Source: Owenia fusiformis
Taxonomy: Eukaryota
DNA length: 64,000 bases
NCBI GenBank assembly: GCA_903813345.2
Contig: CAIIXF020000001.1
Coordinates: 27,094,001-27,158,000, forward strand
Reading direction: 5' to 3'
Shown here piece by piece: positions 1-64,000 of the stretch. Under the pieces are notes generated by a model. It made no database searches and was not told the origin of the DNA. It saw only the letters and a program-made list of their open reading frames with translations. How positions within the stretch are numbered: position 1 is the stretch's first letter; the number at the start of each line of letters is the position of its first letter. Both the position numbers and the translations under genes were made by a program.

Positions 1-8
1 GGTTACGC

Positions 9-475
9 TTGATCGATTTCTGCTAATTTTTGGAGTTTAAGGCATTTTCACAAAATAGACACCCACCCACTATACAAAATAACACGCTTTAATAGGCATC
101 TGTTAATTTAACATGCCACTGATAAAAATATAAACCCCTACTAGATAAATAAATAAAAAAATGCTAACATTAACAGTTTTACAGCAGAACATTTTCGACC
201 AATCAAAGTGTATATGCAAATGAGCTGCTGAACCATTTCAATCAATCAGATCAGATTATTGCACTCTTTGACCCCACAACCGCCGCCGCCACCACCGCCG
301 CCACAACCGCCGCCGCCACCACCACCGCCGCCACCACCACCGCCACCACCGCCGCCGCCACCACCGCCGCCACAACCGCCGCCACCACCACCGCCACCAC
401 CGCCGCCGCCACCACCGCCGCCGCCACCACCGCCGCCGCCACCACCGCCGCCACCACCGCCGCCACCACCACCGC
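9..475 (+). repeat. Additional, slightly diverged copy of the inner part of the TIR plus a longer (CCG/CCA)n tract
   Basis: 9-275 is a direct repeat of ~1288-1550 with several substitutions and indels, followed by ~200 bp of triplet repeat. Confidence 0.85.
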
Positions 476-1594
476 CAACCTGCACCTGCACATGCCACTA
501 CCACCGGAAGTGACGTCATAGGTCACGTGCACCGGAAGTGACGTCATAGATCACGTGGTAAGATGATGCACCGGAAGTGGAAGTGACGTCATAGGTCACA
601 TGGTTACTGATATAACTGGTCAAAGGTTTCTGATAATTGATAAGAGAGAGATAATAAACTGATAAGACAGTGAAAAAGATAACTACCATGGTTTCTGATA
701 TAACTGGTCAAAGGTTACTGATAATTGATAAGAGAGAGCTCAATTGATAAGATAATCAAACAAACACTGTTAAGGTAACCTGGTGACTATGTGATAAGTT
801 ATCTTGTCTACTTCATGGATGTTTCATGGTTATAGGTCAAAGGTGGATAACAAACTGATGAAACAGTAAAAAAGATAACTGCAGAACCATTTTAACCAGA
901 CGGGTTTCAACTTGCAGAATTATGTTAACCGATCCCAGTACAGTATGTTTCAACCAATCAGGTTTTGAGATGCGATCATTTTAACCAATAAGGGATAATA
1001 TGCTTGGACTATGTTAACCAATCGTGGTACAGTATATTTTCATCCAATCAGATATAAGAAAATCGACCAATAGGAGAATATTTGTACAATTTAACCAGTT
1101 CAGACAGGTATTGAAGTTTTTTAACCAAGAGTCAATTTAAAGCATTTTTCCAATCTTCACGCTTGAGTGATTTTGGATGATTTCTGGAGTTTGAGATATT
1201 TTTTCACCAAACGGTCACTTGATTCTTACTCCTGGGTCATTTTAAAGTATTTTTTAAAGTGTCACGTTTGGGCTATTTCAGTCACTGTTGATCGATTTCT
1301 GCTAATTTTTGGAGTTTAAGGCATTTTCACAAAATAGACACCCACCCACTATACAAAATAACACGCTTTAATAGGCATCTGTTAATTTAACATGCCACTG
1401 ATAAAAATATAAACCCCTACAAGATAAATAAAAAGTGCTAACGTTAACAGTTTTACAGCAGAACATTTTCGACAAATCAAAGTGTATATGCAAATGAGCC
1501 GCAGAACCATTTCAATCAATCAGATCAGATTATTGCACTCTTCGACCCCACCACCGCCGCCGCCACCGCCGCCGCCGCCGCCACCGCCGCCGCC

Positions 1595-1642
<48 letters not shown>
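476..1642 (+). repeat. Left TIR copy (lacks the outer 28 bp present in the right TIR)
   Basis: Starts CAACCTGCACCTGCACATGCC, pairs with 4933, and ends in a (CCG/CCA)n tract at ~1546-1642. Confidence 0.9.
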
Positions 1643-1689
1643 TTTTGTGCCTTTATCATATTTTATTCAACAGAGGGATGTATTAAAAC

Positions 1690-1697
1690 TATATAAG
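1690..1697 (+). promoter_or_regulatory. Putative TATA box of the ATPase gene
   Basis: TATATAAG ~55 bp upstream of the ATG at 1750, just inside the left TIR. Confidence 0.5.
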
Positions 1698-1749
1698 TGA
1701 AAAGCAGGCTTGATTCATTCATTCAGCGCAACCTCATCTACATGACAAC

Positions 1750-2931
1750 ATGGATTATATTTGCTCAGTGTGTTCTGGCACATTTGCCAGGAAGGATATT
1801 CTTCTGAGACATATGAGAAACATTCACAAAAAAGATGAGACTAACTTCGATCTCGACTCACCTATACAGTTCAGGCATCCATTTACTAAAATTGTTGCAG
1901 GTCCTACTGGATGTGGAAAGACAACCTATGTTGTCGACCTTATTGATAGAGCCGAACAATTAATCAATCCACCACCACAAAGAATAGTATGGTTCTTCAA
2001 ACAATGGCAGCCTTTGTATGCAGAAATAAAGAGAAAACAGCCTCATATCGAGTTTGTTATGGGACTTTGCGATGACTTGATGAAGCCCGATTACTTCGAT
2101 GGAAATGTGACCAATTTGGTTGTGATAGATGATCTCATGGCGGACCTTAACAAGGCAGTTACATTGCTATACACAGCGGGTTCTCATCACAAAAATATAT
2201 CCATTATCACGCTACAACAAAATATTTTCCCACCCAATGGAGAAAGCAGAACAATGAGCTTAAACAGCCATTACTTGGTTCTATTCAAGAACCCGAGGGA
2301 TCAAAGACAGATAAGTGTTTTGGCATCTCAAATGTATCCTGGAAAGACGCATACTTTACTCGATATTTACAGACAAGCTACGGAAAATCCATTTGGTTAC
2401 TTAGTGGTGGATCTGAAGCAAGAAAGTGAAGATGGTTCGAGGCTTAAGCCTAATGCATTGCAGCAAGTTGCAGAAAGTGTTCCATATACATCATTTCAAC
2501 ATTTTTATAACACGGCAGGGAGCTCATATGCTCAACAGAGGCAAGATATGTCGGAATTCCGACCAAATACCATTGTTCAACCAACTCAGATGGATGCTAC
2601 GTATCCAGGTCCAATGGATGATGTTACTCTAAGAAACTCCTCCGTTTTACATCTCCCTCATTGTAAAGACTGTGGAACAGTGTTGATTACCACAAAACAT
2701 GCAGACATACATCAAAAATATTGCCAATATGAAGACTCTGGTAAAAATGAACCCCATGCTGAAGATTTGAAGGAAAATTATACATTTTCTACTCTGAAGC
2801 AGAACGTGTTGGATGTATTGAAGAAGCTGACACTTTGTATGAAAAATACACTACCAGGGGATTACCAGAGAAGGAAATTACTCAAAAGCTCAAAGCAAAA
2901 CTTTATCCCAAAGCAAAATCTGAGTTTTTAA
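1750..2931 (+). CDS. C2H2 zinc finger + A32/FtsK-like DNA-packaging ATPase of Maverick/Polinton type
   Basis: N-terminal YICSVCSGTFARKDILLRHMRNIH zinc finger, Walker A GPTGCGKT, Walker B LVVIDD, and the NSHYLVLFKNPRD motif typical of Maverick ATPases. Intronless. A second Cys/His cluster (CKDC...H...C) lies downstream. Probably frameshifted near 2815. Confidence 0.88.
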   Translation: MDYICSVCSGTFARKDILLRHMRNIHKKDETNFDLDSPIQFRHPFTKIVAGPTGCGKTTYVVDLIDRAEQLINPPPQRIVWFFKQWQPLYAEIKRKQPHIEFVMGLCDDLMKPDYFDGNVTNLVVIDDLMADLNKAVTLLYTAGSHHKNISIITLQQNIFPPNGESRTMSLNSHYLVLFKNPRDQRQISVLASQMYPGKTHTLLDIYRQATENPFGYLVVDLKQESEDGSRLKPNALQQVAESVPYTSFQHFYNTAGSSYAQQRQDMSEFRPNTIVQPTQMDATYPGPMDDVTLRNSSVLHLPHCKDCGTVLITTKHADIHQKYCQYEDSGKNEPHAEDLKENYTFSTLKQNVLDVLKKLTLCMKNTLPGDYQRRKLLKSSKQNFIPKQNLSF

Positions 2932-3176
2932 ATGACTATGGTGAAATTCTGAGGTTATTTATTGAAGTCAAAGATACCGATGTACATCGAGAAATAGTAG
3001 AAGAAATTGAATTCTTAGTTGATCAAGACATGTCTCTGTCGAGAGCTATCAGAAAAACTTTGGCCAAATATTCTTATATCGCTGATGAAATGTTTAACGA
3101 TGAAGAGTCTATTGACGGACATGATTCAGAAGATACAGATACATCTGGTGAGATGGAAGAAGAACGTAGTGAATGA
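2835..3176 (+). CDS. Helical/acidic ORF, probably the frameshifted C-terminal part of the ATPase protein
   Basis: Has no ATG start (TTG). Its frame is open from 2763 and overlaps the end of ORF1. Protein-like composition with an acidic tail. Confidence 0.55.
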   Translation: MYEKYTTRGLPEKEITQKLKAKLYPKAKSEFLNDYGEILRLFIEVKDTDVHREIVEEIEFLVDQDMSLSRAIRKTLAKYSYIADEMFNDEESIDGHDSEDTDTSGEMEEERSE

Positions 3177-3271
3177 ACGTTTGGTAGTCCCTTTTAGTCA
3201 CTACGATGAGAATATAAAGAGAAAGCTTAGTCATGAGCATCAGATGTTTGAGAAAAAAGGAAGAAGCAACA

Positions 3272-3667
3272 ATGCCTAAGATAGTGCCTTATGTGGATGA
3301 CCCAGAAGTGTGGAAGAAGTTTATACGAGCCCAGGTAGAAGGCAGAGTCATCGAACATGCTGGATATGGTAAGCGAGGAAAACTCAAGTGGATACCAGTG
3401 TCATCAGTCCACGAACCAATTGTTCAACACGTCAGTCCCACTGAAGCTGTTTATCAGAGAGCAAAGGCAGAAATTGACAAGCAGCAGAAAGAAATGGCTG
3501 AACGGGATCGGCCATCAAAGAGAGTTTACAGACAAATGAGTGACAATGATTCCTTTGACCACACCTATAATGGAAATGTGATGAATAGACTTTTTAAGAA
3601 ACCTAAGAAAAAGAGGGATGTTATGGTGTATTCTGGCCCACCTGGAAAACGTCAACGCAGACAGTGA
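3272..3667 (+). CDS. Small basic Maverick-associated hypothetical protein
   Basis: ACAATG context at 3272. Contains YVDDPEVWKKF...VSPTEAVYQRAKAEI and a basic C-terminus (KKPKKKR, NLS-like). Followed by AATAAA at 3720-3725 and a GT-rich tract. Confidence 0.65.
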   Translation: MPKIVPYVDDPEVWKKFIRAQVEGRVIEHAGYGKRGKLKWIPVSSVHEPIVQHVSPTEAVYQRAKAEIDKQQKEMAERDRPSKRVYRQMSDNDSFDHTYNGNVMNRLFKKPKKKRDVMVYSGPPGKRQRRQ

Positions 3668-3719
3668 TCATTTACAATGGACTATGAAATAATTTGTATA
3701 AATGACAATATGTATATTA

Positions 3720-3725
3720 AATAAA
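3720..3725 (+). terminator. Putative polyadenylation signal of the element transcript
   Basis: AATAAA 53 bp after the stop at 3667, with a GT-rich downstream element before the right TIR. Confidence 0.5.
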
Positions 3726-3777
3726 CAACTAAAGCACTAAAATACATTTTACTGTTATTGTTGGGTTGTTGTTGAAA

Positions 3778-3795
3778 GTGGTGGCGGCGGCGGTG

Positions 3796-3837
<42 letters not shown>

Positions 3838-4961
3838 GCGGCGGTGGCGGCGGCGGTGGTGGGGTCGAAGAGTGCAATAATCTGATCTGATTGATTGAAA
3901 TGGTTCTGCGGCTCATTTGCATATACACTTTGATTTGTCGAAAATGTTCTGCTGTAAAACTGTTAACGTTAGCACTTTTTATTTATCTTGTAGGGGTTTA
4001 TATTTTTATCAGTGGCATGTTAAATTAACAGATGCCTATTAAAGCGTGTTATTTTGTATAGTGGGTGGGTGTCTATTTTGTGAAAATGCCTTAAACTCCA
4101 AAAATTAGCAGAAATCGATCAACAGTGACTGAAATAGCCCAAACGTGACACTTTAAAAAATACTTTAAAATGACCCAGGAGTAAGAATCAAGTGACCGTT
4201 TGGTGAAAAAATATCTCAAACTCCAGAAATCATCCAAAATCACTCAAGCGTGAAGATTGGAAAAATGCTTTAAATTGACTCTTGGTTAAAAAACTTCAAT
4301 ACCTGTCTGAACTGGTTAAATTGTACAAATATTCTCCTATTGGTCGATTTTCTTATATCTGATTGGATGAAAATATACTGTACCACGATTGGTTAACATA
4401 GTCCAAGCATATTATCCCTTATTGGTTAAAATGATCGCATCTCAAAACCTGATTGGTTGAAACATACTGTACTGGGATCGGTTAACATAATTCTGCAAGT
4501 TGAAACCCGTCTGGTTAAAATGGTTCTGCAGTTATCTTTTTTACTGTTTCATCAGTTTGTTATCCACCTTTGACCTATAACCATGAAACATCCATGAAGT
4601 AGACAAGATAACTTATCACATAGTCACCAGGTTACCTTAACAGTGTTTGTTTGATTATCTTATCAATTGAGCTCTCTCTTATCAATATCAGTAACCTTTG
4701 ACCAGTTATATCAGAAACCATGGTAGTTATCTTTTTCACTGTCTTATCAGTTTATTATCTCTCTCTTATCAATTATCAGAAACCTTTGACCAGTTATATC
4801 AGTAACCATGTGACCTATGACGTCACTTCCACTTCCGGTGCATCATCTTACCACGTGATCTATGACGTCACTTCCGGTGCACGTGACCTATGACGTCACT
4901 TCCGGTGGTAGTGGCATGTGCAGGTGCAGGTTGCAGGTCGAAAGGCCCGCCGTATACTACT
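3778..4961 (-). repeat. Right TIR, complete with ACTACT terminus
   Basis: Reverse complement of 476-1642 plus 28 terminal bp (CAGGTCGAAAGGCCCGCCGTATACTACT). Begins with a (GGC/GGT)n tract. Confidence 0.9.
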
Positions 4962-5797
4962 TGGGAGTATCGATTGCCGAGTCGTATCCAATGATCCTGG
5001 GCCTATCGTAAAATGAAAGCTTTGAATATGTTGTTGCCTTTAAAAATGTATCTATTTTCCATGTATGCTACTAGAATTTGTGCACATACCTTATAACGAT
5101 CGATAATGGCAAAGGAAAATCCTGTAATTCTTCGTCATAATTTCTCCTTCGACGTCCGCCATTTTATATTAAACCGGAAGTTTTTCTCTGACGTCCGCGC
5201 AATGTTTTTTCACTTTTATTTCAGATTACGCTTCGGATTCAACATTTAATGCTTTCTAATATTAATTAAGTGTTTTCTATCAGAAAGATTTCATAAAAAG
5301 ACTCACACTATCAGAGATTTTATCGATTCGAGCAGCCAGAAAAATTAGTTTCAATTTCACCCGCTAGGTGTTTCGACGTCGACTTGGAAAGAATTTGAAA
5401 AATCTATGAGTGGGACTCCTTGTATGGAATTGTAGATTCTAAACGATTTGCCAGTTCTACTGGTTGATGAATATTGCCATATGCATACATTTTTATAAAA
5501 TAGGAATAAGGAAGAAGATGTTGGACCAAACTTCACCCCGATAGCTCAGAAAAGGTAAAATTTCTCCATTTTTCTCTCCACAGACCTTAGGCTTTACTGA
5601 GTCTCCAATTTTATTGTAGACGCTGTTCGCCGTTGGCGTCTGTAACAAATGGCAAGTGGTGACATTTTGCATGTTAATGTCTTGTTATCCCTTTTTATCT
5701 TATGTAGCTCCACTTCCAAACGATGGGTGTGCCATGGTTGTAATGCTCATGAAGAAGCATATGGGTAATAAAGCTTATGTTTCTCATTTTCCCATAG

Positions 5798-6325
5798 GTA
5801 CAGGGGATGAGAATGTTCTGAATGAAGTTCAGATAGAACCCGTAGCCAATGCTGACTGTGCAGCCATGTGGGCAAGATACCCTAACCCCGGTCCATGGAT
5901 ATATGACTTCCATATTTGTGCAGGAGATGGCATTAGGGGTTCGTGTTCCGTAAGTGTCCCAATGTCATCTTGAAATGCGTGTGTGGAGATCAAGAATAAC
6001 TTTGAAATATACAGAAATGGGTTCGTTAGAATGTAGTTACATATTTTTTATTGGGTTGTTTTCGTGGGGAACAAGATGGACTGATAAAAACGTTCTCTCT
6101 GATATCACTTTGTCTTAGAATAACTCTATATCTATTCTATTACGCATTTGTTCTTGCTTGTAGGGAGACTCCGGTGGACCAATGGTTTGTAGGCGTGGGT
6201 CTCAGTGGATATTAGCCGGTGTATCTTCATGGGCCATGCGAGGATGTGACACCCCTGGCTTTCCAAGTGTGTACTCTAGGATCACCAGCTTCCTTGCTTG
6301 GATCAATGAGAACACAAACGTTTAA
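5798..6325 (+). CDS. S1 (chymotrypsin/elastase-like) serine protease, last two exons (5798-5949, 6164-6325)
   Basis: AG/GT-bounded exons read ...VLNEVQIEPVANADCAAMW...HICAGDGIRGSCS | GDSGGPMVCRRGSQWILAGVSSWAMRGCDTPGFPSVYSRITSFLAWINENTNV*, including the catalytic GDSGGP. Upstream exons were not found in the window. Confidence 0.92.
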
Positions 6326-7621
6326 AGCTAGCGAGGCGGTCGTCTTTTTAGGCACAAATGTATTTTATTTCAGTTCAGTTACTGTCCAGCTGAATATTAA
6401 TTTTGACATAGAATCAGCACCTTCAACATATTTTTCCACTGATAGACATGCACAGTGCATACTAAACCATGTCAGCAACAATCCGCCAACTAACAATTCA
6501 GTATCTTCGAGAATATATAAATTGGCTGTATAATCTGGTTGACCAGCAGTAAATAGTGTATTTGGCACTGTCATGCCATCACCAGGATATTCCTAAAACG
6601 ATTTATCGTAGTGGTGGACCATGGGCTTTCAACTAACTCTAAATTGCAAGCCCATGGGTGGACCAAAAGATCATTCAAATACAAAGACGAAACTTCATAT
6701 ATTCACATTGATTATGTAATTACCTTATTATTACCAGTTATCATTAGTTTTTTGTTTAATCCAGCTCAGTATGAGACGCCAAGTAGAAAGGAATCAAATC
6801 CCTTCACACCACTTTAACCGGAATGGATTGGGTTGGTCTGGTACCCCCTTTACATCAGTTCGTGCAGTGACTAAATACAGCCATTTCTCTACCATTTCTC
6901 TTTTTTATAGAGTTAAAATGCCTGGTTAAACAAGATGAATTTTTAATGGAAGCATAAGTGGATGGCAATACCAAAGAGACAAGAGTGTTTACATTGTCTG
7001 GTTATACGTGTACATTGGTTTACTGGGAGCATTTATTATTCTCGCCTGAATATTGATTGGCTAAATGGGTGTCAGAAATAATATATTTTATTAAGGGCTT
7101 GGAAAAAGTCCTTAATATTCCCACGTAGTCCAATCAGGATTGATTAGCTGGTCAGTCGTGGACTGGTGGAAGGCAGGAAACACCATATAAGTAAACATTG
7201 AGAAATTATGTCATATTAACATTTGGATAATTATCCAAGATCTGTAAGGATTGTTTCAGTAATGATCTCTGTTTATTAGGCGTCAGAGGATTTTCTTCTT
7301 TATTTTGATTGATTAGACAAACTGTTCATGTGTCCGCAGAGGATTTGTCATCTAGATTCACATGATTGTTTCGACTTCACCCTTGAAAGTCGAAGATGAT
7401 ATCATTGGATATACTTTTAACTTGTCAACAATCATTTTTTGCACATTTTTGAAATTCAAAATAGAGTTGGATTTGAAAAACGCAGTGATTACTAAGCTCA
7501 GCTCTGTGGCTCTTTACTAGTACTCTGTGTGACCATTTTTCTCATCAAGAGTTAATTTATTTTTCTTGTTAAATTGGAATTTTGTTTAATGATTTATTTT
7601 AGATTTCATTGTGAAATCAAG

Positions 7622-8743
7622 ATGAAAACTGGGACACGGTATTGTCTTTTTGTGGGTGGAATGATCATCAGTGTTTTGATATGTGGAATAAATCTGATGA
7701 AGAAGTGGAATATGGATGACGACACGGAACAAGGAGAAACACTTCCTGCTATTCCAAATGCTACCGAGAGGAGGGACATTGTAAGTGTCAGTATTAAAAG
7801 GAGACAGGAAAATGAATTAGATGAGATCTCCAAAAATGCCGGTGGTCGTAAAAGTTGGATAGTAACGTCGACAGTGTTTAATAAAACTTATATAAAAGAA
7901 ACGACACGGCCAAGTGCATTGGGTGAGGTCATAGAACATGCGAAGATGGTTGCTAAAGAAGCTCGAGGAGGCATAGTTGCTGTGACGATGGTCAATGAAG
8001 CGTATCTTGAACTGACGTACAGTTGGTTGTGTAACACTGCTAACATGAGTGTACATGATAATGTACTTATTATAGCCACAGATGAAACTACTTTGCAAAG
8101 ATTGCAGAAAGACTGGCCTCGCATCAATACAGTTTTGTACTCAATCAACAATTCTGAACTATCCTATAACGAAGTAGGATATGTTCGGTATATGTTGATT
8201 AGAACTCGGTTTCTAGTTGCATTACTCATTAGCAAAATACAGGTCCTATTGTTCGAAGTTGATGCTATCTGGTTTTCCTCGCCATTGCCTTTGTTACAGA
8301 CTCTAGTCCATTACGATCTTGTTGCTGCTCAAATTTCCACGAGGAACCACACTATAGCTGGTGGCTTCCTTTTTCTACAACCATCAGCAATACAGGTATT
8401 AAACCGAGTTGTGTACAGGCTTCAAAAATTTATGAAAATCTTCTCTAATATTGGTGTTAACAAACAGTTGCCCGTGGTGGTCAATGATCAAACAATTCTG
8501 CAAGAAGTTGTGGTATCACAACCAAATCTGAAGTACAAACTACTGGATTTTGACATTATTGCAGATGGACAATGGTACACACGTACAAATGCGCTAAATG
8601 CGACACCTATTGTTTTAAATAACAACTGGATAATTGGAAATAGAGCAAAGATAGCAAGAGCCAAAAAATTTGGACATTGGTTTCAAGACGAGAGCGGTTC
8701 TTGTGACTGGATCCGTGTTAGAAAAATAACAAAGATTGTTTAA
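7622..8743 (+). CDS. Type II membrane glycosyltransferase, nucleotide-diphospho-sugar transferase (GT77/RGXT-like) family
   Basis: N-terminal TM anchor (YCLFVGGMIISVLICGI), then a stem. Motifs: NEAYLELTYSWLCN, VLLFEVDAIW (DxD variant), AGGFLFL, NDQTIL, NNNWIIGNRAKIARAKKFGHWF. Single coding exon with a splice acceptor at 7601-7602 before the ATG. Confidence 0.85.
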   Translation: MKTGTRYCLFVGGMIISVLICGINLMKKWNMDDDTEQGETLPAIPNATERRDIVSVSIKRRQENELDEISKNAGGRKSWIVTSTVFNKTYIKETTRPSALGEVIEHAKMVAKEARGGIVAVTMVNEAYLELTYSWLCNTANMSVHDNVLIIATDETTLQRLQKDWPRINTVLYSINNSELSYNEVGYVRYMLIRTRFLVALLISKIQVLLFEVDAIWFSSPLPLLQTLVHYDLVAAQISTRNHTIAGGFLFLQPSAIQVLNRVVYRLQKFMKIFSNIGVNKQLPVVVNDQTILQEVVVSQPNLKYKLLDFDIIADGQWYTRTNALNATPIVLNNNWIIGNRAKIARAKKFGHWFQDESGSCDWIRVRKITKIV

Positions 8744-11700
8744 TTAATTTTTGAATCGTCTCTTGTAGAGCCTGTACAGACTTACCTTCTTCTAAGGCCA
8801 CCGTATCGTGGCCTTCCTGGAAAGATAATTTCCTGCATGAACAATTGGTCATGTCGTAATCATAAAATTTGAAATCATATGTCCGCCATTTTTCCACATC
8901 ACAATTTGAATTGCGAGTTTTGGTCTTATTACCTCACCAAAAATTCCAAAACACACATGGAGTGATCAGTGTATTAGTTCACATCTTCTGGATCGCTAAC
9001 TTAGAATTTACAGCCAGTTACTAATGTCAGACGTTAACGGCATTTCGTCCAGTTTTCGAATATCGCCATTTTTCTTGGAGCCATTTTGTTTTAATTTTAG
9101 ACAAAATCCTGACGAAATCATGTCATATGTCATAAATGAGCCGAGCCGGTTCCGTTTTAATTTATGATTTATTTATCTGGCGATTTTTAAAATATTCAAT
9201 AAATTTATGACACGGCGGCCAGCTTTTTTCAATTGGAGTTCACAGTATTCCAGATGAAATCACCTCTAGCCAAGTATTGGCTAGAGACTCGAGTAAGTAC
9301 AGACTATTGTTTGAAATGAACCTAGATTATTAGCCATGGCATATGCAAATTAGAACTGTTTTTATGTGGCGACATATTACCACGGTGACCAAGTGTTAAC
9401 AGTGGAGATTGTCCCGGACGTGTTTTTTCAAACGATTTAGACGTATTTTTGGAAAACTTGAGAGGTAGGTTGATAAAGGACGATGTGCAATTATTGACAA
9501 ATATCCCTATGGTCAAAATGAATCATTCGTAGGTGTAACATGAAGAATAAAATGTCATATAATACTTTGGAAAATATTAAAGTGCTCGGACACACATAAG
9601 CTGAGATATGGATCATTTCGTTCAGTAAGGTTGTATTGACTTACATGGGGATGTGCACCATTGACTTAACATGAGGATATCAGCAGATCCCAATAGAGGC
9701 CATTGGTATCAATTGATTATCACAGAAATGCCAAAAATACACTATGACCTGAATCGATTGCAAACTTAACTAGACATGTAAATTGAACAAGTTCAATTTA
9801 AGACTCCAGATTTAAAACTTTTTTTAAGCTGAGTCATCCAGTACTTGTAAGCTGAGTCATTCAGAATAAGCTGAGTCAGCTAGAATATAGACATTTAGAC
9901 AACTTTTAAGAAGGCTATCTTCGACTCTATTGGCTTAACATGGGGATATCATCATATCAACTTTTCGAGACTTCAAACCGCTATAACTATCTAACCAGAA
10001 GTTAGATTGAAATTTGGTTTAAAGATTCTGATTTCTGAGAAAATTCTACCCTTAATTCATAACTCATACGTTAAATTTGGAGAATTTTTTATTTTGACCT
10101 ACATTTCGGACACCATATCTCAAAAGTGGGTCAAAAAACTTTCTGACGGCAGAAGGCTAACACTATAAGCACACTCTTTGCTACCTGTATACAAAATTTT
10201 GAACCAAATCCTTGAAGTGTAATGTCAGAATCGCAAAAATAAGGAAAAACTATGAATTTGACCTAGATCTTGACCAAGGCATTTTTGCGTCCAAATTTTA
10301 AAGCTAGATAGCCTTCGAGGTCCCCTCCTTTTATAGGCTTTCAGAATATTAAGCTGTACTCAGTCTATATCTGGTATTTTACACTTCAAAAAATCCTTTT
10401 TCTCATTGACATAACATGGGGCACCAAATTTAGCGATTTTTGAGCTTTCAAAACGCCATAACTTTCAAACCGGAAGTCGGATCGAAATTTGGTTTGCAGA
10501 TCCGGATTCCTGACAAAATTCTACCCCTAATTCATAACTCATACGTTAAATTTGGAATTTTTTTATTTTGACCTACTTTTTGGACACGCCATAACTTCCG
10601 AACCGGAAGTCGGATTGAAATTTGGTTTGCAGATTCAGATTCCTGAGAAAATTCTACCCTTAATTCATAACTCATACGTTGAATCTGGAGAACTTTTTAT
10701 TTTGACCTACTTTTCGGACACCATATCTCAAAAGTGGGTCAAAATACTTTTTGACGGCAAAAGGCTAACACTATTAGCACACTCTTTGCTACCTGTATAC
10801 AAAATTTTGAAGTAAATTATTAAAGTGTAGTGTCAGAATCGTAAAAATAAGGAAAAACTATGAATTTGACCTAGATTTTGACCTAGGCATTTTGGTGTCC
10901 AAATTTCGAAGATATGTAGCTTTTGAGGTCCCCTTCTTTTATAAGCATTCATTATGTTAAGCTGTACTCAGTCAATATCCTGTATTTTACACTTCGAAAA
11001 AGTCTTTTTTCCAATTGACTTAACATAGGCACCAAATTTAGCGATTTTTGAGCTTTCAAAACGCCATAACTTCCGAACCGGTAGTCCGATCCAAATTTGG
11101 TTTGCAGATTCGGATTCCTGAGATCATTCTACACTTATTTCATAACTCACATGTTGAATTTGGAGAGTTTTTTGTTCTGACCTACTTTTCGGACGCAATA
11201 TCTCAAAATCGGTAAGAGTAATCAAAAAACGATTTGCCTTACGGAATTAGCGTTTTTTCCAAGGAACATGATGAAAAAAACCCGGAGCAAAAATATTGAA
11301 AGACGACTGAGAAAAGTGGTGAATTAGTGAAAATCCAAGATTTGACCTAGTTCTTGACCTATGACCTAGATAGAAATTTGACCTAATTTCCCAGAAAGCC
11401 GGATACAGTTCTTAGTTAACCATGTTAGTTGGATTAAGTAAGCTGTTATAGTTGACGAGAAATTTGGTGAGGAGGAAGAATAATAACTAGACATGTAAAT
11501 TGAACAAGTTCAATTTAAGACTCCAGATTTCAAACTTTTTTCAAGCTGAGTCATCCAGAACTTGTAAGCTGAGTCATTCAGAATAAGCTGAGTTAGCTAG
11601 AATATAGACATTTAGACAACTCTTAAGAATGTTATCTTCGACTACATTGGCTTAACATGGGGATATCATCATATCGACTTTTCGAGACTTCAAACCGCTA

Positions 11701-12990
11701 TAACTATCTAATCAGAAGGCTAACACTATAAGCACTCTCTTTGCTACTTGTATACAAGATTTCGAAGCAAATCATTAAAGTGCAATGTCGAAATCGCAAA
11801 AATAAGGAAAAACTATGAATTTGACCTAGATTTTGACCTAGGCATTTTGGTGTCAAAATTTTAAAGCTAGATAGCCTTTGAGGTCCCCTTCTTTTATAGG
11901 CTTTCAGAATGTTAAGCTGTACTCAGTTTATATCTGGTATTTTACACTTCAAAAAATCTTTTTTCTCATCGACATAACAAAGGGCACCAAATTTAGCGAT
12001 TTTTGAGCTTTCAAAATGCCATAACTTCTGCACCGAAAGTCGGATTGAAATTTGGTTTGCAGATTCGGATTCCTGGGAAAATTCTACCCTTAATTCATAG
12101 CTCATATGTTAAATTTGGAGAATTTTTTATTTTGACCTACTTTCCGGACACCATATCTCAAAAGTGGGTCAAAATACTTTCTGACGGCAAAAGGCTAACA
12201 CTATTAGCATACTTTTTGCTATCTGTATACCAAATTTCAAGGAATATTATTTAAGTGTAGTGTCAGATTCGCAAAATTAAGGAAAAACTCAAACTTTGAC
12301 CTAGATTTTGACCTTGGCTTTTTAGTGTTCAAATTTTGAGACAAAGTAGATTTTGAGGTCAACTCTTCTTGTAGGCTTTCATTATGTTGGCTGCATTAAG
12401 TCTAAATACCGTGTTTTTCCAATTCATAATTTTCTTCAGCCCCATTGACTTAACATGGGGCACCAAAATAGCGATTTTTGAGACTTCAAACCGCCATAAC
12501 TTTCGAACCGGAACTCGGATTGAAATTTGGTTTGCAGATTCTGATTCCTGAGAAAATTCTACATATATTTCATAACTCACACCTTGAATTTGGAGAATTT
12601 TTTGTTTTGACCTACTTTCCGGACGCCATATTTAAAAATCGGTAAAGATAATCAAAAATCTAATGTCATATCTTTGCTTCGGCTATTTCTTAACTACATA
12701 ATGAAAAAAAGATGAAGGAGTTCCGATAATTATCGAAGAAGATAATTGAAAGAATGTTGAAAATGTAAGATTTGACCTAGTTCTTGACCTTTGACCTAGA
12801 TAAAAATTTGACCTAATTTCCCAGAAAGCCGGATACAGTCTTTAGTTAACCATGTAAGTTGGATTAAGTAAGCTGTTATAGTTGACGAGAATTTTGGTGA
12901 GGAGGAAGAAAAAAGAAAGAACTAGATTTGTGAAATTGAACAAGTTCAATTTAAGACTCCAGATTTATTTGACCTAGATAGATCAGTAAA

Positions 12991-13210
12991 GAGCTGAGTA
13001 AGTAACTGAGTAATTAGCTGAGTAAGTACCTTAGTAGTAGTTGAGTTAGTAGCTGAGTAAGTAACTGAGTAAAAAGCTGAGAAGGTAGCTGAGTAAGTAG
13101 CTGAGTAAGTAGCTGAGTAAGTACCTGAGTTAGTAGCTGAGTAAGTTGCTAAGTAAGTAATAACTAATTAAGTAATTGAGTAAGTAGTCAAATAAGTAGC
13201 TGAGTAGGTA
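12991..13210 (+). repeat. 12-bp minisatellite (GCTGAGTAAGTA)n inside the third element
   Basis: Degenerate tandem copies are visible directly. Confidence 0.85.
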
Positions 13211-14489
13211 GAGAGGTAAAGTAGGGTATGCAGGAATTTTTGAAAATATATTTGATCAATCTGCATCGTGAATACTGGCAAGTGCGAATTTCAAACTTCA
13301 AAATGGCGTAGAATCTAAACCGGGGGTCGGATTGCAATTTTAATTTCAGATCCGGATTCCTGAGGAAATTCTACCCCTAATTCATAACTCATACTTTAAA
13401 ATTGGAGATTTTTTTATTTTGACCTACATTTCGGACACCATATCTCAAAAGTGGGTCAAAAAACTTATTGACGGCAAAATGTTACATTATTAGCACACTC
13501 TTTGCTACAAGTATACAAAATTTCGGAGAATATCATTGAAGTGTAGTGTCAGAATCGCAAAATAAAAAAAAACTATGAATTTGACCTAGATTTTGAACTA
13601 GGTATTTTGGTGTCCAAACTTTGAAGGAAAGTAGCTTTTGAGGTCCCCTTCTTCTATGGGCTTTCATTATGTTTAGCTGTACTCATTCTTTATATCGTAT
13701 TTTTACACTTCAAAAAATTATTCGGTCCCATTGATTTAACATGGGGCACCAAATTTAGCGATTTTTGAGATCTCAAAACGCCATAACTTCAGAACAAGTA
13801 GTCGGACCGAAATTTGGTTTGCAGATCTAGATTTCTGAGAAAATTCTACCCTTAATTCATAACTCATACGTTAAATTTGGAAAACATTTTACTTTGGCCT
13901 ACTTTTTGGACACCATATCTCAAAAGTGGGTCAAAATACTTTCTGACGGCAAAACGCTAACACTATTAGCATACTCTTTGCTACCTGTATACAACATTTT
14001 AAAGCAAATCATTTAAATATAGTGTCAGAATCGCAAAAATAAGGGATAACTATAAATTTGACCTAGATTTTGACCTAGGCATTTTGGTGTCCAAATTTTG
14101 GAGCTAAGTATCCTTTGAGGTCCCCTTCTTTAATAGCTTTCATTATATTAAGCTGTACTCAGTCTATATCTTGTATTTTACACTTCAAAAAAAATCTTTT
14201 TTTTCCATTAACATAACATGGGGCACCAAATTTAGCGATTTTTGAGCTATCAAAACGACATAAATTCCAAACCAAAAGTCGGATTTAAATTTGGTTTGCA
14301 GATTTGGATTCCTCAGAAAATTCTACCCTTAATTCATAACTCATACGTTAAATTTGGAGAACTTTTTAGTTTGACCTACTTTTCGGACACCATATCTCAA
14401 AAGTGGGTCAAAATACTTTCTGACGGCAAAAGGCTAACACTATTAGCACACTCTTGACTACATGTATACAAATTTTCGAAGAATATAAA

Positions 14490-16000
14490 TAATCTGTAGT
14501 GTCAGAATCGCAAAATTAAGGAAAAACTTTAGATTTGACCTAGGCATTTTGGTGTCCAAATTTTTATGAAAAGAAGGTCTTGTGGTCCCTTTCTTTTATG
14601 GGCTTCCATTATGTTTAGCTGTGCTTAGTCTATATCTCGTATTTTACTCATTCAAAAAAATATTTTTTCCCATTGAATTAACATGGGGCACCAAATTTAG
14701 CGATTTTTGAATTTTCAAAACGCCATAACTTCTGAACCGGAAGTCAGATCGAAATTTGGTTTTCAGATTCTGAATCCTGACAAAATTCTACCCCTAATTC
14801 ATAACATATACGTTAAATTTGGAATTTTTTTATTTTGACCTACTTTTTGGACACGCCATAACTTCCGAACCGGAAGTCGGATCGAAATTTGGTTTGCAGA
14901 TTCGGATTTCTGAGAAAATTCTACCTTTAATTCATAACTCATACGTTGAATTTGGAGAACTTTTTATTTTGACCTACTTTTCGGACACCATATCTCAAAA
15001 GTGGGTCAAAATACTTTCTGACGGCAAAAGGCTAACACTATAAGCACACTCTTCGCTACCTGTCTACAAAATTTGGAAACAAATCATTTAAGTATAGTGT
15101 CAGAATCGCAAAAATAAGTTAAAACTTTGAATTTGACCTAGATTTTGACCTAGGCATTTTGGTGTCCAAATTTTTATGAAAAGAAGGTCTTGTGGTCCCT
15201 TTCTTTTATGGGCTTCCATTATGTTTAGCTGTGCTTTGTCTATATCTCGTATTTTACACTTCAAAAAAATATTTTTTCCCATTGAATTAACATGGGGCAC
15301 CAAATTTAGCGATTTTTGAATTTTCAAAACGCCATAACTTCTGAACCGGAAGTCAGATCGAAATTTGGTTTTCAGATTCTGAATCCTGACAAAATTCTAC
15401 CCCTAATTCATAACATGTACGTTAAATTTGGAATTATTTTATTTTGACCTACTTTTTGGACACGCCATAACTTCCGAACCGGAAGTCGGATCGAAATTTG
15501 GTTTGCAGATTCGGATTTCTGAGAAAATTCTACCTTTAATTCATAACTCATACGTTGAATTTGGAGAACTTTTTATTTTGACCTACTTTTCGGACACCAT
15601 ATCTCAAAAGTGGGTCAAAATACTTTCTGACGGCAAAAGGCTAACACTATTAGCACACTCTTCGCTACCTGTCTACAAAATTTGGAAACAAATCATTTAA
15701 GTATAGTGTCAGAATCGCAAAAATAAGTTAAAACTTTGAATTTGACCTAGATTTTGACCTAGGCATTTTGGTGTCCAAATTTTTATGAAAAGAAGGTCTT
15801 GTGGTCCCTTTCTTTTATGGGCTTCCATTATGTTTAGCTGTGCTTTGTCTATATCTCGTATTTTACACTTCAAAAAAATATTTTTTCCCATTGAATTAAC
15901 ATGGGGCACCAAATTTAGCGATTTTTGAATTTTCAAAACGCCATAACTTATGAACCGGAAGTCAGATCGAAATTTGGTTTTCAGATTCTGAATCCTGGGA
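14490..16000 (+). repeat. Near-identical 609-bp tandem units
   Basis: GGCACCAAATTTAGCG recurs at ~14687, 15296 and 15905. Duplicated spurious ORFs are offset by 609 (14819/15428, 15100/15709). Confidence 0.85.
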
Positions 16001-19000
16001 AAATTTCCTATAAGACTGATATCCTCGACATTGGATTCGGTGAAATTTGTTTTGGACCTCGTTTTCGGACACTGATATCTCGAAATCGGTTTGAGATACA
16101 AAAAAACTAAATCGACCCTAGGTTTTCTACTTTTTTATGAGGAACACAATGAAAAAAACCAGGATCAAAAATATTGAAGGACGACCGAGATAATGGGAAA
16201 AAGTGACAAAGTACTGGATTTGACCTAGTTCTTGACCTTTGACCTAGATAAAAATTTGACCTAATTTCCCATCATCCCAGATACATTCCCTAGTTAATCA
16301 TGTAAGCAGCTTAAAGTAAGCTCTTCTAGTTGGTGAGAAATCTGGGAAGGAGGAAGAAGAATAATAATAATAAAGAAAACTGGCAAAAGCAATAGACTCC
16401 AGATTTTCATCTGGAGTCTAATAACTAGACATGTAAATTGAACAAGTTCAATTTAAGACTCCAGATTTAATTCTTTTTTTAAGCTGAGTCATCCAGAATA
16501 CTTGTAAGCTGAGTCATCCAGAATAAGCTGATCGAGTCAGCTAGAATTTAGACATTTAGACAACTCTCCATTTTTTATCTTCGACTCCATTGGCTTAACA
16601 TGGGGATATCATCATATCGACTTTTCGAGACTTAAAACCGCTATAACTATCTAACCAGAAGTTAGATTGTATTTTGGTTTAAAGATTCGGACTCCTGAGA
16701 AAATTCTACCCTTAATTCATAACTCATATGTAAAATTTGGAGAATTTTTTATTTTGACCTACTTTTCGGACACCATATCTCAAAAGTGGGTCAAAATACT
16801 CTCTGACGGCAAAGGCTAACACTATAAGCTCACTCTTTGCTACCTGTATACAAAATTTCGAAGCAAATCCTAAAAGTGTAGTGCCAGAATCGCAAAAATA
16901 AGGAAAAACTATGTATTTGACCTGGATTTTGACCTAGGGATTTTGGTGTCCAAATTTTAAAGCTAGATAGCCTTCGAGGTCCCCTTCTTTTATAGACTTT
17001 CAGAATCTTAAGCTGTACTCAGTCTTTATCTGGTATTTTACACTTCAAAAAAATCTTTTTTCTCATTGACATAACATGGGGCACCAAAATTAGCGATTTT
17101 TGAGCTTTCAAAACGCCATAACTTCCCAACGAAAAGTCGGATTGAAATTTGGTTTGCAGATTCGGATTCCTGAGAAAATTCTACCCTTAATTCATAACTC
17201 ATAAGTTAAATTATGAGAAATTTTTATTTTGACCTACTTTACGGACACCATATCTCAAAAGTGGGTCAAAATACTTTCTGACGGCAAAAGGCTCTCACTA
17301 TTAGCACACTCTTTGCTACCTGTATACAAAATTTTGAAGCAAATCCTAAAAGAGTAGTGCCAGAATCGCAAAAATAAGGAAAAACTATGAATTTGACCTA
17401 GATTTTGACCTAGGCATTCTGGTGTCCAAATTTCGAAGCTATGTAGCTTTTGAGGTCCCCTTCTTTTATAGGCATTCAATATGTTAAGCTGAACTCAGTC
17501 TATATCTTGTATTTTACACTTCGAAAAAGCCTTTTTTCCCATTGACTTAACATGGGCACCAAATTTAGCGATTTTTGAGATTTCAAAACGCTATAACTTC
17601 CAAACCGGAAGTCGGATCAAAATTTTGTTTGCAGATTCGGATTCCTGAGATAATTCTACACTTATTTGATAATTCACACGTTGAATTTGGAGAATTTTTT
17701 ATGTTCTGACCTACTTTTCGGACGCCATATCTCAAAATCGGTAAGAGTAATCAAAAAACGGTTTGCCTTACGGAATTAGCTTTTTTTCTAAGGAACATGA
17801 TGAAAAAAACCCGGAGCGAAAATACCAAAGGACGACTGAGAAAACTTGTGAAATAGCAAAAAGAGACGATTTGACCTAGTTCTTGACCTTTGACCTAGAT
17901 AAACATTTGACCTAATTTCCCAGAAACTAGAACTCATTACCTAGTTGACTATGTTAGCAGATTTTAGAAAGTCCCTCTAGTTGCTGAGAAAACGCGGAAA
18001 GAAAGAAAAATAATAATAATAATAATAACTAGACATGTAAATTGAACAAGTTCAATTTAAGACTCCAGATTTAAACTTTGTTTAAGCTGAGTCATCCAGA
18101 ACTTGTAAGCTGAGTCATTCAAAATAAGCTGAGTCAGCTAGAATATAGACATTTAGACAACTTTTAAGAAGGCTATCTTCGACTCTATTAGCTTAACATG
18201 GGGATATCATCATATCGACTTTTCGAGACTTCAAACCGCTATACCTATCTAACCAGAAGTAAGTTCGAAATTTGATTTAAAGATTCTGATTCCTGAGAAA
18301 ATTCTACCCTTAATTCATAACTCATACATTAAATTTGGAGAATTTTTTATTTTGACCTACATTTCGGACACCATATCTCAAAAGTGGGTCAAAAAACTTT
18401 CTGACGGCAGAAGGCTAACACTATAAGCACACTCTTTGCTACCTGTATACAAAATTTTTAAGCAAATCCTTAAAGTGTAATGTCAGAATCGCAAAAATAA
18501 GGAAAAACTATGAATTTGACCTAGATTTTGACCAAGGCATTTTTGCGTCCAAATTTTAAAGCTAGATAGCCTACGAGGTCCCCTCCTTTTATAGGCTTTC
18601 AGAATATTAAGCTGTACTCAGTCTATATCTGGTATTTTACACTTCAAAAAATCCTTTTTCTCATTGACATAACATGGGGCACCAAATTTAGCGACTTTTG
18701 AGCTTTCAAAACGCCATAACTTTCGAACCGGAAGTCGGATCGAAATTTAATTTGCAGATTCAGATTCCTGACAAAATTTTACCCCTAATTCATAACTCAT
18801 ACGTTAAATTTGGAAATTTTTTATTTTGACCTACTTTTTGGACACGTCATAACTTCCGAACCGGAAGTCGGATCGAAATTTAGTTTGCAGATTCGGATTC
18901 CTGAGAAAATTCTACCCTTAATTCATAACTCATACGTTGGATCTGGAGAACTTTTTATTTTGACCTACTTTACGGACACCATATCTCAAAAGTGGGTAAA

Positions 19001-22000
19001 AATACTTTCTGACGGCAAAAGGCTAACACTATGAGCACACTCTTTGCTACCTGTATACAAAATTTTGAAGCAAATTATTAAAGTGTAGTGTCAGAATCGT
19101 AAAAATAAGGAAAAACTATGAATTTGACCTAGATTTTGACCTAGGCATTTTGGTGTCCAAATTTTGAAGCTATGTAGCTTTTGAGGTCCCCTTGTTTTAT
19201 AAGCATTCATTATGTTAAGCTGTACTCAGTCTACATCTTGTATTTTACACTTCGAAAAAGTCTTTTTTCCCATTGACTTAACATAGGCACCAAATTTACC
19301 GATTTTTGAGATTTCAAAAGGCTATAACTTCCGAACGGGATGTCGGATCAAATTTTTGTTTGCAGATTCGGATTCCTGAGATAATTCTACACTTATTTGA
19401 TAACTCACACGTTGACTTTGGAGAACTTTTTATGTTCTGACCTACTTTTTGGACGCCATATCTCAAAATCGGTAAGAGTAATCAAAAAACGATTTGCCTT
19501 ACGGAATTAGCTTTTTTTCTAAGGAACATGATGAAAAAAACCCGGAGCAAAAATACCGAAGGACGACTGAGAAAACTTGTAAAATAGTGAAAACACACGA
19601 TTTGACCTAGTTCTTGACCTTTGACCTAGATAAACATTTGACCTAATTTCCCAGAAACTAGGTCTCATTACCCAGCTGACTATGTTAGCAGATTTTAGTA
19701 AGTCCTTCTAGTTGCTGAGAAAACTGGCAAAGAAAGAATAATAATAATAATAATAAGAAAACTGGCAAAAGCAATAGACTCCAGATTTTCAATCTGGAGT
19801 CTAATAATAAGAAAACTGGCAAAAGCAATAGACTCCAGATGAAATCTGGAGTCTAATAATAATAATAATAATAAAGAAAACTGGCAAAAACAATAGACTC
19901 CAGATTTTCAATCTGGAGTCTAATAATTTCACAATACGACACAAATGGTTTATCTCATCAAATGTGCAAATATGAAGTTTGCAATCGATTCAGGTCATAC
20001 TTAAAATTAAAAGATTGTACATTTTTTCATCATTTTTTTCCCTACAAAATGGCTATAGAAAAATGCTCCAAAAACAACTTTTACACTTATCAAATATCAT
20101 ACAAGTTTGTAAAACCAAAGATTATACTATTATATTTAATTATGTAGTAACATATTTGGATAAGATGCAGGGATGCGTAGGATGTAAATGGATTTTGACA
20201 GACACAAAAATACTTCCTGGTTCGGAATCTATACCTCTACACTTCATGATTGAATTATGACCCTAATAAGTGGCCTATACATCAATACAGTGCTGAATAT
20301 AGGTCAACAAGATACTAGTGTGCATATAAATGTAATAATTGAAGCAGAATACTCATTTTGAAAAATCAGATGAATTATTTTTTTCCCATGGGGAGATCCC
20401 AATGGCGGGTGTATAACGTCCTTTGGTTATGAAAGTGCTGTCACTTGACTTCATGTAAATGTAAGTAATTTATATTGCTTACCATACTATATATTCTAAC
20501 TTCAGGTATCCCCAAACGCGTTATGTGTACGAATCTTATGATATAGCCTTGTTAAATCGGAAAATGAGCGATTCTGGCAGTGTTACACATATTTTTGCCT
20601 GAACTCACAATATGTGCGAGAACCACAAATTAAAAGAGCTTAAATAAGTAGCAATTGACCGAATATTTTTTTGGTATATAAATGCGAGTACTATAAAGTA
20701 TGATGGAATGATCCGCCAAAATAGATACGTGGGTATGAAGAAGAACATCTAAGGACGAAGTCAAGTAATGTTAGTTTGTAATATACCTTTTTCCTTCATT
20801 CTAACGAATGTCGTATTCCATGTTCTTACAAAACACGTCTAAATCGTTTGAAAAAACACGTCCGGATCGATTTCCATTGTTAAGATTGGGCAGCGTGTAT
20901 AACTATAGTCTTTAACTTTTTGAGAACAGTGCTCGGCGTCTGGCGGTCGGCATTCAGCGTCTGTATCAAATGGCAGGTGGTGAAATTTTGCATGCATGTT
21001 AATGCCTTGTCAAAATATCCCGAAACATTATTCAGTCAAGACAAGTACTATGGCATGAGACATACACTCTCCCCCATAAGTATGGCAATCGGAATCGAAG
21101 TTCCCCTATTATGTATAGACTGGGTCTTTTCTTGGAACTCTCGGAACAAGTGTTTCTTAACGTGTAACTCTTCATCATCGTTTAGGTACCAAAACTAGTA
21201 ACCCTGCTCTGAGGTCTATATTACGATTCGAACATGAAAACTCACCAAATTGTTTCGAATATTCATCATGGTCCGCCATTACTACGACCCAAAGTTATGA
21301 CGTCACACATTACACGTATTAACTGGGTGATTGATCTCGAATATAACCCAGCTGAAGCATTGACTTTGTTTACAGTTTATAGAAGGCGTGAATACAGTCA
21401 TGTTCGAAAGTTAATGTGCCTGAGTTAAATGGCAAAAAATGGATTTACAATGTTTTTGACTATGGTATTGTATTATCAAAGAAAGATCACGGTAATTTTC
21501 GTTTCGAGGATATGAAGCTTGTGAAGCTTGGGATTCTTCAAGTTGTGTTCTTTGAGTAGAATGGCGCTTGCAATGCAGAATTAAATGTTTTTGGGTTGCA
21601 CTCTTACAGACACATAGGAAATTATGGTGATTCAAGTGTAAGCATGAATTCAATGTTTTAAAGAACTTTGCCGGAAACAGACGTTGACGTATAGTGCTGC
21701 GGGAATTATATCATATTATATTATATCCCGGTGCCAGGAGTATATGATAAATATTTGTGATATCGTCATGATATTATATGCTCATTCGAAAGCTTACTCA
21801 CTACCTCATCGGGTTCTACTCACGGTATAGTCGGAATAGCTCGGTGGTAGCTTCGGGTCCTATATAATCGTACTCGTGACATAATCGGGTCTTTCATTTT
21901 CAACTTTCACCGGTGATTTCAATGATATGCAACGTATGGCAGTGAAATAAATATGATACATTTACACCTATTGTATCTTTGAATCGAATGAAGTAAAGAC

Positions 22001-23322
22001 AGCCATGGTTGTTACTTATTCAAGATGTAAATCATCATTCAAATATTTAAAAGTTGAATTTAGCGATTGGATAGTAAACATTGCGCTAAGTATTCATTAT
22101 TTTGAAAACATGAGTGCCTGGAACAATAACTTTATCAGTTACACACAATTCTGTGTTTTATCTGTTTCTCATATTGAGAAATTCAAGATATAAACAAAAG
22201 GTTATAACTCACCCCCTTCATTTTCAGACATCTTCGGGTCTTTGCTCGGCGGTAGGTTGTATATACACGGGTACTCTTTCCCCTCGTGCCAAAAACATGT
22301 TGGCAAGTTGAAATATTATCTAACCCTTGAAGTACCAGATTTAGATAACACTCGTTTTTAATTTATTTTTGAGATGTTTCATTTTCAAAATTATTGATTA
22401 ATATGCAAATGCTATATTTTATTATAAACGGGCTCAAAAGTACTGATTCAGCAAATTTTATGAAATTTGGGAGTGGTCAAAATATCATTGCAGTATTGAA
22501 TCATTGAACACTTTGGGCATAATACAGTGCAGTGTAGTATTATTCTTTTTACATTTTGAAAGTATTTTGAATTCTTATTCTACCCGCAAATTCTGTGTTA
22601 TTTATGTATTTGTAAGTGTAAAGCTGTGCTACATGTAAAAATGTTGAAGCATGTTCTCTGGCATCTGTTTCAATCTTGAATATGCAAAATAATGCAATTT
22701 GAATTAAATTCCAAATGTACATTAAAACTTCCCATTCATCGTTAGAACATAAACTGACTGTAGGAACTGTTGTTCTCGTGTTAATAATGTTCTATATGAT
22801 ATCTTATGTAAAAGAAAACAATTAAGATTGTACCAAATGTCATTAATGATGTTTGAGCCTAGCCTTAATGATGAATTTTCCGTCACAGGTAATGAAAAGA
22901 ACAATGTACATTATTATGCCTGAATCGATCCGACCATGTTTATCATGACCAGAATACTAAACACTTCACTTTTATATTTTATTGTTTTAAAAAATTCTGT
23001 CCAGTGCCAGCTGATAGCTTACCATCATATAGCAAACTCATTATCCCACCTATTGTCTTTTCGTCCGTCCGTTCGTTTGTCCGGACGATAACGAAAATAC
23101 CAGTTGACAGATTTGATTCAAATTTTATAGGTTCATTCTTTATATACTTTGTACACATTTTCAGTGAATTTGGTTCATCAATTGCTGGGAAAATACTTGT
23201 CAAAAAAGTGTCTCAATTTTTGGAACACCCAATATATACACTCAACAAGACTAATTCTAAACTTGCTTCACACCCCATTCGCCTGCCTTCTGGAATCTGG
23301 AATAAGACATTCCATTCTTTTA

Positions 23323-23836
23323 CCACGCCTAACCATCGACAACATGCATTGACAAAATATACGGGTGTACACTTTAGGTGTACGTTGTCATGTTTGAAGC
23401 GAAAATCGTGATGTAGGTTTTAAAGCATTTATCTAAGGAATATGACGAAGTATTTCATGTTTAATTTTATGTGCATGCTCTTGGCAAAACTTTTAACTTT
23501 CTAATTACGTTAACTGATTCTCAAGCAGAGCACGCGTTTTTTTCTAAGTAATTTCACCCGAGACGTCCATGTGAATATAACCAACATTTTCCAACCGGTC
23601 AATTATGTGGTTGGAATTTCCTTGAAAAAATTGGAGCAATGCTCGAGAATCTATTAACGTAATTGGAAAGTTAAACGTCTAGCCAAGAGCGTGCACGTAA
23701 AATTAAACATCATCACATTCCTTAGATAAATCTTTTAAAACCTACATCACAGTTTTTGCTTCAAACATGACAACACACAGCTAAAATGTACACCCCTAGA
23801 TTTTGTCACTGTACGTTGTCGATGGTTAGACGTGAT
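23323..23836. mobile_element. Fold-back (palindromic) MITE
   Basis: CACGCCTAACCATCGACAAC... at left and ...GTTGTCGATGGTTAGACGTG at right. The arms stay complementary, with mismatches, for >200 bp. Confidence 0.7.
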
Positions 23837-25585
23837 TACGGTGAGAAAATCGGCCGTATGGTTTTAGCAACATGTCACCACATCTTGGTGGTCGCATAAA
23901 AAACGAAAAAAAGAATAAGATTGTTCATGATACGCTGCTATCACAGTGTGTCCCGACCTCGTCATTTACAGAAATACCAGAAAAATTGGTACATCTACTT
24001 TTCGGTAGACTCATAAAAATGAAAAGATAGGTAATTGAAATAAGAATCATACTGTATGCTTGTAGCCAGACATGAGACGGGAAATGCAACTGCCTCGGGA
24101 ATATGTTTCTCTACTAAAACTGTTGAAATAAACTTGCTTTCCGTGACTTCAAAATCCTTCATGCCACCCGAAGGCCCGACTGAAGAAACAGTTCCTTTAT
24201 TTTACTAAGCGATGTCAAAAATTTGGTGTCATTCTCTTGGACAAAAATAAACCACCCTGTGCAACGACACCATCAATCATCCTTCTGAATGGATTTTATT
24301 GGAAGCCAGTTCTGATATCCCATTGAAAGCGGGATAGACCCCCTTCACCCTAGTGAAAGATCATTTTTCTAATCAACGTTCAATCACAACATACACGAAG
24401 ACTTTTAATAAATAATCAGGATAGCCTAAAAACAGATAAAAACATTTATAATTTCAAAAGCATGTGCCTCCGTTTTGCTTTTAGGTCCTTGACAGCTCCG
24501 CATAATCCAAGAATTATAGAAATTATTAAGGAATATTAAAACAGAACGGAGAACAGATCGCCTGTCGCTGTTTACTTGAGTCGTCGTCAATAACATTGTT
24601 ATTTCATATCCATTTGACATCGAAGTACAACTGCCCAACAAGGGACATGCAAAAGAATCGTTTATTAAAAGTCGAAAAGCGATTCAAATACATGCACCTT
24701 TAGAGACAATATATGCTTGGTGGCCTTCTGTGAGCATCTCCCTTGCGACAACGTGTATTGTAAAGATACTGGTGTTTTGAGAGCCATTCGAATTTGATGT
24801 AAAATATATATTTCATTGTAGTTTTCATTTAGCACGTGCAGTACCATTTAGCACATATCATGATGATGATAATGGTGTTTATGTGTAGTTTGATGATGGA
24901 GTTTGACAGTGTGGAGTAAGTAGGGGTAAATATTCATAGAACCGAGGCAAGTGCCAAGGCAGGATTCAGCGATACGTTGTTCGACACAATTGAACTGTTG
25001 GTAGACTGTAAAATGATTTTAACAATTTTATTGTCAACAGAATCATATAACAACAACTTAACACCATAATTCCTAACCCATCCCTACACCATCTGTTGTA
25101 TGATCGCATTTCCAGATTAATATAAAGTCAGAGGAAAATCATCAAGAAAATGTCTCTTAGATAATTGACAGCATTTTGGACGTTACAACACAAACGGTAC
25201 CTGAACTGGTGGAACCACGTACGGCTAGCCGTCTCGCAAACGGGCAAGCAGCCAAACCGATACCCGATCATTTAGCAAATCCCAAACCTTTGCAAACAAA
25301 GGGAGGTCCTTAAACTATGGGATTTTAGTATTTACTTGATCGTATATGGTTTGTTCATCCGCGCTACTGGTAATTGAATCATGCTTTTCAGTCCAGGCAC
25401 TCGACAGGTACTTAACACTTCGTCGGTCAAAGGTACCAAAACAAAATCATTTGGCTACCCATTACTAATAACTGTTGGAGTACAATTGTATTCATATATA
25501 TATGATGTGAATGTCTGACTATTGTTATTTGTCCTTTCCAAATCAATTAAAGATTTTTTGTGTCCGATATCCTTTGGATTTTTTA

Positions 25586-26554
25586 TTAAGAGTACTTTTT
25601 ATCTACTTGAGCTTTCACCCAAGTATACGTCTCAAGCAGACCGTCATAAAGAGATCGACTCGGTTTCCAGCCTAATTTCTGTTGTATAAGGGTGTTGTCT
25701 GAATTTCTACCTCGCACTCCAAGAGGACCACTGATGTGACGGACTTCGATTCGTTTTCCAGATATTTTGATTATCTTATCAGTCAGTTCATTGATTGTGA
25801 CCATTTCTTCTGAACCGATATTCACGGGTCCTTCAAAGTCGGAATTCATCAGCCTGATAACACCTTCTACACATTCATCTACAATTAGAAAGGATCTCGT
25901 CTGTTTGCCATCGCCAAATATTTCTATAGAACCACCATCGTTTGTCATGGCGACTTTCCTACAGATTGCGGCAGGTGCCTTTTCCCGTCCTCCCTCCCAT
26001 GTACCATAAGGACCGAAGATGTTGTGAAAGCGTCCTATACGAACATGCATACCATGGTTACGCGCGTAAGCCAAGAAGAGGCGTTCACTAAACAGCTTCT
26101 CCCAGCCGTACTCAGAATCAGGCGCTGCTGGATAAGCAGAATCTTCCTTGCAGTTTGGTTTTTCTGGGTCAAGTTGGTTGTATTCTGGATACATACACGC
26201 GGAGCTGGAATAGAATACCTTCTTGATGTCCAACTTCTGACAAAGGTCGCAAACATGGAGGTTAATCATAGCCGAATTCTGCATGATAGCTGCATCATTC
26301 TCACCGCTGAAAACGAACTCAGCGCCACCCATATCTGCAGCGAGTTGATAGACCTCATCGATATCGCTAGTTATGATCTTCTTCATCTCGTTCAAATCTC
26401 GCAAATCGGCAACAACAAATTCGTCTCCCATCTCAGCAAAAAATTCATGTCGTTTAATATCGGCCGCTCTAACCCAATATCCATCGCGCTGAAGCCTTTT
26501 CACCAAATGGCCAGCGATAAATCCTCCAGCGCCCAAGACGACTGCTCTCTTCAT
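25586..26554 (-). CDS. GME: GDP-mannose 3',5'-epimerase-like extended SDR (NAD-dependent epimerase)
   Basis: Rossmann motif GAGGFIAGH, then LAADMGG, YSSSACMYP (catalytic Cys), YGWEK (YxxxK), RFHNIFGP, GGREKAPAAICRK (catalytic Lys), GDGKQTRSF and GVRGRNSDNTLI, all hallmarks of GME. Intact 322 aa, no coding introns. Confidence 0.9.
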   Translation of the reverse strand: MKRAVVLGAGGFIAGHLVKRLQRDGYWVRAADIKRHEFFAEMGDEFVVADLRDLNEMKKIITSDIDEVYQLAADMGGAEFVFSGENDAAIMQNSAMINLHVCDLCQKLDIKKVFYSSSACMYPEYNQLDPEKPNCKEDSAYPAAPDSEYGWEKLFSERLFLAYARNHGMHVRIGRFHNIFGPYGTWEGGREKAPAAICRKVAMTNDGGSIEIFGDGKQTRSFLIVDECVEGVIRLMNSDFEGPVNIGSEEMVTINELTDKIIKISGKRIEVRHISGPLGVRGRNSDNTLIQQKLGWKPSRSLYDGLLETYTWVKAQVDKKYS

Positions 26555-26574
26555 GGTTTTGTCACGTCCCGCTG

Positions 26575-26951
26575 CTGAAATAAACGAAGCATTTGATTAA
26601 CGCAATTAACGCAATTCTTACATATTTAGCAGTTTTCGCCAATTAACTTCGAAATTGCTTGATCGCGCGCGGGATTCTGTTATCTCATTCTCTAGGTTAT
26701 AAAAACATCACCAATACGTTGCTCTGAATCAAAAATTTCTATCCTACAAGTTTAGATAAATTTAGATAAATAGTACTTTCTCATTTCCCATAATACCATC
26801 ATGATTAACCATGACATCTCATTTCTTCTCAGCTCAGGTGAAACGGAAAGATGCTAGTATCAGAATGCATAAATACGTAGTCTAAATCCTGAATACAAAT
26901 ATCGTATTATTTTTGCAAATTGAATTGGAATGTGAAGAAACGTTGCTTTAC
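26575..26951 (-). other. Putative 5'-UTR intron of the epimerase gene
   Basis: Minus-strand acceptor TTTATTTCAG/CAG lies 20 nt before AAAACCATG. Candidate donor AAG/GTAAAG at 26951. TATATA at ~27211. Confidence 0.5.
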
Positions 26952-28752
26952 CTTCAATCCTTTTTATTTTTTAAAGTTTCCCTCGAAGTGGTGCAAGTTG
27001 TATTTATTATCACAGCTTTTTGCTAAACCTTTCTATTCGACCATGTGCTATTGCGATGATCTCCTCTCTGGCACTAAACCAATAAACGTTTTGTTTATCG
27101 ATAAGTGTGATAGTGTAACATATTGTATGCTACGCCCCCTTCAATAATTTTTGCAAAATTGACTTTTAATTACACTTCTCTTTTACCATTCCTCCTGATT
27201 ATGACTAAGGTATATAAGGGGTGTTTCATATATGCACACCCCCTCAAAGAAAAGTTTAACCTATTAACGTGTGGTGCATGGTAAATGATAAATAAGTAAA
27301 ATCAGAAACTCGGGACAAATGGCACGAATGGAGATGAAAAATCTCAAGTTGAGCGACATGCAATAAAAACGAGAGCAAATTCTCAATGACTCAAATGTAT
27401 TATTTTAGTTAGAAGTAAAAGGCGAATACTCTCTTATAACTTCTAAACTATACCAAAATATATTTTTCAAGTAATTTCAAATGGTATTAAAACTTTTACC
27501 ATAAGCGTATCGTTCACGGTGCCAAGCGACATTATTAAAGGGACTCATACCAAAAAAGATCTATTCAACATTCATGAGCAGCAGTATTTGTAAAGCGCCC
27601 AAGTGTGTGAAATTCCCAGGATACTCATGTATTTCAATCAAAGTTGCGCGAACACGAAAACATGAAAATAAATATTGATAGGTATATAACCACATCCAGT
27701 CTTGATTTAAATGTAAATAAACAAAATAAAATAAATGAATATGTATATGTTAATTTATGTTATTGAAACATGTGTCAATGATAAGGCAAGATTTACTAAT
27801 ATGCAATAACCTTAAACTAAAAAGAAACAACGACAAATTCTGAGTGAGAAATGCAATCTAAACGATGTGCGTACTTTTGACGCATTATACTTTCGATGAT
27901 GAAATTAAATTATATAAATATAAACCATAAATATAACGACGAGTGCGCATGATCTAAGTCTTTCAAGTAACTAGCAAATTGACATAGGCACGAGTATGAT
28001 CCAAAAGCCCCGCTATAGGTTATAATCGCGAGCAAGTCCCTGCTGAAATCATGAGGTATAAAATTTTTTGTTTAAATTCACTTTCTAAAGTTTCACAGAA
28101 CATTTTATGTTCCAATTCTATCATATCTCTCCAGGCCCCGAACGAACAAACGAACAGACGGATGAACGCATGTACGCACGCACGCACGAACGGACGCACG
28201 CACGAACGAAAGAACGAACGAAATGTATGTGTCCTCAGAAAAGTATACTCCTCGGAACATTGAATTATGTAGAATATACAAAAATCATTGAAGATATGAT
28301 ACAATAGTCGGTAAGTGATAATTTTTTTGAGTCAAATTCTTGTACTATCTTGAAATATGAAATATGTTGTTTCTTGTATAATTCAATACACTGCAACAAT
28401 AACCTATATATGTAACTATATTGTAATTAGCAGTGAAGCACATGATTGAGAGATGATTACTACTGAAAACACATCACAAAATATAGTATCAATTTTATTT
28501 ATTATTTATTTTGATGCTACCCTTACAGTGGCATTCACAATGGAATTTATAATTCAGAAAACATCTGATTACTTGTCATCTTTCACAAACATTGAACCTT
28601 TAGGAGCCTTACTTAAAATACATTTACTAACTAAATATCTTGAATAATATTGTAATAATTTGAAAACCTTTTGTTATAGGGTTTCCTTGTTCCAAAAGAC
28701 ATATGGTACATGAATGTTTACAAAATGCATGGGAGTACAAATAATGATTATA

Positions 28753-29797
28753 CAAGGGGCGATCCATATATTCTGATAAAAATGCTCTCATCTTGTGATT
28801 TTTTCACATATCCCTTTCATTTTTTCAGAACATGTAGGTTATGTAATTACACATACAATGCTAAAATATTTAAGCTATATCTTAAATTAATTTTGAAATA
28901 AGGTTGCCATGGTAACCTGTATTTAGGGTAGGCAGGTCAGTTAAATTATAATGTCTGAAATAGATAAATATGTTAATTTAATAATTCCTTGGTACCTATT
29001 TTAGGCAGATCAAACGCATCTTCCAGTCATTGCCAACTATTCATTGATCTGTTCTATACCCCTGATACCCTTGTTTGATAATTAACACAGTGGGATAGCT
29101 ATCTTTTAATAAGTAACATCTCAATTTATCGTAGTGTTATTCTCTGTCAACAAGCTCTTCTTGCAACCAGATTGTGGATGATCATCAACAGTGACCATGC
29201 CTTCCTCTTTACAATACTACCTATAGATTCTTTATGTAGATATAACACCTTACCCATGCACTAAATGAGGCCATGTAAGTCTCTGACAGTGTCCTCTTAC
29301 TTATTCTTGAAAGAAAATAAAATCTAATGGTATTCCCTAATGTATCTGTTAATGTCACACTATGCATCAGCCACATTAACCTCATCTGACAATTTGATTT
29401 TGGTGTGTCTCATAACATGTAATGTCAATTGGCCCATTCTGTCCTACAATGCTATTGTGATTTGTTGTGATGTTATAGTGAGCACATATTTGTTTAGCAA
29501 CAAACAACGAGTAACAATACCAAACTTTTTTGAAAAAATGCATGATTTCCGTATGCTTTAAAATAATTAAAATAACAAGTTATTATGATATTTATATGTT
29601 ATAATTTAATTGACCTGCCTACCCTTAATACAGGTTACCATGGCAACCTTATCTCATTGATAATTTAAGATATAACTATAATATTTTAGCATTGTATATG
29701 TAATTACATAATCTACATTTTCTGAAAAAATGAGAGGGATATGTGAAAAAATCACAAACTGAGAGCATTTTTATCAGAATATATGGATCGCCCCTTG
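28753..29797 (-). mobile_element. Internally deleted Tc1/mariner element with ~230-bp TIRs and TA target duplication
   Basis: TA-CAAGGGGCGATCCATATATTCTGATAAAAATGCTCTCA...TGAGAGCATTTTTATCAGAATATATGGATCGCCCCTTG-TA. A decayed minus-strand peptide GMVTVDDHPQSGCKKSLLTENN (~29130-29205) resembles the mariner D-x-P-R-S-G-R-P linker. Confidence 0.75.
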
Positions 29798-31030
29798 TAC
29801 AAGTACAAGTGAATTCATATTGTATTAATCATGACATACAGTACAAAAAATACTTGTAGATATTGTAATATATAGGCTGAATAATTATTCGATGTACATC
29901 AGATCTTGAAATTTTGAACCTCTGTTGGAATGGAATGTATGCATAACCACAAATTCATTCAGACCACACAGACAGATCTGGAGGGGGGGGGGGGGGGTGC
30001 AACACATTTTTCATTTTGTTTTTTGGGCCACATTTTCAAAAAGCTCTTCTGATATATTTCAAAAGTGCCTTTTCAGAAGAGAGCCTACATTTATGAAAAA
30101 TGTGACAAAATTTCAGCAAGAAGGCTTGAATTTTCAAAAATATATTCTTGTGAATTTCCAGATCTGCCTCAGAACCTAAAACATGATATGATACATGTAT
30201 CAGTCGAATGATTAATATGATACATGTACCAGTCGAATGATTAATATGATACATGTACCAGTCGAATGATACGTTTAGGTTCCATATATACACTATACCT
30301 CAAGTTGAGATTGGCAATCTCAAGGCTTCAAATTACACATATTTACATATTGTTTAACATACAAAGAGATGGGAACTACTACACAACTACTACACAAAAT
30401 AGGGAACCTCCATACATGTAGTTCTATATTCATAAAACATACATGAAAAAATTACTTTATGACTCATTGTGTTTTCAAACATGTCAAAAATGTACAATAA
30501 ATGGATATCAGGTATCCATGACGCGTTTTTCCAATACAGACACACATAAATAGTTTCACAATTTTTCATTGCTTTAATCTAATAATTCTCTTTTGGCAAG
30601 TATTTTGGAATATCTAAAATACAATTTGATTATATATTATACAAATAATAATAAATAGTAGATAAAACATAATGGAATTAAAAACTACATTTTAGTGCAG
30701 TACTGCACTTTTTCCCCATCCCATATTCCTCTCATTTATCACAAGCATGGTTCATGAAAATTTACATCTTACTATGGCATAAATACTTGCATCATTTTGA
30801 GCAGATTGTTTTGTATGAATATTAGACCATCCGGTGTATATAAAAGATCAGTATCTACCACATAAAACACATATGTAGCATACTTTATTGGATATTTTCC
30901 ATCTATGTACCGGTATGTAAAAGATAACGTCCATTTGCTGATGAAATACATATCCCTAAAAGTCAATAGATGATATCAATCAGTTAAAACTAATGAATCT
31001 AATACAAAACAACAACAAAAATACATGAAA

Positions 31031-31796
31031 TAGTGAAACTTGTATATCCGAACACCTCTCCATATGAACACTTTGCCCAGCCCATATACAAGTATGTTAT
31101 CTCCCATTGACTTACATGTTCATAAAACCTCTCCATGTGAACACTTTGCTCAGCCCATTTACAAGTATGTTATCTCCCATTGACTCACATGTTCATAAAA
31201 CCTTGAAATGTGAACACTTTGCTCAGCCCATATACAGGTATGTTATCTCCCATTGACTTACATGTTCATAAAACCTTGAAATGTGATCACTTTGCTCAGC
31301 CCATTTACAAGTATGTTATCTCCCATTGACTTACATGTTCATAAAACCTTGAAATGTGAACACTTTGCTCAGCCCATATACAGGTATGTTATCTCCCATT
31401 GACTTACATGTTCATAAAACCTTGAAATGTGAACACTTTGTCTCAGTCCCCATATACAAGTATGTTATCTCAAATTGACTTACATGTTCATAAAATCTTG
31501 AAATGTGAACACTTTGCTCAGCCCATTTACAAATATGTTATCTCCCATTGACTTACTTGTTCATAAAACCTTGAAATGTGAACACTTTGCTCAGCCCATA
31601 TACAGGTATGTTATCTCCCATTGACTTACATGTTCATAAAACCTCTCCATGTGAACACTTTGCTCAGCCCATATACAGGTATGTTATCTGCCATTGACTT
31701 ACATGTTCATAAAACCTTGAAATGTGAACACCTGCTAATCTGAACACTTTTGGACAACGGTCCACGAGGCATTTGGATTAGAAAGGTTTCACTGTA
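31031..31796. repeat. MITE containing an expanded 73-bp minisatellite (~9 units)
   Basis: The unit TGAACACTTTGCTCAGCCCATATACAGGTATGTTATCTCCCATTGACTTACATGTTCATAAAACCTTGAAATG lies between AGTGAAAC... and ...GTTTCACTGTA ends. Related unexpanded copies at ~42572 and 61741. Confidence 0.8.
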
Positions 31797-32129
31797 ATAT
31801 ATTGATTTAAAAAGTAATATACTTGTAGATACGATTTCATACACTCTTGAATATTATATTAACATCTTTCTCTCTCTCTCTTTGTTCACATGTGAACCAT
31901 GTCGAAAATTCAACAATTGCATACCATCCTGTTGAAGGTATGTTTCGACTTAGTCAAAGGGATAAAATATTGAATTATTTTGACTATAATGAGCTAATTA
32001 CTTAAGCACCGTACTAAACTAAATGAAAACCTAGGGAGATCACTATTTATTAATGCCAATGCAGTTACAGAATATTGTTTGTCTTGTTCACTCCCTGAAG
32101 TTAAATTGATTGTGTCCAAGATCTACCTA

Positions 32130-32512
32130 TTCCTATTTCTACTAGGAATTCGATGGACTGTGTTCTGTGCCTATTTCTTTTTAATAATTTTTTTAATATC
32201 CATTTTCAATACAAAGAATACTTCCTAAAATAGTTGTTCATGTGTTAGTGCATGGACAATAGACTTATCAGCCACATTAGAAATTCAATGGACTGTGTCC
32301 ATGTGCCTATTTCTACTAGAAATTCAATGGATTTTGTCCACATGCCTATTTCTACTGGAAATTTGTGGGACTGTGTCCTGTGCCTAGTTCCACTAGAAGT
32401 CCAATGGACTATGTCCTATGCCCCTTTCTATAGAAATCCCAGTGGCTATGTCGTATACCAATTTGTACTAGAAATTCAATGGACCATGTCCTGTGACTAT
32501 TTCTACTAGAAA
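32130..32512. repeat. Degenerate ~37-bp minisatellite in the mucin 3' UTR
   Basis: Repeats of TATTTCTACTAGAAATTCAATGGACTGTGTCCTGTGCC. Confidence 0.75.
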
Positions 32513-35303
32513 TAATCATTGCCTCTTGTGTTATTATTAACTCTATTGTTTGGACTGTTTCTAACATATGAAATGACGCCTCGATTTGAAATTGGTTGAT
32601 CATCAGGGCTAAATGCTGGATTATCAAATAGGGGGTCCTGTCGTCCTGGATTTGGTGTATTAAATGTTGTAATTTTAGATGGATCTGCATACTGTAATAA
32701 ATAAAATATAGAATTAGAAATATGATGGGTTTGGTTTATAATCTGATACAGTATTTATTGTATTAGATAGCTATTCAATTAACATGAACTGAATTAAATT
32801 GACAATAGATGTAAAAAAAAAAAAAAAAAGAGGTTTCTCACAAGGGCTTATAGCTAGGCTAATCTTAGCTATAACACGGCTACTTACTCTGACATCATCA
32901 TCCATAAACCTATCTTGGCTGACAGAATTTTCATGCATTTCTAGATCTGGCCCAGCCCCTGATTTAAGCTTGGCCCTAGGGAGCATACTGGGGTTCCAGG
33001 AATCTAGGCTCACAACATGGGAGGATACCCCATCACGATATGCTGTCCCGTAGGTTGGATTTTCAAAGTTTGACTCAGGTTTGTCTTGACGTCGTCTTCT
33101 GGAAAACATGGATACTCAAACTTAGGGTAGACCCTTCGATATTTTTATGCCAGCAACTCGAACAAAGGTCCCATCCCCCTAAGGCACCAGCCTATAATTT
33201 TTTAACCCAATCTGTCAAACCATATTTGAGTTATCGCCTGGACAGATGAACGAATGACTGAAAGAACAGATGAATGGACTGACAGACGGACAGTTTCTCT
33301 ATATCCCAGTCAAACTTCAACTGATAATTACAACTGGTCTAAGTACTCCCCTTGTGAAAGAAATTATGGTCCCCTGGGGATTATGGTCCCCTTTCTAAAC
33401 GGCCCTTACTGACCCTGATTGTGTATAAGATAATAAGGTAAAGAGTTGTATTTAGGTCACCATATAAATCAATGGAGAGTAGGACCATAATTTGATAGAA
33501 CCTCCTGCCCTATTGAATATTCTCTGTAAATGGTTCTTTGAAAAAATACTGATCAATTCTCTTTAATGGGCAGAAAATTAACTCCTTCTACTTTTTATTT
33601 CTACATGTTGACATTTTACACTGTTAATTGTTTGATTTACAGTTAATTTTATCATGGTTAATTCCCCTACCCCATTAAGTGTGAAATGTTCATTTACTTA
33701 TATTACAAGACCAAAAATTGTCATTAATCAAAGCCATGAACTACACTACATTCAATATATCTCATACATTAATTTGGAAATCTTAAATCTTTTAATGAAT
33801 TAACCCCTGTTCTTTTTCAAGAGATTTTGCATTCTAATTCATTACCATTTTAATCTAACCAATAAGTAAAATGTAAAATTAACCAAAAGTATTGACTCCA
33901 AAGAGAGTAAACTACTGTATTCACAATTGACATTTGAATTTATTGCAGGATATAAAAATGTTATATGAGATAAATTGAGCGTCAGGATCAAATATCAAAT
34001 ACAACCCTTATAACTTACGAAATAAAAATCAATTGATACCATACACATATCAGGAACATGTGTAAAGTTCAGAATTTCAAATCAAAATTGAATCTCATAC
34101 TGCTATGATACATGTGCAACATGTGCGCCAAATTTATTGATTTGTAAAATTGGTTTTGTTCAACATGTCATTTTGAATCTGATAGGGCCATTAACCCTTG
34201 GTTATCTGAGTAACATCATACAAATATATATGTCACTCATTTGGAAACAGCTTGCTGCAAAAGTATTTCAAAGGATTTTCAGAAATGAAAGTACACATGT
34301 ATAAATGTAAATGGCAATTGTTTTGTAACTATCAGAGTAGTGAATATGAGGATGGGGCCAACTTTTGAGAGAATTAAATAAAAATAAGTTCTTCCGTAAA
34401 AGAAGAGAGAAAAATAGAAATTAGTTAAGAGTTATCTTCCTAGTATTATCTTGCTCACAACATTTCACATCATGGCTTTTTTCTGAAAGTCTAATCTTTA
34501 CAACATTGTTTCTCTCTACCGCTGAATACTTAAGGTTTTTAGATTTCAAGATTTTTACATATTGATAAATTCATTGATTCAAAAATATCTAAAGAGAAAA
34601 TAATATAGAGGTTATACCAAGGGAGGGATTGTTTATTAGGTTTATTCTGAGGGATGATATGATATCTTACTGAAGTACCAGAGGGATTGAGGGAAAATAC
34701 ATCATCTCAAATGATAAATCCAATATAAACCCCTCTTGACCTTTTTATACCATAACTACTATGACATTTAGAATAAAACATAAGGGCACAAGATAAACAA
34801 GACACACATTAATAAATATTGCACTTTGAAGAGCAAAAGTGTCATTAACCCAGCATCCAACCAGATCTTGACACTAGTCTGTTCTTGCATCTGTAAAACT
34901 TCAAGTTGAACATATAAGCAGTTTTTCTGGAATTTTGACACACACGCACACATATAAACCCAGCAGCACAAGAAGATGACAATATAGCACTTTCTCACAG
35001 TACGATAAAAATGAAAAAAAACAAACTATAGTGCGTCCTTCTTCAAAGAACTTCTTTATGCTTAAAATACCCTTATACAGGGTGTTCCATATGTTTCAGG
35101 AATGATGCTGTATTTTATTGGTCTCCTTTTTGAATATCCTTGCAGCAATGATGCCTATAGTGCCTCATATGCCTAATATCAAAATGGCTTTAATATGGTT
35201 TAAGATAGAACATACCTGCAGCAGAGGACAACGATTATGATGATGAGCACAAGGCAGAAAGCTCCAACTCCCGCCCCCACACCAATAGCAATTAAACGCA
35301 ACC
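32506..35303 (-). CDS. Mucin transmembrane and cytoplasmic exons
   Basis: LIAIGVGAGVGAFCLVLIIIIVVLCC-RRRR, then FENPTY, FDNPAF, and the end ...RGNDYF*. Confidence 0.82.
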
Positions 35304-38300
35304 CTAAAAAAGATCAAAACCTTTAATAAAACAGTGTGGAGTATCTTTATTATTGTTACATGTATGTTTTCTAGTTCCAATATCAATTTCATAACTCAAT
35401 AGGAATATTATGCTTATTGATATCATTTTGTTTTAGACACTCACTGGCGAAGATTTTATATCAAGAAGTGCCTAAATCTAGGTCTAGTCTAGTTAGAAAA
35501 AAATACAATCAATGATGGATTGTTGAAAACAAAAAAAACATGAAACAAGGCATTAACATGCAAAATATCACCACCCACCATTTGTTACAGACGCTGAATG
35601 CAAGAGGCCAAAAACCATCCAACAAATTGGAGACTTTAACAATATGTTACCACTTCTGGTGGTGACATAAAAATGATGTGGCCATTATCCAATCAGCATA
35701 GGTAGTTAGGAAATTGACACTACATTTTCTGTCATAACTACCCTACTTTACTACATTACGTTAATTTCAATCAATGAAAGCTACTTTTATCAAAAAATCT
35801 CATGTAGTAGACTAAAACGACGTACTCTGAGCAGCAGCATCTTCATTCTCACAGTTTTTGCCCGATATACCGGCAGGACATCTATAATCAGAACACAGAT
35901 CTCACTATTACTATTTAGTTTGAAACAACATGTTTAGTTTTTGGATGACTTCCTAAAATTATTAAATTTAAAGGAATATCCATGCTCTAATAACATTCTA
36001 TACAGTGTTTTAACATTCAAACATACATTCCTGGGTGAGGAAGTGTTACATACAATTATATGTGAATACCCTATTATATGTTCAATTCATTAAAATCATT
36101 TATAAACATAAGACGATTTCTTACATGCATCGATATGAGCTCCTTTCTTTTTGACATTGTCCACCTTTTTGACATGGATTACTCTTACATACATCTGAAA
36201 ATAAACAAATGTTTGAAAAAAGAGTGCTTAAATACAAAAAATTGTCATAAAAATACACAAAATCAACATAATTATTATTATTATCATGAGAATTATTGAT
36301 ATCTGTGTTATTATTGATTCCATGTACATGGGTGTGATATATATTTCAATATATATATGTGATATATATTTTTCAATTTTCCAAATATCTCTTGCCTGAT
36401 ACATTTATTAGTCAGCACATGGTAAGAGAAGGGTTGACTCTACTGGGTAAATCCACTTTTTTCCATCAACATAAAAAGTGATTGAAGTGTTGAATTTAGT
36501 GTAAAACCTTTGAGAAGAGCCCTTACCTTCACAATAAGTGGTATTTAATGTTAAACCTTTGAAAAATCCCCTTACTTTCAAATTATGTTGAATTTAGTGT
36601 GAAATCTCTAAGAAGACTCCTTACCTTCAAAATATGTGGTATTGAAAGTGTGAAACCTTTGAGAAAACCCCTTACCTTCACAATATGTTATATTAAAAGC
36701 TTTGAATCCAAAGTTACAGTTACAGGAGAAGCTGCCTGGAAGATTAGTACAATTGCTGTTTGTGCAAACACTGGGCTCCAAATTACATTCATTGATATCT
36801 GAAATAAAACAAGTTCACAAATTATTGAGTTGTTTTTTCGAATTCATAGTTCATTTCATTATCCAAACCATTGGGCACATCTTACCAATTTAAATTGCAT
36901 GACATTTACATTAATGAAAATTAGTGCAAATATGGTATATAACTGTACAGTGTACAAGATGATTTCCTGGATTATTAAACTCTAAACAAAGACAAATGTA
37001 TTTCTAAACCTTGATTTGTAGTATGAAATGGAGTTATCGTTGTATATTTTAATACTCTCTCAATTCTTCTGTATTTCCACACACCAATTCATTTCATTGT
37101 GCAGGATTTTTAAAAACATGCTGACTTGCTTTAGACTTCTGTAGTCTTGCACCAGGACCTTGTGTTCCCTATCCCCTCTCAGGCTTTGATAGAGGTACAT
37201 ACAGGGGCTTCATACAAGACTTTTCTGATTAACAATGCCATACAAATTTGGGCATACATGTATACAATATTTTGTATGTGTACCTTTGCAAATATTTGCC
37301 TCACTGGGTTTGTCTCTGGGTTCGAACCCTGTTTTACAGGAACAGGAAAAGACTCCTTCAGAGGAAGTGCAGTTGGTTGACTGCTTATCACAGTTGTTGT
37401 CTAGGGACGAGACACAAAGATCCTTTTCTGTAATGACAAACATACATGTATATTTCAATTATAAAACAGGACAGATGGACGGCTTTCCTATATCTCGTTC
37501 GGTGGGATAACAAGCCTTAAATTGATGCTGCTTGCCTCCCAGCTAATTACAGGACTTGTCATAATTGAATAGCATTGTATGTTCTCATTGTATTCATCCG
37601 CCATTACAAAAATGAATTCTGTAATATCTATTTTTGAATACATACCTTGTACAGTAGATGTGCTACTATTGACCCCAATAAGAGTGGTATCAGAAACTGT
37701 TAGGGTGCAAGGGCTTGAGGGACAATCATCTAAACGATCTTGCAAAATCTGATCAACCGTTGGGATATCTTGGCGTCCAGAGAAGAAAATGTTGAATCTG
37801 GCAATAATACTTCCTTGGCTGTAAATACACAAATTAACAATCTTAGCATGCTGTTAAAATGAAAGTCAAGATGAAGTCAGCTTAAAATATTTCATTTGAG
37901 CTTTTTATTTGAAATGATTTTCTTTACCCTAAAATCGCAAGAACATGTTAAATGATCAAAATATCCCATAACAGCCAGCCAGGTTGTGAGTTTTGGAATG
38001 ACAAAGGAACACCAATAAACATTGAAATAGTAAGGGCCTTACTCTAAATAATAAGATACATTATACATTAGACATATTTTTCACTCTATTTCTAGAATTC
38101 TACACTGTACCTGAACTCGTAGACCTGGGAAGAGACGTAACTGGTCTTCAATGTACTATTCTTATATATACCATCCACCTAAAACACATACCAACATATG
38201 TTCTTAAAATATCAATCATGTATAGTTGAATCCATTGTTATATAGAGTATAAATGGCATGTTACAAGTCGAGGGATACAGGAGCACAGGCCCGTAGCCAG

Positions 38301-41300
38301 GATTTGCCAAGGGGGGGGGTTCACTTTTGAAAAATTCCAGAATGGTGCTCTTTTGATTGGCCAAAATCACTTAAAAATCACTTAGGATGGTGAAAAACTG
38401 CATGTTATTGAAAAAAAATTTGGCCTGGGGGGTTCGCTCAAACCCATCAACCCCCCCTGGCTACGGGCCTGGGTGCATGTTCCCGGGATTCAGTGTTTAA
38501 AAAGAGTATTTTCAGTGTTTCAAAAGTGCTCTATGTTAACAGTATTTTCTTCTACAGTACTATGATTTTTTGAGATTAATGTTCCCCAATGAGAATAGCA
38601 CTATCTACAGCAAGTCATACTTACAACAGTGTGCACTTTAGTGGCAAGATCCGCATAGGCCTTAGATGTAGGGTCGAGAAGATCAATTGTCCACATCTGT
38701 CCTTTTGTAGCATCAGGGATTGAAATAAACTGAAGTTGACCGCCATATTGGTGAGAGGCTGCAGAGTTCAAGAAGCAATATGAATTCTAAATAAATTGTA
38801 GTTGTGTACAACATACATCATATCTATAGAGTTACATTGATTTTTAACAGGACTTATTTTCTAAAAAGGAACCTTTAACAAGGTTTCTTCTTTCACTCTT
38901 ACAGCATGAAAAATATGAGGAAATATCTACATGTATAATCATTCATCCTCCTAAGCAGGTGTCCAGAATCCATACCTCCTTCTTCCCCCTGCTATAACCA
39001 ATTTGGAAGCACCCGATTTTAATTGAATCACGTGATCTTATTATGCGCAATGACTTATACATGATTTCTATTGCAGTGTTGTGACAGCCAATCAGATTGC
39101 GAGTTCTTAATAAGGGAAATGGTAACTGCTTATAGCAGGGGGTAAAAAGAAAGAATATATTCTGGATTTTGAAGCCCTGTGATCGGAGGATGATAATCAT
39201 TTAGAAGGCAAGAAAGGGGATTGACCAGGATATGGGTAGGCACTGTTGAATGAGTAATTTATTTGAGAGACTCTTTACACCAAGATTATTCATTCTACCT
39301 GTCCTACCTTAAAGGGCACTATTTACCTTGAGTGCATGTTGTTCCATCATTGGCGTATCCTACATCACAGGCACAGAAGTAAGCCCCTATGGTGTTCACA
39401 CAGTATTGACCTGGATTGGTACAGTTATGTGCTATTTCTGTGTCTGTACACTCATTTATATCTACAGGATAACAAAACACATATGTACATAATGTATAAA
39501 TAAAATATATATATTGTCACAAAGGCCATTGTTTAATTGAGAATATGTCAAGATTGTGCTGTTTGTTCTAGGATAGTATTTGTAGCATTATTACAGGAAA
39601 AATAGTAAACTTAACATATATACCTTATACATTTAGAATGTACATATATTATTGAAAGAGCTTATACCTTCACACATAAAGCCATCAGATGCTATCCTGT
39701 AGCCAGACTCACAGCTGCAATTGTAGCCACCTGGGTAGTTGTGGCATGTCTGGTTACACATAGATGTCCTTTCAAAACACTCATCAACATCTGTAAATTA
39801 ATGCAGTTCAGTGAGGTAAGAAATTAATACAAAAAATGATCTTTTTATACATATTTATATACTTTTAAAAATCTGTGAAATGACAATATATAATGTAACT
39901 TGTCTTTCACTTCTCCATGTTATAATTAATCAAAGATCAGCGCAAAATTTAACAAGCAAAATTAAGGTTTTCTTCTTTTAGTTTTCAAAATAATTCTTGA
40001 AGAAACAAAAGATATAAAAGAGTCAAATATATGAAAATAAAATTGTAATATTCATTATCTTAAATTTTCTTAATTTAAAACATTGCAAACAAGAGCTTAG
40101 GGGGTTGAGAATCTCAGGCAGTGAAACATGCATTGTATCACTTTGGTTTCATCATAGAATTTTGAACAGTGCCATCTAGGACTGAATATAAAGATCATCA
40201 AAGTTCCTCAACAAATTTTCTGTGACCCTTTTATCTTCAAAATTGTGTGACAATTAAGGGCAAACAAATAGAGATACAATTGCCATAGCAACACAGTTCA
40301 TGGACATGTTGCAAATATACTGACTTGTTTTTCTTACCAAAGCATTTCTGGCCATTTCCCTGGAGGCCACTGGGGCAGAGTCCACATTTGAAGCCATTGG
40401 GTAAATTAGGCTCAACTGTACATGTTACATTCGGATAACAGGATCCAGGTGCACACTCTTCAATCTCACAGAATTCACCTATAGCTCCTGAACTACAGTT
40501 ACATTGAGCCCTATAGAACTTGTCTGAAATATAAAAAAACAAGAATTAATATCGCTCGTGTTAAAGTGTAAAATCTCAGCAAATTGAACATGTCATTAAC
40601 ATGTATAGATAGAGTTGTTGATGGAAATGTATTCAAGGATGGAGGTGTTCATGTTATAATGGGATGATTTAACATGAAAATCAAATAATCCAAAGACCTA
40701 GAAAATTTCTTCATATTAAAGGAATATTCCTTGCCAGACCCTTTCTCTCTTGATATGGTAGCTATAATCATATATATAGTTTCCATATTTAGCAAAACAT
40801 GGGAAAATGTTTTAATATGGTCAATATTGATCATTTAAAAATCTAGTGCTTATTTCCAGTGAGCTGCCATCTTTTAAGATTTCTTGCAGGAAGTGATCTC
40901 ATCAACTCTCAACTTCTACAGGGTGTCAAATAAGTCCCGTCCCCCCCTCTACAGCCAAAACCAAGATATTTGGTACCAAGTGTGATATATCATTGGAAAG
41001 GTCTTCCAAAGTTACGTTGATTGGCATATATCTGACGCATGTCAATCAATCTTACAAATTTTTACATTGTATCAATTGAGGTGACCATATGCCTAGAAAC
41101 ATGGCAATTTGGCATATTTGGCAGGATTTTAAGAATCGAGTATAAGAAAGGTCAAGGGACCAAAAGATGACTAAATATGTTTATGGCAATGAATTTAACC
41201 AATTTCTGGATAGGGTTAGATGTGTAGAAAATAGAGGGGCAAGGAAAGTGCTGAAAACCATTTTGTAACAAGTGGAATGCGAAAAAGATCAACTTTTTGA

Positions 41301-44300
41301 TGTATTTCTGAGGTCATATCCTTGTCATTTTGACGCAAAAAAGCTACTTAAAGGAGGGCATGTAAACTATAAAAGACATCATAAAAATATAGGTAAATTT
41401 CATCCAAAATACTTGAGAGTTGGTGAGTTAACATAACTTTGGATGATCTTTCCAATGGTATATCACACTAGGTACTGTCTTTTAAGGCTTTAGCTGTAGC
41501 AGGGGGGACGGGACTTATTTGACACCCTGTATAACCTTGCCCATAACAGTATAGGAAAGTAGCACAAAATCAATTCTAGACAAGTGATCATTACTTTCTG
41601 TGCAAAAATATTTTCAGGGCTTGTCAACTTAGAATAAAAGAAGAGATTTTTAGAAGGATTAAATAAGATACAAAGTTGAAAAAGAATATTTAGCTGGTTT
41701 TGTAATTCTTAATAGCTCCTCACCTAATGCTATATGCAAAGTTGAGAGTTGATGACATCACTTCCTGTGTGAAATTTTAAAAGATGGCAACTTACTGGAA
41801 TTGAGCATCACATTTCTAAGTGATCAAATTTGACCATATCAAAACATTTTTGCGTGTTTTGCTAAACATGGCAAGCAAATATATGGTTATAGCTACCATA
41901 TGAGGAGAGAGATGGTTTGGCAAGGAATATTCCTTTAAAGAGTTAGATGTAGATAGCTGTTCATGTTGGAGGTTTTATTTATAATATTAAGCATGTGTTT
42001 AAATCAATCAATCCTTTAATATGAGTACATCTCTTTAATCTTTAATCTGGTTTACCATATTTCCTTAGAGATAAGGATAATAGATTCCATTTGCATTGAT
42101 AGATATCATAATATAATACATGTTGTCATTTTAACTCATTGTCGGATTTACACTTACTTTCATTTGTTTCCACCTCATTTTCATTTAAGTAGTCAAGGTT
42201 GCATTGTGAAGGATTTTTACAAGCACAAACATAGATGGCAGGCCAGTATTCTGATGATGCATTTTTGGAATCAGTGGCGTAAAACTTGGCGTATCCAGAG
42301 ATGTTGCGATACTCAATTGTAGGGTTCCAAAATATTTCGCCTGTTGTTGAGTCTAAAATTATTATGTAAATGATGTATAATATTCAACATTTTAAAAAGT
42401 TTATGCAGTGTATCTATTTATTGCAAGAAAAATATGAACATATGAACATAAAACTGTGACATTAAATGCTCATAAATAATATCTAAAGGGGCTCAATGCC
42501 TTTCTCTTATCCTAAAAACACCAAAATAAAAAAAATAAAAAAAACAACATAACTTGCCCCATCAACAGAATTACAGTGAAACCTTGATATCTGAACACCT
42601 GGCTGATCTGAATGCATTCTAATTCAAACATTTTCGGCTCTATCTTTTCCTCCTATTGACTCCTTTTGTAAGAAAAACCTGAAATCTGAACACCTCCTTA
42701 TTTGAACAGTGAGCACTCATATTTGAAAAAAACTGACCTGTCTAAAGTTATAAAGCTATGTGGTCAATAGTAATATTCCTTGAGAATGCATTCATATTTT
42801 TTCAAAATTCAGAATCTTGTGGATGCAAAACCTTGAAATCCAGAATGTCCAGTCTAAAACCCAATCAGATCTCGACAATTCTCTGCTTTGTCATTTGATA
42901 AATGATGACACCTATCAGCACAAAAGGACCAAAATATATACACAATATATGTGACAAAAATACTTACTTATTGTTACATTAGGCAGGGTTGTTTCAATTG
43001 AAAACACAACAGTGACATCTCCAGTAAGGTTAACATGGAGCTTCCTTATATATCTCTCATTTATGGTGATGTTCAATGCATCTTCTATCTCAACAAACAC
43101 AGGGGGCCTGTGCTCTAAAATAACAAACATATAATTATGCTACAGGAATCATAAAAACTATACACACTTTGGCAATCATTTTCTGGTTTTATATCATAAT
43201 CTTCTTATCAGGTAAATTATAAGAGCATTTCATGGTTTGAATTAAGGTTGATTGTTCATCTTTTTAACTACATCAATTTGAATTCTATAATTATTATATT
43301 TACCTAAGATACTAGTGTCCTCTGCAATACGATCGCCATCAACAATAGTTTCTTTAGCAACCTTATCATTATTTGTAGCCATATAATCAACCTGACACTG
43401 AAGGTTGTCACCACAAGTCTCTTTAACCTTATCAGGTACGACTTCCGTTTTGTCCCCTATTCTATCAGCAAAAAATATTGGGACAAAACTTGGAACATTG
43501 TAGTCTTCAAACCTCTTATCCGTGTATGAAAACCGAGAATCTGTCTCAGACGTTAACATCCCTAAAAGTACAGTTATTGCTATGAGGATTGTCATCGCAT
43601 CTATAAGGGGTATGTGACGGAAGTCAAGGCAGTACGTAATATTAAAAAAACATGTTAAATAAATACTCAATACAGTGGAAATATCATGGAAGATATTAAA
43701 ACAAATAAAAATAGAAGAATTCATCTTTTCACTTTTACAGCAACATTTTCATTTTCAGGCAAATTCATGATTTTTGGAACCTTACTCTAAATAAAATGTG
43801 AGTAGTGTGACCAATAATAGGCTTTATATTTAGGAATTTTTGATGATATTTAAAAAAAAATATTTATCATATTGAAAAACAAGTTTTGAAAATCAATAGT
43901 TTTTACTCACATGTTTGGCCATAATTGAAATAACCCTGTTCAGTTAAGTTGCCTCTAGTGAATTCTAGTTTGGTCCCATTTGGCATGAAGAGCTCTCCGT
44001 CACCATTGAATTTTCCCAGAAGTCCCTGGGTGTGGCCCTTATAGTATGTTGGCACAGAGACGACATATGTTAACAATCCTTGGCCAACCTTCACCTGCAA
44101 ATGTACATGTACTGTAGAATATGGATAATAAATATTTTCCTGATGATTAACTAGTAAAATGTTTGCTCATGACTGTCCTGTTTCCTCTAATTAGAAGTCA
44201 CATGGTAATTGATGAGAATGCGGTGCAAGTCTTATACATATCACAAAGGATGCCTTGTACCAACAGGCAGAATAAGAATATGTTAAGTTAATGAGGCAAG

Positions 44301-47300
44301 CTAGGGTAGTACAGAAGTTCAACAATCAACAGGCCAGTGGCCAGGATTTGCCAAGGGGGTTTACTTTTTGAAAAGTTCCAGAAGGGATTCACTTTTGACA
44401 AATGGGTCCAAAAATGGCCAGAATCACTTAAAACATGCCCAGAATGATGAAAAACATCATGATTTTTGAAAGAATTTTTGGCCAGGGGAGGGGGGGAGGG
44501 GGGGAGTTTGCTCAAACCCATTGACCCCCCCACCCACCCTGCCTACGGGCCAGCAATCACATCTATTCTATCACTTCAAAACTTACCTTAAGACCAATGT
44601 CATTTGCAAACTGCACGATAATCTCATTTTCACGGTTTTCGACTGAAACATTGTTGAATTCCTCACGTTTACCATCAGCTATTGTAATGGGGGTTTCCCC
44701 ATTTACGATGATTTCTATACTTGTTTCTTTTAGTTTTACTTCAATATTATCTGATGTTCCATCCTATAAAACAATATACTGTTTATGTTTATGTAAAGCA
44801 AAAACATAATCCATGGACTCATAAGTACACATATATACAGTTCATGCATGAACAAAAGATCGGAAAACATACATGCTGGTGACAATACTGCATATATAGA
44901 ACAGATAATTAAAAAGGATTAAAATTCTTAAAACACATTTCAGCTTAATGCCTGAAAATCAATTCTGTAATTACTGTACAATACATAATCCTCTATAAAG
45001 TGAACCTGACCTTAGCTGCAAATGATGTGAATACAGTTGCATTGTCTGTAGGATTCAGTTTCTCTGTACGTCCTTGCAGCTTGAAATCCACCAGGTAACC
45101 AAGATCTGGTACCCTGCAAAATAGAAAATATGTTTGTATTATCAGAGTTACTAGGATAGATTATGGGTTTCTCGAAAGCCCATGGATAGATGGAGAAAAT
45201 ATTCATTACTGAAAATCGTATAATTTCATTCCAGTATTTTTGTGAAAAATGCCAGGTGAATGTGGTCAAAGTAATACTACTTTAACAGTGTATACAAAAG
45301 AAAGTGTGTGCACTTTGAAATGAACTCACGTTTCATTTACTTTCATCAAGACATATTCCCCAAGGCCATTAAATGTGTACTCATCTCTGTCAAGAGTAAT
45401 AAGATGGGGGTCTCCACGACCAGAACCTACAAGCACATAAAGGTACGTTATTATAGAACAAGTATCAACTAGACAATGGCAACTCCGTGGAGTAGCAAAT
45501 CCCAACGAACAAAATATCAATTACCAAATTCAAATCAATTATACTCATTACTTTGGTTAAAATTGAAAATATTAGATTTTAGAGTTGCGAATTCCTGCAA
45601 AGCAGCCATTTTGAATTTTCTGAGGTGCAAATCTGAAAAATAATACCATAATTGTGATCTACTCAAAAATTCCTTCAATTTGAGTATAATATAGCCATAC
45701 TTTGAAGGGATCGAAAAATTATTGCGAAATCGTACATTAGATGGCCATTTTGAATTTTACGAGGCTTGAATCAGAAAAAAGATACAATATTTGCAATCTA
45801 CTCTTAATTGCCTTTCATTTGAGTATAATAAAGCTATACTTCAGAAAGATCTAAAAATTAGCGAAAATTTCTGTTTTCCTGACCCCCCACAAGGCCCCTG
45901 GGGGTCAGGATGAAAAACACGGAATATATGTGAAATAGATAAATGTTGTGAATATAATGCCAAAATTTCAAACAATAATATTAATTACTTTGGTTTAGAA
46001 TGAAAAATTTATGATTATTGCGAAAAAAGTCCCGTCATTTCTAAAGCGGTGGCCATCTTGAAAAATTTTTTTTTGCGTAAAACTTTTCACCAATATACAT
46101 CTTTCCACTAAATATGAAGAAAATCCGTCCACTAGTATTTGAGTTATCTTACGGACTGACGGACGGACCGACGGACGGACCGACTGACGGACGGACGGAG
46201 GGCTTCACTATATCCCGACCAAACTTCGTTTGTTGGGATAATAAATATATACATTATATAATTAGTTGAGATGAAATCTCAGTTCCTGTAGTTCAAACTT
46301 AAATTGCATGAATTAAATAAAATATAAGTCAAGTGAATCTACTCCTATTTTTTCATGTGTTCTATTGTTGCATCATTCATTAAACTGATGACTGATAATA
46401 AGTATTGATATTGTTGTCCAAAACCTTTTGGATAACAACTCCACTCTTCAGATCATCATATCACCCCTCAAATGCCCATCAATAACCCAACCAAAAACCA
46501 AAAGCTTACCCCATCTTGGAGGCACATATCCCGAGCAGCCATTTGAAGGTCTCTGTTTGTAGAAAAGATGGCATAAGTTCGAATTTGTACAACAATCCTG
46601 GTAACCTTTTTCTTCACTACCATCTATGATGGGATAGCCTCCTCCTGGATAGCCCAGTTTTATTGCACCATTTCTATAACATACAATAAGATTTATAACT
46701 CAATTATACAGCAAAACTTGTATAACTTAACAACTCTCTTATCTGAACACCTCTCAAAGTGAACACTTCTTTGGTCCAATTTTATAATATAACAAAGACT
46801 GTAATGGTAAAAAATTGAAATGTGAATATCTCAGTAAAAACCTGCACATTCTAACCCATTAGAAGATCAGCCCTCACCTGTCATAACAACACTTCTGTCT
46901 GGGGCGTCGTGATCTTCTGTTGTTCCAGCTATTTGTCTCCACACACATGCTCCCTCTATCAACCGTGAAACGTGTGTCTCGTCTGGCTTGATTCCAGCTA
47001 CAGGGACATGGTTGAGCTCTCCTAGCTAGGTCGCGAATATTGCTAGGTTGTTTCTCAACCCATTCTAAACACTTAATGTTATCATTGCCGGTACGTTCAC
47101 CTAGCTTGTAGTAATGTCTCCCTGTTTCTCCTACAAAAAACATGATGATACAGAAAATTCATGGTAGGGTTCATGCATTTTGCATATGGATTAACATGAT
47201 GTTACAATGATGAATTCCTTATGCCTGGGTCACATTTGCTCCGATTCATCAGCCGGTGCCCGGCCGATTGAGTATCCTGTTCACAATTATATTCAGTTTT

Positions 47301-50300
47301 GAACAGGCACCAGGCACCAGCCAATGAATCGGAACAAATGTGACCCAGGCATTAGTAAGATGAAAATGTGTTTAATGCACAGGTGAAATAAATAAATAAA
47401 AATATAATTAAGGTAGAAAGCTGGTCCAGATACATGTACACAAGTTCTGAAATAAGACAGCTGAATATATCAACATGTATAGAAAAATAAGGTTACAACA
47501 CAGGATTATAAATTGATATTGAGCAGTTTACTATATGTCAGAAATCCTTATTATTAGCTCTCTCAATTGAATGAACTGTATCATGTAAGTATACATTCAA
47601 GTATTAATTGAGAAATCACAACAAAAAAGCAATGTTTGATTTTTACAAAGTACCTTTCAAACGCCCAACTTACCAACATTTGACCTCTGGTGGACTGTAG
47701 ATATTGGCCTTTCGTATATACTTCTGCTATTATTTCCACCATCCGAGTGCCCAATTAGAATTTGTCTGCCACTGTTGTTGGGATTCCAGCCCATACCAGA
47801 GGGGTGGTAGTTATATAATACAAATGATACTCGACTATCTGTCACCATAACAACTTGAAATGTGGCATTCTGGAACAAAAAGGTTGTGGAATTCTCAGAA
47901 TTATGTCTCCTTATATTATTTCAAGTAATCAAAGATAAAGAGAAAATGGAGATAAGGAACCAGGGCAAGGAATCATTAACCTCTTGAATCCCAGGCTCCA
48001 CAATCGCTTTCGAAATCAAATAATTTTTCATTTTTGCCAGCTTTTGACATTTTACTACATATAAACAACAGGTGATGCTCAATTTAGTGAAAATAGTCGG
48101 CAGTGATCATTTCTACACATTTTGAAACATTAACTCCAATTTGTGTAAATCCGATGAAAATTCTCCAAATTAGAGCAATTTCAGTGAGAAAAAATTTGTA
48201 ACAGATTATCTTGTTACTCTGGGTTACAAATTCATTTCAAAGGTGATGAGAAATCCTGTCAGTGAGTAGTCAAGAGGTTAATATAAATATTAATTCCAGA
48301 ATTTTGAACATTAACTTTACTGGAAAAGGATGAAAAACAACTTATTACTCAATATGATATCAAGTGGGAATCACAATGGTTTCAGGTGCATATCTTTTGT
48401 ATGAAAACATGATGTTATTTACTGACATAATGTCAGTTGACTTTCAATAATAAAGAAAAATGGATACAATGGAATACAATACAATAGGAATATAGCAAAA
48501 ATGGCAAACAAAATCTCACCTCATCCTGGGTTTGGCCTGGATATGGTGGCACCTTATACCATGTTGCTACGGTTACATGTGATGCTGTAAAACTACTATC
48601 CACACCATATTTGGTACCATCCTCACTAGCTCGTTCTAAAATAACTTTTGCAGTTTGGTTGGAATCTATAACATTGTAGTTATATATGGACAAGTAACCA
48701 TATTTTGTGGTATCAATGTCTGTAAACCAGGGTGCAATCAAGGCTTCATCTCTGGGGAATCGATTGTTCCAGGGGGGTTGGGTATAACTGTATCGTTGAC
48801 CAAGGGATATGTAGCCATTCATGGACACCTAAAGTAACAAACACATTTATATTTAAAAGACATATGTATAAGGTAATTGCTTTAATTATGATGAAAAACA
48901 TAAAGGTTTATTCGTTAATTGGAATTTTGGAATGCATGTTCTTGTGTTTCACAAAGTACAAGAATAATACAGAATTTGTTTATTTATTTGCTTGTATCTT
49001 TTATTTGTTTGTTAGTTTCTATATTTCCTTCTATGTTATTAGTCAATCAGCTTCATCATTTCTTTGTTTATACTTTCTATATTTTTTGTTGTGTAGGAAT
49101 CTAGACATTGTGATGGATAAATGTGCTTTGGCATTTTCAATACTCACAAAAAGTCGATGATAAATCTTTCCAAAGTAGGATATTCCTCCCCTTATGTAGA
49201 AAGGTCCATAAACAGGATCATCGCCCTTATTTACCTCTCCAATGCCTTCATAGGGGTACAGAGGTATCTCTAGAAATACAAGAGAGTTTAGAATTTAATA
49301 AGACATGGTCACTCCACAGTGAGGGCATTATGGTCAAGTTATATTTTTATAACAATTCACATGAAGATACATGCATTAAAAGGCAGAAGAAAGGATAAAG
49401 AAAAGTTGAGATTAAGTTAATCGAGATATTAATTTTTTCCAACAGTTCTGACTTTATTGAGTTATCCTTATTTAAAGATACATAATGCCATCGATTTATC
49501 TCCCGGACAATCAGTGATGTTCCATTATAATTGCTTATATAATATCTTACATACTTTAGATATATCTTGAGACAAACTTATGGGTATAGTTTTGCCGATA
49601 TATTGACAAAATCAACAGAACAACCAACTGTCAGAATTGAACACAATTGAGTTTGATCGCGGCAATCGAGGAAAAATTCCGTATACGGAGTTCCTTTGGT
49701 TACATGATAATATTGATTAACAAATTTAAAGGTGCAACAATGAGTGCAGAGGGGACATTCAACGATCATGGACAAGTGTCAAAATATATTTAAGTTTGGT
49801 TATTTCTTCAAGACTAACATATATTTTCATTATCCTCAAAGAAACACCCTGGATAAACATTGTTTCAGCTGATATTCCTCTTGAAACATGGTGAATCTTA
49901 AAAATCTATAAGCGGGACTCCCTCTATAGAAGCTTTGAACTGAATTTACACTTCTTAATGCTGAAATTGAAAGTTTATCCATACATTTTAAGAAAATAGG
50001 TATGTCAAAGAAGATGTTAAGCCAAAGGTTGCCCTGATACTGTAGCTCAGAAAAAGTAAAATATTTCGAATTTTCTCTCTACAAGCCTTGTTGTCCCTTT
50101 AACAACCAATCAGATAACATATAGATGTCCCTCAGGTTTATTTAAGTTTCAGATAATTAATTTGGATGAAAATAATTCGACCATTCAGCACAATGGCAAA
50201 ACGCCAAAAATTAGCATATAAAGCAGCAGATTTGGGGACTTCTTCGTTGGTAAGTTGAAAGGTGAATATGTGGTACAGCTCAACATGTAATCAAGGGGTC

Positions 50301-53300
50301 TTGATTGTGCTTTCCAATCGCAACATCCCTCTTTAAACTTAAGTATGTGCAAATGCTTTATACATCACATAAATTACATATAAGTAAATCAGTACATCTC
50401 AGTACATGAACAAATTAGATTTTGTATTTGTTAAGTGTATAATGAGTGAAGCTGACTAGAATAAATAGAAATAAATATTGTAATATTGTAGTAAGTAATG
50501 AGTGTAATGAATTATTCCTTCAAACTGAAATTTGTCATTACATGTAGCTCCCTAAAGAGGTTTATAAATAATTTTTATAAAGAAAATAAAAATTGTATCA
50601 CTTCTTTAAATAATTTTTAAAATGAATGAAACACACACACACTTTAGTAGTTTTGGCATGTTTGTATCTTTTATTCATGTAATATTTATGGAAAATCTTT
50701 ATTTATGTAGTAATATTACAAATCACTTAGTTTGCCAAATACCTGTGCATTTTCCATCATTGTCAATGAAGCCAGGTTCGCAGAGACACCTATAGCCTAC
50801 AGTAGTGTTCTCACAGTCTTGACTTGCATCACACAGACTTGTGTTTACCTTACAGTCATTCAGATCTGGAAAATAACAGTTCATTATTGTATACCATATA
50901 ATTTTAAATATACTAAGCACCATGATCACCTGGTTATAACGACGTAATCAGATGTTACTTTTAACATACAAGTAAAATATTTGGATGCGTACTCAACAGC
51001 CTCCTTGGTGAACACGCTGAAAATAAGAAATCTTCAGACGGAAGTTCATCCATTTTGTTATGTCTTTCTAACCAGCTGGGGACGACTAGTGATGAGAAAT
51101 AGAAGGGGATCATTAATCCACTTAGAGATTAGCATATAACATCAAGAAAGCCCAATTAGCCTCCTCAAAATTTTTGCAAAATATTTCTTGACTTTAAGAT
51201 GTATGTTCAAAATGAACAATTCATATGTTCTTTGATGAGTGAAATAGAAGTCCCTATGAAGTACAATCAATTATTTATCCCACTTGACTTTAACATGCCT
51301 AAATCTCAGCTACATATCATAGCACTAAATGTCTGAACCCCCTCATTATCTACTATAGGGGAGGCAGTCATAAACATTGTACATGTTTACCTGTTTCACA
51401 ATGTGTTCCTGTGTATCCAGAATAACATATACAACTGTAGCTTGTCCTCAGATTCTCACAATAGCCATTGGATCCACAAGGGTTGCCCTCACATGCATTC
51501 AATGCTGCAATATAAACATTTTCTATCAATTAGTACGTACATTCATAAAATCTGAAACAAGTCATAATTTCTAAAACATATCAGAGGAGTCAAACAAGCT
51601 ATATTTTTGAATAGGTTGAGGTTGTGTTGGCCCAGCCTCTGCCTATATTCTAAGACTTTTATGTCTTGGCTATACTCTAATATAGACCTCAATTCAATTG
51701 TTCTATTTATTGTAATGTCAATTCTAATTGATACATACATTTAGATGCATCATTTAAAATAAGATTTTGAAATCTGAATTATATTTACTATTGATATGAC
51801 TTACCTGTACATGTTGTTCCATCACCCGTATAGCCCACCCTACAGACACACCTTGGTGTCTCACCACTCCTGTCACAATCAGCAAATCTATCACATAGAC
51901 TACACTCATCTGAAAGCAAAGGACCAAACCTAAGAAGATGTCTTTCTTTTCTATAGGACACGATGGATCATCTGTGGATATAATTGTGACATCATGGGGA
52001 AAATAGCCAAATATAATAGAAAATCAAAGAAGGGTAGTGTACATGCCAGTAGCCAGCTTTAGCCCATCTTGATCCATTGAGGTATTACATATGACTAGCC
52101 AAGGGGGTCAGTTTTTAAAAATGTTCCATTTGAAAAATGCTCAAAATACTAAATGACTGTATGATTTTGGAAGAATTCAAGAACCTTCTGGCCTGAGCCT
52201 GAGCGTACGCTTAACATGCCCATATGTTGTTTCATTGATGTATTCTTAATAAATGACAAAAAAAGACAGCCAAAACAAAGTCAATGAATTAACATTAGTA
52301 CTCAATTAAAATGTTTTTCATTAGTTTAGGGAGAGTTATCCCAATCATTGCATGGGTGATCCTGACTTAGACTGTCTAGACTACTACAGTTATTTTCTAG
52401 ATTATATTTGTGCATTTAATTCACAATTTGCACAGATTTTGCATAGCAATATTCATTTTTAAATCAAATATATTCTTTCTGGTAGAGGTTGGTATATATT
52501 CTAGCTTTTTAAGAGTTATTTATGTGAGAATAAGGACCCTTTCCAATCTCCAATGTTTTGATATATTGACATTATAAATCAGTCTTATCAGAACTGATAG
52601 GTAACAATGAAGTGTTTCAATAGCTTATTACCCAGAGATTATTGTAAGCTATAAACTCTTATGTGCTAAATGCTTTGAACATACTATGTTGTATTAATTA
52701 AGCAATTTATTCTTCTAAGATAGTAGAGTTATGTAGTTTACTTGTTCACCTTTTATGATCAATATGTCATAACAACCTCTAATCTTCTGAGTCAATAAAA
52801 TATATTAAACAAAACATGCAAAATGTCATCACCTGCCATTTGTTACACTTGTTTCAGACACCGAATACCAACCACCAACTGCCAAATGCCATCCACAAAA
52901 ACATAATTACGATGACTGAAGTAAATATACATGTATCTCGTATGCTAAACTAATTGTTACTTGCTGTATACATGTAATAACCAGAACAACGGCAACGCCA
53001 AAGCGTAGCGAATCCCATCGAACAGAAATGACTGGCATTTTTACAAACGAATAGCAAATATCATAAAAAAACACACCAGAAAGGCCACCATTTTCAAAAT
53101 GGTTGCTCACTGCCAAGTTGTCATCAGAAGAAATAATATGCTTTTAAATAGCCACCTAAAAAATTTTTGAAAAATCGCACACATACTTGTAAAATAACAC
53201 ACATAAAAGTGGTGGCCATTTTTCAAAATGGCCGACAACTCCCCAAAGTTTTACTAGACAATGTGCCATGCTTAAAGTATTCACATATCAAATATGAACA

Positions 53301-56300
53301 AAATCGCTCCACTACTTTTCGAGTTTACTTTTGTCATTAGACAGTGTGCCATGGTTATAGTATTCACATACCAAATATGAAAAAATCACTCCACTACTTT
53401 TCGAGTTATAGTAAAATATGTTAAAATGGCGTCCATTTTTCAAATTTTTTTTCAAAATGGCCGCCTTCTACCAAAAGTGTCATAGGACAGTGTGCCATGC
53501 TTATAGTATTCACATACCAAATATGAACAAAATCGCTCCACTACTTTTCGAGTTATAGTAAAATACGATAAAATGGCGGCCATTTTTCAAAATGGCCGCC
53601 TTCTACCAAAAGTGTCTTGAGACAGTGTGCAATGCTAATAGTATTCACATACCAAATATGAACAAAATCACTCCACTATTTTTCGAGTTACAGCAAAAAT
53701 CGTAAAATGACGAGTAAAGGCCGCCATTTTTCAAGATGGCTGCCATGTGCTTCTTTAATATCTACATTTGTAGCATTATTAATGTCCTTTATAATTTTTT
53801 TACATTTAAAACATATTGCTATTACAGTTTTACATATTGCACCTATATTACTGTAAAATCGGCACTAAAATGGCCGCCATTTTGAAATGAGTGGCCATTT
53901 TGAAAATCTGCTTTTGAGCAGAACTTCTACCCCCATAGGGTATATGTGTACAAAATATGAACAAAATCAGGCCAACGGTATTTGAGTTATTGCCCGGACG
54001 GACGGAGGCGTTCCCTATATCCCTCCGAACTTTGTTCGATGGGATAATAATTATATCAAGAAGCCATGTATTAAGTACCCGTCTACAAGACAAGTGCCTA
54101 ATGATAATTACTAGATGAGCCTATAAGAGTGAAATCAAACTTTTGAAAAGAGTGAGTAATAAGTTTACTTCAAAGTAAATAATTATTTATGATAACATAT
54201 CATATGTGGGTACCTCTTCCCGATAGATCAACAATTAGGCATATCAGTTAGGTTATGATAACATTGTACATATTATGATAATTAATACATCAGCTTGTTT
54301 GCAGAATTAGGCTAAATATTATCTGACCAACAGGAAACTACTTATTACATGTATAATACCTGAGAAATATCATACATTGTAATGTAGTCTGACTCAACAA
54401 TCTGTATAATAATACTGGAATTATTTGTTATAAAATAAATGCATCTGAAAAGCACTGTTGCAGTTTTGTAAATTATACACACATGTTTTGTAGCTTTATT
54501 TGAGATACCGCACAGGGGTATTGAACTTGTTTAATTATGGGCACTTAGTTACTGAGTTAGACAGCCTTATTGTAGAAAGGTATTTTCTTTCTATGTGCTT
54601 TACATGGGGAGTGAGTCACCCCTCTCTCTCTTATATTCTGTAGCCTTTATTAATTTAGAGAATATTGGAGAGGGGGGGTGGGGGGGGGGGTGAATTACTC
54701 CCCATGGTGCTTTGTGTGCTTCCATGTTGAAATGGACCATGGCCATACCATGGTATACCATGGTATGACCATGGTATATGGCCATGAAATGCAATGAAAT
54801 ACCATGGTAATACCATGGCCGATCATGAACGTTAAATGGCACCATTGCATTTCATTGTTAACAGTGCGTTTTTAACATGGAGTTTTCCATTGAAAAAATA
54901 CTGCCGTTTCGCAGTATTTCATGGTCAGAAACCATCAAATGCAATGATATCATGGTCAAGTTCTCGGCCATGATATCATTGCATTTGATGGTTTCTTGAC
55001 CATGATATCATTGCATTTGATGGTTTCTGACCATGAAATACTGTGAAACGGCAGTATTTTTTCAATGGGAAACTCCATGTTAAAAAAACGCTCCTGACCA
55101 TGAAATGCAATGGTGCCATTTAACGATCATGATATACCATGGTATACCATGGTCAATTAACATGTAATTTTGTATCTAAAAAATACCACCGTTTCACAGT
55201 ATTTCATGGTCAAATACCATCAAATGCAGTGATATCATGGTCTAGACATTTAACCATGATATGCAATGGAGCCATTTTATTATTACGATCTACCTTGGTA
55301 TACTGTGGAAACTGTACTTGAAATTTTGCATTTAAAAATACTGCTATTTTGCAGTATTTCATGGTTCACTGGGGAGTATCGTGATGCAACAACACCGTGT
55401 TGTTGCATCAAGATGGCCAGACTTCCGGTGATAGATTTTCGTACGATATTTTGTTTCCCCAATTAAACCCATTTCTAGGACGAGTTGCTCAATAACCATA
55501 CACGTGTAGTTAGCGCACGATCTATATTTAAAGAAACTGTCATTAGTATACATGTACCATCACCAAGAAGTCATAAGTTCACGATTTTAGTTCCTCACTA
55601 TTGATGCAACAACACCAAACCGAAGATGCAACAACTGCACTCCTCTAGATTTGAGCAATGATGCAGCAACACCAATTATTAGTATACTTTCAGAAGACCA
55701 TAAATCTCGAGAGGAACAGATTTTTAAATGCTACTATTGCAACACCGTTACCCATTACCAATATTTGCGTTCTTCTCAAGGCATTCAAAATACACGTCCT
55801 GCGGGCGAAGATCCTTTATATGTATTTTCAAAAATGTAATGGTATACCATGGTATGACCATGGTATATGGCCATGAAATGCAATGAAATACCATGGTAAT
55901 ACCATGGCCGATCATGAACGTTAAATGGCACCATTGCATTTCATTGTTAACAGTGCGTTTTTAACATGGAGTTTTCCATTGAAAAAATACTGCCGTTTCG
56001 CAGTATTTCATGGTCAGAAACCATCAAATGCAATGATATCATGGTCAAGTTCTCGGCCATGATATCATTGCATTTGATGGTTTCTTGACCATGATATCAT
56101 TGCATTTGATGGTTTCTGGGAAACTCCATGTTAAAAAAACGCTCCTGACCATGAAATGCAATGGTGCCATTTAACGATCATGATATACCATGGTATACCA
56201 TGGTCAATTAACATGTAATTTTGTATCTAAAAAATACCACCGTTTCACAGTATTTCATGGTCAAATACCATCAAATGCAGTGATATCATGGTCTAGACAT

Positions 56301-59300
56301 TTAACCATGATATGCAATGGAGCCATTTTATTATTACGATCTACCTTGGTATACTGTGGAAACTGTACTTGAAATTTTGCATTTAAAAATACTGCTATTT
56401 TGCAGTATTTCATGGTTCACTGGGGAGTATCGTGATGCAACAACACCGTGTTGTTGCATCAAGATGGCCAGACTTCCGGTGATAGATTTTCGTACGATAT
56501 TTTGTTTCCCCAATTAAACCCATTTCTAGGACGAGTTGCTCAATAACCATACACGTGTAGTTAGCGCACGATCTATATTTAAAGAAACTGTCATTAGTAT
56601 ACATGTACCATCACCAAGAAGTCATAAGTTCACGATTTTAGTTCCTCACTATTGATGCAACAACACCAAACCGAAGATGCAACAACTGCACTCCTCTAGA
56701 TTTGAGCAATGATGCAGCAACACCAATTATTAGTATACTTTCAGAAGACCATAAATCTCGAGAGGAACAGATTTTTAAATGCTACTATTGCAACACCGTT
56801 ACCCATTACCAATATTTGCGTTCTTCTCAAGGCATTCAAAATACACGTCCTGCGGGCGAAGATCCTTTATATGTATTTTCAAAAATGTATACTTATATTA
56901 TAATGTACTGGACGTTGTTCTATAGAGTTCAATCGCCTTTAACATGGCAAGCTTTAGTAACCCAATCTATTTTCATAAACCACTGTTCCATAGCTTGATG
57001 ACCCTGACTCCAGTTAGTATCATTCAAAATGGTGGACAAACATCTTTCGTTCTCGGTAAACATGATGAGCTATTGGAAATTATCTGTCATCCATCTGTGG
57101 AACAGTGATAAACTAGTAGATGTACGTTACCACTGTTTATCAAATTATAACTAAAACAGTTTAACTGTGACATTCGTGAGCTTACTGTATGTCGATGGGA
57201 TGATTGCTTCATCTATCATATAATATGATATGATTCTTTATTTCCTCCAATTTGGAGAGCCAACGTGTAAAAACGTCTAATTGACTTTATTAGAGAGGCC
57301 GTTTAGTTACACGTTTAATGGAAATCTTGCACGACGCACATGTAGAATTATTGCTCTCTTTGGATTCCTTCTCTCCGACTGAGTAAAAAGGTAAACAAAA
57401 GTGATAAGATTAAGGGCCCAAAAAGGTAAATTGATAGGGGTACAGTTATCCCAGATATCCCGGGCCCTCGGGAAATATCATATTGTCTCTCGGAATAAAA
57501 CCAATATTGAATCCCTCTCAGTAAATAATCTTTATATAATAGCATTGTATAACTGCAATATCATTAAACCAACACTCATCCTATACAACTCTTGAGAACG
57601 ATGTACAACTCCTGGATAGCGTAAACTCCTGAGCAGCGTATACAACTCTTCAACTTGATATATGACATCATACTTTGGGTGGGATAACAAAGGATATACA
57701 ATATACAATTGTAGACCTCTCTTGAGGTCAACTGGCAAAATTGTATACCGATACTGTAATCCTTGAAAGTTCGGAAGTCGAGGTCAACAGTACTCTCAGG
57801 GTTTACTGTTGAGGTATACACTTTGGCCAGTTGACCGAATAGAGAGGTTAACAATTGTTTGTAGTCCGAAGAATATAATAATTTGAAGGATATAATATAC
57901 AATTATTGACCTCTCCAGAGGTTTACTGTCAAAATTATATCCCGAGGGATAATTTTGACAGTAAACCGAATGGAGAGGTCTATAATTGTTTTGTTAGTCC
58001 GAAGAATATCTTAGATTTTTCTGACCCTTGAAGTTGACTTGAAGTTGGATCCAGACCCTCGAGACGTTCATGTTGTATTTCAGTATATCGGCAGTAAGTT
58101 CACTCAATGGAGTCAAATTACTCTCCTGGGCGAAGTCCACTAAAAGCTTTGTACAAAGTTTTAGATTTTTCTTCGTATTTTGACTGTCTTTACTCTCTAA
58201 GAGACTAATAATATCCTCATCTTCAACATTTTTGAAACGGCTAGTGCTAGCGGCGGCCATTTTATCGTCTGATAATGACGTCATTTTAGTGGAATGCTGG
58301 GAATATTATTCACCGGCAATGCATTGCGCGGTGTACAGTTAAAATTATTCACCGCTCGTTGACCAATCAAAATCGAGTATTTCAACTGAGGTACTAACAA
58401 TACATTTTGTTGACCGCTCATCAACCAATCAGAATTGAGTATTTCAATTGAGGTACTAACAAAATGACTGATATCTGTTGTCTTTCCAAAATTATATTAG
58501 TTATTTGTAAACAATTTCCATGCGGTAAATCAAGGGCATTTAATTTAGAAAATGTATAATTTTTATTTTTCAGATACAATATCAATGAGATTACCTCCCG
58601 GGGATTCAGTTCTTTATTTAGTTTGCCTTGTTTATCCTTTTAACTTTGATAAAGACAAAGAAACCAAACAAAATACGTTTCGTTCATGGACCACTGACTC
58701 ACGCGTTTTATTCATGTCCCGACCTACGAGTACACCTGTAAACAGAACATAAAACAGGTTCTCTTGTTGTTCAATGATACATTATATTGGCGTTTTTGCA
58801 TCAGCACATTGGTGTTGTTGCATCATCGATAAGAAACAGAGTGGTGTTGTTGCATCAATAGTGAGGAATTAAAACCACGAATTTATCGCTTCTTGATGAT
58901 GCTACATGTATACCAATGACAGTTTTTTAAAATACAGATCATGCGCTAACTGCATGTGTATGATTACTGAGCAACTCGTCCTAGAAATGGATGTAAATTG
59001 GTAAAACAAAACATCGTACGAAAATCTATCACCGGAAGTTAGGCCATCTTGATGCAACAACACGGTGTTGTTGCATCACGATACCCCCCAGTGATGGTTG
59101 CAAACCATCAAATGCAATGAAGTACAGTCAAGATGTTTAATCGAAGACTGGAGGTTTGACTTACAAAATATTAAGTTGATCTCCTATTTAACCGACAACA
59201 GTCAAATAAAAGTAAAGCATATTTGTTTAACAAAAAAAAATTTGTTTCTAGGGTTATTAACTTAATTATTCATAATAGAAATTAATTTATTAAATAAAGG

Positions 59301-61275
59301 AACAAAAGTATATAAAGTTGTGATTTTGATGAATATCAGAATCAATAATTATAATAATTTGGTTATCTAATTAACATTTATTAATAAAGATATTTCATGT
59401 AAAAAATACTTTTTGAACATGGTCTTTCATTGTATTTCACTGCATTGCAAGAAAGACCATTGCATTTCATTGCATATCATGATCAATCATTGTATTTCAT
59501 TGCATTTCATGGTTAAACGTGGTATTTCATTGCATTTCATGATCCATTTCAACTCTGACCAATTTTAGACTTGAGACTCTTGTAGAGTTCTTTTTAGCAA
59601 TGAAATACCATGGTATAACCATGGTATTTGATGGTCAGGTTTGACAATGAAATGCTATGAAATACAAGCAACCACGAAATGCAATGATATGCCATGATAA
59701 ATGATAGTTGTGATTATGGCAATGAAATACCATGGTATGACCATAGTATTTGATGGTCAGGTTTGACAATAAAATGCCATGAAATACCACCAACCATGAA
59801 ATGCAATGATAAAACCATGATAAATGAGAGTTATGATTTTGGAAATGAAATGACATGGTATGACCATGGTAATTGATTGTCACACGGTACAATGAAATGC
59901 CATGAAATGTCATCAACCATGATATACAATGGTAATACCATGGTAAATGATGGTCAGGTACATAACAATAAAATATCATGGTATGACCATGACATTTGAT
60001 TGTCAAATTGTACTATGAAATACCATCAACCATGATATACAATGGTAATACCATGGTAAATGATGGTCAGGAACATGGCAATGAAATACCATGGTATGAC
60101 CATGGTATTTGATTGTCACATCTTATAATGAAATGCCATCAACCATGATATACCATGATAAATTATGGTCAGGAACATGGCATTGAAATACCATGGTATT
60201 TGATTGTCACATCTTACAATGAAATGCCATGAAATGCAATCAACCATGATATACCATGGTAATACCATGGTAAATGATGGTCAGGAACATGGCAATGAAA
60301 TACCATGGTTTTTGATGGCAAACTTTGGACATGAAATACCATGAAACATGGTATAACATGATATACCATGGTATACCATGGTCAAAAATTGACCAAAAAA
60401 ACATCATTGCCACCATGGTCAGAGTTGATGGTAATTTCATTGCCGATCATGATAGACCATGGTAAACCATGGTATACCATGGTATCATGGTTTACGTTTA
60501 AACATGGTTATATATGGCTGATAAGGTATTTTCAACTCAGCTTTTATATAAGAAAAATTAAACTGGCATATTTTGCAAAGAATAACTTACCAATTGACTC
60601 TGTTGTAGCTATGGTGGTTATATTATAACCTGTGGTTACATTCGATGCTGTAATACCAGTGGTATTGTCATACATGCCAGTGGTATTGACAAATATGCCA
60701 GTGGTGTTGTCATATATGCCAGTGGTATTGACAAATATGCCTGTGGTATTATCATATATGCCAGTGGTATTGTGATACATGCCAGTGGTATTGACAAATA
60801 CACCAGTGGTATTTTCATATATGGCAGTAGTGTTGTCATACATGCCAGTTGTATTGACAAATATGCCAGTGGTATTGTCATATATTCCAGTGGTATTGTC
60901 ATATTTTCCAGTGGAATTGTCATATATGCCAGTGGTATTCCCATATATACCAGTAGTATTTTCATAACTAGGAGTAACTGTTTCATTGAAGCTCATTGTC
61001 ACATTAAAATGAGTTGGCATAGTAACAGTTTCATTCCAAGATTGTGTACTATTCCATAGTTTAGTACTATTCCTTGATTCAGTGCTGTTCCAACTTTCTG
61101 TATTGTTAATTGGCAATTGTGTACTATTTATTGAATAAGTCCTATTCCAGGTGTCTGAACTGTTCATTGATGATTGTGTATTTGGTGTTGTTTCATCTTG
61201 TGAAAACACCATTGCGGAAAATAATATAAGCACGGAAGCGTGCCACCAAAGATGCATTTTGAAAGATTTGCTCAT
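32506..61275 (-). CDS. Membrane mucin-like protein (MUC4/SUSD2-like): signal peptide, N-glycan repeats, 3 EGF, NIDO, AMOP, vWD, EGF, SEA, EGF, TM, cytoplasmic tail; ~1640 aa, 29 exons
   Basis: Phase-consistent GT-AG exons read manually: 61275-60591, 51909-51805, 51504-51391, 50865-50743, 49269-49148, 48828-48520, 47869-47674, 47130-46878, 46673-46510, 45426-45330, 45113-45011, 44763-44587, 44094-43911, 43561-43304, 43114-42968, 42352-42158, 40523-40338, 39790-39668, 39461-39327, 38758-38625, 38178-38111, 37818-37646, 37427-37284, 36798-36676, 36194-36125, 35881-35826, 35303-35216, 33098-32888, 32691-32506. They sum to 4929 nt and read open to the TAG stop. Confidence 0.88.
36495..36690 (-). 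repeat. ~50-bp tandem repeat that duplicates a splice donor
   Basis: CTTAC (minus-strand GTAAG) in similar context at 36522, 36571, 36620 and 36671. Confidence 0.75.
37646..38758 (-). CDS. Mucin SEA-domain exons
   Basis: WTIDLLDPTSKAYADLATKV|VDGIYKNS...VYEF|SQGSIIARFNIFF, matching the SEA GSVVV-type motif. Confidence 0.75.
38286..38471. mobile_element. Short MITE with CAGGCCCGTAGCCAGG TIRs (related copy at ~44330-44553)
   Basis: CAGGCCCGTAGCCAGG...CCTGGCTACGGGCCTG. Confidence 0.7.
40720..41934. mobile_element. TTAA-flanked non-autonomous DNA transposon (Kolobok-like) with ~200-bp TIRs
   Basis: TTAA-AGGAATATTCCTTGCCA...TGGCAAGGAATATTCCT-TTAA. Confidence 0.72.
40919..41529. mobile_element. 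Tc1/mariner-type MITE nested in the previous element
   Basis: TA-CAGGGTGTCAAATAAGTCCCGTCCCCC...GGGGGACGGGACTTATTTGACACCCTG-TA. Confidence 0.85.
43304..47130 (-). CDS. Mucin AMOP and vWD-domain exons
   Basis: PCPCSWNQARRDTRF, CCTNSNLCHLFYKQRPSNGCSGYVPP, GDPHLITLD..YTFNGLGEYVLM, TQGLLGKFNGD, CGDNLQCQVDY. Confidence 0.9.
45468..46243 (-). mobile_element. HINE/Helentron-like non-autonomous element with (GACG)n microsatellite
   Basis: ACTAG end with a hairpin and subTIR ATCCCAACGAAC. The other end has (GACG)n and TATCCCGACCAAAC..GTTTGTTGGGATA. Confidence 0.65.
47222..47351. mobile_element. Small palindromic MITE (PIF/Harbinger-like)
   Basis: TGCCTGGGTCACATTTGCTCCGATTCAT...ATGAATCGGAACAAATGTGACCCAGGCA. 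Confidence 0.65.
47674..49269 (-). CDS. Mucin NIDO-domain exons
   Basis: LYPY...GGISYFGKIYHRLF|VSMNGYISLG...LIAPWFTDID...VATWYKVPPY|NATFQVVMVTDSRVSFVLYNY. Confidence 0.88.
47980..48277. mobile_element. piggyBac-like MITE
   Basis: TTAA-CCTCTTGA...TCAAGAGG-TTAA. Confidence 0.6.
52980..54048 (-). mobile_element. HINE/Helentron-like element with ~130-bp internal tandem repeats
   Basis: Same end architecture as 45468-46243 (GGACGGACGG, TATCCCTCCGAAC..GTTCGATGGGATA). Repeated AAAATGGCGGCCATTTT/CAAATATGAACAAAATC units. Confidence 0.65.
54750..56889 (+). repeat. Near-identical tandem duplication (1089 + 1051 bp)
   Basis: Units 54750-55838 and 55839-56889. Identical spurious ORFs are offset by 1051. 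The second copy has one 38-bp deletion. Confidence 0.9.
56418..59093. mobile_element. Non-autonomous DNA transposon with CACTG termini, ~250-bp TIRs and apparent ATGGTT target duplication
   Basis: ATGGTT-CACTGGGGAGTATCGTGATGCAACAACACCGTG...CACGGTGTTGTTGCATCACGATACCCCCCAGTG-ATGGTT. Confidence 0.75.
58090..58284 (-). pseudogene. N-terminal fragment of a Crypton/DUF3504-type tyrosine recombinase protein
   Basis: SRFKNVEDEDIISLLESKDSQNTKKNLK...LLVDF resembles the N-terminus of Crypton-derived proteins (recognised from memory). No catalytic domain follows. Confidence 0.45.
59410..60510. repeat. CCATGG/ATGAAAT-rich degenerate satellite
   Basis: Dense ATACCATGGTAT palindromes. A related tract lies at 54720-55260. 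Confidence 0.8.
60591..61275 (-). CDS. Mucin first coding exon: signal peptide + NTTG heptad repeats
   Basis: Signal-like MHLWWHASVLILFSAMVFSQ, 15 x NTTG(I/M/V)(Y/F)x, and a phase-1 donor G/GTAAGT at 60591. Confidence 0.85.
60651..60965 (-). repeat. Coding 21-bp tandem repeat (15 units)
   Basis: CCAGTGGTATTGTCATATATG units encode NTTG-x-Y/F-x. Confidence 0.9.
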
Positions 61276-61740
61276 TAGCTGTTTCTGTTACACTTGCTTT
61301 TGTTGCTCCTAATTGTAGTTTGCTACAGGAAACTGTTTCTCTGAGTAATATTAGGCTATCAGGTGTAATACCAGACCAACCCCACTTATCTTTGACACAT
61401 TCTGAACAAATAAAGACACCCATAGATAATGAGATTATCTCTGCTTTTATACATGTTCCTGGCTGAGTCTTTCCTAGTATAGGCCTTGCATCATGTATAT
61501 GTTTACCATTATCATCGTTCACCAAGAGTCATTGTATACATACAATAATGTCATAGGTTAACATTGTTCTGCTATTTTCCAACATTGATGGTTTCAAATG
61601 TTCATTATTTGTATTGTTGTATGTGTGCTTTGATTCCTCTGAAGTTTGAACTGAAATGTATTTTGATATCTGCATTCATTATTTTATGGCTTCAATTTAG
61701 ATTTTCTTATCATGTCTGGAGAGACCTGGGAAATATCATA

Positions 61741-61915
61741 CAGTTAAACTTGTAAAGTGGAACACCTCTAAAATTTGAACACATTTGTTAATGGAACACT
61801 TTACAGAGTCCCAAGACCAATTGATTTAATGTTAATGAACCTCAATACAGAGAATCTCCCAAATGGAACACCTTTTAGAGGTACCAAAGGTGTTCTACGT
61901 AGACAGGTTTTACTG
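61741..61915. mobile_element. TA-flanked CAGT-terminus MITE
   Basis: TA-CAGTTAAACTTGT...ACAGGTTTTACTG-TA. Confidence 0.6.
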
Positions 61916-64000
61916 TATTTTTCTTCACAAGGCTGCATCTTCAGGTTTCATTACAGTATTATGCTAAGCCACAATATTTTTTGCTTATAATTACCTGATA
62001 TTGAACATAGATAACTCTATTTGGCATTTCTTTTGAAAATATTTCCACATTATCTTTTCAGTTCAAAAGACTCTTTCATGATTTAGAAATGTCTACGTTT
62101 ACTTTGGAGGGCGATCTGACATGAACATATATCTATAATTTTAAGTGAAATGTATTACAGGTTACTAACATCAATGAAAAATATTATAAAGGCTGCATAA
62201 ATTCTTGAAGTCCTTATTAAAGGAAATATTGAAATCAGATTGCATGGCCAGAATATTAAGATAACATAACAAAAGTAAAAATCTTTTCAGTTATCTATGT
62301 TTTTGGTTAGAATGTTGATAACAAAAAACTCTAAATCACATCTTTCAAAAACATATTATAGGAGCTTTTCATATCTGGAGATCTTTTTCACTCACATTTA
62401 CCATATGTATACTCCACTTCATCTACTCTTAATAACTGAGTAAAGAAATAATTCTCAGGATAATTTAATCCATATCCATATTTAGCCCATATGAGTAGCT
62501 AGTATTCGTTTAACATTTTAGCTTCCATAAGAGACCATAAAAACTGCATTTGAGATTGCTGAAATTAAATCAGCATCAAAATTATGAAACCCTCCATAAT
62601 AGTCGGTGCTTAGTGTTACTAACTACGCGCAACAGGGTATTCCTCACATGTGTCATTTATCCAGTTACATATTTTTAATTAGACCTTTTCTTGAGTATTG
62701 CCATGAGGTCGCTCTTGTTCGAATCACTGAGCTCTCTTTGATCCATCTAAGATACCTTTAACCCAAACTATATGCATATCATGTCATCTTTTTTCTCAAA
62801 GTTACATATCAGGTTGGATGTCAGAAGGAAAATTGGATTTTATTTTATCCACTTAGTCACAGTGACATCTGGAAGGCACCATCAAAAAGATAAATTGTTT
62901 CATCGTATCCAAGTTTGAGCGCCACTATTTAAACTTAAATTGATTGTTTTTTTGTTGTTCTATCAATATCAAAAGTCACAACAGACCTCATGTATATTTA
63001 CTCCTAGTCTTTACCTTTGCACTTAAAGATTTGAGGTATAAGTGAGTGAAATGTATACATCTCTGCATAACTAATGCATCACCTTATGTGAATTGTATTG
63101 CAGGAAGTGAATCTCAATCTACAATAACGTACAATTGATCTCTGAGTAAACCTAGAAACATCTGTGTGATTTTTTTACTGAAAAATCATATTTTAGAAAA
63201 ATATTTTATAGAATTTCATGTTTATATTAGCGATATGAATTTTTTAGTTTTGTTCAATACATATCAATGGGACTTTGCTATTTGTTTTAAAAAAATATTT
63301 TCAGATAAGATACAGCCTGTTGTTGGCTTTATTGAAAATTATATTTCACCAAAAATAATCATGCTTTACAGTATTTTAATGTAAGATGAGCATAATTGAT
63401 TTTCATATTGAAGTTTAATAAGTCTTACAAGAATGTAAATACATCATTGAAATGATTTCTAACATTAATAAATTGCAACAGCATCATAAATCAATAATAT
63501 ATTAAATATATTACATATTTTTGCAAGGAATGTAACATACGCATATTGTAAATTAAATTATCAATAACAATGTACAGTGTACACATAGACTCAATAGATT
63601 TTAATGGGTTGTATTATATATCACTAATATGAATTTAAATATATCCTGTTAGGGAATTAGGGGTGTAGCAAATAGGTATCTTTGCCTTCTAATAGAGAAT
63701 TCAGTTCTACATATTAAACAAAATGATCCATGGGGCATTTATTGGGAAAAACAATGGTCCAATCATATTTCATCCATTTTTACAGATATATGTATAAAAC
63801 TTATTGAAGATAGCAACATACTACATTCATCTCTTCTCCCCAACTTAGGCCTTAGTAAGGGTGTTGGATACAAGGTCTTATTGCAAATTTTTTTAGCATC
63901 TATAACATCGATCTACCTTTGATAAATCTATGATAACAGCAACACCAAGGTGCTGCAAATCCCATCAGACGGCCATGGCTGCTATTTTTGAAAATGGCCA

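Follow-up and report, generated by a model that had tools for sequence, protein, structure and literature searches.

Organisation of the locus

The window, meaning the whole 64-kb stretch of Owenia fusiformis DNA analysed here, carries close to its start a pair of long inverted arms enclosing a short cassette, which encodes a zinc-finger packaging ATPase and a small basic protein. The annotated features, with their strands and the analyses behind them, are as follows.

1–273, + strand: L', partial third copy of the inner arm, running off the window start (direct repeats, BLAST, three-way alignment)
274–476, + strand: (CCR)n microsatellite of 203 bp, which ends L' (Tandem Repeats Finder, periods 27/15/12; sequence)
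476–1644, + strand: left inverted arm, with (CCG)n at its inner end, 1548–1642 (repeat search, BLAST, alignment, Tandem Repeats Finder)
502–594, + strand: three copies of GGAAGTGACGTCATAG, containing TGACGTCA, beside CACGTG-like boxes near the outer arm end; mirrored at 4815–4903
1645–3774, + strand: cassette of 2130 bp
1690–1697, + strand: putative TATA-like box TATATAAG, with the ATG (1750) 53 nt downstream
1750–2931, + strand: long-form packaging ATPase with a C2H2 finger, an FtsK/HerA-type (A32/IVa2-like) ATPase domain and a second finger-like CxxC..H..C motif (Pfam, homologues, fold of the homologue P0128)
2835–3176, + strand: continuation of the ATPase in a different frame, comprising its helical C-terminal domain and an acidic tail (profile match; alignment to P0002, P0128 and others)
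3213–3219, + strand: putative TATA-like box TATAAAG, with the ATG (3272) 53 nt downstream
3233–3667, + strand: ORF3, a small protein with a conserved N-terminal part of about 70 aa and a basic tail (alignment of relatives)
3720–3725, + strand: putative polyadenylation-like signal AATAAA, 53 nt past the ORF3 stop
3775–4961, - strand: right inverted arm, complete to the ACTACT terminus at 4956–4961, with (CGG)n at its inner end, 3775–3867 (repeat search, BLAST, Tandem Repeats Finder, alignment)
4962–4967, no strand: TGGGAG, the first six flanking bases, a candidate half of a putative 6-bp target-site duplication

The arms (476–1644 and 3775–4933) pair over 1169 bp at 98.97% identity in a BLAST self-comparison, in agreement with the near-identical 1.17-kb terminal inverted repeats (TIRs) reported in an earlier sequence-only reading of this DNA. 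In the alignment, a single 1-nt indel (723/4687) separates 1113 nt of the left arm (476–1588) from their counterpart in the right arm, and the other 19 columns with a difference fall within or at the (CCG)n inner end (1589–1644). The 16-mer repeat near the outer ends, GGAAGTGACGTCATAG, is part of a 28-bp tandem unit and has six matches in the window, all within the two arms. The interior has no repeat partner in the window and corresponds to the roughly 2.1 kb of unique DNA described previously; comparison of the window against itself by BLAST found no further copy of the unit within the 64 kb.

The right arm extends 28 nt beyond the pairing to a terminus, ...TATACTACT, at 4961, followed by TGGGAG, and its terminal 18-nt string has a single occurrence in the window (0 expected). 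In the available part of a published description, vertebrate Mavericks end in (AGT)2...(ACT)2 or (AG)3...(CT)3 (PMC8097293); the right end, (ACT)2, is one of these two motifs. The left arm stops 28 nt short of such a terminus and joins directly onto the (CCR)n tract, which ends a third copy of the inner end of the arm in the orientation of the left arm. This copy matches 1281–1642 at window positions 2–368 with 90–97% identity (BLAST, 9–365 = 1288–1642 at 93%), is about 96% similar outside the microsatellite in the three-way alignment, and crosses the window start. The ACTACT terminus noted earlier therefore holds for the right end, the only one visible, and there is no terminus at 476. The unit is also not neatly bounded, as had been proposed: the extra arm copy at 1–476 shows that the locus is rearranged, or larger than first described.

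This layout brings up an alternative in which a Maverick end fragment was duplicated and inverted in place, or the repeat-rich region was misassembled, leaving an immobile local product. The loss of the 28 nt and the microsatellite junction to a third arm copy agree with it, as do the near-identity of arms surrounding an already broken gene (see below) and the (CCG)n junctions, which short reads do not span, being cut at 271–505, 1539–1648 and 3773–3871. We nevertheless consider it quite unlikely, since the right arm has a canonical (ACT)2 terminus beside an unrelated flank, RNA reads begin exactly at 4962, the first base past the right arm, and copies are found elsewhere, as described below.

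Coding capacity of the cassette

A Pfam search of the ATPase ORF identified the C2H2 finger (aa 3–26), a P-loop and weak matches to Adeno_IVa2 and Pox_A32; the latter is matched by 50 of the 67 members of the ATPase family and Adeno_IVa2 by 17. A structure model was made of the intact homologue P0128, which is 64% identical to the window protein overall and 81% in the ATPase domain (pLDDT 85.8). Its best solved matches included the STIV2 B204 packaging NTPase (Foldseek E 6e-6; VIA Z 14.1, rmsd 3.5, 179 aligned), with VirB4 at Z 14.5, and its best matches among viral models were adenovirus IVa2 (E 5e-10), A32-like ATPases and an adintovirus FtsK-like protein. The modelled fold of this homologue shows the ATPase domain of the window gene to be of the FtsK/HerA packaging type.

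The ATPase frame is lost at about 2815–2835, and the final 35 or so codons of the ORF are out of frame. The ORF at 2835–3176 was considered as a separate small protein and rejected, as it aligns as the frameshifted C-terminal domain of the ATPase, the profile of which matches window positions 2763–3173 (E 1.5e-37); this means that the gene of the window copy, judged by its reading frames, is broken. The proposed content of a zinc-finger ATPase plus one or two small proteins is thereby reduced to the ATPase and ORF3. The likely start of ORF3 is the ATG at 3272, matching the start of its annotated relatives P0121 and P0127, and all relatives share the conserved head and the basic tail. The TATA and polyadenylation signals mentioned in the sequence-only reading were found again at 1690–1697 and 3720–3725 by inspection of the sequence.

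The pPolB profile, built from six Maverick pPolB ORFs, recovered a fragment in the related locus L009 at 5.8e-82; it had no match anywhere in the 64 kb among ORFs of at least 50 aa at E ≤ 1e-4, and Pfam found none in the cassette ORFs. The rve integrase likewise gave no profile match in the 64-kb window and no Pfam match in the cassette ORFs, and the profile of the double jelly-roll major capsid protein had no match in the window. Penton and protease, searched in the cassette ORFs alone, had no Pfam match. The window thus bears out the previously noted absence of pPolB, integrase and capsids.

Maverick lineage and long-form ATPases

The window ATPase belongs to the Maverick lineage. Its short relatives, 47–52% identical, occur in the gene order pPolB, ATPase, rve integrase, capsid, protease, and a Maverick gene is present beside the short-form ATPase in 48 of the 50 loci or contigs with informative flank. 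Unlike this short canonical Maverick ATPase, that of the element has two zinc fingers and a helical C-terminal domain. Such long-form genes lie beside Maverick genes in one of eight informative loci, L009, where the gene is located between pPolB and the integrase; in the tree L009 groups with the window ATPase (23-row group, SH-aLRT 83). The Maverick/Polinton descent suggested at the outset agrees with the lineage of the ATPase, the length of the TIRs and the (ACT)2 motif at the right end.

Molluscs, cnidarians and O. fusiformis commonly carry long-form zinc-finger ATPase genes in multiple copies, and no description of this family was found in the searchable literature. The difference in their association with Maverick genes (1/8 versus 48/50 for the short form) indicates that such Maverick-derived genes or elements, mostly situated away from polymerase and integrase, form a sizeable family. 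In 106 related loci, drawn from metagenomes and MAG contaminants, no long-form ATPase lies between inverted repeats. The sole inverted repeat among them, in L078, was rejected as an arm pair, being an inverted duplication of the ATPase gene itself.

Copies in the genome and selection

Three further O. fusiformis contigs (35.8–42.5 Mb) have annotated ORF3 relatives with 95% identity, and the window's own host proteins are on a 62.2-Mb contig; the sequence has therefore spread, which argues against a local product. The cassette is covered by DNA reads and contigs of other runs, with fixed differences, and in run X1 the summed contig word depth, which does not equal copy number, is 840–2111 for the cassette versus 54–123 for the single-copy flank. 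The cassette is multi-copy in the genome, and the raised depth of both cassette and arms in other runs also counts against a local origin. The refuting case named beforehand, a single copy explained by simple internal deletion, was not seen.

The annotation of ORF3 relatives as host genes would suit a gene pair domesticated by the host from a Maverick, outside any mobile unit, and so would the few X21 RNA reads at 3007–3674 and the mainly solitary occurrence of long-form ATPase genes. Domestication is nonetheless very improbable: near-identical 1.2-kb arms with a transposon terminus flank the unit, the cassette is multi-copy, the ATPase frame is broken, and the protein collection (30–688 aa) contains no host-annotated ATPase above 65% identity.

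In both DNA runs the outer arm (669–1002) is several-fold deeper than the cassette (about 59 versus 14–20 in X24; 29,788 versus 840–2111 in X1), so more units share the outer arm than carry the cassette. This excess is the sole hint of the multipartite Maverick-like virus proposed earlier, of which the unit would be one segment sharing its ends with the others. Full-length elements, solo ends or MITE-like derivatives explain it equally well, no different cassette flanked by these arms was seen, the terminal strings had no match among IMG/VR viral contigs, which also contained no relative of the ATPase, and the literature searched holds no multipartite member of the Maverick-like group; segmentation is unsupported and we hold it to be extremely doubtful. 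In the raw DNA reads of X24 the inner arm has a depth of about 2–8 compared to about 14–20 for the cassette, which does not agree with a simple arm–cassette–arm family in that sample.

Among the 12 best-supported ATPase differences between copies (the same table has 262 further rows), 10 are synonymous (P ~5e-4 for third positions), a pattern showing what appears to be coding constraint, or purifying selection, on the ATPase part. Differences in the C-terminal domain and ORF3 are largely non-synonymous (6/9).

These counts bear on the possibility of a true Maverick satellite, in which the zinc-finger ATPase and the basic DNA-binding protein would be kept to steer helper capsids, the fingers reading the arm repeats. 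Phage satellites, which redirect helper packaging, provide the analogy. Consistent with a satellite are the selection on the ATPase part, the conserved head and basic tail of all ORF3 relatives, a pared-down cassette in which the two genes have putative TATA and poly(A) signals of their own, and an outer arm dense in repeats (the 16-mer three times per arm, 0 expected). Long-form ATPases are, in addition, solitary in 7 of 8 loci versus 2 of 50 for the short form, and they form clusters, the largest with 113 members at 90% identity. However, descent of the copies from full-length elements would be expected to leave an identical selection signal, and neither a particle nor an extrachromosomal form or a helper was seen. 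The broken ATPase frame of the window copy, the non-synonymous changes in the C-terminal domain and ORF3, the RNA runs X21 and X22, with next to nothing on the ATPase, and the absence of an arm-bounded relative in all 106 loci also speak against a satellite, which we rate as somewhat unlikely.

Nature and origin of the element

The element is probably a non-autonomous mini-Maverick, derived from a host Maverick/Polinton of the polintovirus/adintovirus type and mobilised in trans, of which the window copy is decaying. The remaining cassette copies could, however, all lie inside full-length Mavericks. The element retains 1.2-kb cis-acting ends, with the (ACT)2 motif at the visible right one, the packaging ATPase and the small basic protein. 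For replication and integration of the 4.5-kb unit, a full-length Maverick in the same cell would need to supply the polymerase and an integrase recognising these ends. With (CCG)n ending the left arm and (CGG)n the right one, the unit may have originated by snap-back or template switch at the microsatellite, copying one end in inverted orientation. The window copy is part of a dispersed multi-copy family and is no longer intact; its decay is indicated by the broken ATPase frame, the missing left terminus and the fusion to another arm copy.

In adenoviruses, packaging repeats adjoin the left ITR, and defective genomes with inverted end duplications occur. Among viral structures, the ATPase model matches adenovirus IVa2 best, and both systems have inverted-repeat ends with short repeated motifs. 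An arm copied in inverted orientation would resemble the snap-back defective genomes of adenovirus.

Non-autonomous Polintons are listed in Repbase, and Mavericks/Polintons are thought to be ancestors or kin of many eukaryotic DNA viruses. The element shares with autonomous Mavericks the long TIRs, the (ACT)2 motif at its visible 3' end, a packaging ATPase of the same lineage, and an ATPase gene that reads without introns in this sequence and has putative TATA and poly(A) signals of its own. It differs in the absence of pPolB, rve integrase, major and minor capsid proteins and protease, and in its size, which is near 4.5 kb or, counting the extra arm, perhaps some 5.8 kb, compared to the 15–20 kb given for autonomous elements in the accessible text of PMC4028283. 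Insect Polinton derivatives without pPolB stay mobile and, as far as the available portion of that report states, exceed 12 kb and keep most virion and integrase genes (bioRxiv 10.1101/2025.02.07.637071); they are similarly TIR-flanked, polymerase-less and helper-reliant, whereas the present element has just the packaging ATPase and one small protein. Transpovirons, linear TIR-bounded DNAs of about 7 kb riding with giant viruses and virophages, are also small, have few genes and depend on the machinery of another virus, but in the excerpts at hand they encode a helicase and other proteins, no packaging ATPase, and belong to a different host system (PMC3671162, PMC5499653).

Should the element prove no more than a decayed deletion derivative, it would amount to routine repeat annotation. 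A bolder and unlikely possibility is that the long-form ATPase marks widespread, undescribed Maverick satellites of marine invertebrates, TIR-bounded and hijacking the capsids of full-length Mavericks, with a sequence-specific motor and a DNA-condensing protein; the excess depth of the outer arm would then reflect several different small cassettes sharing one set of ends, and the Owenia unit would be the first seen with both arms. Such elements would be a eukaryotic counterpart of the phage satellites, having shed the polymerase, integrase and capsid genes. To our knowledge, little is known of the replication, packaging and spread of Mavericks. A mini element with only the ends and a packaging module would reveal the minimal cis-acting ends, and would be a natural system to ask which proteins act in trans.

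Structure of the element and its ends

The element consists of two inverted arms enclosing a short cassette, and its parts are located as follows:

2-368, third copy of the inner arm, corresponding to 1281-1642
274-476, (CCR)n tract of 203 bp
476-1644, left arm
1548-1642 and 3775-3867, (CCG)n tract at the inner arm ends (tandem-repeat finding)
1645-3774, interior cassette with two genes, ATPase and ORF3
1750-2931, ATPase ORF
2835-3176, ORF for the ATPase C-terminal domain, in another frame
3233-3667, ORF3, intact, start probably at 3272
3775-4933, right arm

A BLAST self-comparison gave 98.97% identity over 1169 bp for the two arms, in agreement with the near-identical 1.17-kb terminal inverted repeats proposed by the sequence-only reading. 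Upon base-by-base alignment, one 1-nt indel (723/4687) was the sole difference between the left and right arms over 1113 nt (476-1588), and the remaining 19 differing columns were located in or at the (CCG)n tract. GGAAGTGACGTCATAG occurs three times near the outer end of each arm; all 6 matches to this string in the window fall within the arms, with 0 expected. Also present in each arm are a direct repeat of 88 bp, stretches rich in GATAAG, and CCAAT-like boxes arranged in a row, the boxes showing no enrichment across the window (28 found versus 39 expected).

The right arm is 28 nt longer than the left and ends with ...CCGTATACTACT at position 4961, followed by TGGGAG; the terminal 18-mer is found at no other place in the window. 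According to PMC8097293, (AGT)2/(ACT)2 is the most common motif at Maverick ends, accompanied by 6-bp duplications and a pPolB-ATPase-PM-PZ module, and the right end of the element agrees with this published pattern. The left arm lacks the outermost 28 nt and is joined to the (CCR)n tract, which terminates the third copy of the inner arm. This copy is ~96% alike outside the repeat, has the orientation of the left arm and continues past the window start, which places the true left boundary, and any target-site duplication, beyond the sequence of the window. The ACTACT terminus described earlier is thus retained for the right end at 4961, but position 476, previously taken as a neat left boundary, is not an end of the element, being 28 nt short and fused via (CCR)n to the third arm copy. 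The (CCG)n/(CGG)n repeats at the two inner arm ends suggest that the second arm may have originated by fold-back copying at a microsatellite. A reading of the whole arrangement as an immobile local rearrangement or a misassembly ranks third among the explanations considered and appears improbable.

Coding capacity of the cassette

The ATPase ORF encodes a C2H2 finger, a P-loop ATPase domain with weak Pfam matches to Adeno_IVa2 and Pox_A32, and a second finger-like motif (CxxC..H..C). In intact relatives of 440-580 aa, the ATPase is followed by an acidic stretch, then a helical domain and finally an acidic tail. This C-terminal domain is present in the window in another frame (profile match 2763-3173, E 1.5e-37); the reading frame is disrupted at about 2815-2835, leaving the ATPase gene of the window copy broken. 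A contig from the DNA run X1 differs in length at this site. Of the zinc finger-ATPase and one or two small proteins initially predicted, the ATPase and ORF3 stand, but the ORF at 2835-3176 proved to be the frameshifted end of the ATPase itself. The predicted transcription signals were also found on reading the sequence, with TATA-like boxes upstream of both genes and AATAAA downstream of ORF3. A tRNA scan found none.

ORF3 belongs to a very small family: 3 close relatives were found, and a search of 1.84 billion proteins at E<=1e-3 yielded 7 representatives. One of these seven, the 1106-aa repeat protein P0253, was taken as a likely spurious match. Family members are built alike, with a conserved ~70 aa at the head followed by a basic tail rich in K/R/S/T, and a putative role in DNA binding or condensing may be proposed. 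ORF3 matched no Pfam family at the curated cut-off, and its structure model was poor (pLDDT 53.7). No ORF3-like ORF was present in 106 related loci collected from metagenomes or as contaminant contigs in prokaryote MAGs, and the small ORFs located 3' of the ATPase in canonical Mavericks are unlike ORF3.

Profile searches revealed no polymerase, integrase, or capsid genes in the whole 64-kb window, as had been expected from inspection of the element, so the unit is non-autonomous.

Fold and phylogeny of the ATPase

For the intact homologue P0128, structure modelling gave a confident prediction of both the ATPase (residues 32-244) and a C-terminal helical bundle. Among solved structures the model matched the STIV2 B204 packaging NTPase, VirB4, HerA and FtsK, and among viral models adenovirus IVa2, A32-like ATPases, an adintovirus FtsK-like protein, and virophage ATPases, the matches being filled by the ATPase domain. 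An adenovirus-type protease match was obtained in 2 of 67 family members and was absent from the 14 long members inspected. Protein clusters of the long-form ATPase, with two zinc fingers and the helical C-terminal domain, comprise up to 113 members at 90% identity.

Canonical Maverick ATPases are shorter (~205-280 aa, 47-52% identical) and lie in the gene order pPolB, ATPase, small ORF, rve integrase with chromodomain, capsid and protease. At locus L009 a long-form ATPase is located between pPolB and the integrase, and the long form is likewise a Maverick gene. The trees included 87 of the 106 loci. L090 and L092-L106, which apart from L105 are near-copies from one MAG, were omitted, as were 3 further loci below 150 profile positions. 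The FastTree phylogeny, comprising 329 ATPase domains, placed the window copy together with all 76 long rows in one set of 119 rows (support 96); the 53 short rows that have Maverick neighbours all lie outside this set. The IQ-TREE phylogeny of 64 rows was less clean: 26 short rows formed one group (92), and the window copy grouped with P0128 (99) and another homologue, P0002 (95), within a 23-row group containing L009 (83), but the finger-bearing L002, L004, L005, L046 and L051 were placed weakly (78) on the short side.

A Maverick gene was found near 1 of the 8 loci with informative flanks in the 119-row set versus 48 of 50 for the other rows, and L002 and L051 have ~10 kb downstream without any Maverick gene; the long-form gene thus usually stands alone, as judged from short metagenome contigs. 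Self-BLAST of all 106 loci gave a single inverted repeat, in L078, representing an inverted duplication of the ATPase gene and not a pair of terminal repeats. None of the loci had inverted contig ends, which is a weak test as short-read contigs break at repeats. In IMG/VR viral contigs, no ATPase relative was detected by single-protein or alignment query, and neither the 18-nt terminal string nor a 23-nt arm repeat was matched exactly. That the unit is a piece of a segmented virus, as the sequence-only reading had considered, is very improbable.

Several related loci have features of their own:

L078, 1357-3554, long-form ATPase gene duplicated head-to-head in inverted orientation, with arms of 155 bp (2129-2283 and 3409-3554); the minus strand also carries the C-terminal domain (1357-2055)
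L007, 2436-7043, Maverick pPolB ORF of 1536 aa with two N-terminal C2H2 fingers
L006, 1559-3178, beside a long-form ATPase, a 147-aa ORF and, on the opposite strand, a BIR (IAP-type) gene and a PC4-like gene

The L007 polymerase indicates that finger fusions in these elements extend beyond the ATPase. The neighbours in L006 are either host genes or accessory genes of an unrecognised element.

Copies, reads and transcription

Relatives of ORF3 with 95% identity are annotated as Owenia fusiformis proteins on three contigs other than that of the window. In the protein collection, no ATPase protein exceeded 65% identity (30-688 aa searched); in the host annotation the ORF3 copies are called and the ATPase copies are not.

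Reads and contigs of other runs carrying the same species label were mapped to positions 1-10000. The summed contig depth of X1, which is not a copy number, was 54-123 on single-copy sequence (6013-8684) versus 840-2111 on the cassette, and reached ~2100-3000 on the inner arm; on the outer arm it was as high as 29,788. Raw DNA reads of X24 covered the cassette (1671-3674) at a depth of 14-20, with 95-99% likeness and fixed differences, the outer arm at ~59 and the inner arm at only 2-8. The depth of X24 on 6013-8684, including a coding gene, was 0; either this sample is very shallow, or it represents a diverged lineage still having near-identical cassettes. Among the best rows listed (262 more are in the table), 10 of 12 listed differences in the ATPase part and 3 of 9 in the C-terminal domain and ORF3 were synonymous.

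The RNA runs contained next to no reads on the ATPase and a few on 3007-3674. RNA coverage of the right flank begins sharply at 4962, the first base past the terminus, where five molecules start, with a depth of 20 adjacent. These could be clipped reads of an insertion-free allele or transcripts arising from the element edge. The flank at 4962-5344 has an RNA depth of 12-26 per strand class in the runs X21 and X22, and is hardly covered by raw DNA reads of X24.

Other features of the window

Outside the element, the following were observed:

5345-5678 and 9687-10000, short interspersed repeats whose depth is very high in each of the four runs, with weak copies elsewhere, e.g. 49893-50089 and 35544-35594
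7622-8740, plus strand, single-exon nucleotide-diphospho-sugar transferase (PF03407, 1.4e-18), exact annotated host protein
25589-26554, minus strand, intronless 322-aa NAD-dependent epimerase/dehydratase of GDP-sugar type (PF01370, 8e-41), exact annotated host protein
43245-43748, 48436-48828 and 60544-61287, minus strand, exon-like ORFs, in which a C8-3 domain of mucin-4 type and a NIDO domain occur

The epimerase gene looks bacterial-like for an animal gene, and is located in a G+C bump (0.39-0.41 versus ~0.33 around). The exon-like ORFs, among which a 247-aa ORF has NxT/S-rich repeats (NTTGIYDNTTG...), probably belong to a mucin-like host gene, or to several.

Nature of the element

The end motif, the ATPase lineage, and the long arms together make the Maverick descent of the element secure. 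Mobile Polinton derivatives without polB have been reported in insects (bioRxiv 10.1101/2025.02.07.637071); they keep most other genes, unlike the Owenia unit. No Maverick unit cut down to a packaging ATPase and one small protein was found in the literature searched. A true satellite, keeping the packaging module to its own advantage, is ranked second and seems rather unlikely. That these are domesticated genes is accorded hardly any probability. The first-ranked reading, which we moderately favour, is that of a miniature Maverick derivative mobilised in trans and now decaying at this locus, its arm-cassette-arm structure being known from one copy.

Follow-up and report, generated by a model that had tools for sequence, protein, structure and literature searches.

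[quoted passage not shown]

The locus and its predicted enzyme

Here we analysed a 64,000-nucleotide stretch of the Owenia fusiformis genome (the window), which contains a gene for a GDP-mannose 3,5-epimerase (GM35E/GME, EC 5.1.3.18) on a 62,201,769-bp contig (62.2-Mb scaffold). The features of the window are collected in Table 1, with coordinates counted from its first nucleotide. The first-pass annotation had described an intact, intronless coding sequence, and this was borne out: the frame of protein P0001 has 0 internal stops over its whole length, and tblastn found it as the single GME copy within the window.

Table 1. Positions of the GME gene, its candidate transcript parts and neighbouring features in the window.
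Feature	Position	Strand	Remarks
CDS, GDP-mannose 3,5-epimerase (P0001)	25586..26554	-	intronless, 322 aa plus TAA stop; ORF reading
Leader, 20 nt, candidate acceptor (tttatttcag/) to ATG	26555..26574	-	A-rich context aaaaccATG
Candidate 5'UTR intron	26575..26952	-	acceptor-like and donor-like motifs only; 37-nt high-copy repeat inside
Candidate non-coding first exon	26953..27220	-	trace stranded RNA: run X17 depth 0.46, bin 26968-27111
AATAAA hexamer	25582..25587	-	overlaps GME stop codon; motif scan
Second AATAAA hexamer	25027-25032	-	motif scan
Inverted-repeat elements	23324-23834 and 28748-29802		either side of GME gene
37-nt high-copy repeat	26797-26833		run X1 depth 29,587 vs about 20-85 nearby (about 1000-fold excess)
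PF03407 glycosyltransferase ORF	7589-8743		window neighbour of GME gene
NIDO / MUC4 C8-3 exon fragments	43-49 kb		window neighbours of GME gene

The start codon stands in the context gacaaaaccATGa, as read from the sequence. The frame meets a stop 14 codons before this ATG, which makes the bacterial-type start the likely one; a paralogue, P0002, can be aligned with the query across the same 14 codons. A pyrimidine-rich ...tttatttcag/CAG is found 20 nt upstream of the ATG, with a donor-like gaag/gtaaag near 26953/26952. The spliceosomal acceptor and Kozak-like context that had been claimed upstream are thus present as motifs, but no splice joint at 26574/26952 is listed in the raw RNA runs X15 and X17, where a joint needs at least three reads. 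The candidate first exon would be untranslated, since reading through the candidate splice meets an in-frame TAA with no later ATG. At the other end of the gene, the hexamer overlapping the stop codon is not the sole 3' end, because a contig from run X13 reaches at least position 25472, 114 nt beyond the stop. Neither a transcript start nor a poly(A) site was seen in the run data examined.

The coding sequence has a GC content of 0.448, compared with 0.323 and 0.360 in the two 5-kb flanks and 0.351 in the window. The gene had been described as richer than its flanks in both GC and CpG, which holds for GC but not for CpG. Its CpG observed/expected ratio is 1.01, and nearly all 1-kb windows between 20 and 28.5 kb fall at 0.8-1.4; the exceptions are two windows in 22-23.5 kb (0.64 and 0.78), and ratios of 0.1-0.4 appear only beyond 28.5 kb. 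Within its immediate flanks, then, the gene is not a CpG island. Its GC3 of 0.433 exceeds the values of neighbouring ORFs (0.29-0.36) only modestly and says nothing about the donor, as GC3 among relatives spans 0.15-0.84. Repeats do flank the gene on both sides, as had been stated, but the label "animal" given to them is not derivable from these data.

P0001 matches Pfam family PF01370 (E 8.4e-41, residues 5-247). In a phmmer search of the PDB, its top match is Arabidopsis GM35E 2c59_A (E 4.3e-102, 344.5 bits, residues 6-320), followed by 8sg0 (E 6.3e-101), with the best non-GME SDR reaching only 7.1e-26; it is nearer to the solved GM35E structures than to any other nucleotide-sugar SDR. The glycine motif GAGGFIAGH of its extended SDR Rossmann domain (residues 8-16) aligns with GAGGFIASH of 2c59. 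A 2022 review gives the key residues of AtGM35E as S143, C145, Y174, K178, N203, K217, R243 and R306 (PMC8787198), and alignment to 2c59_A places all eight in P0001, as S118, C120, Y149, K153, N178, K192, R220 and R283, respectively. S118, Y149 and K153 form the [ST]xnYx3K triad for oxidation and reduction at C4. The motifs SSACMYP, YGWEK and GREKAP, which had been read from the sequence in the first pass, are all present; the first carries C120 of the Cys/Lys acid-base couple, and its partner K192 lies within GGREKAP. The Cys-acidifying R283 lies within GVRGRNSDN, the diphosphate-binding R220 within GKQTRSF, and the conserved Asn, N178, within RFHNIFGP. Among columns conserved in at least 95% of 61 other GMEs, P0001 is off-consensus at 2 of 92 and P0002 at 3 of 92, while seven control rows depart at 0-6 of 92-94. 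Judged on its residues, P0001 is genuinely homologous to GDP-mannose 3,5-epimerases, and its active site is intact.

The standard 3,5-epimerase/4-reductase of the animal GDP-mannose pathway is GDP-L-fucose synthase (GMER/GFS). It is a related SDR with a catalytic Cys that epimerises C3 and C5 of a GDP-hexose, and its model NF047922 is the best NCBIfam match of P0001. GMER uses His as base and Lys as Cys-acidifier, where GM35E uses Lys and Arg (PMC8787198). P0001 differs from GMER: its base is Lys192, its Cys-acidifier is Arg283, and its score of 94.3 bits is far under the model cut-off of 500.

Relatives and origin of the gene

Among the best 120 of 8000 proteins scored in a database search with P0001 are the query itself, P0002 (named Owenia fusiformis, 89% identical at the protein level and recorded on a contig with the length of the query's own) and 118 proteins at 66-72% identity. 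Only three of these 118 carry organism names, all bacterial. Elsewhere, the best identities are 64-69% in species-representative prokaryote genomes (best 80 loci of 460 relatives), 68% in IMG/VR and 61% in GenBank phages. The nearest sequences (68-72%) are marine/environmental GMEs of 315-332 aa (P0004, P0009, P0011, P0045 and P0074, for example) and the GME of the IMG/VR contig GVMAG-M-3300027833-31 (L081/L241), which share the length and start of P0001. Animal names other than Owenia number 0 among the best 120, below which any old orthologue of molluscs or other annelids at less than about 66% identity would rank; the same database gives 25 mollusc-named matches to the native PF03407 neighbour. 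A 2011 survey counted one metazoan GME homologue in nr in its Table 1 (PMC3220709).

A quick IQ-TREE analysis of 63 rows (LG+C20 PMSF, with SH-aLRT support from quick searches) placed P0001 and P0002 as sisters (support 100) on their own stem of 0.46. The pair falls inside an 18-row set (SH-aLRT 95) that also holds 15 metagenome proteins and L081, the giant-virus-bin-labelled contig, so that every row of the set apart from the two worm rows is non-animal. A 379-row FastTree places the pair alike, among non-animal sequences. The phylogeny that the first-pass annotation had called for therefore bears out the proposed non-animal affinity. The eight eukaryote-labelled rows (Populus, Chlamydomonas, Galdieria, Trichomonas, Histomonas, Anaeramoeba, an ANDGO entry and a termite-labelled record) cluster apart from the worm pair as a single group, with support of 100 in the group table and 99 at the common node. 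A clade of the worm proteins with these eight, chosen after viewing the tree, was rejected with lnL 90.8 lower and p-AU 3.1e-41.

The bacteria-like short N-terminus noted earlier was confirmed: residue 6 of P0001 aligns to residue 34 of 2c59, leaving the worm protein without the roughly 27-residue plant extension, and its start, MKRAVVLGAGG, resembles those of bacterial proteins P0003 and P0004. Of the proposed plant/bacterial type, then, the bacterial half stands and the plant half falls with the rejected joint clade. Fold and catalytic residues are common to P0001 and the known GM35Es (Arabidopsis 2C59, 2C54, 2C5A and 2C5E; Myrciaria-type 8SG0; and bacterial MfGM35E, PMC8787198). Compared with the plant and protist enzymes, however, the worm gene lies in an animal chromosome, has a prokaryote-style N-terminus and sits on a bacterial/viral branch (separating branch support 99-100), and its activity is predicted.

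These observations bear directly on whether the gene could be a vertically inherited eukaryotic GME of plant or protist lineage, retained in the worm. Eukaryote-type GMEs are widespread in protists, and it was an animal, the snail Helix pomatia, that gave the first description of GM35E activity (PMC8787198); in light of that snail activity, to call this "not an animal enzyme" is too strong. Against vertical descent are the rejected clade and the missing plant extension, and among the best 120 relatives of the Trichomonas GME the sole animal-labelled row is the termite record, which groups with gut-flagellate-type sequences. We regard vertical inheritance as very improbable. Horizontal transfer is the most likely origin, as the worm GME resembles marine microbial and viral versions rather than plant ones.

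It is less easy to choose among donors. The immediate source may have been a large DNA virus (giant or other eukaryote-infecting) with a glycan cassette rather than a bacterium. The sole labelled member of the 18-row set, at 68% identity to P0001, is an IMG/VR contig labelled GVMAG, on which the GME lies among genes for PAPS synthase, two Sulfotransfer_2 proteins, GT2, a eukaryotic-type phosphomannomutase (PF03332, E 8.7e-85), a pyrophosphatase, ManC and GlmS. This is a compact sugar-activation and sulfation cassette, whereas the worm GME gene stands alone. Several of the Atlas clusters nearest by features are virus-dominated, and the nearest group did not turn up above 70% identity in 802 sampled bacterial genomes or among the best 80 species-representative loci, although these scans relied on exact 8-residue patterns from a single query and can overlook members. 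The viral status of L081, however, is that of its bin label, the Atlas virus labels are Uroviricota, i.e. bacterial phages, and the worm pair is sister not to L081 but to a 16-row partner set (support 69). A viral rather than bacterial source is thus somewhat unlikely.

Integration, constraint and transcription

The surroundings of the gene are those of an animal genome. The PF03407 glycosyltransferase has 70 database matches, eight of them named Owenia fusiformis and 25 bearing mollusc names. Between 18 and 31 kb, the 15 flanking ORFs with 75 aa or more give no Pfam match, which indicates that no bacterial neighbours came with the GME gene. Run X1 is DNA-like, with depth in 28 of 30 bins, and short contigs from it (25496-25726 and 26318-26709) link either end of the coding sequence to its flank. 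The GME gene is physically embedded among animal genes, with its junctions seen independently.

An intronless, bacterial-type ORF with GC above its surroundings is also what bacterial contamination or a chimeric assembly join would bring, and long-read chimerism had been named as a possible refutation. The contigs that cross both CDS/flank junctions come from a separate run, however, and the stretch was found in 14 runs of five studies, whose species label is either the same or a second one. On both sides the DNA is AT-rich and has eukaryote-style repeats but no bacterial ORFs, and among the best 120 of 8000 nothing known is closer than 72% except the worm paralogue on the contig of equal length. 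Contamination or misassembly is exceedingly improbable.

P0001 and P0002 differ at 34 positions, where the columns are less conserved (mean 0.59 vs 0.75), and the first position of the P0002 triad is Thr, as the [ST]xnYx3K motif permits. In organism B, the second species label, a contig is about 94% identical to the GME region; this contig, from run X13 (1234 nt), covers 25472-26539 with 54 mismatches and 11 gaps. Nine of the 10 listed CDS differences between organism B and the query are at third positions, and eight are synonymous with two replacement. Since P0001 and P0002 also retain 90 and 89, respectively, of the 92 near-invariant columns, this pattern argues that the gene is under purifying selection in its host. 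The transfer would be older than the P0001/P0002 duplication and, provided that organism B represents a lineage of its own, older than the split of the two species labels.

Evidence for transcription of the gene is thin. Depths in X17, a raw stranded RNA run, are 0.28-3.99 over the CDS bins, with 0.12 on the opposite strand in one bin, and first mates are almost all on the + strand, the orientation expected of a - strand gene. This coverage comes from roughly ten reads in about 12% of the run; X15 gives about one read. Four X17 reads share one start and carry at least eight differences each, so they may stem from an allele or the paralogue. Of the runs containing the GME stretch, none is recorded as RNA, and the RNA status of X13 is a guess. 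The domestication proposed in the first pass is thus weakly shown, with no CDS intron, thin RNA coverage and a 5'UTR intron present as motifs only.

These same features would suit a foreign gene that is integrated but near-idle: a young, barely transcribed insertion whose frame is intact for want of time to decay. RNA depth is very low, promoter, splice and poly(A) sites are putative, and the CpG observed/expected ratio around the gene is close to 1, which in invertebrates may reflect low germline expression. Yet the paralogues are 11% apart at the protein level and both keep the active-site residues and nearly all near-invariant columns, their differences lie in less conserved positions on average, and synonymous changes outnumber replacements in organism B. 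The 0.46 stem between the worm pair and all relatives further implies long residence in the worm lineage. A young, idle insertion is therefore an unlikely account of the gene.

Predicted biochemistry and significance

Overall, we consider it probable that this Owenia fusiformis scaffold carries a horizontally acquired, short bacterial/viral-type GM35E, which may supply GDP-L-galactose for secreted glycans. The donor would have been a marine microbe as yet uncultured, or else a large DNA virus. P0001 is predicted to be a cytosolic, NAD+-bound extended SDR, in which Tyr149, Lys153 and Ser118 would oxidise GDP-alpha-D-mannose at C4. Cys120 and Lys192 would then invert C5 and C3, with Arg283 acidifying the Cys, before NADH reduces C4 again. 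The expected products are GDP-beta-L-galactose and, as a side product, GDP-L-gulose, giving the worm a nucleotide-sugar pool normally absent from animals. The pool would most likely be used in the Golgi by fucosyltransferase-like enzymes, placing L-galactose on secreted glycans, e.g. mucus, tube cement or egg coat. Fucosyltransferases do accept GDP-L-Gal (PMC8787198).

The enzyme could instead feed a plant-like L-galactose route to ascorbate, a role that had also been suggested. GDP-L-galactose and GDP-L-gulose are plant ascorbate precursors (PMC8787198), and L-galactose dehydrogenase-like sequences occur in some metazoa (PMC4396506). However, the latter source reports VTC2, the committed plant step, exclusively from Viridiplantae, which makes an ascorbate role unlikely; no pathway partner lies within the window, and in bacteria, phages and the GVMAG contig GME occurs in glycan cassettes. 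The ascorbate route is quite improbable, and a role in L-galactose glycans is more likely. Our fuller scenario is tentative, though well within possibility: the annelid may have gained the one enzyme required for making GDP-L-galactose from a marine microbe or large DNA virus and duplicated it, and its own GDP-fucose transporter and fucosyltransferase-type enzymes may decorate secreted glycans with the product.

By analogy, the closest precedent for the worm GME is nematode rml-3, a dTDP-4-dehydrorhamnose 3,5-epimerase acquired from bacteria (PMC10473587). In both cases a bacterial nucleotide-sugar 3,5-epimerase became fixed in an animal lineage with its catalytic residues kept, and rml-3 supplies nematodes with an L-sugar not produced by other animals (PMC10473587), for which the worm parallel is predicted. 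The two differ in that rml-3 belongs to the RmlC family and uses dTDP, whereas the worm GME is an SDR using GDP, and their products differ. In addition, rml-3 gained four introns, occurs throughout the nematodes and is of proven function (PMC10473587), while the worm GME has 0 introns in its CDS.

Our literature search found no paper linking GDP-mannose 3,5-epimerase to an animal gene. Searches combining this enzyme with horizontal gene transfer and annelids returned nothing on animals, those combining galactogen, GDP-mannose and epimerase returned nothing, and papers on Owenia and epimerases included none on a GME gene by title and abstract. L-galactose is rare in animals; we know of no L-galactose glycan from Owenia fusiformis, and the search found none. 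In its main text, a 2026 compendium of horizontal transfers does not mention epimerases, mannose or Owenia. The characterised enzymes listed in the 2022 review are plant, algal and bacterial only (PMC8787198).

What the gene means for the worm depends on its activity. Were it inactive or not expressed, it would count as another neutral insertion of foreign DNA. If active, it would be a clean case of a microbial sugar-nucleotide enzyme that was fixed, duplicated and kept under selective constraint in a non-ecdysozoan animal, and a concrete gene for testing L-galactose glycan synthesis in animals. Should the tentative scenario be true, L-galactose, possibly sulfated, would be expected on the glycans of the worm's mucus, tube or egg coat, as an acquired "new sugar" in an animal that parallels L-rhamnose in nematodes. 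It would then also be the first gene known for an animal GDP-mannose 3,5-epimerase, the activity itself having been discovered in a snail about 60 years earlier.

The epimerase and its active site

[quoted passage not shown] Pfam assigns the product, P0001, to PF01370 (NAD-dependent epimerase/dehydratase) at E = 8.4e-41. No NCBIfam model reached its cut-off for P0001, the top one being GDP-L-fucose synthase at 94.3 bits against a cut-off of 500. Among solved structures, 8SG0 and the four entries for GDP-mannose 3,5-epimerase of Arabidopsis matched at E = 4e-102 to 6e-101, leaving the next-ranked SDR structure far behind (E = 7e-26).

In the Arabidopsis enzyme, the residues that matter most are S143/Y174/K178, C145/K217, R306, R243, and N203, and a Lys base together with a Cys-acidifying Arg tells GM35E apart from GDP-fucose synthase (PMC8787198). 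In gap-free parts of the alignment, all eight equivalents are kept in P0001 (S118, Y149, K153, C120, K192, R283, R220, and N178). The catalytic Cys, Tyr/Lys, and Lys previously picked out by eye (C120, Y149, K153, and K192) therefore all stand in Arabidopsis-aligned columns, and the active site of the worm enzyme, as read from the alignment, is intact. Across 92 near-invariant columns (conservation of 95% or more in a set of 61 other GMEs), P0001 is off consensus at two, G14A and I313V, the former shared by the Arabidopsis enzyme. The second Owenia copy, P0002, is off at three, and seven control rows at 0–6. By every sequence-level test, P0001 passes as a GM35E.

Placement among microbial and viral relatives

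Our protein search covered 5.8 billion proteins. The best 120 matches listed were the query, P0002, and 118 proteins at 66–72% identity, three of which carried an organism name, all bacterial. In species-representative prokaryote genomes, the best 80 of 460 relatives were 64–69% identical and came from many phyla. Top identity to P0001 was 68% in IMG/VR and 61% in GenBank phages, there in cyanophages.

A 379-row FastTree and two IQ-TREE quick trees (LG+C20, with SH-aLRT support from quick searches) agreed in pairing the two worm proteins as sisters (support 100) on a long stem of 0.46. The pair falls inside an otherwise non-animal 18-row set (SH-aLRT 93, then 95) with 15 metagenome proteins and L081, a protein of IMG/VR contig GVMAG-M-3300027833-31, which carries a giant-virus bin label. 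Outside this set, the next to branch are named Bacteroidota and a phage group, without support. Cluster look-ups and a third database search supplied names for the eukaryote-type GMEs (Populus, Chlamydomonas, Galdieria, Trichomonas, Histomonas, Anaeramoeba, an ‘ANDGO’ entry, and a termite-labelled record), and these fall together in one group of their own (support 99–100, branch 0.58). A tree constrained to unite the worm proteins with that group, which was chosen after the tree was known, has an lnL lower by 90.8 and is rejected (p-AU 3.1e-41). Based on the tree placement and this constraint test, the gene is of bacterial/viral type; of the “plant/bacterial-type” label it was first given, the bacterial half holds and the plant half does not.

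Near the eukaryote clade, cluster look-ups returned names only for Populus, Trichomonas, and a Daviesbacteria MAG. The termite-labelled ‘epimerase/dehydratase’ (P0420) matches Trichomonas GME at 66% and groups with parabasalid-type sequences; its source is probably gut flagellates rather than the insect.

The nearest group, of ~317 aa, was traced by cluster look-ups to Tara, ENA, JGI, and Logan sources. Matches to this group reached no more than 72% in IMG/VR (query P0011, a metagenome member; top match on the same GVMAG contig) and no more than 70% among the matches listed from the metagenome scan. They stayed at or below 68% in 401 genomes from the phylum of bacterium G001 and at or below 70% in 401 from that of G002, with GME present in 25 and 5 genomes, respectively (threshold for the 802 sampled genomes, E <= 1e-100).

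The nearest labelled GME sits in a compact cassette on the GVMAG contig (L241, positions 1–16957, GC 0.24). Alongside GME it encodes a PAPS synthase (PUA, ATP-sulfurylase, and APS kinase), two Sulfotransfer_2 proteins, a GT2, a eukaryotic-type phosphomannomutase, an inorganic pyrophosphatase, ManC (GDP-mannose pyrophosphorylase), and GlmS. From its gene content, the cassette could be a toolkit for a sulfated L-galactose-type glycan. Since a GVMAG-labelled contig carries GME in such a setting, we keep a viral route of transfer open, with the bin label taken from the record as given.

Genomic setting, age, and transcription

The database places P0001 on a 62,201,769-bp contig; P0002, which matches it at 89% identity across the 322 residues they share, comes from an Owenia fusiformis record on a contig of equal length. 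The window is AT-rich (GC 0.351) with 0 N. Contigs of an independent run, X1, bridge the coding sequence into both flanks, at 25496–25726 on the stop-codon side and 26318–26709 on the start-codon side. Depth in 28 of 30 bins marks X1, which had been guessed to be RNA, as DNA-like, so the word shares of X1–X12 are uninformative on expression. The GME stretch, whole or in part, is present in 14 runs of 5 studies, none recorded as RNA. Contamination or a chimeric join is very unlikely given the scaffold setting, the animal neighbours, the X1 junction contigs, and these runs. The proposal of horizontal acquisition is well supported, with the worm pair amid microbial and viral relatives and the window copy linked to animal genes.

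Features of the window around the epimerase gene
Feature	Position	Strand	Details
ORF trio	1714–3667	+	first ORF, 1714–2931
PF03407 glycosyltransferase ORF	7589–8743	+	single exon, 384 aa, N-terminal membrane anchor; PF03407 E 1.4e-18
Inverted-repeat element	23324–23834		GME flank
GME coding sequence	25586–26554	-	322 codons + TAA
AATAAA			motif; overlaps GME stop codon
ATG context		-	aaaaccATG, read from sequence
Candidate splice acceptor	20 nt upstream of ATG	-	tttatttcag, motif
37-nt element	26797–26833		GME flank; extreme depth in DNA-like and RNA runs
Candidate splice donor	near 26953	-	gaag|gtaaag, motif
Inverted-repeat element	28748–29802		GME flank
29-bp triplet	30186–30272
Tandem array	30935–31804		period 73 bp, 8 registered copies of 283-nt reference
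NIDO / MUC4-C8-3 protein	43–49 kb		exon-like fragments
N-x-T-rich ORF	60544–61287	-	247 aa

As a database control, the PF03407 glycosyltransferase gave 70 matches, of which 8 bear the name Owenia fusiformis and 25 a mollusc name. This family is expanded in the worm, with eight further named paralogues on several scaffolds, and molluscs share it; some matches are annotated as xylosyltransferase-like. The gene lies 17 kb from the epimerase gene. At the far end of the window, the 247-aa ORF begins with a signal-like stretch and contains numerous N-x-T sequons in tandem (repeats of the form NTTGIYDNTTG...); it probably represents one exon of a secreted or mucin-like protein with heavy N-glycosylation.

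Of the 15 ORFs in 18–31 kb that reach 75 aa or more (GME excluded), none matched Pfam, so no bacterial neighbours came with the gene. A Polinton-like ATPase ORF was considered as a transposon vector and rejected, as it lies 22 kb off with the native glycosyltransferase gene between. This ORF, the first of three consecutive ones, encodes 405 aa, in which a C2H2 zinc finger precedes a P-loop weakly resembling the packaging ATPases IVa2 of adenovirus and A32 of poxvirus (E = 3e-4 and 6e-3). The trio could be what is left of a Polinton/Maverick-like element.

The GME coding sequence has GC 0.448 and GC3 0.433, and six other ORFs or exon fragments in the window have GC3 of 0.29–0.36. Among GME relatives GC3 runs from 0.15 to 0.84, following their own genomes, and composition therefore says little about the donor. 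The gene had also been described as more CpG-rich than its flanks. CpG observed/expected is 1.01 in the coding sequence and 0.8–1.4 in nearly all 1-kb windows of 20–28.5 kb (the exceptions, 0.64 and 0.78, are two windows at 22–23.5 kb), then drops sharply to 0.1–0.4 in 28.5–33 kb. The contrast is thus due to a domain boundary 2 kb upstream rather than to the gene. The switch at ~28500 resembles the edge between an unmethylated domain and one with a history of methylation.

At the 37-nt element, X1 depth is ~29,600 against ~20–85 in adjacent bins, and RNA reads from both strands cover it in their hundreds; the loose ends on either side are diverse. The pattern suggests the conserved core of a transcribed repeat family of very high abundance. 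Reads pile up in a similar way at 23800–23834, where an inverted-repeat element ends.

Run X13, from a second species label (organism B), is a transcriptome at a guess from its coverage, which is limited to the gene and repeats (16 of 30 bins). It supplied a 1234-nt contig on 25472–26539 with 54 mismatches and 11 gaps (~94% identity). Of the ten differences inside the coding sequence among the best-supported rows listed (83 further rows exist), nine are third-position and eight synonymous; the replacements are G295S and E270D. P0001 and P0002 differ at 34 of 322 positions, chiefly in less conserved columns (mean conservation 0.59 vs 0.75). Together with the long stem, these mostly synonymous differences and the paralogue pattern favour an old gene kept by selection over a recent insertion. 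At 25940, a G>T variant (Asn205 to Lys, the P0002 residue) appears in one X1 contig and four X17 reads, and could reflect an allele, gene conversion, or paralogue reads mapped to this copy.

The splice-acceptor and start-context motifs that the first-pass annotation placed upstream are in the sequence. The frame of the ATG is closed by a stop 14 codons upstream, and a candidate upstream exon read through the candidate splice meets an in-frame TAA with no ATG after it; any upstream exon would therefore be untranslated. P0002 has a 62-aa N-terminal extension with a hydrophobic start. Since the window copy has the upstream stop and tblastn found no similar upstream exon, we treat this extension as a putative gene-model feature.

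In X17, a raw stranded RNA run, coding-sequence bins have depths of 0.28–3.99 with the first mate almost all on the + strand, which fits a gene on the - strand; repeat bins are symmetric (42.7 vs 44.7). This coverage amounts to ~10 reads, four of which share one start and carry at least 8 differences each, and raw RNA run X15 adds ~1 read on GME. Neither run reported a transcript start or end for GME, or the splice joint 26574/26952, for which ~10 reads in all are too few to judge. Transcription in these samples is indicated but weak.

Predicted chemistry and role

Following the family mechanism (PMC8787198), tightly bound NAD+ and Tyr149 would oxidise C4 of GDP-mannose, Cys120 and Lys192 would epimerise C5 and C3, and NADH would then give the hydride back, with GDP-L-galactose and some GDP-L-gulose as predicted products. 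As P0001 lacks an N-terminal extension, the worm enzyme would be cytosolic, drawing on the universal GDP-mannose pool. Fucosyltransferase-type enzymes are promiscuous towards GDP-L-Gal (PMC8787198), and such enzymes probably consume the worm product. The ascorbate route, offered as an alternative when the gene was first noted, is less likely because VTC2 is reported in PMC4396506 from Viridiplantae only.

GM35E activity in an animal was described from a snail in 1967, and the table of characterised GM35Es in the same source is without an animal enzyme (PMC8787198). A 2011 census counted one metazoan GME homologue (PMC3220709, Table 1). We found no published work in the literature on a GME gene in Owenia or any animal. 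As an evolutionary event, the worm GME has a parallel in rml-3, the 3,5-epimerase of bacterial origin through which nematodes gained L-rhamnose (PMC10473587). The evidence supports well that an annelid acquired a known enzyme type horizontally; the gene is duplicated and under constraint.
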